Assembly (NCBI RefSeq): GCF_051097895.1
Contig: NZ_CP142525.1
Span: forward strand, 1,710,001-1,742,000
DNA length: 32,000 nucleotides
From: Psychrobacter sp. HD31
GTDB lineage: Bacteria > Pseudomonadota > Gammaproteobacteria > Pseudomonadales > Moraxellaceae
Direction of reading: 5' to 3'
In this document: positions 1 through 32,000 of the stretch, in pieces
Numbering within the stretch: the stretch's first letter is position 1
How the letters are laid out: the number at the start of each line of letters is the position of its first letter
The notes under the pieces: generated by a model
What the model was told of the DNA's origin: nothing
Seen by the model: the letters and a program-made list of their open reading frames with translations, nothing else
The model's database searches: none
Translations under genes and position numbers: made by a program

Positions 1-1
1 T

Positions 2-133
2 GGCAGAGGATTTGGATTGATTAGCTTAAAAGAAAGAGTCGCGATTTTGGATGGGCATCTTTTTATTACGTCGCAGTTAAATCAAGGTTGTAAAGTTAAA
101 ATATGGTTACCGATATCCTCAACGAGTCACTAA
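2..133 (+). CDS. Sensor histidine kinase, C-terminal fragment (5' end lies upstream of the window)
   Basis: Frame 2 reads GRGFGLISLKERVAILDGHLFITSQLNQGCKVKIWLPISSTSH-stop (TAA 131-133). GxGFGL..ER is the G2/ATP-lid end of HATPase_c as found in NarX/LiaS-type kinases, the class that partners NarL/FixJ regulators. Confidence 0.6.
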   Translation, partial: GRGFGLISLKERVAILDGHLFITSQLNQGCKVKIWLPISSTSH

Positions 134-152
134 GGACAACTGACTCGTTGAG
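118..152. terminator. 12-bp perfect inverted repeat between the convergent kinase and regulator genes (possible bidirectional terminator)
   Basis: CTCAACGAGTCA (118-129), an 11-nt loop, then TGACTCGTTGAG (141-152). The left arm overlaps the last kinase codons. There is no clear U-run on either side. Confidence 0.4.
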
Positions 153-163
153 ACATTGTATAA

Positions 164-793
164 TTATATGATCTGATTTTTTATGGCAAAGGTTACGGCT
201 TGCGTACGGTTTGATACACCAAGCTTTACAAAACAGTTGGCTAGATGAAAACATACCGTTCTTTCAGTGATGCCCAGTTGATGGGCAATTTGCTTATTTA
301 AGTCGCCATTAATAATACATTTAAGGATTTCCCGTTCACGGTTAGTAAGCTTAATATCTGTGGAATGATTTTGTAACTCGCTAACGGTTTCTATTAAGAA
401 CGGAGAAATAAACTGACCGCCAGAGTTTACCTCTTGAATGGCTTCTAGCAAATCTTCAAAGGCATTGTCTTTTACAACATAACCATTTAATCCCAGTTGT
501 AATAGTTGGTTTGCTCGATAGGCATCATTGAGCATGGTTAAAGCAATGACCTTGGTATCCATCTGATTATCTTCAATAAATAGAATGAGCTCATCAATAG
601 ACGTGCCTGGCATTGATAAATCTACTAATGCAACATCAGGTTGGAAGGTTTTTATTAATGACAAAGTATCTGAACCATTATTGGCACTGCCTTGCAGCTC
701 TGTCCATGGTAGTTTATCAAACAACACGCTTAGCCCATCTAAAAATATTTGATGGTCGTCTGCAACAATAAGCGTGATAAGAGAGTGACACAT
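164..793 (-). CDS. NarL/FixJ (LuxR-type HTH) family response regulator
   Basis: N-terminal receiver domain (LIVADDH, phospho-acceptor context VALVDLSMPG, conserved K in GYVVKD). C-terminal LuxR HTH (LTNREREILKCIINGDLNKQIAHQLGITERTVCFHLANCFVKLGV). Confidence 0.85.
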   Translation of the reverse strand: MCHSLITLIVADDHQIFLDGLSVLFDKLPWTELQGSANNGSDTLSLIKTFQPDVALVDLSMPGTSIDELILFIEDNQMDTKVIALTMLNDAYRANQLLQLGLNGYVVKDNAFEDLLEAIQEVNSGGQFISPFLIETVSELQNHSTDIKLTNREREILKCIINGDLNKQIAHQLGITERTVCFHLANCFVKLGVSNRTQAVTFAIKNQII

Positions 794-1062
794 TGCAAAG
801 ATACTTTTGGTTGTTATGGTTAATGTAACGCTAAAATCAATTTGCAGCGTTTAAGTGTTAGTTAAAGAAATTTAAAGTGGTATAGCAAGTTATTAATAAT
901 ACTGGAGATAATTAATTAATCTTAATCTCTTTTATCCTATCACATGCGTGAATAGCTTGTATAATTATCCCTTAAAATAATACGGCCGTTATTTAATAGT
1001 GGTTATTTAAGCAAAAGATACTCAAGAATTTTTTGATAAGATAGGCTTAGTGGTTCAAACTT

Positions 1063-1974
1063 TTAAGCCAATATGACCAAAACTGCCCCAATTACAATCA
1101 GCATTAGCCCTAGATAATCATTTCTACCAAGGTTTTCTTTAAACCACCATACCGAGATGGCAAGTGTAAAGAGTACCTCAATTTGCCCTAATGTTTTCAC
1201 CAAAGCCACACTTTGCAGGCTCATAGCGGTAAACCAACCAACAGAACCCAAGAAACTAAATAGGCTAACTAAAGCGGTTAGTTTTTTTCTTTTATATAAC
1301 ATTTTAAGTGTATGAGCATCAGTAATGGCTAAATAAGTTGTTAATAACAGGGTTTGTATAAATAAAACAAAAAATAACGTCCAACTGGCACTGATGACAA
1401 AGTTTTGTCCAAAGTCATGACGCAAGATGAGGGATGACTCACGAATAAATAAAGAACACAGGGCAAAAAACAGACCACTGGCTAATCCAATAGCAATTGT
1501 TTTTATAGAGAGTTGGCTGTCATTTTTGGATTGGGGATTATGGCTAAGGCTCATTAACCAAACAGCAATACCACCAATGATAACCCCCAGTAATGCGGTT
1601 GAAGATAAAGGTGCAGCAAAAAATATTGCCCCTAATGTTGCTGCAATTACGGCTTCACTTTTTGCAAGCCCAACGCCAATGGCATAGTTACGGGTTTTAA
1701 ATAGCATAACCATAAAGATAGTTGCCATAATTTGGGTAATGGCAGCAATAAAGATATAACTAAAAAATTTTGTTGAGAACTTGGGTATACTAGCAGAGGG
1801 ATAATACTGATATAGGCACCACAAGTAAATGACCGCGAGCGGCAAAGCAACAATAAAGCGGGCCAGAGTGACACCCGTGGTATTAACAGAGTGGCGTAGC
1901 TCTTTTTGCAGTGCATTCCTCCATGACTGCATAAAAGCTGCCATAATAGTAAATGGTATCCATAAAAGGCTCAT
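1063..1974 (-). CDS. EamA/DMT-superfamily transporter
   Basis: 303 aa and almost entirely hydrophobic, with about 10 predicted membrane spans in two similar halves. Size and pattern are typical of EamA-domain permeases. Confidence 0.7.
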   Translation of the reverse strand: MSLLWIPFTIMAAFMQSWRNALQKELRHSVNTTGVTLARFIVALPLAVIYLWCLYQYYPSASIPKFSTKFFSYIFIAAITQIMATIFMVMLFKTRNYAIGVGLAKSEAVIAATLGAIFFAAPLSSTALLGVIIGGIAVWLMSLSHNPQSKNDSQLSIKTIAIGLASGLFFALCSLFIRESSLILRHDFGQNFVISASWTLFFVLFIQTLLLTTYLAITDAHTLKMLYKRKKLTALVSLFSFLGSVGWFTAMSLQSVALVKTLGQIEVLFTLAISVWWFKENLGRNDYLGLMLIVIGAVLVILA

Positions 1975-2111
1975 TGTGTTAATCCAGCGTTGTGATTGGT
2001 CTATTTATGGTACTACGGGCAAAATTATAAAAAAAGTTAATATATTTGATTTTACCCATAACTTAAATTAATATTTCTTTTTTACATGACCTGATATTAA
2101 GCACTTGATAT

Positions 2112-3032
2112 ATGCACATTCTAAAATTAGTTAGTAAGCACAGCACCATTTTAATGCCTGTCGCGAGTATTATTGGTTTGCTCTTCCCCAATATATCTAA
2201 CGCAATATTACCTTGGTTACCGCAAATATTGTTTTTTTTAATGTTCTTTACTTTGCTGGGCATCGCTCAGTCAAGCTTATTGGCGACGCTTAGCAAAAAA
2301 GCAGTTTGGCGATTTGCATTTTTACAAAATATTTTAATTACGACCATTGTAATAGGGCTGGGCTATGTTTTTGGCATAGAGTCTAATTTATTATTAGCCC
2401 TAGCAGCGGTTGGGGCAACAGCGCCGCTATTTGGTAGTGGTGCGATTGTTAATGCCATGGGGTTTGATGCCTTATTGGCAATGGCAAAAACGATTGCTGC
2501 CACGTTAATTATGCCGTTAACGTTATTTATTGTGTTAACTGTATTGGCAGAAGAAGGTGCGTATTTAGATATTGCCGAATATGGTAAACGGCTGCTAATT
2601 TATATTATTACGCCAATGTTGTTATCTATTGTTGTAAAAAAGCTGTTACCGGATTATTTATTACGTAAATATTATCCAAAAATTGCTCAGTTTAATGTGC
2701 TATTGGTGCTGGCTTTCCCGTTAGGGTTAATGGGAGGATTTAGACAAACCTTTGATAATAGCCCTACACAGGCAATACAGTTGTTATTAATGGCACTATT
2801 GTTAGTGATGTTTATTTTTGCATTAACCTATTTATTACACCGCCATCAAGGCAAACAAATGGCAGTGATTGCAGCAACGGTGAGCAGTGGTCGTAATGTA
2901 TTATTGACTTATACTATTGCCATGCCATTTTTAGGCACCTTGTTTTTACCACTTATTGGTGCGTTACAACTGCCTATGTTTTTTACGCCATTTTTTGCTA
3001 AAAAGTTATTAAATAATCAAAATAAGTCGTAA
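2112..3032 (+). CDS. Polytopic membrane transporter-like protein (SBF/BASS- or AEC-like fold suspected; family not resolved)
   Basis: 306 aa ORF with multiple hydrophobic helices, glycine-rich loops (APLFGSGAIVNAMG, SSGRNVLLTYT), an ATG start and a basic C-terminal tail. It lies divergent to the EamA gene. Confidence 0.55.
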   Translation: MHILKLVSKHSTILMPVASIIGLLFPNISNAILPWLPQILFFLMFFTLLGIAQSSLLATLSKKAVWRFAFLQNILITTIVIGLGYVFGIESNLLLALAAVGATAPLFGSGAIVNAMGFDALLAMAKTIAATLIMPLTLFIVLTVLAEEGAYLDIAEYGKRLLIYIITPMLLSIVVKKLLPDYLLRKYYPKIAQFNVLLVLAFPLGLMGGFRQTFDNSPTQAIQLLLMALLLVMFIFALTYLLHRHQGKQMAVIAATVSSGRNVLLTYTIAMPFLGTLFLPLIGALQLPMFFTPFFAKKLLNNQNKS

Positions 3033-3084
3033 TGGTTTACGGTATCTAAAAAGCTTTATGCAAGGCTGTTTTTGTTGCTAACTT

Positions 3085-3900
3085 TTATGCTGGTGGTGCT
3101 TTTTCAAACACGAGGCTGACTGCATTTAAATGATGACGATGTTTACGAAATACTTTACGCATGGCAAGTATTCGTTGACGTTCCTTAGCGTGAGTTAATA
3201 TATTAAACCCTATTTTTAATGTACCAAACAGACCTTCATCTGCTATTAATCGTTTGGGTTCTAATAATGCCATTGTATTAGTTGCCGTTGCTTTTGTTGT
3301 AAAACCTTGTTGCTCAGCCAATTTTGACCATTCAGTAACTGTCAGCGGTCGGGCATTCACCTTAATGACTTTAGAAAGGTCTTTTTGAATTTGCTGCTTT
3401 AGCTTATCTGAAATATCCTTTGGCTGTAAGCCTAATTCATGAATACCATATAGCCCACCAACTTTTAATATTCGATGGGCTTCTTTAATAATTGCTATTT
3501 TTTGCTGGTCGGATTGCATGGTTAACATTGCCTCGCCATAAACTTTGTCATAAGTGGCATTGGCCAAAGCGGTGTTAGAGGCATTGGCAGTAATAATATT
3601 GCAGTGATTAGTAAAGTTGCTACTTTGTTTAATATTTTGCAAGGCAATTTTACTCGCCTCTGGATTTAACTCAACCCCTGTATAGCTGCTTGGCTTTTTA
3701 TCCAGGGTCATTTTTGCGGTTAAGCCAAGCCCAGGGGCAAATTCAACCACATGATCATTGCTGCTGATTGAAAGGTTACTAAGCATTTTTTTTGTTAGAT
3801 CTTTACCACCAGGGCGTAGTACTTTTTTACCCATTTTAGCAAGTAACCAATGCCCTTGGGCGTGATTTGATTTTTTGTTAACTTTACTGTTTGTTGTCAT
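3085..3900 (-). CDS. Class I SAM-dependent methyltransferase
   Basis: Motif I VVEFAPGLGLTA, then the acidic motif II region YTGVELN and post-I/III elements (LKVGGLYGIHEL). The preferred start is ATG 3900, with GGAG 7 nt upstream. It overlaps the tehB stop by 17 nt. The track start at 3903 is a GTG. Confidence 0.8.
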   Translation of the reverse strand: MTTNSKVNKKSNHAQGHWLLAKMGKKVLRPGGKDLTKKMLSNLSISSNDHVVEFAPGLGLTAKMTLDKKPSSYTGVELNPEASKIALQNIKQSSNFTNHCNIITANASNTALANATYDKVYGEAMLTMQSDQQKIAIIKEAHRILKVGGLYGIHELGLQPKDISDKLKQQIQKDLSKVIKVNARPLTVTEWSKLAEQQGFTTKATATNTMALLEPKRLIADEGLFGTLKIGFNILTHAKERQRILAMRKVFRKHRHHLNAVSLVFEKAPPA

Positions 3901-4828
3901 CACCTGCTCCTAGATTTTTTGCAATAATAGTCGCAAAGCGCAATGCAATCGGATTACCATTTGCATCTAAACGATGTAAATATCCAACATTCTCATTATA
4001 TTTTTTGATGTGCCAATGCTGATAATAAGTCGACAGTTCATTACTTTTTAAACCAAACTTAAAGGGCAATAAACCTTGGTAATTGGATAAAGGATAGTCG
4101 TTGGTATCCATGGCACAAACGATGACATTGTAGCCACCCGCCTGAGTATGACTTTGCATGGCGGCAATTACTTCTGCTATTTTGTCTTCGTCAATAAACA
4201 TCAAAACAACCGTGGCAACTACAAGATTATATTTTTTAAGCTGTAATTCATTTCTCTCGCCAGTATTATGCAGGTTGGCAATATGTGCTTGAATATCGGC
4301 TAAGTCTTCTTGTTCAATAATGTGATTTAGCTTGTTAATGGCATTTTCGTTTTTATCAAATGCAGTGACATTAAAGCCATTTTGTTGAAGATAAAGCGCA
4401 TTACGTCCGCCACCACAGCCCAAATCAAGGGCAGATAAACCTGAAAATGATGTGTTGGGGTTGTTTTCAGACTGCATAATCTGTAAAGTTTCAATGACTT
4501 CAGAATGGGTGGTCGAAAGATTGTATTTTTCTTGATAAAAGCTATCAGGCTGGCAATAAAAAGCTAACTGACAACGTAAGTCATCTGTTAAGGGTTCAAC
4601 CTTATGCCATGCCTGTGGCTTAACAAAAGGGATGTTACTTTTTTTATCAAAAATAAAAATATCCGTAATTTTGCCCGCTTCATCCATCGCATAATACTTA
4701 AGCTTACCTGAAAAAATGGTTAATTTTGCCCAAGTCCCAACTTTGGTGTTGTGTTTTTTGCGGAATGCGGTAGGTAAGCTATTTATATCCCATTCTGGCA
4801 TGGTTTTGTAGCAAATTAAATCATGCAT
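3884..4828 (-). CDS. tehB: Tellurite-resistance methyltransferase TehB, long form with N-terminal DUF1971-like domain
   Basis: From MHDLICYKTMPEWDINSLP..HNTKVGTWAKLTIFSGKLKYY..PQAWHKVEPLTDDL it is colinear with the remembered Haemophilus influenzae TehB N-domain. This is followed by the methyltransferase core LDLGCGGGRNALYL...VATVVLMF...GGYNVIV. The start at 4828 aligns with the H. influenzae start. The track start at 4864 has no RBS. Confidence 0.85.
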   Translation of the reverse strand: MHDLICYKTMPEWDINSLPTAFRKKHNTKVGTWAKLTIFSGKLKYYAMDEAGKITDIFIFDKKSNIPFVKPQAWHKVEPLTDDLRCQLAFYCQPDSFYQEKYNLSTTHSEVIETLQIMQSENNPNTSFSGLSALDLGCGGGRNALYLQQNGFNVTAFDKNENAINKLNHIIEQEDLADIQAHIANLHNTGERNELQLKKYNLVVATVVLMFIDEDKIAEVIAAMQSHTQAGGYNVIVCAMDTNDYPLSNYQGLLPFKFGLKSNELSTYYQHWHIKKYNENVGYLHRLDANGNPIALRFATIIAKNLGAGDDNKQ

Positions 4829-4946
4829 GCTCTTTTGCCTATTGTTGAGTTTATCGTTGCACATATTTTGTATCTGTCATATTAAAAAACAGTATCAAAA
4901 TTAAGCGCAGCAACTAGGGTGACTGTTAAATGAGCCATCCTATATT

Positions 4947-5774
4947 TTAATTTACAAGCTCAAATTCAATATAGGTTTGTTCATCATGTTTGCTTTTATA
5001 AGCTTTTTCCATATCTGTATAATGTTTTAAAGATAAAGATACGTTTTTATTTGTTTCATCTGTTTTATCTGCTATGTCTTCATAAAACATAACCAGATAG
5101 TCATCTTTAAATTGTCCTACCCAGCGTCTCTCACCAAAGTGGTGGGTTAGTTTTTGATAAGTTTTATCCGATAAAATAATGTGACTGTCACTAATAGTAA
5201 TGTTTTGTGTAGCTTCTGTGCCTTGGTTTTGTTTGCTAACAAAGTTTCCTGCTAAAGGTAGAATATCTTGAGGTTCGGTTGTGTCTTTTTTGCTATAGAT
5301 ATTCCAACCGTGGTCAGCGGTTGCATTATCGTCTGGGTAGGCAAAGTCTAACGCTTCTTTGATGCCTTCATCACCTTTGCTAGCACATTTATGTTTATAA
5401 ATGGTTATCTGTTTGTTTGCATTTTGCGTTACTTTAAAAAACAATACATAAACAACATCATCATCTGCCTTACCAATCCATTTTTTTTTCGTACTATCAT
5501 AAGATACTTTATGCATACGGTAGTTTGTGCTATGCGCTTTACCACGCATGCGATAATCAATAAAGTCGTTAGCAAAAACATGAATAGAGGTTTGCTTGAT
5601 TGGACCTAAATAAAACGTCCAAATGTATTCACCGGTTAAATCAAAGTTATCATTTTTTATGTGAAAGGTATTGGTAGATTTTACGACCGACTGTTTGGTT
5701 TGTTTTTTGATTTTTTTGGTCTTAAAAAAATAATAAGTACTCACTGAGGCGGCCAATAGTAATAACTTCTTCAT
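4947..5774 (-). CDS. Hypothetical membrane-anchored or exported protein with a weak two-fold internal repeat
   Basis: N-terminal hydrophobic segment MKKLLLLAASVSTYYFF followed by a lysine-rich stretch. GAGGA lies upstream of the ATG. No recognised catalytic motif. The two halves share [KR][KR]W[IV]G..DD.[LV]V.F...KH. Confidence 0.6.
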   Translation of the reverse strand: MKKLLLLAASVSTYYFFKTKKIKKQTKQSVVKSTNTFHIKNDNFDLTGEYIWTFYLGPIKQTSIHVFANDFIDYRMRGKAHSTNYRMHKVSYDSTKKKWIGKADDDVVYVLFFKVTQNANKQITIYKHKCASKGDEGIKEALDFAYPDDNATADHGWNIYSKKDTTEPQDILPLAGNFVSKQNQGTEATQNITISDSHIILSDKTYQKLTHHFGERRWVGQFKDDYLVMFYEDIADKTDETNKNVSLSLKHYTDMEKAYKSKHDEQTYIEFELVN

Positions 5775-5863
5775 TAATTTTTCCTCATAATTTTTTATTA
5801 ATATACTTTAACTGGATAGCTCGACAGTTAAAACATGTATAACGCCTTCTTTATGTTTAAACT

Positions 5864-7417
5864 TTAGTATAAATCTTGATGATAACGTTGCTCTTTCACT
5901 AAATCCTCTATAAACGTTTTCGCTTCATCATCATTTAAATCACCATGCTTTTTAGCAATCATCATCAGCGCATTATCAATGGGTTTGCTTAAGTTTGTTT
6001 TACTGCCACAAACATATATTTCTGCCTTATTTTCAAGTAACCTCCAAACAACCGCTCCTTGTTGCAGTAAAGTATCTTGTACGTAGATTTTTTCTACCTG
6101 ATCACGAGAGAAGGCGGTATAAAGCGCAGTTAATCGTCCATCTTCAACACATTTTTTCAGTTCTGTTTGATACAAAAAGTCTTTATCATGATGGCGTTCA
6201 CCAAAAAACAGGTGAGTTTCGCCCAATCTTTTTTGTGCTAAAAAACCTAAATAAGGCGCAATACCAGTGCCAGCACCAATCATAATAATAGGGGTAGAAC
6301 TTTTGTTTGGTAAATGAAAATGTGCATTAGAACGTACATAAACTTTAGCGGTTACTTCTGACTGTGTATTATCCAGTGCATGACACAAAAAATAACTGCC
6401 ACTACCAAAATAGTCATAGCCTTCACGTTGATACTGAACTTCTCGCACACACAAACGAACCCTATTGGGAGATTGTTTGCCGCACGAGGCGATGGAGTAT
6501 GCTCTGGGCAATTGGGTAGACAAGATATCGAGTAGTGCCTCAAAAGGCATATTTTCAGGTGTGCAATAGTCAGTTAGCAAATCGGCAACATCACGCCCAT
6601 AGCTGTAATCTGCTAATGTTTTGGCAGCACTCATTTTGGTTAAGGCTTTTAGCGCTTTGTTTTTTGTATGTTTGGCAACGGCACGTATTAAGGGTTTGTT
6701 TAGTTGCCGAAGTTCTTTTTCACTTAATAATAATTTTTGCGTATCGCTTAGGTCTTTATAAAAGGTGTTAATACGAGTAATGCTATTTTTATTAGCAGGT
6801 GGCATTAAATATAATAAATCGCCTGCTTGATAGTTCATACCACTGCCTGCAATATTTATATGAATATCATAAACAGGGAACTCGCTTTGGTTAATACGTT
6901 TTACCGTTTCAATAGGGGCAATATAGTTTTGTTGTTCATTGTAGGCTTTAACCTGTAAGTCAAGCTGTTTCAGTGCGCTGCTATCGCCCTCAAAATACAA
7001 AGTGAGGGCATTTGACCATTGCTCAAAAAAATCTTGATAGCAAGTATCAGCATCAACACGCTTACCAATAGAGGTTGCTTTAAGCTGCTGTAACTTTTCA
7101 TCAATATCAATGGTAAATCCGCAAAATTTGGGGTAGGAGACATCCCCTAGACCAAAAATTGCAAATTGACAATCAATTTGACCGTCATAGTCATAAATGG
7201 TGTCAAAAAATTTACTGGCATTACCAGGGGGTTCGCCATCACCAAAACTACTGCTGATAATGAGCAAGATATCTTGTGAGGTTAGCTCTGTGATAACTAT
7301 ATCGTTTAATGGAGATAAAACAGGTTGGTAAGCTAACAGCTTGTCTTTTAATTGCAGTGCAATGTTTTTTGCATTGCCTGATTCTGAGCCGTAAGCGATA
7401 TGAATAGAATGAGACAT
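5864..7417 (-). CDS. CysJ-like diflavin reductase (flavodoxin domain fused to an FAD/NAD(P)H ferredoxin-reductase-type domain)
   Basis: FMN module IHIAYGSESGNA...SSSFGDGEPPGNA...FAIFGLGD. FAD motif RAYSIASC. NAD(P)H motif MIGAGTGIAPYLGF...YVCGS and a C-terminal aromatic tail (HQDLY). At 517 aa it is shorter than E. coli CysJ. Confidence 0.85.
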   Translation of the reverse strand: MSHSIHIAYGSESGNAKNIALQLKDKLLAYQPVLSPLNDIVITELTSQDILLIISSSFGDGEPPGNASKFFDTIYDYDGQIDCQFAIFGLGDVSYPKFCGFTIDIDEKLQQLKATSIGKRVDADTCYQDFFEQWSNALTLYFEGDSSALKQLDLQVKAYNEQQNYIAPIETVKRINQSEFPVYDIHINIAGSGMNYQAGDLLYLMPPANKNSITRINTFYKDLSDTQKLLLSEKELRQLNKPLIRAVAKHTKNKALKALTKMSAAKTLADYSYGRDVADLLTDYCTPENMPFEALLDILSTQLPRAYSIASCGKQSPNRVRLCVREVQYQREGYDYFGSGSYFLCHALDNTQSEVTAKVYVRSNAHFHLPNKSSTPIIMIGAGTGIAPYLGFLAQKRLGETHLFFGERHHDKDFLYQTELKKCVEDGRLTALYTAFSRDQVEKIYVQDTLLQQGAVVWRLLENKAEIYVCGSKTNLSKPIDNALMMIAKKHGDLNDDEAKTFIEDLVKEQRYHQDLY

Positions 7418-7499
7418 GAGTCGTTTGCCTGTGAAGCGTTATAAAACGAGGGTAGGGGCTGCTAAGTTAGCAGACCCTGAGATACATAATAATTAAAGT

Positions 7500-7916
7500 T
7501 TAGTCGTAATATTCATCAAACTGCTCTTTGGCAAATTCAATACTGTCATAGTCGCCCATTAAGTCATTAATAACACGGCGAACACTGATGTATTCAACAA
7601 TTTCACCCGCTTCATTTTTTATTGGCTGAACTGTCGTATCAACTACATATAAAACACCGCCTTTGCCACAGTTGGGTACAACCCCTGTCCAAATCTCACC
7701 TGCTTGGATGGTGTCCCACATATCTTTATAGACTTCTTTTGCAATAGCAGGGTGACGGACGATATTGTGAGGTTGACCAACCAACTCTTCACGAGTAAAT
7801 CCAGTTAATGTACAAAATAAGTCATTTACATAAGTAATAACGCCTTGTAAATCGGTTTTAGATACCACAAATGCGTCTTTGACTGCTTTTAGTACTTCGT
7901 TGTCGATATTTTCCAT
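7500..7916 (-). CDS. Stand-alone Aer-type PAS domain protein (no transmembrane, HAMP or output domain)
   Basis: SKTDLQGVITYVNDLFCTLTGFTREELVGQPHNIVRHPAIAKEVYKDMWDTIQAGEIWTGVV is colinear with the remembered FAD-binding PAS of E. coli Aer (TTDLQSYITHANDTF..GQPHNMVRHPDMPKAAFADMW..GEPWSGIV). The start is set at ATG 7916, with AAGGAG (7923-7928) 6 nt upstream. The track start at 7949 is a TTG. Confidence 0.8.
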   Translation of the reverse strand: MENIDNEVLKAVKDAFVVSKTDLQGVITYVNDLFCTLTGFTREELVGQPHNIVRHPAIAKEVYKDMWDTIQAGEIWTGVVPNCGKGGVLYVVDTTVQPIKNEAGEIVEYISVRRVINDLMGDYDSIEFAKEQFDEYYD

Positions 7917-7996
7917 GACTTGCTCCTTATGGGCTTGGGTTGAGTCCAAAGCAATAGTTGCTATGGTTTTAAAAGTAAAAACTTAATCTAGTGTTT

Positions 7997-8021
7997 AAAC
8001 ATACATTTAAAATGTATGTTT
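7997..8021. promoter_or_regulatory. Putative NsrR operator: perfect 12-1-12 palindrome in the divergent PAS/nsrR promoter region
   Basis: AAACATACATTT-A-AAATGTATGTTT. The inner 11-1-11 half-site AACATACATTT matches the E. coli NsrR half-site AANATGCATTT at 10 of 11 positions. A degenerate second copy (ATACATTTTAAATAT) follows at 8026-8040. Confidence 0.6.
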
Positions 8022-8140
8022 AATTATACATTTTAAATATGGGTTTGCAATAAAAGTTTTTGTTTTCTTTGCAGAAAGCAACTAACTGCTTGTTAATGAA
8101 AATAAAAAGAAATAAAATAAAAGGGTAATAAGGCGAGAAT

Positions 8141-8524
8141 ATGAAACTGACTAAACAAACTGATTTTGCACTAAGAACCTTGCTATATTTGGCTAAGCAA
8201 AAAACAAACAATCGTATATTTGTACAAGAAATAGCCGATGCTTATGATATGCCCGTTAATCACCTTACCAAAGTTGTTAATAAATTAAGTAGATTAAGTT
8301 ATATCAACACTTACCGTGGTCGAAACGGTGGCATTGAGCTTGGTCGGACAAAAGAAGAAATTTTAATCAAAGATGTGATTATTGACTTTGAACCATCATT
8401 AACACCAGCCGACTGTGAAAACTGTTTGTTGCGTGGTGGTTGCGGGTTAGAAGTACATCTTGCAATTGCTAGCGATGCGTTTATTGACTCGCTAGGCAAC
8501 AAAAGTTTGGCAGATATTTGCTAA
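8141..8524 (+). CDS. nsrR: Rrf2-family transcriptional regulator, NsrR-like (three C-terminal cysteines)
   Basis: MKLTKQTDFALRTLLYLA...NHLTKVVNKLSRLSYINTYRGRNGGIELGR is colinear with the remembered E. coli NsrR. The putative cluster ligands are C-x2-C-x5-C (ADCENCLLRGGC). The RBS AAGGCGAG precedes the ATG. Confidence 0.75.
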   Translation: MKLTKQTDFALRTLLYLAKQKTNNRIFVQEIADAYDMPVNHLTKVVNKLSRLSYINTYRGRNGGIELGRTKEEILIKDVIIDFEPSLTPADCENCLLRGGCGLEVHLAIASDAFIDSLGNKSLADIC

Positions 8525-8546
8525 AAGCCATTAAGAAATAAACAGG

Positions 8547-9071
8547 TTATTGATTTGGGTCTACTTGCAAGGTTAAGTTTGAGAGTAGGTCTGTTGCATT
8601 TGATTCATCACACAAAAAGGAAAGCAGAGCATCTGACCACTGTTCAAAAAACGCTTCATAATCAACATCTGCATCTACACGGTTTGCTATCCTATTTGCA
8701 CCTGCTTTATCAAGTAGCCCATCAACCACCTTAGAAAATCCACAAAAGTTTAAATAATTGACATCACCAATCCCAAAAACGGCATACTGAAAGCCAAATT
8801 TTGGTGTATCGGGTTTCATGCGCTGTTGCATTCTAGTTTGTATCAGATTTTGATAAAAAACAGTGGCGTTGTGCGGTGGTTCGCCATCGCCAGTGGTACT
8901 AGAAATAACAAACAACAAGGTGTTTTTGTCCCACTGCTGCATGTTTTCAATGAGCAGCTCATTTAAGCAGCCATAATTTGGTTTAAATGCTGCTAGCTTT
9001 TGTTTAAGCTCATGGGCTAAAGTGTGTGCGTTGCCAGACTCAGAACCGTAGGCAATGTAAATTTTTGGCAT
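8547..9071 (-). CDS. Long-chain flavodoxin, paralogue of the N-terminal FMN module of the 5864-7417 reductase
   Basis: IYIAYGSESGNAHTLAHELKQKL...SSTTGDGEPPHNA...YAVFGIGDVNYLNFCGF...RVDADVDYEAFFEQWSDAL aligns position-for-position with reductase residues 1 to about 160. Confidence 0.85.
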   Translation of the reverse strand: MPKIYIAYGSESGNAHTLAHELKQKLAAFKPNYGCLNELLIENMQQWDKNTLLFVISSTTGDGEPPHNATVFYQNLIQTRMQQRMKPDTPKFGFQYAVFGIGDVNYLNFCGFSKVVDGLLDKAGANRIANRVDADVDYEAFFEQWSDALLSFLCDESNATDLLSNLTLQVDPNQ

Positions 9072-9223
9072 GGGTTATCACTCAATGTTTATTTATTTCT
9101 AATATTTTTGTTTTTACCAAAAAATGGCAAAGGTAAAAGTTGATAACTTTTAGTGAAACAATTATATATAAAATAAAAACTCCTGTAGACTGTTTAGCAA
9201 ATAAATTATTATAAGGAAGTTGC

Positions 9224-10111
9224 ATGCCATCATTTTTAGTAGAAAATGCTATAAAAATAAACCACCAGCAAGCACGTTTTTATCAAACCAAAGCAACAAC
9301 AAATCACAAGCCATCGGCTCATTTTTATGGTGGGAATGGGTTTGCAGTTGGTGCTTATGAGCCGTTACTAAAGCAATTAGCAGAGGATTTTGACATTAGC
9401 AGTTTGGCAATGCGAGGTTATTGGTATGACAAGCCAACCAATAAAAAACTGACTCGCATTGATGATGCTAAGATGTTGATTGCGTTTATTGAAAAAACTT
9501 ATGATGCGCCTATTATTGGTATTGGACATTCACAAGGGGCAACCGCCACCGCACTTGCTGCTGCCATGCGACCTGATTTGTTTTCGGCCATTTATCTTGT
9601 AGAACCAGTCACGTTTACCAAATCACAAACTTTGCTTTACAACCTGATACCAGATTTTATCAAGCTTAAAAAAGAGCCGTTTAAAAGCACCTTAAAAAAA
9701 CAAAAATACTGGCAAAGTCATAAAGCGTATTATCAGTATTTACGAGGGCATAGGGCTTATAAACGAGTGAATGACGACTTATTGCATATTTATGCTAAAA
9801 ATAGCCTGACTAAAAGATGTGATGGTGGTGAGGGGTTTGAGTTGCTATTTAGCCCAGAGCAAGAGTTAGCCAGTTATTTTGGTACCCCATTTATTAATGA
9901 CGCTTTAAAAACGTTAAATAAAACAGATGTTTCCTACCATATTATTAAGGGTAAGCCCAGTTTGTTTATTAATGAAAAGGTACGCAAAAGCTGGCAAAAA
10001 TTTGTTCCTAAAAATGCCATAACCGTACTGCCAGAGTATGGGCATTTGTTGCCTATTGAAGCACCCAAACTTGTTGCTAAAATCATTAGTGAGCAAAACA
10101 CTCAGCTCTAA
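9224..10111 (+). CDS. Alpha/beta-fold hydrolase
   Basis: Nucleophile elbow GIGHSQGA, a late His in the PEYGHLLPIE context, and the RBS AAGGAAG before the ATG. Confidence 0.75.
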   Translation: MPSFLVENAIKINHQQARFYQTKATTNHKPSAHFYGGNGFAVGAYEPLLKQLAEDFDISSLAMRGYWYDKPTNKKLTRIDDAKMLIAFIEKTYDAPIIGIGHSQGATATALAAAMRPDLFSAIYLVEPVTFTKSQTLLYNLIPDFIKLKKEPFKSTLKKQKYWQSHKAYYQYLRGHRAYKRVNDDLLHIYAKNSLTKRCDGGEGFELLFSPEQELASYFGTPFINDALKTLNKTDVSYHIIKGKPSLFINEKVRKSWQKFVPKNAITVLPEYGHLLPIEAPKLVAKIISEQNTQL

Positions 10112-10296
10112 TAAATCTACTTTACACGCTTAACGAAACCCTAGCCAAGGTATTAGTATCCTTAGTTTTTTGACCGCATTCGTCACTATATTTGCAGTAT
10201 ACTTTGGGATAGTATATTATTTTTTTGATGAACAATTTATCACCAAGTTTTTGCCAAAACGTGCCTAAATTTGTACTTATTTTATGAGAGCTCAAT

Positions 10297-11925
10297 ATGA
10301 CTTTTGAAAAACCGACGGCAACAGATGCCCCTCTTGTGCAAGTCAAAGATTTACAGGTATCTTTTACGCTTGCAAATAATGAAGAAGTACAGGCGGTAAA
10401 GGGCGTTTCTTTTGAGTTAAAACGAGGGGAGACGCTGGCGTTAGTTGGTGAGTCTGGTTCAGGTAAGTCGGTTACCGCTATGTCAATTGTGCGTCTGTTA
10501 CCACCAAAGATTGCTCACTTTGGGCAAGGCTCTTCTATTATTTTTGATGGGCAAGAAATCATAGGTGCTGATAGAGGTGTTTTACGCACCATTCGTGGTG
10601 CTCGTGTTGGTTTTATCTTTCAGGAGCCAATGTCCTCATTAAACCCTTATGTACGTATTGATAAACAGTTAACTGAGGTATTAACAACCCACCAAAAAAT
10701 TAGCCATGCTCAGGCCAAAGCTAAAGCGGTGGAGATGTTAAAAAAAGTAGGCATTAAGGAGCCTGAACGTCGTCTTAATCAATATCCACACGAGTTTTCT
10801 GGTGGGCAGCTACAACGTATCATGATTGCGATGGCTCTATTAAATGAGCCAGAAATGCTGATTGCTGATGAGCCAACGACAGCACTCGACGTTACAATTC
10901 AGTCCGAGATTTTAGAGCTGATTCGTGATTTGCAAGCAGAAATGGGGATGGCAATTATCTTTATTACGCATGACCTAGGGTTAGCAGAGCATTATTCAGA
11001 CCAAGTTTGTGTCATGAGACATGGCAAAATTGTGGAACATGGTGAAATTAAAGCGGTGTTTAATAATCCACAACATGAATACACCAAACAGTTGATTAAC
11101 TCGGTGCCCGAAGGGCTAAAAGACCCATACCCCAACAATGCAGAAAAACTGATTGAAGCAGACGACATTGAAGTTAAATACCCTATTAAGCACAACTGGT
11201 TAGGCAAACCAATTAAGTTTTTTGATGCGGTTAAAGGCATCACCTTTGATTTGCATGAAGGAGAAACATTGGGCGTTGTGGGTGAGTCTGGTTCTGGCAA
11301 ATCGACCCTTGGGCGAGCTGTGATGCAAATGCTTAATTATGATGGCGGTGTAAAATTTGAAGGAACTGACATTGTCAACATGACTGACAATAAGCGTTTT
11401 GATTTAAAGTCTGATATGGCAATTGTATTTCAGGATCCATTTGAGTCGTTATCACCACGGTTAACAATTGGAGAAATTGTTGGCGAATTTTTGGAGGTGC
11501 ATCGTCCAAAAATGAATAAGCGTGAACGCATTAATAAAGTGCGAGAAATGCTAGAAGAAGTGCGCATGGACCCAAATGTGATTAACCGTTATCCTCATGA
11601 GTTCTCGGGTGGTCAGCGTCAGCGTATTGCCATTGCTCGTGCGCTTATTTTAGAGCCTAAGTTTATTTTGCTTGATGAGCCAACCTCGGCACTTGACCGC
11701 TCAATTCAGGTGACTGTGGTAGAGCTATTGCGTGAGCTACAGAAAAAATATGGGCTATCTTATATGTTTATTAGCCATGATTTATCGGTTGTGCGAGCCA
11801 TGTCTGATAATGTGCTGGTAATGAAGGATGGTGAAGTAGTCGAAAGGGGCACAGCGATGGAGATTTTCCATAACCCACAAACCGATTACTGCAAAAAACT
11901 GATTAGCTCATCATTTGATTTGTAA
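10297..11925 (+). CDS. Fused double-domain ABC ATPase of the oligopeptide/dipeptide importer class (YejF/GsiA-like, an OppD-OppF fusion)
   Basis: Two complete cassettes: Walker A GESGSGKS twice, signature FSGGQLQR and FSGGQRQR, Walker B LIADEPT and ILLDEPT. Each cassette is followed by the peptide-importer C-terminal tail (NPQHEYTKQLI, NPQTDYCKKLI). Confidence 0.9.
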   Translation: MTFEKPTATDAPLVQVKDLQVSFTLANNEEVQAVKGVSFELKRGETLALVGESGSGKSVTAMSIVRLLPPKIAHFGQGSSIIFDGQEIIGADRGVLRTIRGARVGFIFQEPMSSLNPYVRIDKQLTEVLTTHQKISHAQAKAKAVEMLKKVGIKEPERRLNQYPHEFSGGQLQRIMIAMALLNEPEMLIADEPTTALDVTIQSEILELIRDLQAEMGMAIIFITHDLGLAEHYSDQVCVMRHGKIVEHGEIKAVFNNPQHEYTKQLINSVPEGLKDPYPNNAEKLIEADDIEVKYPIKHNWLGKPIKFFDAVKGITFDLHEGETLGVVGESGSGKSTLGRAVMQMLNYDGGVKFEGTDIVNMTDNKRFDLKSDMAIVFQDPFESLSPRLTIGEIVGEFLEVHRPKMNKRERINKVREMLEEVRMDPNVINRYPHEFSGGQRQRIAIARALILEPKFILLDEPTSALDRSIQVTVVELLRELQKKYGLSYMFISHDLSVVRAMSDNVLVMKDGEVVERGTAMEIFHNPQTDYCKKLISSSFDL

Positions 11926-11945
11926 ATTTGTTAAATTATCGGCAT

Positions 11946-11981
11946 AAAAAACCTCATGCTTTATTAAAACATGAGGTTTTT
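11946..11981. terminator. Bidirectional rho-independent terminator
   Basis: A-run, CCTCATG (11952-11958), an 11-nt loop, CATGAGG (11970-11976), then a T-run. It sits between the convergent stops at 11925 and 11991. Confidence 0.75.
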
Positions 11982-11990
11982 ATATTTATA

Positions 11991-12452
11991 TTATTTACTA
12001 CAGATGCCTTGAGTTGCTAAATCTAATTTAGAGACATCTTTTTGACCTTGCTTAGTAGGCATAAGTTTTAGGTTGGCACCACCTACCATTAACCCTGGCT
12101 TAATATATTGTTTTATATAATAATTGGTGCCTGCCACTGTAGGAACTATTAAATCATTATTACCAAATTCAGATTCGGTAGACACTGTATGTTTAGCATT
12201 ACCTGCTACTTCTTTATAAAAGAAGATATTTGGTGCAGACTCACCAAGGCATTTTCCATCCACCCATATGTCTTTTTTTAAAGCTTGTCCTATTCCACCT
12301 TTTCTATATACATATAGTCCTGCTTTGTTGGCAGTTGGTGCCTTAAACTGTTTAAGAGCATTACTGGTTTTTGCATCTTCTTTTGGGACAGAAGCACAAC
12401 CAGAAAATAATAAAGTGGAAGTAGCGATGAGAGATAAGAAAATTAAACGCAT
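11991..12452 (-). CDS. DUF2846-like lipoprotein
   Basis: Lipobox LLFSG-C at residues 15-19. GLYVYRKGG...IWVDGKCLGE...HTV matches the pattern I associate with DUF2846. Confidence 0.65.
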   Translation of the reverse strand: MRLIFLSLIATSTLLFSGCASVPKEDAKTSNALKQFKAPTANKAGLYVYRKGGIGQALKKDIWVDGKCLGESAPNIFFYKEVAGNAKHTVSTESEFGNNDLIVPTVAGTNYYIKQYIKPGLMVGGANLKLMPTKQGQKDVSKLDLATQGICSK

Positions 12453-12553
12453 AATGTATCCTTAAAATTTTGATTTTTATTTATTCACTCACTTCTTTTA
12501 TAGTAGAAGTTGAGAAATATTATCATATGTTTATCGTTATCTTCTAATATATC

Positions 12554-13474
12554 TTATCTATCTTTTGGATCTAAAGCATCCCGCAGGCCATCACCAATAA
12601 AGTTAAAACAAAATAGTGTGATAACCAAAAAGATGGATGGGATGATAATTTGCCAAGGCGCCACTTCCATTGTTTTGGTACCTTCTTGTAGCAACGCACC
12701 CCAACTGGTCATTGGCTCTTGTACACCCAAGCCCAAAAAGCTTAAAAATGATTCAAACAAAATCATAGAAGGGACAAGTAACGAGGCATAAACCACCACC
12801 ACACCTAATACGTTAGGCACAATATGGCGTTTGACGATATTCCAGTTAGAAACACCACCAACTTTAGCGGCTTCGATAAATTGTTTTTGCTTTAGCCCCA
12901 AGGTTTGCCCTCGCACAATACGTGCCACATCTAACCAAGACACCATGCCAATTGCCACAAAAATTAAAATTAGGTTGCGACCAAAAAAAGTAACCAGCAA
13001 AATAACAAAAAACATAAACGGAAACGCGTTTAAAATTTCTAGCACGCGCATCATCACCATATCTACTTTGCCACCTAAATAGCCAGAAACGGCACCATAT
13101 AGTGTGCCAAATAGTACAGCAACCAATGCGCCAGCAATGCCAACCATTAGAGAAATCCGCCCACCAATGGCAGTACGCACAAATAAGTCACGTCCTAATG
13201 AGTCTGTTCCAAAGTAGTGTCCACTATCAAAAGCTGGGGCAGACTGCATGTAATTCCAGTCTGCATCGGCATAGCTAAAGTTTGAAAACATGGGCACAAA
13301 TAATACAAATAAGCTAACAAGTATTAAAATTACCATACTGGCAACGGCTGCCTTGTTGCGTGCAAACCGTAACCAGGCATCTTGCCATAGGCTACGACTT
13401 TTTAGCTCAATTTTAATCGGGTCAAGCTTATCAATTTGGTTCATGTTGTCTGGTTGGGTTGTATTTGTTGTCAT
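12554..13474 (-). CDS. oppC: Oligopeptide ABC transporter permease OppC
   Basis: Near-colinear with the remembered E. coli OppC (SLWQDAW.RF..N.AAVAS, GHYFGTDS.GRDL.VR.AIGGRISLMVG, C-terminal FNFIGDGLRDALDPKDR). Confidence 0.9.
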   Translation of the reverse strand: MTTNTTQPDNMNQIDKLDPIKIELKSRSLWQDAWLRFARNKAAVASMVILILVSLFVLFVPMFSNFSYADADWNYMQSAPAFDSGHYFGTDSLGRDLFVRTAIGGRISLMVGIAGALVAVLFGTLYGAVSGYLGGKVDMVMMRVLEILNAFPFMFFVILLVTFFGRNLILIFVAIGMVSWLDVARIVRGQTLGLKQKQFIEAAKVGGVSNWNIVKRHIVPNVLGVVVVYASLLVPSMILFESFLSFLGLGVQEPMTSWGALLQEGTKTMEVAPWQIIIPSIFLVITLFCFNFIGDGLRDALDPKDR

Positions 13475-13486
13475 TTATCTTCCCCT

Positions 13487-14407
13487 TTAATACTTAATTT
13501 TAGGGTCGATGACCGCATATAAAATATCCACAATGGCATTAAATATAATGGTTAACACGCCAACGAGAATAGTCAGACTCAGCACCATACCGTAATCTCG
13601 GTTTAATGCGCCGTTTACAAATAACTGCCCAATACCAGGTAAACCAAAAATAGTTTCAATAACAATTGAGCCTGTAATGATACCCACAAAAGCGGGGCCT
13701 AAATAAGAGATAACGGGCAGCATGGCAGGGCGAAGCGCATGTTTTAATACGATTTCTATCAGTGGCAGCCCCTTTGCACGTGCAGTACGGATATATTGGC
13801 TGTTCATGACCTCAATCATAGACCCACGCATAATACGGGCAATACTTGCCACATAAGCAAAGGCAAGTGCGGTGACAGGCAAAATAATATTTTGTACGGC
13901 GCCATCGTTCCAACCGCCGGCGGGTAGCCATTTTAAGGTAATGGCAAATATTAAAACCAATAATGGTGCTTTGACAAAACTTGGTATGACCACTCCTGTC
14001 ATGGCAAATGTCATCGTAAGGTAGTCAATCCACGAGTTTTGTTTTAAAGCGGCAATAACGCCTAAAGTCACACCAAGTAATAAGGCAACTAAAAACGCAT
14101 AAAAACCAATTTCAAAAGAAATGGGTAAAGATTGTCCTAATAACTCATTAACACTAAAGTCTTTGTATTTAAAAGAGGGACCAAAGTCACCAACGGCAAG
14201 TTGTTTTAAATAGTTGAAATATTGTAGCCAAATTGGGTCGTTTAAATGATATTTGGCTTCAATATTTGCCATTACCGCAGGAGGGAGGTTTCGCTCGCCA
14301 GTAAAAGGGCTACCGGGTGCTAAACGCATCATAAAAAAGGAGACGGTAATTAAAGTAAAAAGTGTTGGGATGGACTCCAAAAGCCTTCGTAAAATGAGTC
14401 TGAACAT
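13487..14407 (-). CDS. oppB: Oligopeptide ABC transporter permease OppB
   Basis: From MFRLILRRLLESIPTLFTLITVSFFMMRLAPGSPFTGER to VIDPKIKY it is colinear with the remembered E. coli OppB. The start is moved to Met15 of the track ORF to match the E. coli N-terminus. Confidence 0.9.
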   Translation of the reverse strand: MFRLILRRLLESIPTLFTLITVSFFMMRLAPGSPFTGERNLPPAVMANIEAKYHLNDPIWLQYFNYLKQLAVGDFGPSFKYKDFSVNELLGQSLPISFEIGFYAFLVALLLGVTLGVIAALKQNSWIDYLTMTFAMTGVVIPSFVKAPLLVLIFAITLKWLPAGGWNDGAVQNIILPVTALAFAYVASIARIMRGSMIEVMNSQYIRTARAKGLPLIEIVLKHALRPAMLPVISYLGPAFVGIITGSIVIETIFGLPGIGQLFVNGALNRDYGMVLSLTILVGVLTIIFNAIVDILYAVIDPKIKY

Positions 14408-14448
14408 AAAATTAATCCATAATTTTTTTAGATGAGCCTTTAAAAACA

Positions 14449-14495
14449 CACCCTAAAAAATAAAAAAGGGTGGCTACGCTGGGTAATCCACCCTT
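14449..14495 (-). terminator. Intercistronic hairpin plus U-run between oppA and oppB (attenuator or partial terminator)
   Basis: The minus-strand RNA reads AAGGGTGG, a 14-nt loop, CCACCCTT, then TTTTTATTTTTT (plus-strand arms 14466-14473 and 14488-14495). A second possible stem pairs CACCCT with AGGGTG across the U-run. Confidence 0.6.
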
Positions 14496-14542
14496 CCATA
14501 AGCTTAATTAACTATCATACTAAACAAATTGTTGATTAACAA

Positions 14543-16216
14543 TTAATGCTTAGCGATAGAAAAGTCTTTAAATTGCCAGTTATCTAGCGCATCTTTACCA
14601 GTAAAACCATTAACGTATGGTTTAATCATACGTGGGCTAATATAGTGGTAGATTTGGATAAGTGGCATATCTGCATCTAACTGTGCTTCGGCTTGGTTGT
14701 ACAACTCACTTCGCTTAGCGTTGTCAACACCCGCTTTAAGTGTTTGATTCATTAAGCTATCAAAGTTTTGCGAGCTGTATTTACCGTGGTTGTTGCTGTT
14801 GCCTGTTTTAACGATATTTAAGAAGGTTGAAGCTTCGTTATAGTCACCACACCAACCAGCACGAGATACGTCATAGTTACCATTACGGCGAGTATCTAAG
14901 TAAGTTTTCCACTCTTGGTTGGTTAACGTAACATTAATCATGTTGTCGCCCAGTGCTTGTTTCCAAAGGGCAGAGGCAGCAACAGCAATTTTCTTATGGT
15001 TTTCGTTTGTGTTGTATAGTAACTCAAACTTAAGCGGGTTGCTTTCGTTATAACCAGCTTCTGTTAGTAATTTTTTGGCTTGTTCAACTCGGGCGGCTTG
15101 GTCTAGCGCTTCCCACTCTGGTGAGTTGTTTACACTACCTTGGGTAGCAGGTGGTGTAAATTGATAAGCTGGCGTTTGACCCTGAGCAAGTACTTTGTCA
15201 GTAATTGTGTTGCGGTCTAGTGCTAATGCCAATGCACGGCGTACTCTTACATCATCAAACGGTGGTTTAACTGTGTTGAACTCGTAGTAATAAGTACATA
15301 AAAATGGTGATACATGAACTTCATCGCCAAATTCTTCTTGTAATTTGGTGAACTGCTCTGGTGGCAATTCGTTGTAAGTCATGTCAATTTCACCCGCTTT
15401 ATAACGCGCAACATCTGAGGTGTTTTCTGAAATTGGTAGCACAGTTACTTTGTTGATTTTTGTATTTGCGTTGTCAAAGTATGCTTCATTGCGGGTTAGT
15501 ACAATTTTGTCATTAACATTCCATTCGTTAACGGTGTATGCGCCATTGACGACAATGTTTTCTGGGTTTGTCCATTTGTCACCAAATTGTTCAACGGTTG
15601 CTTTGTGTACAGGCTTAACCGAAGTATGGATCATGACATCAGGGAAGTAAGGTACTGGCTCAGATAGTGTAATTTCTAACGTTTTTTCATCTATCGCTTT
15701 AACGCCTAGGGTACTTGGTTCGGCTTTCCCATCAATAATATCTTGTGCGTTTACCACTTTTGCATCAGCAAGGTAGCTTGCGTAAGGTGATGCGGTTTCT
15801 GGGGTGAGTACACGCTGTAAGCTATAAACAAAGTCTTCTGCTGTTACAGGGTCGCCATTAGACCAGTTAGCATCACGTAGTTTAAATGTCCAAACTTTGT
15901 TGTCTGCTGATTCCCAGCTTTCTGCCATACCGGGCATGGTGTTGCCGTCAGGATCGGTTGAGGTTAAGCCAACCATGATTTGGCGGATGATGTTACTTTC
16001 TGGTACACCAGAAATTTTGTGAGGATCCAGTGATTCTGGTTCTGCACCATTATTAATGGTTAGTTCTTGAGACTCTGCCATTTCACCACTGGTAGCTGCT
16101 GCTGCGTGTGTATCTTTATCAGCTGGCTTGTCACCACCACAAGCGGTTAATGCTGCCAAGCTTAATGCTAAAGCAGTTGGCGTAAGTAATTTAAAAAAAG
16201 GGCTGGTCTGGCTCAT
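14543..16216 (-). CDS. oppA: Oligopeptide-binding protein OppA (lipobox-bearing)
   Basis: ELTINNGAEPESLDPHKISGVPESNIIRQ matches the remembered E. coli OppA N-terminal signature. The signal peptide has LTA-C. The start is set at ATG 16216, with AAGGA upstream. The track start at 16270 adds an unlikely 18-aa extension. Confidence 0.88.
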   Translation of the reverse strand: MSQTSPFFKLLTPTALALSLAALTACGGDKPADKDTHAAAATSGEMAESQELTINNGAEPESLDPHKISGVPESNIIRQIMVGLTSTDPDGNTMPGMAESWESADNKVWTFKLRDANWSNGDPVTAEDFVYSLQRVLTPETASPYASYLADAKVVNAQDIIDGKAEPSTLGVKAIDEKTLEITLSEPVPYFPDVMIHTSVKPVHKATVEQFGDKWTNPENIVVNGAYTVNEWNVNDKIVLTRNEAYFDNANTKINKVTVLPISENTSDVARYKAGEIDMTYNELPPEQFTKLQEEFGDEVHVSPFLCTYYYEFNTVKPPFDDVRVRRALALALDRNTITDKVLAQGQTPAYQFTPPATQGSVNNSPEWEALDQAARVEQAKKLLTEAGYNESNPLKFELLYNTNENHKKIAVAASALWKQALGDNMINVTLTNQEWKTYLDTRRNGNYDVSRAGWCGDYNEASTFLNIVKTGNSNNHGKYSSQNFDSLMNQTLKAGVDNAKRSELYNQAEAQLDADMPLIQIYHYISPRMIKPYVNGFTGKDALDNWQFKDFSIAKH

Positions 16217-16527
16217 ATAGAATCCTTCTATTGGGTTAAAAAAGGAGCAAATGTCGTTTAATGACAACAAATTAACTAAATTATTACCACTAACTTTATC
16301 ACCAATAACTATGGGTTGAAATTTTTGTTAATTATTGTTTGCTGTCATCAAACTTTAACAGTTTTATGTGTAGCAATACAAGCGCAATGACTGATGAATT
16401 CAATAATATTATTAAGTGATTTTCTGTAGGTGCAATTTAGGTACAAAAAGTGCAAACTGTTTTTTATATTGATAAAATAAGTTTGATATCCTAGTTTATA
16501 TTTATTTAACCAAATTGAGCTTCATTT

Positions 16528-17631
16528 ATGACCTTTAATAAACCATCTTTTGTGATTTTTACCCTGCTTGCCACCACGGCATTAACGGCTTGCCACAAAA
16601 CACCCAGCTATCAACAGTTAGAGGGTGAAACCATGGGCACCAGTTATCACATCCGATACGAGTTGCCAAAACAGGCAGACCAAACGGCTATTAAAGAGAG
16701 TATTGATAAACGACTAGACGAAGTTAATAGTAGCATGTCTACCTGGCAAGAGGACTCAACCATTAGTCAGTTTAATTTAGCAGCAGTTAACACCCCCGTT
16801 AAGATTGATGCTGACTTTGCACATGTGTTAAAAGATAGCCAAAAAGTGTATGCTCAATCTGGCGGGGCATTTGATCCAACAGTTAAACCAGTATTTGAAC
16901 TTTGGGGCTTTGGCAAGGAGATGCGTGTAGACAGGTTACAAAGCCCACCCTCTGCGGCAGAGGTCGAACAAGCAAAGTCGCTGATTGGTTTTGATAGTAT
17001 TCGCCTTAATGGTAATGAGCTGAGTAAAACCAAAGAGGGCGTGGCGATGGATTTTTCTGCCATTGCCAAGGGTTATGGTGTGGATGTTATTGCTGATGTA
17101 TTGGAGTCGAAATACAAAATTAAAAACTACATGGTTGAAATAGGCGGTGAAGTTGCGACAAGTGGGGTCAATGATAAAAATGCAGGATGGAAAATTGCCA
17201 TTGATGCGCCTATTTTGCATTCTGGCGTCGCTAATCGAGAGGTGATTGCTGCCATTGTACAACCCGTTGATGAAAGTAAACATGGGAAAATGAACTTAGC
17301 AACTTCTGGTAACTATCGTAACTCAATTGTATTTGATGGTGTGCGTTATAGCCATACAATAGACCCCCATACGGGTAACCCGATTGTAGATGGTGCACCA
17401 TCGGTAACGGTTGCGGCGAATACGGTTGCCATGGCGGATGCTTGGGCAACCGCATTAACGGCCATGCCTTATCAACAAGCATTGCAAACCGCTAACAAAC
17501 AAAATCTTGCGGTTATGTTTGTTGTCCCTAAAACTGGGGTGGATGTTAATCAAGCTCAACATAAGCTTGAAGATTGGCAAATCGTTGAAACTGAGGCAAT
17601 GCAAAAATTACGTAACAGGGCACAGCCTTAA
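16528..17631 (+). CDS. apbE: FAD:protein FMN transferase ApbE (lipoprotein)
   Basis: Lipobox LTA-C, followed by the ApbE motifs MGTSYHI, FDPTV, DFSAIAKGYGVD, ATSGNYRN and HTIDPHTG. Confidence 0.88.
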   Translation: MTFNKPSFVIFTLLATTALTACHKTPSYQQLEGETMGTSYHIRYELPKQADQTAIKESIDKRLDEVNSSMSTWQEDSTISQFNLAAVNTPVKIDADFAHVLKDSQKVYAQSGGAFDPTVKPVFELWGFGKEMRVDRLQSPPSAAEVEQAKSLIGFDSIRLNGNELSKTKEGVAMDFSAIAKGYGVDVIADVLESKYKIKNYMVEIGGEVATSGVNDKNAGWKIAIDAPILHSGVANREVIAAIVQPVDESKHGKMNLATSGNYRNSIVFDGVRYSHTIDPHTGNPIVDGAPSVTVAANTVAMADAWATALTAMPYQQALQTANKQNLAVMFVVPKTGVDVNQAQHKLEDWQIVETEAMQKLRNRAQP

Positions 17632-17705
17632 AAAAGGATAAAATTAAAAAATAAGTTATTGTTATCCAAACTATTTTTATACATTCGCTTTTTTGCTGAC
17701 CAATG

Positions 17706-17770
17706 ACCGTTATAACCTTATTGATTATAAGGCTATAACGGTTTTTTTTGGTTTGTCAGTGGTTTTTTTT
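17706..17770 (+). terminator. Strong rho-independent terminator after apbE (nested or double)
   Basis: ACCGTTATAACCTTA (17706-17720) pairs with TAAGGCTATAACGGT (17728-17742) at 14 of 15 positions, followed by T8. An outer CTGACCAA/TTGG..GTCAG pairing is followed by a second T8 run. Confidence 0.8.
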
Positions 17771-17868
17771 GCTAAAAACCATGCTTTTGGGTGCAACAAA
17801 ACAAGCATAATTGATTGAATTTGTGTACAATACCTGCTGAATAATTTAGGCAAACCGATATGCCAAAC

Positions 17869-17888
17869 AATTGCTAACGTTAGCAATT
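17869..17888. promoter_or_regulatory. Perfect 20-bp palindrome upstream of nhaD (LacI-family-like operator shape)
   Basis: AATTGCTAAC|GTTAGCAATT. The core TGCTAACGTTAGCA has the TGnAAnCGnTTnCA architecture with a central CG. It lies about 125 nt upstream of the nhaD ATG. Confidence 0.4.
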
Positions 17889-18012
17889 ATTGATACTGGC
17901 TAGGTTTATTAAGATGTCAAACCTCAATTTTAAGTTTATATCGCTTTATGTTTGGTAAATAAAGCATTATGAATTGAAAATTGACGTATATAAAGTCAAG
18001 GAAATTACGACG

Positions 18013-19467
18013 ATGATTTATATGTTAATGGCAGTGGTTTTTGTTTTAGGCTATTTGGCAATCGCCCTAGAACATAATATCCATATTGATAAAGCAGCTT
18101 CAGCTTTATTAACAGCGGCACTTGTGTGGACGTTATTAGTATTTGGAGCGGATGTGTTGTTGTCATCTCATTTAGCGGAGGCAGGTGCTCATGCAGCTGG
18201 CGCCGCTGGTGGACATGGTGGTACCTCACAGTTTTTAAATACCGAGTTACGTCATCATTTGGCAGAAATTGCTGAAATCCTATTCTTTTTAATGGGTGCA
18301 ATGACAATTGTTGAGTTAATTGATGCGCATGATGGTTTTGCTGCCATTACTAACCGCATTCAGACTACTAAAGCGACGACATTGCTTTGGATTATTGGTA
18401 TTTTAACTTTCTTCTTCTCAGCATTGCTAGATAACCTAACGACAACGATTGTTATGGTATCTTTACTTAGAAAACTGATTAGTGATAAAGAAATGCGTTG
18501 GTTGTTTGTTGGTATGGTTGTCATTGCTGCCAATGCTGGTGGTGCTTGGTCACCAATTGGTGATGTTACGACGACAATGTTGTGGATTGGTCATCAAATA
18601 TCTGCAAGTAGTATCATCGTTAATATCATCGTACCAAGTATTGTTGCAGCGGTCGTACCAATTGCATTTTTAACCTTAAAGCTTAAAGGCAAAACCATTA
18701 CGCGCCCAGCACTTGACGAAAATGTCGCTGGCCACGCTAGTGGTGTTAGCAGCCATGGTAATAGCGTTAACAAAGAACCAGGGGAGCTACCAATCACCCC
18801 AGCGACTCGTTTAACCGTGTTATTTTTAGGTTTAGGTGCATTGGCATTTGTGCCTGTATTTAAAACGGTGACGCATTTGCCGCCATATATGGGTATTTTA
18901 TTTGGTTTGTCACTCCTTTGGATTTATACAGAAATCAACCATCGCAACCAGCATAAAGAAATTAAACAACAGCTAACGGTGATTGGCGTGTTATCAAAAA
19001 TTGATATGCCAAGTATCCTATTCTTCTTGGGTATCTTGTTAGCGGTATCTGGTTTAGCAACTGCTGGTCATTTAAGAGATATGGCACAATGGTTAGATGC
19101 AACTTTTGGTAACCTTTACGTGATTAACGTATTAATTGGTTTGCTATCATCATTGGTGGATAACGTGCCATTGGTTGCAGGTGCAATGAAGATGTATCCA
19201 TTAGTATCTGAAGCAGCGTTAGCTGGTTTAACGGGTGAAGAGTTAGCGCGTACTAGTCAGTTTGTGCTTGATGGTAACTTTTGGCAGTTTTTAGCATACT
19301 GTGCTGGTACAGGGGGTAGTTGCTTGATTATTGGTTCTGCTGCTGGTGTTGCTGCCATGGGTATGGAACGCATTCCATTTATGTGGTATCTAAAACGTAT
19401 TAGCTTGCTTGCGGTGCTTGGCTATTTAGCAGGTGCGGCAGTTTATATTGCTATCCACGTAATGTAA
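18013..19467 (+). CDS. nhaD: NhaD-type Na+/H+ antiporter (ArsB/NhaD permease superfamily)
   Basis: Polytopic protein with the motifs I associate with NhaD: FFSALLDNLTTTIV, GGAWSPIGDVTTTMLW, LSSLVDNVPLVAG. The start is set at the first ATG (18013). The track start at 17974 is a TTG, and ATGs at 18022 and 18028 are alternatives. Confidence 0.8.
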   Translation: MIYMLMAVVFVLGYLAIALEHNIHIDKAASALLTAALVWTLLVFGADVLLSSHLAEAGAHAAGAAGGHGGTSQFLNTELRHHLAEIAEILFFLMGAMTIVELIDAHDGFAAITNRIQTTKATTLLWIIGILTFFFSALLDNLTTTIVMVSLLRKLISDKEMRWLFVGMVVIAANAGGAWSPIGDVTTTMLWIGHQISASSIIVNIIVPSIVAAVVPIAFLTLKLKGKTITRPALDENVAGHASGVSSHGNSVNKEPGELPITPATRLTVLFLGLGALAFVPVFKTVTHLPPYMGILFGLSLLWIYTEINHRNQHKEIKQQLTVIGVLSKIDMPSILFFLGILLAVSGLATAGHLRDMAQWLDATFGNLYVINVLIGLLSSLVDNVPLVAGAMKMYPLVSEAALAGLTGEELARTSQFVLDGNFWQFLAYCAGTGGSCLIIGSAAGVAAMGMERIPFMWYLKRISLLAVLGYLAGAAVYIAIHVM

Positions 19468-19593
19468 TTGATTTTTTTATTAAAGAGTTTAGTTTGTTAA
19501 TAAGGCAAGCTAAACTTTTTTGCTTTTATGAGGCTTGCCTTGTATGATAAAGGTGTTTATTAAACAAATTAATCCAAAAGTTAGGTGAATGAT

Positions 19594-19866
19594 ATGCTCA
19601 GCCAATTATTACCCATTTTTGCCATTACCTTTACCGTATTTGTGTTGTTTTTTTTGTTTATGGGTGTGGGTTACATGGTTAAAAAAGAGCCATTAAAAGG
19701 CTCTTGTGGTGGTGTTGCTACTTTGATGGGAGATGAATATTGCCAATTTTGTGGTAATGACCCTAATAAATGTGACTCACTGACCGAAGAAGACAAACAA
19801 AAAATGCGAGATGAGCAGCAAACGCAAAGTAAAAAAGCAGCAGAGCTTGGAAAGTCGGCTGTTTAA
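19594..19866 (+). CDS. nqrM: (Na+)-NQR maturation factor NqrM (DUF539)
   Basis: A single N-terminal transmembrane helix followed by the Cys cluster GSCGG-x9-C-x2-C-x7-C. AGGTGA lies 5 nt upstream of ATG 19594. The small size fits NqrM. Confidence 0.7.
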   Translation: MLSQLLPIFAITFTVFVLFFLFMGVGYMVKKEPLKGSCGGVATLMGDEYCQFCGNDPNKCDSLTEEDKQKMRDEQQTQSKKAAELGKSAV

Positions 19867-19896
19867 CATCTCACATTAAGTGACAATAAAAATCAG

Positions 19897-19925
19897 CCAT
19901 CATGCAAAATGCATGGTGGTTTTTC
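19897..19925 (+). terminator. Rho-independent terminator after nqrM
   Basis: CCATCATGCA, loop AAA, TGCATGGTGG (one G-U pair), followed by TTTTT. Confidence 0.75.
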
Positions 19926-19963
19926 ACGTTTAAGTGGTAAATTTTTTAAATCAAGCATCGACT

Positions 19964-21250
19964 ATGAATAATAACAATATCGTAACCACCAAAAACACCA
20001 GTTTAGCCTTTGTGTGCATTGCCATTATTTTAGTGGCAGTCAATATGCGCTCACCCATTGTGTTAGTTGGTTCGATTGCACCGGTTATCGAGCAAGCTTT
20101 AGGCATTAGCCAGTTAGAGATAGGGTGGTTGGGTGCAATCCCTATGCTTTCATTTGCTTTTGGGGCATTAGTATCGGCAAAGTTTAGCAAATGGTTTGGC
20201 ATTCACAATTTATTACCTGTGATGATCTTGTTGTTAGCCCTTGGCATGGTTTTGCGAGTGTTTGCTATTGGTTGGTGGTGGTTTTTTGCTGGTACGGCTA
20301 TTTTGTCGCTTGCCATTGGTTTTTTAAATACCATCACGATGCCGGCGATTAAACAGTTAGCACCAAAAAACATTCCATTAGTAACGGGTTTATACAGCCT
20401 TGCAATGACCATTATGGCAGGGTTGGTGGCTGGCATTGTGTTACCGATGAGTGATTTATTGGGTTGGCGTTTGGCAACAGGCGTTTGGGCAGTGCTTAGT
20501 GTGTTTGCATTCGTGTTTTGGTGGCAGCTGCGCCCAAATTTAGTGTTGGATTATCAGCAACAACAACACTCAAATCGCACATTAAGCGATGGCAACAGTC
20601 CGCAAGTGGTCATCCAAAAGCGGCAACAAATGCCAAACTCCAAACATAACAAAAGTATGTGGCAAACGCCCCTGGCATGGTGGTTAGCGATATTTTTAGG
20701 GCTGCAATCGCTTATGTACTATCTAGTTGCCAGTTTTTTGCCCTCTATCTGGGCGAGTAAAGGCTTAAGTTTGATACAAGCAGGGCAGCTGGCAATGCTA
20801 TTTCAGCTGATGGCACCCATTGCAATTTTATTGTTAACTTGGGTAATGAGCCGTAAAGACCATGCACGAACGATGGCGATGTTAGCCTCTATACTCATAG
20901 CGATGGGTGCAGCAGGCATGGCATTTGGGCGGTTTGATGTTAACCCCTTATTTTGGGCAAGTGTGTGGACAATCTGTGCAGGTTTTGGTGCCTCATTGGT
21001 TTTTACATTAACGCTTATGCTCATTAACCTACGTACTTATGATACGGTGCAAGCCAGTGAGTTATCTAGCATGTCGCAAGCCGTTGGTTATACCATTGCC
21101 ATGGCAGGACCATTGGGTGCGGGTTGGTTGCATGAGGTAAGCGGTGATTGGCACCTTCCTCTTACTGTGCTGACGATATTGATGCTGATAAATATTGGTT
21201 TTGCTTGGGCGATTAGTGGCAGAGTCATGATTGATGGCAAGCCATTTTAG
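19964..21250 (+). CDS. MFS transporter (CynX/YeaN-like)
   Basis: About 12 hydrophobic spans in two halves, separated by a Q-rich central loop (DYQQQQHSNRT...). The start is uncertain: ATG 19964 is preferred over GTG 19934. Confidence 0.7.
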   Translation: MNNNNIVTTKNTSLAFVCIAIILVAVNMRSPIVLVGSIAPVIEQALGISQLEIGWLGAIPMLSFAFGALVSAKFSKWFGIHNLLPVMILLLALGMVLRVFAIGWWWFFAGTAILSLAIGFLNTITMPAIKQLAPKNIPLVTGLYSLAMTIMAGLVAGIVLPMSDLLGWRLATGVWAVLSVFAFVFWWQLRPNLVLDYQQQQHSNRTLSDGNSPQVVIQKRQQMPNSKHNKSMWQTPLAWWLAIFLGLQSLMYYLVASFLPSIWASKGLSLIQAGQLAMLFQLMAPIAILLLTWVMSRKDHARTMAMLASILIAMGAAGMAFGRFDVNPLFWASVWTICAGFGASLVFTLTLMLINLRTYDTVQASELSSMSQAVGYTIAMAGPLGAGWLHEVSGDWHLPLTVLTILMLINIGFAWAISGRVMIDGKPF

Positions 21251-21354
21251 TTAGCTACTGGTTGTGTTGGCTTAACTTGCTCAACATCAAGGTAACGATT
21301 TGTTATACTTACCCCCATAAAATCAACCGCTTTAAAAATAAACAAAGGTAAAGC

Positions 21355-22662
21355 ATGCAATTTTCTAAATTTGGACAAAAGTTCACCCAAAACAGTGGTA
21401 TTTTACAATTAATGGATGATTTGGGAGATGCTCTAAAAAGTGATCAGCCCGTTAACATGCTGGGTGGTGGTAACCCTGCACGTATTGATGCGGTTAACCA
21501 AGCATTTTTAGAGGCGTTTAAAACGTTAGATGTTGGCGATTTAGATAGCCCTGCAATAGACAGCATGGGTAATTACTCAAACCCACAAGGTGATGCAAAA
21601 TTTATTGATACCTTGGTAGATTTTTTTAATCGTCATTATGGTTGGGGGCTAACTGCCGATAACATTGCCTTAACCAACGGCTCGCAAAATGGCTTCTTTT
21701 ATTTATTTAATCTTTTTGGTGGTATGTTTGATGATGACTCAGCGGAAGGTATTGATAAGTCAATATTATTGCCATTAGCGCCCGAATATATTGGCTATAG
21801 TGATGTGCATATTGAGGGCAAACATTTTGTTGCGGTTAAACCGATTATTGAAGAGGTTGAGCATGAGGGGCAACAAGGATTTTTTAAATACAAAGTTGAT
21901 TTTAATGCACTAGAAGCATTGCCCGCGCTTAAAAATGGCAAAATAGGCGCGATTTGTTGCTCTCGCCCAACTAACCCAACGGGCAATGTACTGACAGATG
22001 ATGAAATGGCACGGTTATCTGAACTTGCCAAAAAGTATGAGATACCGCTGATTATAGACAATGCGTATGGGATGCCGTTTCCTAACATTATTTATCCTGA
22101 AGTGACGCTAAACTGGGATGAAAACACCATTTTGTGCCTAAGCTTGTCTAAAATTGGCTTGCCTGGGGCACGAACTGGCATTATCGTTGCAAACAGCGAT
22201 GTGATTAAAGTCGTCAGTGCAATGAACGCCATTGTTAATTTGTCGCCCACGAGGTTTGGCGCAACCATAGCTACACCGCTTGTTGCCAATGATACGATTA
22301 AAGATTTGTCAGATAACAAGATTAAACCTTTTTATAAGGCCAAAGCCAATTTAGCGGTGCAGTTATTACAAAAAGAGTTGGCAGATTATCCTATGCGTAT
22401 CCACAAACCAGAGGGTGCCATATTTTTGTGGATTTGGTTTGAAGGTCTGCCAGTTAATAGTGTTGAGTTGTATGAGCGTTTAAAACAGCAAGGTACACTT
22501 ATCATCCCAAGTGAGCATTTCTTCCCTGGTATTGATACAGGCAGCTATGCCCATGCTCACGAGTGCATCCGTATGAGTATTGCGCAAGATGATGAGACGC
22601 TAACCAAAGGCATTGCTACCATTGGTAAGGTTGTGCGTGAATTGTATGACTCACACAAATAA
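21355..22662 (+). CDS. avtA: Valine--pyruvate aminotransferase
   Basis: Colinear with the remembered E. coli AvtA: F.KFT..SGI..LM.DL, LGGGNPA, IALTNGSQ..FFYLFNLF, CSRPTNPTGNV, the PLP lysine context SLSKIGLPG, and HKPEGAIFLW.WF. Confidence 0.9.
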   Translation: MQFSKFGQKFTQNSGILQLMDDLGDALKSDQPVNMLGGGNPARIDAVNQAFLEAFKTLDVGDLDSPAIDSMGNYSNPQGDAKFIDTLVDFFNRHYGWGLTADNIALTNGSQNGFFYLFNLFGGMFDDDSAEGIDKSILLPLAPEYIGYSDVHIEGKHFVAVKPIIEEVEHEGQQGFFKYKVDFNALEALPALKNGKIGAICCSRPTNPTGNVLTDDEMARLSELAKKYEIPLIIDNAYGMPFPNIIYPEVTLNWDENTILCLSLSKIGLPGARTGIIVANSDVIKVVSAMNAIVNLSPTRFGATIATPLVANDTIKDLSDNKIKPFYKAKANLAVQLLQKELADYPMRIHKPEGAIFLWIWFEGLPVNSVELYERLKQQGTLIIPSEHFFPGIDTGSYAHAHECIRMSIAQDDETLTKGIATIGKVVRELYDSHK

Positions 22663-22684
22663 TAAACCACAAAACGAGAACAAC

Positions 22685-22939
22685 ATGTCTAATACTCAAC
22701 CACAGCATATGTTAGATACAAGCGGTTTAATGTGCCCAGAACCGGTTATGATGCTACACAAAGCCATCCGTACTGCACAAGCAGGCGAGGTTATCGAAAT
22801 ATTAGCGACAGACCCAGCCACCACACGTGACATCCCTAACTTTTGTCGCCACCTTGGGCACACCTTGGTTGAGCAAAAGCAAACGGGCGAGGGTGATGAT
22901 GCTAAATTTATTTATTTGGTTCAAAAAAAATCATCATGA
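22685..22939 (+). CDS. tusA: Sulfurtransferase TusA
   Basis: LDTSGLMCPEPVMMLHKAIR...ATDPATTRDIPNFC matches the remembered E. coli TusA, including the active-site Cys. The start is set at ATG 22685. The longer track ORF overlaps the avtA 3' end. Confidence 0.88.
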   Translation: MSNTQPQHMLDTSGLMCPEPVMMLHKAIRTAQAGEVIEILATDPATTRDIPNFCRHLGHTLVEQKQTGEGDDAKFIYLVQKKSS

Positions 22940-22980
22940 ATATCATATGTGGCAACCGCAAGTTTTAACAGGGCTTTAAA

Positions 22981-23919
22981 ATGAGTAAAACCAGAGCCGT
23001 TAACCCACGCCAACCAAAATCAATACCTAAAAATGATGAGCCAGAATATGTGTTTGATTTTCGTCAAGCCATGCTGGCACGTGGGCTATCTGTGCGCACT
23101 CGCAATGCCTATGTAAAAGACTTAACCAGCTGCCAAGCCACTAGTCTAAAGGCATTACCAAACTGGCAAGATAAAGATGTGATTGCCTGCTTAAGCCAGC
23201 TGAGTAGTGAGGGCAAAACCGCACGCACCCAAGCCAGAATGCTATCAAGCTTACGCCAGTTTTTTTTGTGGTTAGTTAATACCGAGCAAAGGAAAGACAA
23301 CCCTTGCGAAAAAATTAAAACCCCAAAGCTTGGGCGTGCCCTGCCAAAAGACTTAAGCGAGGCAGATGTAGAAAACCTGCTACTTGCGCCAGATATGAGT
23401 ACATCACTGGGTTTAAGAGACAAAGCCATGTTAGAGGTGTTGTATGCCTGTGGTTTGCGTGTGTCTGAGCTGATGAACCTATCGTTAGAACAGGTTAATT
23501 TAAATGCTGGTGTACTTAGAGTCACCGGCAAAGGCAATAAAACACGGCTGGTGCCATTGGGGGAGTATGCCAATGAGGCATTAGAAAACTATTTAACTCA
23601 TGCCCGTAATGATTTGGTTGCACACCTTAAGTCTGGTGATTGCCAAGCTGTATTTTTAACCGCTCAGGGTGGTTATATGACTCGGCAAAACTTTTGGTAT
23701 ATGATTAAAAAATATGCCAAATTGGCAGGCATACAAAAAGATTTATCACCGCATAGCTTACGCCACGCCTTTGCGACTCACTTACTTAACCATGGGGCAG
23801 ATTTGCGTAGTGTGCAGTTGTTGCTTGGGCATAGCGATTTGTCTACCACACAAATATACACGCATGTTGCAACGGCACGTTTGCAGGCATTGCATGAGGC
23901 ACATCATCCAAGAGGGTAA
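22981..23919 (+). CDS. xerD: Tyrosine recombinase XerD
   Basis: Colinear with the remembered E. coli XerD: LRDKAMLEVLYACGLRVSEL, VTGKGNKTRLVPLGE, HSLRHAFATHLLNHGADLRSVQLLLGHSDLSTTQIYTHVA, and the C-terminal HHPR. Confidence 0.9.
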   Translation: MSKTRAVNPRQPKSIPKNDEPEYVFDFRQAMLARGLSVRTRNAYVKDLTSCQATSLKALPNWQDKDVIACLSQLSSEGKTARTQARMLSSLRQFFLWLVNTEQRKDNPCEKIKTPKLGRALPKDLSEADVENLLLAPDMSTSLGLRDKAMLEVLYACGLRVSELMNLSLEQVNLNAGVLRVTGKGNKTRLVPLGEYANEALENYLTHARNDLVAHLKSGDCQAVFLTAQGGYMTRQNFWYMIKKYAKLAGIQKDLSPHSLRHAFATHLLNHGADLRSVQLLLGHSDLSTTQIYTHVATARLQALHEAHHPRG

Positions 23920-23925
23920 TGGGGG

Positions 23926-24198
23926 TTATTCTTCAAACCCAAATAAGTCGCCACTTTCACCCCAATCATCAAAATCTATCTCCAACTGCTCTTTTTGGCG
24001 TTGTCTCATTTGTTCAATACGTTTTTTGCGTCCAACAATGAGCCTTAACACTTCTCGCCTTTGCTCATCTGTCATTTGTAGCCACATTTGACGCTCTGGA
24101 CGGCTGCGCAAACAGCCAAAGCAAAATCCTTTTTTATTGCTTTGGCATACACCCACGCAGGGGTTATCAATCGAGAAGAGTTCAATTTGGTTGGTCAT
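23926..24198 (-). CDS. DUF1289 (YdhL-like) cysteine-motif protein
   Basis: NPCVGVCQSNKKGFCFGCLRSRPERQMW is the C-x3-C...C-x2-C signature of DUF1289. The gene is convergent with xerD, with 6 nt between the stops. Confidence 0.7.
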   Translation of the reverse strand: MTNQIELFSIDNPCVGVCQSNKKGFCFGCLRSRPERQMWLQMTDEQRREVLRLIVGRKKRIEQMRQRQKEQLEIDFDDWGESGDLFGFEE

Positions 24199-24355
24199 GG
24201 CTAATTGGGCTGTGACAATGCTGATAAAATAGTTAAATAATAGGGGGTTTAGTTAGTTTGAGCATATCCATATACACAAGTTGCCAAAGGCTTGCAAATT
24301 GTAACATGTTAGAATACACAAATGATAATAAACATTAAAGAGAAAGGAGATATCA

Positions 24356-24973
24356 ATGCACATTATTTATTTACACGGGTTTGATAATACCAGTAACTCT
24401 ATTAAAGGTGGGCTTTTGGTAGACTATATCCAAAAAAGTCATCCAAACCATCAAGTGCATTGCCCTGATTTAAATTTAAAACCTGCCGAGGTGTTGGCTA
24501 AGGTCACTAAGTTGATTAATGAGCTTAGTCAAACCGATAAGGTCGTGTTGGTAGGCAGCTCGTTAGGTGGTTATTTTTCTACGCATTTAAGTAACCAGCT
24601 TGGTTGCCCAGCGTTATTATTAAACCCAAGTGTTGCACCACACACCACGCTTACTCGTTTTTTTGCCGATGGTAAAACCTATGGCGCTGATGATGAGGTA
24701 TTTTATACGACGGTTGGTGATTGGAATGTCACTTATGGCGATATGCGCTGGGTTGCAGACAATCAGTTATTAACGGTTAACCACCCAAATAAAATTGCAG
24801 TTTGGCTAAAAACCGCTGATGAGGTTCTTAATTATCAAGTGGCAGAAAGTTTTTACGGTAGCAATGGCGTTAAGCAATTAATAATCCATGAGGGGGGCGA
24901 CCACCGCATTGCAGACTTCGATGAGCATTTGGATATGGTTTTGGAGGTTTTAAATAATCTTGTAAGTGGGTGA
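24356..24973 (+). CDS. yqiA: Esterase YqiA (UPF0227 alpha/beta hydrolase)
   Basis: IIYLHGFDNTSNS...VLVGSSLGGYFSTHLS...LLLNPSV.P...GGDH is colinear with the remembered E. coli YqiA. Confidence 0.85.
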   Translation: MHIIYLHGFDNTSNSIKGGLLVDYIQKSHPNHQVHCPDLNLKPAEVLAKVTKLINELSQTDKVVLVGSSLGGYFSTHLSNQLGCPALLLNPSVAPHTTLTRFFADGKTYGADDEVFYTTVGDWNVTYGDMRWVADNQLLTVNHPNKIAVWLKTADEVLNYQVAESFYGSNGVKQLIIHEGGDHRIADFDEHLDMVLEVLNNLVSG

Positions 24974-24977
24974 TTTT

Positions 24978-24990
24978 AGTTAATGGTTTA
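24978..24990. repeat. Left copy of the 13-bp direct repeat AGTTAATGGTTTA flanking the yqiA-parE insertion
   Basis: Exact match to 27283-27295. It begins 5 nt after the yqiA stop codon. Confidence 0.6.
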
Positions 24991-25054
24991 AATGTTAAGA
25001 AACAAGCAATTTATCAAACCTTAATATATTTTTGTTAGGTGTTTCTATTAAATA

Positions 25055-25765
25055 TCAAAATGGTAAATCAACAGTAATATTTTCATTTATTTCAGTAGGG
25101 ACTATAAAGTCAATATTTCTTAGATGTTCTAAGATATCCCTATAAAGAGCCATCGATTTCTCTAAATACTCTTTGGGCAAGTCATCCGATTTGAGATAAA
25201 ATTTATTCTCAACGTCATAAAATTCAATATTCTTTCCAAAATCATTTAATAACTTCTTTTTATCTTGTTCATCTTTATATGTGGAATTATCATGAATAAT
25301 CTTATTTCTTAGTTGCTGAAACTGGCCCAATCTTGGTTTATGTTTATTTAATAAGTCTTCACTTAGTCCCGTTGTTAATTTTAAATAATTAAGTCCCGAT
25401 TTAATGTAATCTCGTCCATTTAGAGAGGAAATATCGAGTTTGCTTTTAGTTTTTTCTTGAATTAATTTACTAAGTTGAAATAATTGATTTTCAAAAAATG
25501 AATGTACCAAAGTAATCGACGAATGGTAATAAAATGAGTTTATAGATCGAAGTTGAGTTTCATAAAGGTCATTTACACGAGTTTGTTCTTCTGGTTTTTC
25601 TTCTATTTCTTGATTTAAAGAATATTCAAGCTTATCTATTGTTGTTTCAACTCTATTAGAATTTAAATCAAAATACTTCAATAGGTAATTAAATTCCTTT
25701 TGTAATTTATTTTCATAGCTTTCAAATGAAAATCTTTTTTGTATAGTATTTTTATATGTAAACAT
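25055..25765 (-). CDS. HEPN-like domain protein (R-N-x3-H motif); function unknown, putative RNase or abortive-infection-type toxin
   Basis: 236 aa, predicted helical and K/E/N-rich. The C-terminal half carries QQLRNKIIHDN, the canonical R[NHD]xxxH HEPN signature. There is no signal peptide and no adjacent MNT or antitoxin ORF. Confidence 0.55.
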   Translation of the reverse strand: MFTYKNTIQKRFSFESYENKLQKEFNYLLKYFDLNSNRVETTIDKLEYSLNQEIEEKPEEQTRVNDLYETQLRSINSFYYHSSITLVHSFFENQLFQLSKLIQEKTKSKLDISSLNGRDYIKSGLNYLKLTTGLSEDLLNKHKPRLGQFQQLRNKIIHDNSTYKDEQDKKKLLNDFGKNIEFYDVENKFYLKSDDLPKEYLEKSMALYRDILEHLRNIDFIVPTEINENITVDLPF

Positions 25766-25879
25766 TTATCTCAATATTTGGTAGCCTACGACAAACGACT
25801 TTTATATGTTTTGTACGGCTGTAATTTAAAGCAACTTGTCAAATCATGTTATTAGTTATTTAACGTAAAAGCAAGCCAA

Positions 25880-25899
25880 GTAGGGTGCGTTCCATGCAC
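25880..25899 (+). repeat. REP element (GTAG-type hairpin), downstream flank of the RayT gene
   Basis: GTAGGGTGCGTTCCATGCAC. Its reverse complement matches 26501-26520 at 18 of 20 positions. It has an internal GTGCGT/ATGCAC stem. Confidence 0.65.
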
Positions 25900-25910
25900 A
25901 GTTCTAAAAA

Positions 25911-26454
25911 CTACTCTAACTTATCTGACATACTATTATCAAATATAACACCTTGTCCCCAATCACTCGTATATACTCCTTTGTTAACATAACGATGAAA
26001 ACTTGAATATTGCCAATCTCTTACATGTGTCACTAAGCCATGTTTTACAGGATTGTAATGTAAATAATCAATATGTTTTCTGAAGTCGGCAGCATCTTTT
26101 ATTAGATGTTCATAAAAGCGACGTTGAAATATACCTTTTTCATTTCTTTTAACTTTTGAATAGCTTAATTCTTCTATAGGTAAATGATATTGAGGGCATA
26201 ATTTGGTTGTTCTACGTTTTATTTGTGACCAGCATTGGCTGTAATTGGTATTATTTCCCAAATACAATGTAGGTGGTCTGGTAATTGCACCCACATGCAA
26301 TTATTTTAAATGGATAGTTTTTTTGTGTTTCTTTGATACTTGCACGTAATGCTTTTAAAAAGTCAGGATTGGTAAATATTTTTCTACGTTGATAAGACAC
26401 CAAGGTAAAAAAGTAGGTTGCTCCTTGCGTATATGACCGTATGTAACGTGACAT
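25911..26454 (-). pseudogene. REP-associated tyrosine transposase (RayT/TnpA-REP, IS200/IS605 Y1 family), disrupted by two small frameshifts
   Basis: The N-terminal ORF (MSRYIRSYTQGATYFFT...PFKIIA) and the C-terminal ORF (NNTNYSQCWSQIKRR...RRFYEHLIKDAADFRKHIDYLHYNPVKHGLV..DWQYSSF) are colinear with the remembered E. coli RayT (YafM). The HUH motif is encoded in the third frame as WVQLPDHLHCIW (26258-26293). Confidence 0.8.
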
Positions 26455-26500
26455 TTTTTGTTCAATTAAGTCCTTTTGTTATGGGCATTATAGAGCATTG

Positions 26501-26520
26501 GTGCGTGGGACGCACCCTAC
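26501..26520 (-). repeat. REP element (GTAG-type hairpin), upstream flank of the RayT gene, inverted relative to 25880-25899
   Basis: The plus strand reads GTGCGTGGGACGCACCCTAC, so the minus strand reads GTAGGGTGCGTCCCACGCAC. It forms a perfect GTGCGT-ggg-ACGCAC hairpin. Confidence 0.65.
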
Positions 26521-26625
26521 TTACTTAACAGCTCAAGGTTAGGCTAAATAAACAACTTGAGATTGCAAAAGTTGTTGATGTTTAACAACCCCAAAACAAA
26601 TATACATATCTATTTTTAGTAAATA

Positions 26626-27210
26626 TTACTTAGCCTGAATATTAGGTAATTCAATATTTCCAACTTTTTTTACAAGATTTGCCTTAGTCGTAACAATTGT
26701 ATTCAAAAAAGTATTTTTCTCTTCCTCATTTGATACATAGTTGCGATACGAGTAGGCGTATAGAACTAAATAATTTCCAGATTCATTTTTCTCATTTCTG
26801 TATCTATAAATATTCCATTCATAAATATTTCCACTACTTAAGATGAATTCAAGAACTATTTCTTTCCCATACTCAAACTTCTCGTAACTGACAATGGGAT
26901 TAATGCTTTTCCAACCTTCTAACTCATTAATTTTTCCATTAGCGACATATATTGCTGGAAAATCTCCTTTTATAGCTTCTACCATTAGCATTTTTTCATA
27001 CTCTGGCAAGCTGTCATTTTTTCTTAAATATTCTTGCTTATAATATTCTTTTGATGGATGAGAACTCCATTTAAGTTCGTATACTTCTCCATTAAATTCA
27101 ATTTCTTTTCCTATAGATAAATATTCAGTTGGTTCAGAGTTAGCGTTTGCAGTTGTGATAAACAATACACTTAAAAAACTAACTGCAAAAAATATATAAA
27201 TGTTTTTCAT
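26626..27210 (-). CDS. Hypothetical secreted protein
   Basis: Type I signal peptide MKNIYIFFAVSFLSVLFITTANA|NS. The mature part is rich in Y/E/N/K, with no motif I recognise. Confidence 0.55.
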   Translation of the reverse strand: MKNIYIFFAVSFLSVLFITTANANSEPTEYLSIGKEIEFNGEVYELKWSSHPSKEYYKQEYLRKNDSLPEYEKMLMVEAIKGDFPAIYVANGKINELEGWKSINPIVSYEKFEYGKEIVLEFILSSGNIYEWNIYRYRNEKNESGNYLVLYAYSYRNYVSNEEEKNTFLNTIVTTKANLVKKVGNIELPNIQAK

Positions 27211-27282
27211 GATTAAAATGTCTGTTTGAATGTTTGCTAACGTCTCGATAAACGATATGATGAATGTTTATTTGGAGTTATA

Positions 27283-27295
27283 AGTTAATGGTTTA
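27283..27295. repeat. Right copy of the 13-bp direct repeat AGTTAATGGTTTA
   Basis: Exact match to 24978-24990. It lies 158 nt upstream of the parE ATG. Confidence 0.6.
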
Positions 27296-27372
27296 TTTAA
27301 CAATATTATTTGTTATTTAACCAAATATCAAGCTAAAAGATAATACCAGCCAATATCTATAAATCCCCACAA

Positions 27373-27401
27373 TTGGTTATGTCGCCTTTTTTAAGTATAA
27401 T
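27373..27401 (+). promoter_or_regulatory. Candidate sigma-70 promoter for parE
   Basis: TTGGTT (27373-27378), a 17-nt spacer, then TATAAT (27396-27401), about 52 nt upstream of the parE ATG. Confidence 0.45.
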
Positions 27402-27453
27402 GGATTAATTGTTTGATATAGATGTATCGTAGGACTATAAAAATAGGACACCC

Positions 27454-29352
27454 ATGAGCCAAAATCAAAACTACAACGCCCAATCTTTAGAAGTATTAGA
27501 AGGGCTTGAGCCAGTGCGTCGTCGTCCAGGGATGTACACAGAAACCACACGCCCAAATCACCTAGCACAAGAAGTGATAGACAACTCGGTAGATGAGGCG
27601 TTGGCAGGCTATGCCAAAAGCATAAAAGTGCAACTGCATGATGATGGCTCGTTGTCGGTAGAAGATGACGGACGAGGCATGCCAACCGATATTCATCCAG
27701 AGTTTGGGCAATCGGGCATTGAACTTATTTTAACTCGTTTGCACGCAGGCGGTAAGTTTTCTACCAGCAACTATCAAGTGTCTGGCGGTTTGCATGGTGT
27801 GGGTATCTCCGTAGTTAATGCCTTATCTACCCGTGTAGAAGTGACCGTATGGCGAGGTGGCACTCAATATGACATGGCGTTTGAAAACGGCACACCCGTT
27901 ACGCCACTTAACGAGTCTGTTAGCTCTAATAAACGCAAACGTGGTACAAAAGTGCGTTTTTGGGCAGATGAGCAGTTTTTTGACTCGCCAAAATTTAGCG
28001 TAAAACAATTAAAGCACAACCTAAAAGCCAAGGCAGTACTGTCGGCTGGGTTGTCTATCGAGTTTGTTGACCATATCAATGATGAAAAAATAGTTTGGCA
28101 GTTTAGCGATGGCGTAATTGAATATTTAAATGAACAACTCGATGGGTTAGAAACCTTACCATCAGAGCCATTTTATCATGACTACGAAGCAGCCAAAGGG
28201 GAGCGAGCAGGGGCAACTTTTGCCATTAGCTGGTTACCAGAAGGTGGTACACCAATACAAGAAAGCTATGTTAACTTAATCCCAACGGCACAAGGTGGTA
28301 CGCATGTTAACGGATTGCGTACAGGTATTTTAGAAGCCTTGCGAGAGTTTTGCGAAATCCATAATTTATTGCCACGCAATATAAAACTGACAGGCGAAGA
28401 TGTATGGGATGGCGTTAACTATATATTATCGCTTAAATTTTCGGAGCCACAATTTTCTGGGCAAACCAAAGAACGTTTATCTAGCCGAGAGGCAGCAGGG
28501 GCAGTGCAGGCCATTGCAAAAGATGCGTTTAGTTTGTGGTTAAACCAGCATGCCGATATGGGCACACAAATTGCTGAGCTTGCCATTAGCAAGGCAGGCA
28601 AACGCCTAAAAAGTGCTAAAAAAGTGGCACGTAAAAAAATTACGCAAGGTCCTGCCTTGCCCGGTAAACTTGCCGACTGTAAAGGCGACTTAAAAGAAGG
28701 TGCAGAGCTGTTTTTGGTAGAGGGGGACTCTGCTGGAGGCAGTGCCAAGCAAGCACGTGACCGCCATTTTCAGGCAATTTTGCCATTGCGAGGTAAAATT
28801 TTAAATACCTGGGAGGTATCTTCTGATACGGTGCTATCTAGTCAAGAAATCCACGACATCGCCATAGCGATAGGTGTTGACCCAGCCAGTGATGATTTGA
28901 GTGAGTTGCGTTATGACAAAGTGTGTATTTTAGCCGATGCGGACTCAGATGGCTTGCACATTGCCACTTTGATTTGTGCCTTGTTTGTTAAACACTTTCC
29001 TACCCTAATTGAAGAAGGGCACTTATATGTAGCCATGCCACCTTTGTATCGTGTGGATATTGGTAAAGAGGTGCATTATGCCCTTGATGAACCAGAGTTA
29101 GAGCAAATACTCGCTAATGCGCCAAAAAACAAAAAGCAGTCCATCACTCGCTTTAAAGGGCTGGGTGAAATGGATGCCGACCAGCTTAGAGAAACCACCA
29201 TGAACCCAGATACCCGCCGATTGGTGCAGCTAGACTTAGATGACTTAAATCACACCAGTGAGGTGATGGACATGCTACTTGCCAAAAAACGCTCGTCTGA
29301 CCGTAAATCTTGGTTAGAACATAAAGGTGATTTAGCTGAGCTGGCTGTTTAA
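27454..29352 (+). CDS. parE: DNA topoisomerase IV subunit B
   Basis: 632 aa type IIA topoisomerase B subunit: LEGLEPVRRRPGMYT, the GHKL ATPase region EVIDNSVDEA...DDGRGMP...GGLHGVG, the Toprim motifs EGDSAGGSA and ILADADSDGLHI, and the C-terminal RFKGLGEM. Its size and position next to yqiA favour ParE over GyrB. Confidence 0.9.
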   Translation: MSQNQNYNAQSLEVLEGLEPVRRRPGMYTETTRPNHLAQEVIDNSVDEALAGYAKSIKVQLHDDGSLSVEDDGRGMPTDIHPEFGQSGIELILTRLHAGGKFSTSNYQVSGGLHGVGISVVNALSTRVEVTVWRGGTQYDMAFENGTPVTPLNESVSSNKRKRGTKVRFWADEQFFDSPKFSVKQLKHNLKAKAVLSAGLSIEFVDHINDEKIVWQFSDGVIEYLNEQLDGLETLPSEPFYHDYEAAKGERAGATFAISWLPEGGTPIQESYVNLIPTAQGGTHVNGLRTGILEALREFCEIHNLLPRNIKLTGEDVWDGVNYILSLKFSEPQFSGQTKERLSSREAAGAVQAIAKDAFSLWLNQHADMGTQIAELAISKAGKRLKSAKKVARKKITQGPALPGKLADCKGDLKEGAELFLVEGDSAGGSAKQARDRHFQAILPLRGKILNTWEVSSDTVLSSQEIHDIAIAIGVDPASDDLSELRYDKVCILADADSDGLHIATLICALFVKHFPTLIEEGHLYVAMPPLYRVDIGKEVHYALDEPELEQILANAPKNKKQSITRFKGLGEMDADQLRETTMNPDTRRLVQLDLDDLNHTSEVMDMLLAKKRSSDRKSWLEHKGDLAELAV

Positions 29353-29464
29353 CGAGCTTATCAACTATTTTTTATCCGCAGCAGTAGGTCGTGTTAAAAT
29401 TGTAACTAACGAATGCAATCAGCCAATTGTTAGACCTAACACCAGTAATCACCCAATCGAACTG

Positions 29465-29491
29465 GCTACTTTGTGTTAAATGCAAAGTAGC
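29465..29491 (+). terminator. Hairpin downstream of parE (weak terminator candidate)
   Basis: GCTACTTTG, a 9-nt loop, then CAAAGTAGC. The following sequence is only moderately T-rich. Confidence 0.35.
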
Positions 29492-29544
29492 TGTCTTAAC
29501 CGTATTTATATTAGATTATTCATATAAAACAGCAGGGATTTTAA

Positions 29545-30219
29545 ATGACCTCAAAGCCAGATAATGATAATCAAGCTTATCAAAATAAAGTATTAACACG
29601 TTATGACTTGGGTGTTAATGTACCCAAACGTGGCGGTAAAATTACCCCTTTGCTTTCGAGTGCTTTTCTTAAACTTACAGGGTGGAAGTCGGTTGGTGAG
29701 ATTCCTAACATTCCACAAGCAATTTGTTTGGCCGTCCCTCATACCTCTAATTTTGATGGCGTTTATGCCTTGCCTGCCATTTTTGCATTGGACTTTGGTG
29801 TCAAAATTATGGGCAAAAAAAGTTTATTTAAAAATCCGATTATGGCAAAGCTGATGCATTGGTCGGGCGTTATCCCGATTGATAGAAAGAAAAAAGGGTC
29901 TGTACTACAAGCCAGTATTGATGAGTTTAAAAAAGGAAAACCTTTGTTTGTTGGTTTAGCACCTGAGGGCACACGTGGTTATACCAAAGAGTGGAAATCA
30001 GGATTTTACTATTTGGCGGTTGGTGCGGATGTGCCAATTTTACCAGTGGCGATGGACTATAAAACCAAAGAAATACGGTTTATGAATCTTGTTTATCCAA
30101 CAGGCGATTATGAAGCGGATTTAGCCAAAATTTTGGCAATGTATGAAGGGGTTGTACCAAAAGATCCGACTAATTTATCGCAGCCTTTGCAGGATTTAAA
30201 GAAGTCTTTAAATAAGTAA
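29545..30219 (+). CDS. Lysophospholipid (PlsC-type) acyltransferase family protein
   Basis: HX4D catalytic motif (PHTSNFDG) and block III LAPEGTRG. Confidence 0.75.
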   Translation: MTSKPDNDNQAYQNKVLTRYDLGVNVPKRGGKITPLLSSAFLKLTGWKSVGEIPNIPQAICLAVPHTSNFDGVYALPAIFALDFGVKIMGKKSLFKNPIMAKLMHWSGVIPIDRKKKGSVLQASIDEFKKGKPLFVGLAPEGTRGYTKEWKSGFYYLAVGADVPILPVAMDYKTKEIRFMNLVYPTGDYEADLAKILAMYEGVVPKDPTNLSQPLQDLKKSLNK

Positions 30220-30258
30220 AGTGTTTAAATTAAAGTATGGCGCTTTAAGTTCCATTGA

Positions 30259-30340
30259 GGTTTAAGAAGCGATTTTTAAGGAGCTGGTTTTAAGAAGTCT
30301 TGTTATGTGGTGGGTTATGTGATGGGTTGAATAGGTTGAA
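30259..30340. repeat. Short tandem direct repeats in the acyltransferase/SDR intergenic region
   Basis: Three units of about 14 nt contain TTTAAG[AG]AG (30261, 30275, 30289). The tandem 12-mers GTTATGTGGTGG and GTTATGTGATGG (30302-30325) follow, with a decayed third unit. Confidence 0.5.
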
Positions 30341-30422
30341 CAAACGATAATGCCAGCACCCTACCTATATTTAGTTGTTTATTGCTAGATTTTAATAGCA
30401 ATGATTCAATGACTATAATTTT

Positions 30423-30461
30423 ACTGCGCCCTGTTTAACATGTTAAGTTAAACAGGGCGCA
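30423..30461. terminator. 16-bp perfect hairpin (terminator-like or REP-like) downstream of the SDR gene
   Basis: CTGCGCCCTGTTTAAC, a 7-nt loop, then GTTAAACAGGGCGCAG. It is GC-rich relative to its context. U-runs on both strands are weak. Confidence 0.5.
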
Positions 30462-30498
30462 GCGCAGGTTTTGCGATATGTGCGACTGTGATAACGGG

Positions 30499-31281
30499 CT
30501 AAAACTGGGGTTGCCCACTTGAAGCACTCACACCGCCATCGACAGGCAAATCAACGCCTGTAATCATGCTGGCATCATCACTTGCCAAAAAAGTAATCGC
30601 TGCTGCCACATCTTCAGGCGTAGCAATACGACCCAGCGGGCAACGGTCTAAATATTTTTGGGTTTTTTCATCATTATCTTGGATGTTGGTTGTCATGCTT
30701 GTTTTAGTAACACTGGGACTCACAGCATTAACTCGTACGCCATCATTACCATAATCCATTGCCATGGTGCGCGTTAAGTTAGTAACGCCAGCCTTTGCCG
30801 CATTATAAGCGGGCATCTTCCAGTCGCCACCAGCACCTGAAATTGACGATACGTTAACAATATTGCCTTTAGACTCAATTAAATAAGGTAAAGCTGCTTG
30901 CGATACATAAAAAGTACCGTTTAAGTTAACGTTAATTGATTGTTGCCAGTCATCAATACTTAGCTCGGTTACTTTGCCTTGTATGGCTTTACCGGCATTA
31001 TTGACTAAGATATCAATGTGTTCAAAACGCGCCATCACAGCGTGCATCATTTTAGTCACTTGTTCATAACTGCTGATATCGCAAGTAATGGTTAAATAAT
31101 TATCATCATGTATCCATGAATGGTCTTGCGGTAGTAATTCGGCTGTTTCCATGAGTTTTTCTTGATTGCGACCCACCAGCACCACTTCAGCACCTTCTTG
31201 TGCAAAACGAATGGCGGTTGCACGCCCAATGCCAGAACCTGCACCTGTAATGATGACCGTTTTATTTTTAAAGCGTTTCAT
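30499..31281 (-). CDS. Short-chain dehydrogenase/reductase (classical SDR)
   Basis: Cofactor motif TGAGSGIGRA, the NNAG motif, and the catalytic S...YNAAK. Confidence 0.85.
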   Translation of the reverse strand: MKRFKNKTVIITGAGSGIGRATAIRFAQEGAEVVLVGRNQEKLMETAELLPQDHSWIHDDNYLTITCDISSYEQVTKMMHAVMARFEHIDILVNNAGKAIQGKVTELSIDDWQQSINVNLNGTFYVSQAALPYLIESKGNIVNVSSISGAGGDWKMPAYNAAKAGVTNLTRTMAMDYGNDGVRVNAVSPSVTKTSMTTNIQDNDEKTQKYLDRCPLGRIATPEDVAAAITFLASDDASMITGVDLPVDGGVSASSGQPQF

Positions 31282-31503
31282 AGCAATCCTTTATTTTAAA
31301 AATGTATTATTGTGTATAGGGTTAGTTTAATAAAGATGTGGCAGAATTGCCAATGTTTGTTAATGTCGTTAACTGATGATATGGCTGATAGTTAGGTTGC
31401 CGAGGGTTGTTGTGGTTTAAACGAAACATGCAAAGAGGCATGCGTGGTTGCTTATTTTTTTAAAAGCCGATAAGTGTTTTACCACTTTAAAAACAGCACA
31501 TAA

Positions 31504-31536
31504 CAAAAAACCCAATCATCATTGATGACTGGGTTT
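31504..31536 (-). terminator. Rho-independent terminator after the tRNA pair
   Basis: The minus strand reads CCCAGTCATC, a short loop, GATGATTGGG, then TTTTTTG. Confidence 0.75.
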
Positions 31537-31562
31537 AGCGTTACTCAAAAGAGTAAGAATAG

Positions 31563-31638
<76 letters not shown>

Positions 31639-31744
31639 GCAATAGAGTAATAGTTAAAAAACTATTTACAAACGCAAGAACATTTTAAATGTGTGCCTAG
31701 GTGCTTGCGTTGTCCTTACGAGTTCCTAATATTATTAGAAATAT

Positions 31745-31820
31745 TGGTGGAGCTAAGCGGAGTCGAACCGCTGACCCCTTGCATGCCATGCAAGTGCTCT
31801 ACCAGCTGAGCTATAGCCCC
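31745..31820 (-). tRNA. tRNA-Ala (anticodon GGC)
   Basis: The minus strand reads GGGGCTATAGCTCAGCTGGTAGAGCACTTGCATGGCATGCAAGGGGTCAGCGGTTCGACTCCGCTTAGCTCCACCA. It is 76 nt with the G3:U70 identity pair, and the anticodon loop is AT-GGC-AT. Confidence 0.92.
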
Positions 31821-31836
31821 TCGCTTGGAAGTAGTC

Positions 31837-31873
31837 ATTATAAAGAAAAAATAATGCCTGTCAATTTTTTTTT
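31837..31873 (-). promoter_or_regulatory. Consensus sigma-70 promoter with an upstream A-tract, driving the tRNA-Ala/tRNA-Glu operon
   Basis: The minus strand reads AAAAAAAAA-TTGACA, a 16-nt spacer, then TATAAT (-35 at 31859-31864, -10 at 31837-31842). The -10 element ends 16 nt before the mature tRNA 5' end. Confidence 0.75.
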
Positions 31874-31880
31874 AATCTTT

Positions 31881-31923
31881 TTTAAATAAAAAACCAAACC
31901 CTTGTGTTTTAAAGGTTTGGTTT
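31881..31923 (-). terminator. Rho-independent terminator of the gene entering from the right edge
   Basis: The minus strand reads AAACCAAACC, a 13-nt loop, GGTTTGGTTT, then TTTATTT. Confidence 0.6.
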
Positions 31924-31958
31924 ACTTGTTTTATCAAATATTTAGGCAGGTTTTTCGC

Positions 31959-32000
31959 TTATTGCAAAAAATCTGGCAAAGCGGCGGCTGTTTTTTCTAA
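31959..32000 (-). CDS. Possible 3' end of an unidentified gene (13 codons plus stop)
   Basis: The minus-strand frame is open from the window edge and reads LEKTAAALPDFLQ-stop (TAA 31959-31961). It is followed by the terminator above. It is too short to identify. Confidence 0.3.
   Translation of the reverse strand, partial: LEKTAAALPDFLQ

Follow-up and report, generated by a model that had tools for sequence, protein, structure and literature searches.

Operons of the proteobacterial NsrR regulon, such as hmp, ytfE/dnrN, hcp–hcr, yeaR–yoaG and STM1808, share a three-cysteine Rrf2 regulator and an operator built as a gATGyAT-N5-ATrCATc-type inverted repeat over the promoter, often beside a divergent nsrR. 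A DUF1971/TehB-type gene may be included, as predicted for tehB homologues by Rodionov et al. in 2005 (PMC1274295), and yoaG (the operon partner of E. coli yeaR) and Salmonella STM1808 are listed in the NsrR regulon (PMC7527575). Gonococcal tehB is induced anaerobically (PMC3032703); in Salmonella, an nsrR mutation did not derepress the canonical tehAB (PMC2884951). The Psychrobacter sp. HD31 locus analyzed here, part of a 32,000-nucleotide stretch of DNA (the window), has the same kind of regulator, operator and TehB-type gene, but its targets are not hmp, hcp or ytfE. In their place stand a PAS–diflavin reductase pair, a predicted exported protein from a new family and two methyltransferases, one of them a full-length TehB, none of which is described as an experimentally verified NsrR target in the literature searched. 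The initial annotation knew of no reductase–tehB operon under an NsrR-type operator, which was half right, since tehB homologues had been predicted in NsrR regulons in 2005. On balance, we favor reading the string as an NsrR-regulon operon that is composite and lineage-specific, joining two modules found separately elsewhere.

An ORF check confirmed five minus-strand genes arranged head-to-tail, with domain calls matching the earlier description: a PAS protein (7500..7916), the reductase (5864..7417), a 275-aa uncharacterized protein (4947..5774), long-form TehB (3884..4828) and a second class I SAM methyltransferase, MT2 (3085..3903, or 3900). An alternative tehB start lies at 4864; the start at 4828 is the more likely and is the one called in the 98% twin locus, L083. 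Re-measurement returned the intergenic gaps first reported, namely 82 nt (PAS/reductase), 89 nt (reductase/275-aa protein) and 118 nt (275-aa protein/tehB, or 82 nt with the 4864 ATG), and likewise the 17-nt overlap of tehB with MT2 (ATG 3900), which becomes 20 nt if MT2 begins at GTG 3903. No gap of the string held a minus-strand terminator or sigma-70-like promoter by pattern scan, in agreement with the earlier view that convincing intrinsic terminators are absent there. Judged by spacing and the absence of such pattern matches, the five genes probably form one operon, and we tentatively infer that they are co-transcribed. Two hairpins had been noted as lacking adjacent U-runs. The one between PAS and the reductase (7455..7477, minus strand) is real and stable (region ΔG −17.9, z −2.6) and indeed has no adjacent U-run, but the other, at 5808–5831, folded no better than shuffled sequences. 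Counterparts of the post-PAS hairpin occur in L081, L084, L087, L003 and L113, with U-tracts in L084, L113 and L003, and the window's hairpin is possibly a partial terminator or attenuator; because it resembles a real terminator in some relatives, read-through to tehB could be low.

The NsrR-type operator said to head the string proved to be real. It is a near-perfect 21-bp palindrome, ACATACATTTAAAATGTATGT (7999..8019), with one mismatch per half to the published consensus gATGyAT-N5-ATrCATc (PMC1274295), and is the sole match in the 32-kb window, where 0.19 would be expected with the degenerate 17-mer as the pattern and 0.01 with the 21-mer. It sits immediately downstream of the −10 box of a predicted sigma-70-like promoter, TTGCAA-16-TATAAT (8023..8050, minus strand; a pattern match with 10 of 12 consensus positions), and across the expected transcription start; the downstream gaps of the string hold no comparable minus-strand site. 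Divergent from the string and beside the operator is an Rrf2-family gene (8141..8524, plus strand; Pfam Rrf2 2e-25), whose best NCBIfam match is NsrR at 101 bits, under the 182-bit equivalog cutoff. The protein has three C-terminal cysteines (C92, C95 and C101), the first two spaced unlike those of E. coli NsrR, and its homologues are divergent from PAS or from the 275-aa family gene in many loci. Although the regulator scores under the NsrR cutoff, its sequence and that of the operator point to the nitric oxide (NO)-sensing NsrR type. Besides NO, tellurite or oxidants could inactivate an Fe–S repressor of this kind.

The first module (A) consists of the PAS and reductase genes. The PAS protein is a stand-alone 138-aa domain of the FAD-binding Aer/NifL/MmoS type with a short C-terminal tail, assigned from PAS folds and from sequence matches to PDB entries for MmoS (3ewk, 1.5e-33), Aer (8dik, 2.5e-26) and NifL (2gj3, 2.2e-17). 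Its ATG at 7916 is preceded by an AAGGAG Shine-Dalgarno sequence (7949 is the mechanically called TTG start). These sensors are its nearest relatives by sequence; it has their GxPHxxVR motif region and, in common with MmoS, the NxFC cysteine but, unlike them, has no output domain and is always coupled to a diflavin reductase. The 517-aa NADPH reductase (Flavodoxin_1, FAD_binding_1 and NAD_binding_1) has the FMN-FAD-NADPH domain order of CysJ from assimilatory sulfite reductase, and its best structural match is E. coli SiRFP (6efv, 2e-73). It is nevertheless not CysJ: it scores 374 bits against TIGR01931 (cutoff 668) in an alignment that begins at CysJ residue 60, it lacks the N-terminal ~60-residue oligomerization segment, and no cysI lies nearby.

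Among the 56 species genomes with a reductase homologue at ≥36% identity, drawn from gamma-, beta- and alphaproteobacteria, the PAS gene was immediately upstream of the reductase in every one, tehB was within 10 kb in none, and no other conserved neighbor was found. PAS homologues are 60–96% identical across Proteobacteria, with the reductase always directly downstream. The invariant partner of the reductase is therefore the PAS protein, not TehB, and the original proposal, in which the reductase would feed reductive methylation of tellurite or selenite by TehB, was not supported. The pair often adjoins nsrR with NsrR boxes or norB with a Crp/Fnr regulator, or follows FNR-type boxes. PAS is preceded by an NsrR box in the window and in 10 other loci (L081, L083, L084, L091, L003, L054, L007, L039, L051 and L055), and in L085/L086 such a box precedes the gene that opens the PAS operon. 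The pair in L087 diverges from qNorB and a Crp/Fnr regulator; a TTGAT-N4-ATCAA box is present ~97 nt upstream in nine Stenotrophomonas loci, and in several Stenotrophomonas loci a Crp/Fnr-type gene follows the reductase. At most PAS–reductase loci (Pseudomonas, Pasteurellaceae) neither an NsrR nor an FNR box was detectable.

The second module (B) comprises the 275-aa protein gene and tehB, joined in the window by MT2. The 275-aa protein, for which no Pfam or NCBIfam match was found, has an N-terminal membrane anchor or signal followed by two beta-barrel halves and carries the invariant motifs YKHKC, DHGWN and HxGERRWVG. The family is rare (37 homologues in 5.8 billion proteins; 100 clusters in 1.84 billion representatives), and its Bacteroidota members bear a lipoprotein signal. 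From these features and an AF2 model (pLDDT 88) with weak, non-significant fold matches, it is predicted to be an exported, lipocalin-like protein. TehB combines a DUF1971/YeaR-like N-domain (7e-14 to E. coli YeaR) with a class I SAM methyltransferase; it scores 375 bits against NF008992 and 263 bits against TIGR00477, above their respective cutoffs of 303 and 219.5 bits. It matches H. influenzae TehB (3m70) over its full length (1e-83), with which it has the two-domain build and the SAM motif LDLGCGxGRN in common, but differs in being paired with a predicted exported lipocalin-like protein under NsrR. In 15 metagenome loci a DUF1971-TehB gene follows the 275-aa family gene on the same strand, mostly at gaps of 4–54 nt. 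Four of these modules (L107, L108, L109 and L112) are divergent from their own nsrR, with a perfect NsrR box (e.g. AACATACATTATAAATGCATATT) ~70 nt upstream of the 275-aa family gene and neither PAS nor reductase nearby; this box is also present in L110. MT2 (Methyltransf_25/11) belongs to a large family, chiefly of 258-aa Bacteroidota proteins at 56–65% identity, and adjoins genes of the 275-aa family in L093, L094, L118, L119, L124, L127 and L129.

The placing of tehB in one string with the reductase, as reported for the window, is seen again in relatives (L083, L081/L099, L091/L100 and L101). Fusion of the two modules also recurs in L113 and L090, and stands behind one operator in the window and in three or more further lineages, these known from metagenomes of dolphin mouths; in L085 the reductase and tehB share a strand without the 275-aa protein. 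This recurrence could reflect one ancestral fusion and vertical inheritance rather than selection. It is even conceivable, though we think it unlikely, that there is no functional unit, the PAS–reductase pair, the 275-aa protein and tehB–MT2 being expressed independently and lying together only because a single bacterial family inherited them side by side. The gaps of 82–118 nt in the window are wide enough that weak promoters could lie in them, relatives show a terminator-like hairpin after PAS, and the modules are unlinked outside the window's clade. Relatives also have varied inserted genes (SufCD-like, with SufC- and SufBD-like genes within the string of an 82% relative; a TonB-dependent receptor and periplasmic binding protein in L085; SDR-like) and gaps of 254–427 nt in L081 and L091, but these long gaps hold a shared GC-rich repeat element and so look like secondary insertions. 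Against independent expression, the reductase-to-275-aa gaps are short in L101 (35 nt) and in L090 and L113 (~20 nt, too small for a promoter), which argues for one transcript; L091 keeps the string although its flanking genes differ from those in the window; and nsrR and NsrR boxes accompany each module on its own, whereas a separate box for module B was not found in the window.

Because both modules sit under NsrR elsewhere, the composite operon looks like part of a nitric oxide stress response. We infer this responsiveness, as we do every substrate of the encoded enzymes. In the absence of NO, NsrR would occupy the palindrome over the transcription start and block the promoter; damage to its Fe–S cluster by NO would then derepress a single transcript reading PAS first, with possible attenuation at the post-PAS hairpin giving excess PAS, and continuing through the reductase, the 275-aa protein, tehB and a translationally coupled MT2. 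Electrons would pass from NADPH through the FAD and FMN of the reductase to the flavin, presumably FAD, of the PAS protein, and TehB and its partners would serve the same response rather than chalcogens specifically. Further context in favor comes from the truncated globin found with Bacteroidota versions of module B and from the SufC- and SufBD-like genes inserted in the 82% relative. Module A recalls Hmp, Hcp–Hcr, NorV–NorW and Legionella glbN–lpg2536, in which a small reactive protein is likewise encoded beside a dedicated pyridine-nucleotide reductase and controlled by regulators of the NsrR or FNR type. It differs from them in having a reductase of the two-flavin CysJ/CPR type and, in place of a globin, hybrid-cluster or di-iron protein, a PAS domain of the flavin type. 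As a counterpoint, no NO-reactive metal center is evident, and flavin-PAS proteins are, to our knowledge, sensors and not catalytic partners of reductases.

A role of module B in haem handling, the exported protein binding haem or a haem-derived ligand, TehB supporting haem use and NsrR control reflecting the NO sensitivity of haem and iron, appears improbable. In its favor, use of haem sources is impaired in H. influenzae tehB mutants (PMC12119688), truncated globin genes accompany module B in Bacteroidota loci, and the L085 string includes the TonB-dependent receptor and binding protein. In one member of the family, P0327, the N-terminal barrel is joined to an HmuY haem-binding domain, but it is the only such fusion; the invariant His and Cys residues and a weak lipocalin/nitrophorin fold resemblance also fit, but the fold matches are non-significant (best E 0.02). 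Moreover, TehB is cytoplasmic and its partner exported, and MT2 and module A are left unexplained.

Least probable is a Challenger-type line in which the reductase, with a flavodoxin, reduces tellurite, selenite or methylated intermediates, which TehB and MT2 convert by methylation into volatile products. In its favor, TehB is truly orthologous to an enzyme family shown to confer tellurite resistance and has reported in vitro methylating activity on tellurite and selenite, tellurite can be reduced by flavoproteins, and two methyltransferases appear translationally coupled in a string that, reductase included, recurs in relatives; tellurite damages Fe–S clusters and so could derepress an Fe–S repressor. 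Besides the partnership of the reductase with PAS and the occurrence of module B under its own nsrR without any reductase, the regulatory context (NsrR, norB with a Crp/Fnr regulator, or FNR-type boxes) speaks against this, and the neighborhood holds no regulator or transporter of the arsenic or tellurium type. ArsM, bacterial TPMT and the Challenger pathway do use SAM-dependent methyltransferases on toxic oxyanions, but MT2, unlike ArsM-type metalloid enzymes, has no conserved cysteine, and its fold matches are generic small-molecule methyltransferases. The source communities are apparently animal mouths, where tellurite would be unlikely and nitrite and NO common.

The separate flavodoxin gene (8547..9071, minus strand; Flavodoxin_1), proposed as an added electron source, has its own promoter region with no NsrR box upstream in the window and was found only here and in the closest relatives (L083 and L081), placing it probably outside the conserved unit. 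It is 37–47% identical to the FMN domains of reductase homologues in the compared loci.

The string was found to consist of five consecutive ORFs on the minus strand, exactly where the initial annotation had placed its head-to-tail genes: a PAS gene at 7500–7916 (ATG at 7916, with a good Shine–Dalgarno sequence), a diflavin reductase (DFR) gene at 5864–7417, the gene of a 275-aa protein matching no family at 4947–5774, tehB at 3884–4828 (or 4864) and a second methyltransferase gene (MT2) at 3085–3900/3903, for which ATG 3900 has a good Shine–Dalgarno sequence. The domain assignments were borne out by Pfam and NCBIfam, and reading of the sequence reproduced both the gaps of 82, 89 and 118 (or 82) nt and the tehB/MT2 overlap of 17–20 nt. 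A pattern scan of the internal gaps found no minus-strand terminator, as had been claimed, and no minus-strand promoter. Two hairpins had been described as lacking U-runs; that at 7455–7477 was stable (z −2.6) with no adjacent U-run, and that following the DFR gene was no better than chance. An Rfam search of the window returned two tRNAs only.

A stable hairpin between the PAS and DFR genes recurs in many lineages. Among the loci with homologous genes, taken from species genomes or metagenome contigs and numbered with the prefix L, it was located in L084 (7921–8000), L113 (3493–3566), L003 (9909–10000), L081 (3157–3260) and L087 (7851–8000), and in L084, L113 and L003 it is followed by a U-tract, like an intrinsic terminator. 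The hairpin may therefore attenuate transcription beyond the PAS gene, and could be a conserved intra-operon attenuator that yields PAS protein in excess over the reductase.

Divergent from the string, at 8141–8524, lies an Rrf2 regulator gene whose best specific match is NsrR, the NO-sensing Rrf2 repressor. The protein passes the Rrf2 superfamily model (94.2 bits, cutoff 73.3) and carries three C-terminal cysteines; against the NsrR equivalog NF008240 it scored 101.3 bits, below the cutoff of 182. The intergenic region shared with this gene contains an NsrR-type palindrome, ACATACATTTAAAATGTATGT, at 7999–8019, which differs from the published NsrR consensus gATGyAT-N5-ATrCATc (PMC1274295) by one mismatch per half. 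Its core, cATAcAT-TTAAA-ATgTATg (8001–8017), is unique in the window and overlaps the predicted start site; the best promoter match in the region, TTGCAA-16-TATAAT at 8050–8023, places the palindrome directly downstream of the −10 box. It is the sole such site in 32 kb, where 0.19 sites would be expected by chance for the degenerate core and 0.01 for the 21-mer. Judged by consensus fit, by its single occurrence and by this low chance expectation, the NsrR-type operator proposed in the initial annotation is real. Operators of this kind were also found upstream of orthologous genes elsewhere, namely the PAS gene in 10 further loci and the pair formed by the 275-aa protein gene and tehB in five (L107–L110 and L112). 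In the internal gaps of the window, a search for a second NsrR box or half-site gave only half-sites with two mismatches, no better than noise. The absence of a separate NsrR box for the 275-aa protein gene, tehB and MT2 fits read-through from a single operator-controlled promoter. A box with one mismatch in the gap between the reductase and 275-aa protein genes of L081 was set aside as within chance expectation.

For the reductase, domain searches gave PF00258, PF00667 and PF00175 (FMN, FAD and NADPH) in that order in one chain, and the PDB matches were SiRFP, CPR and NOS reductase, which places the protein in the diflavin reductase superfamily. True CysJ identity was rejected: TIGR01931 gave 373.9 bits against a cutoff of 668.15, with the alignment starting at model position 60, and, unlike CysJ, the protein is without the first ~60 residues, the N-terminal oligomerisation segment. 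No gene for the sulfite reductase haemoprotein (cysI) was found in the window or in the related loci. The PAS protein is a stand-alone domain of 137–141 aa and is very strongly conserved, with a G.PH..VR motif invariant across 58 family members. Among solved structures it is closest to the FAD-binding PAS domains of MmoS (3ewk, 1.5e-33), Aer (8dik, 2.5e-26) and NifL (2gj3, 2.2e-17); these matches and the motif point to a PAS protein of the Aer/NifL/MmoS type, predicted to bind FAD.

The distribution of this pair was followed by a reductase profile scan of one genome per species (GTDB), which returned 80 loci. The PAS gene lay immediately upstream of the reductase gene in all 56 loci in which reductase identity was at least 36%, and was absent from the other 24, those with more distant reductases. 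The 56 loci include Pseudomonas, Stenotrophomonas, Mannheimia, Haemophilus, Actinobacillus, Aggregatibacter, Erwinia, Serratia, Alteromonas, Veronia, Lampropedia, Vandammella, a rhizobial plasmid and Tritonibacter; PAS identity across them was 60–86%, far better conserved than the reductase. Within 10 kb, tehB, MT2 and the gene of the 275-aa protein occurred in none of the 56. Clustering of the flanking ORFs found no other conserved neighbour, regulators apart; ORF calling in high-GC loci gave spurious antisense ORFs. The initial annotation had proposed that the reductase would supply the reduction step for TehB-based methylation; that coupling is not supported by these counts, in which PAS is the constant partner.

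An nsrR-like gene adjoins the PAS–reductase pair in 11 loci (L003, L007, L023, L049, L051, L054, L081, L083, L084, L085 and L091), and in L087 qNorB and a Crp/Fnr regulator are encoded divergently from it. In nine Stenotrophomonas loci (L016, L027, L032–L034, L036, L038, L041 and L044) an FNR-type TTGAT-N4-ATCAA box lies ~97 nt upstream of the PAS gene, and downstream of the reductase gene, on the opposite strand, several Stenotrophomonas loci encode a Crp/Fnr-type regulator that has a cysteine cluster at its N terminus. Judged from these neighbours, the context of the pair is repeatedly NO- or anaerobiosis-related. A literature search found no description of a PAS plus diflavin reductase system, under NsrR or otherwise. 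The pair is conserved from Pseudomonas and Stenotrophomonas to the Pasteurellaceae and appears uncharacterised. Its association with NsrR, with FNR-type sites and with norB suggests that it is a missing component of bacterial defence against nitrosative or anaerobic stress, which is of interest for pathogens including Mannheimia, Haemophilus and Stenotrophomonas.

The remaining genes of the string were considered as a second set. TehB scored above both curated equivalog cutoffs (NF008992, 374.9 bits, cutoff 303; TIGR00477, 263.4 bits, cutoff 219.5), matched Pfam DUF1971 (2e-28) and TehB (4e-66), and aligned end to end with H. influenzae TehB (3m70, residues 2–304, 1e-83), with the SAM motif LDLGCGGGRN. 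By these measures it is a long-form TehB of the SAM-dependent tellurite-resistance methyltransferase family. TehB is widespread in host-associated bacteria and tellurite is rare in nature, because of which, to our knowledge, the natural substrate has never been clear. The N-domain of TehB is homologous to E. coli YeaR, and yeaR–yoaG is repressed by NsrR. Salmonella STM1808 was reportedly described by Karlinsey in 2012 as a DUF1971 protein that contributes to NO resistance. Homologues of tehB were predicted as NsrR targets by Rodionov et al. (PMC1274295), and yoaG, the operon partner of yeaR, is listed together with STM1808 among NsrR regulon members (PMC7527575). Gonococcal tehB is anaerobically induced (PMC3032703), and tehB mutants of H. 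influenzae are oxidant-sensitive and use haem poorly (PMC12119688). Against a simple NsrR–tehB picture, mutation of nsrR in Salmonella did not derepress tehAB (PMC2884951). On the whole, literature precedent supports the link.

The 275-aa protein belongs to a small family, with only 37 homologues in a collection of 5.8 billion proteins and 100 clusters among 1.84 billion representatives. Bacteroidota members carry an N-terminal lipoprotein signal, the copy in the window has a hydrophobic N-terminal anchor, and the motifs YKHKC, DHGWN and HxGERRWVG are invariant. Its confident AlphaFold model (pLDDT 88.3) has two beta-barrel halves, for which the resemblance to lipocalins is weak and non-significant (best Foldseek E 0.02, TM ~0.4–0.6, one barrel only). 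The N-terminal barrel also occurs stand-alone (~150 aa); in one relative (P0327) it is fused to an HmuY haem-binding domain, and in two others (P0294 and P0304) it is part of large proteins that carry a type IX secretion tail.

Scanning metagenomes with the profile of this family yielded 34 loci, mostly from dolphin-mouth assemblies. In 15 of them DUF1971-TehB follows the family gene on the same strand, usually after 4–54 nt. Four such pairs (L107, L108, L109 and L112) are divergent from an nsrR of their own with no PAS or reductase gene nearby, and have a perfect NsrR box ~70 nt upstream as the sole box on the contig; the same box is present in L110. From these arrangements the 275-aa protein would belong with TehB and MT2, in a set predicted to be independently under NsrR. 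That TehB recurs under an NO-sensing repressor, and in tight pairing with an uncharacterised exported protein, provides a concrete and testable context for its function.

In Bacteroidota (L093, L094, L118, L127, L130 and L132) the genes linked with the family gene encode a truncated globin, a small cupin and a homologue of MT2, 56–60% identical to MT2 of the window. The order in L093 (6737–7459), L127, L130 and L132 is the family gene, the truncated globin and a conserved 112-aa cupin, then the MT2 homologue. Had this cupin been homologous to DUF1971, the two gene sets would have shared one architecture; the homology was rejected at an hhalign probability of 0.2. In L094 a full suf cluster lies directly upstream of the family gene and MT2 homologue. 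The MT2 family is large and mostly from Bacteroidota, where its genes are often solitary, and its typical context is uninformative. An ArsM-like function for MT2 was discarded: no cysteine is invariant among 27 aligned family members, ArsM models gave 19–31 bits against cutoffs of 240–510, and the fold neighbours are generic small-molecule methyltransferases.

The two sets were also found joined, with the PAS–DFR pair followed by the 275-aa protein gene and, where sequence was available, by tehB and MT2. This arrangement is present in the window and its 98% twin L083, in L081/L099 (reductase 82% identical), in L091/L100 and L101 (~62%), and in L113 and L090 (~58%). Gaps between the reductase and 275-aa protein genes are ~20 nt in L090 and L113 and 35 nt in L101, leaving no room for separate control. 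In L085 the DFR gene and tehB are on the same strand, with genes for a TonB-dependent receptor and a binding protein in between. L091 and the window have different flanking genes. One ancestral fusion could account for the recurrence of the joined string. Long intergenic gaps in L091 (2886–3311) and L081 (8991–9270) share a GC-rich repeat, oppositely oriented in the two (CCTCCCCTCGAAAAGGGGAGGAACAGTCC and neighbouring GGGCTTACGCCCATCA), which resembles a small mobile or REP-like element that entered the operon secondarily. In L081, genes for a SufC-like ABC ATPase (239 aa) and a SufBD-core protein (366 aa) at 6095–8004 separate the 275-aa protein gene from tehB. A 165-aa ORF with a Rossmann-like GGTG motif and no Pfam match lies between the 275-aa protein gene and tehB in one lineage (L123, 7792–8289; L090, 3426–3707).

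The initial annotation had read the string as a reductive methylation line for chalcogen oxyanions. A probable operon linking reductase and tehB behind an NsrR-type operator stands; the chalcogen function and the coupling of the reductase to TehB are not supported. The neighbourhood of tehB and the reductase recurs in L083, L081/L099, L091/L100 and L101, with both genes on one strand also in L085, and in none of the 56 genome loci. The best reading of the gene content and context is a composite NsrR-regulon operon. The NsrR-regulon operon is a known kind; new here are its members. By analogy, electrons would pass in the PAS–DFR pair from NADPH to FAD, FMN and finally the PAS flavin. A bolder proposal, which we regard as rather unlikely, holds both that the pair is a widespread, undescribed NADPH-driven enzyme of nitrosative or anaerobic stress, a flavin-only analogue of Hmp or Hcp–Hcr, and that the natural role of TehB lies in NO, nitrite or haem stress with an exported lipocalin-like partner, tellurite methylation being a side activity. 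Were it true, such a stress role would explain why host-associated bacteria that never meet tellurite keep a tellurite-resistance gene.

Three other features of the window were recorded. A separate flavodoxin gene at 8547–9071 converges on nsrR with 22 nt between the stops; its product shares 37–47% identity with the FMN domains of the reductase homologues in the loci, and outside the window the gene is present only in the two nearest relatives. At 2112–3032, convergent on MT2, lies the gene of a multi-pass membrane protein (306 aa) that matches no family; L081 and L083 have it in the same position. Finally, an AT-rich islet at 25000–27300 (27–31% GC, against ~38–40% around it) carries three ORFs on the minus strand (236, 129 and 194 aa), none of which matches Pfam, and is situated between a UPF0227 gene and parE, near xerD.

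Follow-up and report, generated by a model that had tools for sequence, protein, structure and literature searches.

The 2.4-kb gap that separates yqiA from parE in Psychrobacter sp. HD31 is, as comparison with related genomes indicates, a real, derived and recently acquired insertion of foreign AT-rich DNA, and in our judgement this islet is somewhat more probably than otherwise a short, decayed and integrase-less cluster of integron-type cassettes, that is, a CALIN-like relic. Within the window (the whole 32-kb stretch of DNA analysed), yqiA and parE keep the same orientation and stand 2,480 nt apart, and all of the gap genes (ORF236, a split RayT and ORF194) lie on the minus strand, so that the gene positions agree on both counts with the original prediction (Table 1).

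Table 1. Positions of genes, repeats and candidate recombination sites at the yqiA-parE junction of HD31
Feature	Position	Strand	Description
yqiA	24356-24973	+	UPF0227 esterase-like, PF05728 E 1.4e-32; left native flank
S1	24976-25039	+	weak attC-like unit after ORF236; GTTAGGT/ACCTAAC box 25034-25040
13-mer copy 1, AGTTAATGGTTTA	24978-24990	+	exact match; inside S1
ORF236	25055-25765	-	rare all-helical protein; candidate RNase, toxin or defence gene
U1	25773-25879	+	108-nt unit directly upstream (coding strand) of ORF236; direct repeat of U2
REP	25880-25899	+	GTAG then palindrome
RayT pseudogene	25911-26454	-	halves 26251-26454 (NF047646 E 1e-10) and 25911-26300 (E 1.5e-26)
REP	26501-26520	-	inverted orientation
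S3	26523-26625	-	spacer after ORF194; possible remnant of its own attC, GTTAAGT end by REP
ORF194	26626-27210	-	secreted, N-terminal signal peptide; PF27161 (HI_0983); predicted integron-type cassette gene, Flavobacteriia type
U2	27229-27336	+	108-nt unit upstream of ORF194; boundary box GTTAGCA 27235-27241 (minus strand)
13-mer copy 2, AGTTAATGGTTTA	27283-27295	+	exact match; inside U2
Native parE promoter region	27373-27409	+	TTGGTT 27373-27378, 17-nt spacer, TATAAT 27396-27401
parE	27454-29352	+	Pfam domains; right native flank

A foreign insertion at a conserved junction

To place the gap among its relatives, we turned to the corresponding junction in other Psychrobacter species, which revealed yqiA and parE to lie about 100 nt apart in 79 of 80 (median spacer 101 nt, range 83-386 nt), with the order DUF1289, yqiA, parE, acyltransferase and SDR kept and with the three islet genes missing from the junction in all 79 species where it could be measured. 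Because the tight junction is ancestral in Psychrobacter, the gap is read as an insertion. Aligning the interval across relatives thus returned the short spacers that had been expected of empty sites, though not the single 13-mer that had been expected within them, as no copy occurs in the 79 empty spacers.

The gap DNA is compositionally foreign. GC content runs at 0.25-0.33 over 24950-27500 versus 0.40-0.50 on either side, gene GC is 0.259 in ORF236 and 0.287 in ORF194 versus 0.400 +/- 0.030 in 27 flanking genes, and GC3 in these two genes is 0.19-0.23 versus 0.354 +/- 0.047 in flanking genes, such that all three measures bear out the AT-richness first noted for the gap. The promoter that had been assigned to parE itself, right of the second repeat, was also found, and it falls within a stretch conserved in relatives, with 27377-27409 being the only noncoding match to a profile of 54 relatives' spacers (E 0.0017). 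A scan for promoters and terminators stayed at background level (19 promoter-like sites versus 18 expected), an Rfam search gave no relevant match, and the one match in the plasmid database was a short RayT-like stretch of Methylomonas.

The nearest relative is a metagenome contig, L095, where the comparison covers the yqiA side of the junction. Its YqiA is 93% identical in amino acids to that of HD31, versus 42-50% in 79 Psychrobacter species, while ParE is 87-89% identical to that of 80 Psychrobacter species; scanning GTDB representatives with yqiA brought up no closer genome, and exact-protein look-ups for YqiA and ORF236 returned no record. Homology between HD31 and L095 (87% in nucleotides) runs to 24977, past which the sequences are unrelated, and from that same nucleotide after the yqiA stop L095 bears another array, 5 kb or longer, whose genes all lie on one strand with strong attC-like sites between them. 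A further locus, L096, has a third, unrelated breakpoint inside yqiA. The different island of L095 lends weight to the suggestion of an integration hotspot collecting foreign, possibly defence, cargo, and the site 3' of yqiA is a candidate variable locus in the HD31 clade.

Gene content of the islet

Judged from the relatives of each gene, the cargo is a mosaic in which ORF236, RayT and ORF194 have three different origins. ORF194 had been described as an orphan secreted protein, and the signal peptide upholds the secretion but the orphan status does not stand, as PF27161 (a precomputed match for the identical HD31 protein and all of its homologues) is carried by 68 of 68 homologues, every source-named one of them from a Flavobacteriia taxon. 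The gene is 83.5% identical in nucleotides over 601 nt to one of Aestuariivivens insulae (Flavobacteriaceae), with homology reaching only ~30 nt upstream and ~25 nt downstream of the ORF. Its AF2 model (pLDDT 87.6) gave weak DcrB/LpqN-like fold matches, and the product is probably a periplasmic protein. The identical homologue P0014 was seen in several different neighbourhoods of Flavobacteriia-type arrays as a single-gene cassette between ~133-nt attC-like repeats that begin RYYYAAC and end GTTRRRY, with the neighbours diverging directly past GTT. Homology of ORF194 to the cassette in L099-L103 and L094 starts at ACGTTAGCAAACAT, AC|GTTAGCAAACAT (27235-27243), with unrelated sequence upstream, so that the HD31 copy opens precisely on the G|TTRRRY boundary of the cassette, an observation that concerns the 5' boundary of ORF194 only.

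The family of ORF236 is rare, with just 5 close homologues among 5.8e9 proteins and 297 distant representatives. E92, R153, N154 and H158 (Rx4H motif) do not vary among 60 sequences, some of them as little as ~20% identical. PF18735 (HEPN_RiboL-PSP) was matched by 9 of these 60 relatives (best E 3e-4), and single family members hit HEPN_Swt1, AbiU2 or Apea. AF2 predicts an almost entirely helical structure (pLDDT 84.7) whose fold resembles a predicted Myoviridae protein (E 4.9e-4), with Csm6 as the best PDB fold match at a non-significant E of 0.67; a PDB sequence search with ORF236 found none, and neither ORF236 nor ORF194 had a usable match in PADLOC, PHROGs, NCBIfam or Pfam. The HEPN-like assignment originally given to this gene is therefore credible, given the invariant E...RNxxxH signature and the weak PF18735 matches among relatives, and ORF236 probably works as a HEPN RNase that serves as a toxin or anti-phage effector. 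Family neighbourhoods are defence-island-like (Dam methylase/RhuM; a protein with a faint nucleoside deoxyribosyltransferase-like Pfam match), and no partner antitoxin or sensor gene adjoins ORF236 in HD31. As a rare family with invariant HEPN residues, it offers a lead for anti-phage activity. ACCTAAC after the ORF236 stop codon is common to the homologue loci L097 and L086, and in L097 the homologue has ACCTAAC...GTTAGGT on either side with an IS110-family element adjacent; these R boxes and the IS110-family neighbour are only suggestive of ORF236 homologues being cassettes elsewhere.

Between these two genes lies the broken RayT with REPs that had been predicted. Two frameshifts around the HUH motif break the gene up, so that its N-terminal portion, the motif itself and its C-terminal portion are each read in a frame of their own, with LPDHLHCIW (HUH) in the third and the C-terminal YxHxNPV region present, and inverted GTAG-tagged REPs, the only two in the 32-kb window, stand on both sides. 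The closest intact homologues are Psychrobacter RayTs (66-70%), and the REPs are of the same family as those at the RayT loci of Psychrobacter DM8 and M13, where RayT sits at the ligA locus with neighbours unrelated to ORF194 and ORF236. These affinities show RayT and its REPs as a native-type (Psychrobacter-type) REPtron, now a pseudogene, between two putative cassettes; we know of no described arrangement in which a REPtron lies within a cassette array.

The 13-mer repeat and the attC-like units

The exact 13-mer occurs twice at the predicted positions, with no further exact copy in the 32-kb window, and an exact search found it absent from ~1.1 Mb of related loci (96 loci) and from the 79 empty spacers. 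A word of at least 13 nt common to the 81-nt left and 166-nt right zones arose in 0.4% of shuffles, whereas a 13-nt repeat anywhere in the 2.48-kb gap arose in ~33%, so the 13-mer is unusual in position only and not in length. Copy 1 lies in variable DNA rather than in a conserved target, because homology to L095 ends one base earlier, and copy 2 is embedded in U2, whose other copy, U1, lies within the islet. The absence of the 13-mer from empty sites, both of these placements and the mosaic gene origins leave its reading as a target-site duplication or att core unsupported: each copy is part of a longer, degenerate repeat, and a duplicated target site cannot be demonstrated. For annotation, the case calls for caution in taking brief exact matches within AT-rich DNA for target-site duplications. 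A native-spacer origin of the 13-mer was also considered and set aside, as its likeness to the relatives' -10 region (GTTATAATGGTTTA) did not exceed that of a chance match inside ORF236.

U1 and U2 are identical in 62 of 108 columns with one gap, a Smith-Waterman score reached by none of 300 shuffles, and the best part of U1 (D1) matches at 27 of 34 nt, again reached by 0 of 300. An origin of both as duplicated native spacer is not supported, as the 54-spacer profile matches the parE promoter only, and S1 as a third U copy is marginal (p 0.04) and owed to the 13-mer itself. To search for attC-like sites we used an ad hoc covariance model (CM R1) built from 8 such sites of related arrays. Restricted to the gap, its best three matches were U2 (12.3 bits, the best), S1 (12.0 bits, E 0.14, with the 13-mer aligned to the R box) and U1 (8.2 bits), at E 0.12-0.79, all intergenic and on the expected strand, followed by S3 (4.9 bits, E 3.8). 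Over the whole window the matches have E 1.5-9.9 and are individually not significant, and an AT-rich model may favour AT-rich DNA. S1, U1, U2 and S3 fold no better than shuffles (z -0.6 to +1.1), profile HMMs of attC-like sites found no match in the window, and a strict RYYYAAC...GTTRRRY expression found no candidate in the gap, leaving the putative HD31 units only weakly detectable.

The same model gives far lower E values elsewhere. It matches L095 at 6487-6583, 7040-7138 and 9912-10007 (E 1e-10 to 1e-14) and the ~133-nt repeats around the ORF194-type cassette (E about 1e-15), and RNAalifold on 8 bottom strands of the P0014-type repeats predicted 18 pairs, 8 of them with compensatory changes, and several G.T pairs are conserved. 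A profile of the L095 sites in turn matches, in both L102 and L103, the site that lies just upstream of their HI_0983 cassette (E 4e-5), showing at the level of profile similarity that the attC-like site family of L095 also adjoins the ORF194-type cassette elsewhere.

No integrase had been seen in the islet, and we likewise found none: the sole tyrosine recombinase in the 32-kb window is XerD (22981-23919), 1 kb upstream, with the other ORFs of at least 100 aa being housekeeping genes. XerD is itself of the housekeeping type (TIGR02225 353 bits versus a cutoff of 330; integron-integrase model 148 versus 265), and the idea of a Xer/dif (pdif) module was rejected on this ground and because the gap holds no dif-like site at up to 3 mismatches. 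The gap also has neither terminal inverted repeats nor room for an integrase pseudogene. The arrays that we examined likewise showed no integron integrase, so the label "integron-type" is based on site architecture and cassette behaviour.

Competing explanations and comparison with known systems

Under the favoured explanation, a decayed cassette cluster, a lineage-specific cassette-array site would start 4 nt past the yqiA stop codon, HD31 would retain two cassettes whose recombination sites S1, U1, U2 and S3 have degenerated, and the 13-mer would be the best-preserved part of two degenerate inter-cassette units, with the genes presumably now fixed in place because no integrase is nearby. Such a history accounts only in part for a 13-mer placed at the two edges of the islet (p about 0.004). 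More tentatively, HD31 could be the stabilised end state of an undescribed cassette platform at yqiA-parE in its clade, drawing on a pool common with marine Bacteroidota and with ORF236 as a new single-gene HEPN anti-phage cassette; we hold this broader version to be possible, on balance unlikely. A more doubtful account has Bacteroidota fragments (donor cassettes) arriving piecemeal, taken up by natural transformation and joined to a fragile intergenic site through illegitimate or homology-facilitated recombination, with no integron machinery and with U1 and U2 as sequence duplicated locally in the acquisition events, perhaps a stretch that bears a promoter. Moraxellaceae are naturally competent, no IntI is present, the HD31 spacers hold no foldable attC and are negative with profile HMMs, U1 and U2 each immediately precede one of the two ORFs, on its 5' side, like a shared leader, and the breakpoint of L096 is unrelated to the others, all of which fit this account. 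Against it, the homology of ORF194 begins exactly at the cassette boundary, the sister lineage bears a complete array that starts at the same nucleotide and has strong attC-like sites, and the top three covariance-model matches in the gap each occupy one of the three expected positions, with the strand also as expected.

The original prediction had favoured one decayed or non-autonomous insertion, which would be a ~2.3-kb element inserted once via a transposase or integrase acting in trans, with the 13-mer as its target-site duplication or att core. What speaks for it is the position of the repeat, at most 5 nt from the yqiA stop and ~70 nt past the last islet gene, and that excision between the copies leaves a 175-nt spacer, within the range of the relatives. 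We nevertheless regard it as improbable: its three genes are of three phylogenetic origins, RayT being separate, native-type and inactivated; the islet has no terminal inverted repeats, integrase or transposase; the repeat is ordinary for AT-rich DNA of such length and missing from the empty sites and all 96 loci; and its left copy lies past the L095 homology while its right copy is part of a longer repeat duplicated inside the islet. Least probable is that the three genes were ancestral at the site and lost elsewhere, with the 13-mer a chance repeat. RayT being Psychrobacter-type would suit that scenario, but the empty junctions of 79 of 79 species, the strongly deviant composition and the identity of ORF194 with a Flavobacteriaceae gene already refute it, and RayT sits at ligA in DM8 and M13.

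Among the components, the REPtron shares with described ones a Y1 HUH gene flanked by inverted GTAG-tagged palindromic REPs (Nunvar 2010, PMC2817692; Ton-Hoang 2012, PMC3333891), differing in the two frameshifts of RayT, in having two REPs and in its yqiA-parE site instead of the ligA-linked locus of DM8 and M13. ORF236 resembles HEPN RNases of the RiboL-PSP-HEPN clade (PF18735) in being all-alpha, in its R-N-x3-H with upstream Glu and in defence-island-like neighbourhoods, whereas it has no Pfam match of its own, only weak matches in 9 of 60 relatives, no significant PDB fold match and no adjoining antitoxin or sensor partner. The islet as a whole is like integrase-borne islands and transposons in being AT-rich foreign DNA that occupies a conserved intergenic position and has a direct repeat close to each edge, and unlike them in lacking an integrase, transposase or terminal inverted repeats, in the absence of its repeat from empty sites and in its mosaic content.

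Closer parallels come from CALINs and SALINs, clusters of attC or single attC without an integron integrase (PMC4889954; Loot et al., bioRxiv 10.1101/2022.09.11.507474), the former being called from at least 2 attC (R''-L''...L'-R', RYYYAAC...GTTRRRY) found by covariance model within ~4 kb. The islet likewise has few same-strand AT-rich genes, mostly of unknown function, no intI nearby, one gene that starts at G|TTRRRY and homologues that are cassettes in real arrays. It differs in the REPtron pseudogene between its cassettes and in attC sites that are barely recognisable (E 0.1-0.8 with our ad hoc model) and give no hairpin signal, and for that reason it would probably fail IntegronFinder. 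Cury et al. 2016 (PMC4889954) proposed that CALINs whose attC are very degenerate mark a stage on the way to the stabilisation of captured cassettes, and if our explanation is true, HD31 would offer a natural example of this stage, with cassettes losing their recombination sites and becoming ordinary chromosomal genes. Sedentary chromosomal integrons such as the Vibrio superintegron also combine a fixed site with variable content, for which HD31, L095 and L096 would represent three states, and they are alike as well in attC-like repeats that are similar within an array and in plausible defence cargo (bioRxiv 10.1101/2024.07.02.601686). They differ in that no intI or attI occurs in the sequences examined here, in the tiny size of the HD31 array and in a pool that is apparently common with Bacteroidota rather than host-specific; cassettes more than 80% identical in nucleotides between Bacteroidota-type arrays and a gammaproteobacterium would, if so, bear on the idea of a cross-phylum cassette pool.

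An AT-rich insertion at a conserved junction

The original prediction placed the co-oriented genes yqiA and parE 2,480 nt apart around an AT-rich islet, and our analysis confirmed both points, with the genes in the gap all on the minus strand and windowed GC at 0.25-0.33 versus 0.40-0.50 on either side. The islet genes fall 2-5 standard deviations under 27 flanking genes in GC and GC3. Comparison with 80 Psychrobacter species from a parE-based scan revealed DUF1289-yqiA-parE to be adjacent in 79, where the spacer has a median length of 101 nt and ranges from 83 to 386 nt, and relatives of ORF236, RayT or ORF194 at this locus in none of the 80. Downstream synteny is kept across relatives (an acyltransferase, then an SDR/enoyl-ACP-reductase-like gene). 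A profile made from the spacers of the relatives finds a match in the window at one place only, 27377-27409, a segment containing the TATAAT -10 (27396-27401) of the parE promoter, which is thereby confirmed. The gap is a derived insertion, as the short spacers without islet genes in other species show, and its proposed foreign composition is borne out by its deviant GC. Public proteins identical to those of the gap bear the locus tags VH441_07730, VH441_07735 and VH441_07740 of Psychrobacter sp. HD31, which identifies that organism as the source of the window. The islet was also rightly said to lack an integrase, since the only integrase or transposase in the 32-kb window is the housekeeping XerD.

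Features of the yqiA-parE interval in Psychrobacter sp. HD31 (window coordinates)
Feature	Position	Strand	Remark
yqiA	24356-24973	+	PF05728
13-mer copy 1	24978-24990		in S1, downstream of ORF236
ORF236	25055-25765	-	gap gene
U1	25773-25879		directly 5' of ORF236 (coding strand)
RayT, split	26251-26454 and 25911-26300	-	gap gene
ORF194	26626-27210	-	gap gene
U2	27229-27336		directly 5' of ORF194 (coding strand)
13-mer copy 2	27283-27295		inside U2
parE	27454-29352	+	co-oriented with yqiA

The 80th species, Psychrobacter sp. I-STPA10 (L072, 7561-8001), lacks yqiA and has its DUF1289 gene ~180 nt from parE. At the start of the yqiA-parE spacer, the relatives (L001-L080) have in common an imperfect palindrome, GACGACATTATATGACG, located ~55 nt before the parE -10; it could be an operator, and nothing in the HD31 spacer matches it significantly. 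In many of these assemblies (L002-L080) the contig starts or ends at a distance of 0.1-5 kb before the DUF1289 gene, which suggests a repeated element near there in those genomes.

The junction in the HD31 clade

The HD31 clade was represented by two metagenome contigs, PDWI01006581.1 (L095), whose sequence is without the parE side, and PDWJ01005993.1 (L096), with YqiA identities to HD31 of 93% and 92% and xerD-DUF1289-yqiA 87% identical to the window at the nucleotide level. Homology in L095 stops at window 24977, 4 nt past the yqiA stop and one base before the 13-mer, and gives way to at least 5 kb of DNA at 29% GC with at least six ORFs, all on the minus strand and separated by spacers of 59-156 nt. 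This array (5619-10609, open at the far end) encodes a SAM methyltransferase and a 383-aa PF00144 serine-hydrolase/beta-lactamase-like protein, as well as a small protein whose N-terminus resembles a signal peptide. A covariance model of attC-like sites matches three of the spacers (E 1e-10 to 1e-14), and a profile of the L095 sites matches the one that precedes the HI_0983 cassette in contigs L102 and L103 (E 4e-5), which ties the Psychrobacter-clade array to the pool holding the ORF194-type cassette. The break in L096 (5570-5672) falls at yet another place, within codon ~194 of yqiA (ending ...DEHLRL and a stop), past which unrelated DNA of normal GC opens a gene (MTNQTLNAQIEALL) other than parE; this is a third state of the junction. 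No close relative of HD31 with an empty yqiA-parE site was found. The suggestion that the junction is an integration hotspot is upheld by the different array of L095.

Two further observations concern the surroundings of the junction in this clade. In HD31 (window 22981-24198), L095 and L096, xerD immediately precedes the DUF1289 gene and yqiA; it was not found in the examined locus DNA of the 80 other species, four of which reach 8 kb upstream of parE. Both contigs also carry ~180 nt, within flanks 87-88% identical, in place of the HD31 MFS-transporter gene (ORF 19934-21250, PF07690, GC 0.44; window 19925-21246), giving the window a second strain-specific indel.

Imported cassette genes and a native element

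ORF194, which has a signal peptide, is a member of Pfam PF27161 (HI_0983), as are all 68 of its homologues, those with a named source all being Flavobacteriia. Its best homologue, from Aestuariivivens insulae, is 78% identical in amino acids and 83.5% in DNA over 601 nt, and nucleotide homology is limited to the ORF, ~30 nt upstream and ~25 nt downstream. The predicted structure is an alpha/beta fold (pLDDT 87.6) with weak DcrB/LpqN-type matches. The homologue P0014 occurs as an identical protein in several unrelated neighbourhoods, and aligning these revealed a conserved unit that opens at G|TTAGCAAACAT, 5' of the ORF, and ends in a ~133-nt repeat, running from a GCTAAC start to a CAC-GTT end, past which the neighbours differ. 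This repeat stands at every gene boundary in the P0014 contigs, and its bottom strand folds far better than shuffles (z -3.45). Eight sites of this type have the common design RYYYAAC-spacer-stem...stem-spacer-GTTRRRY, for which RNAalifold gives 18 pairs, 8 with compensatory changes, and conserved G.T pairs; integron attC sites are built in this way (Cury et al. 2016, PMC4889954). HD31 ORF194 has the same 5' cassette boundary (ACGTTAGCAAACAT, 27235-27243), before which the sequences are unrelated. In one such contig (L099, 1647-2930), a TIR plus pentapeptide-repeat cassette adjoins the HI_0983 cassette, both bounded by the ~133-nt attC-like repeat, and is defence-type cargo in donor-type arrays.

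Among 5.8 billion proteins, ORF236 has five close relatives only, with Marinifilum fragile as the sole named source; a second of the five comes from a contig that bears gliding genes of Bacteroidota type. A full HMMER search added 297 distant representatives. In an alignment of 60 sequences, M1, E92, R153, N154 and H158 are invariant, and R153 with H158 forms the HEPN R-x4-H motif. The HEPN-like call proposed for ORF236 is credible. Of the 60 members, 9 weakly match HEPN_RiboL-PSP, and the predicted model is helical (pLDDT 84.7). That model has no significant PDB match, and its fold resembles that of a single uncharacterised protein, itself predicted, from a Myoviridae metagenome sequence (E 4.9e-4, TM 0.55-0.60). 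Homologues have as neighbours either a Dam methylase together with RhuM or a protein whose nucleoside deoxyribosyltransferase-like Pfam match is faint. Because anti-phage systems are often found among the cassettes of chromosomal integrons (bioRxiv 10.1101/2024.07.02.601686), a role in defence is plausible for ORF236. Cassette evidence is thinner for ORF236 than for ORF194: one homologue locus (L097) has ACCTAAC-31 nt-GTTAGGT upstream, a second ACCTAAC just past the stop and an adjoining IS110-family element, another (L086) has GCCTCCTAAT...GTTAGGAGGC upstream, and HD31 keeps ACCTAAC 14 nt past the ORF236 stop (25034-25040, minus strand).

RayT was correctly described as broken and accompanied by REPs: it carries two frameshifts, its HUH motif falls in a third frame, and its REPs are of a GTAG-tagged family. 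Its closest intact relatives are Psychrobacter RayTs (66-70%), those of strains DM8 and M13 lying at another conserved locus, adjoining ligA-zipA-smc, with the same REP family. Given these differing relatives, the cargo is a mosaic of two Bacteroidota-type imports (ORF194 and ORF236) and one native-type element (RayT). In DM8 (L090, 6773-7426), an extra 217-aa orphan gene, absent in M13 (L091), lies between ligA and the REPs that follow RayT, so the flank of the native REPtron is also a variable spot.

Repeat units and the origin of the islet

The exact 13-mer reported at both gap edges is real, with two copies and no third in the 32-kb window. A word of at least 13 nt common to both boundary zones arises in 0.4% of shuffles and a 13-nt repeat anywhere in the gap in one third of them, and the repeat is notable for its position only. 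Compared with the parE -10 region of the relatives (over 24978-24993), the 13-mer equals their GTTATAATGGTTTA with a 2-nt gap, and it also resembles HD31's own -10 region AGTATAATGGATTA (27393-27406); this similarity is not significant, because a chance match inside ORF236 is as good when all gap 13-mers are ranked. The true gap repeat is larger: in a nearly gap-free alignment, U1 and U2 agree at 62 of 108 columns, with a Smith-Waterman score reached by 0 of 300 shuffles, and their core D1 matches at 27 of 34 nt, again equalled by 0 of 300. The original prediction also read the 13-mer as the target-site duplication or att junction of a single element. That reading now seems improbable, given that the 13-mer is absent from related loci, the short yqiA-parE spacers among them, and that L095 homology ends before the left copy.

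With the covariance model applied to the gap only, the top three matches are U2 (27233-27322), S1 (24976-25039, a weak unit after ORF236) and U1 (25788-25872), with E 0.12-0.79. The strand is in each case the one that minus-strand cassettes would require, and the R box of the model is aligned with the 13-mer in S1. Over the whole window the same matches are not significant (E 1.5-9.9), none of these segments folds better than shuffles, and profile HMMs of attC-like sites match none of them; for these reasons we infer with moderate strength, rather than take as demonstrated, that the HD31 units are degenerate attC-like units. The main rival, piecemeal illegitimate acquisition without integron activity in Psychrobacter, is rather unlikely in our judgement. 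The faintness of the HD31 units favours it; the clear attC-like sites of the L095 array at the same junction speak against it. intI was seen in no array examined. In the best-supported account, the islet is a decayed cassette cluster, short and lacking an integrase, that occupies an array site specific to the clade; its two cassettes are separated by a dead native REPtron. According to published work (PMC3333891), a REPtron does not move as a unit, and accessory genes can take its place, as hicAB does in E. coli.

Such a cluster would fit what is known of CALINs, attC clusters without an integrase, of which those with very degenerate attC sites have been suggested as an intermediate towards stable cassette fixation (PMC4889954). 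It would also fit with small CALINs and SALINs being widespread and able to form when cassettes insert at sites outside integrons (bioRxiv 10.1101/2022.09.11.507474).
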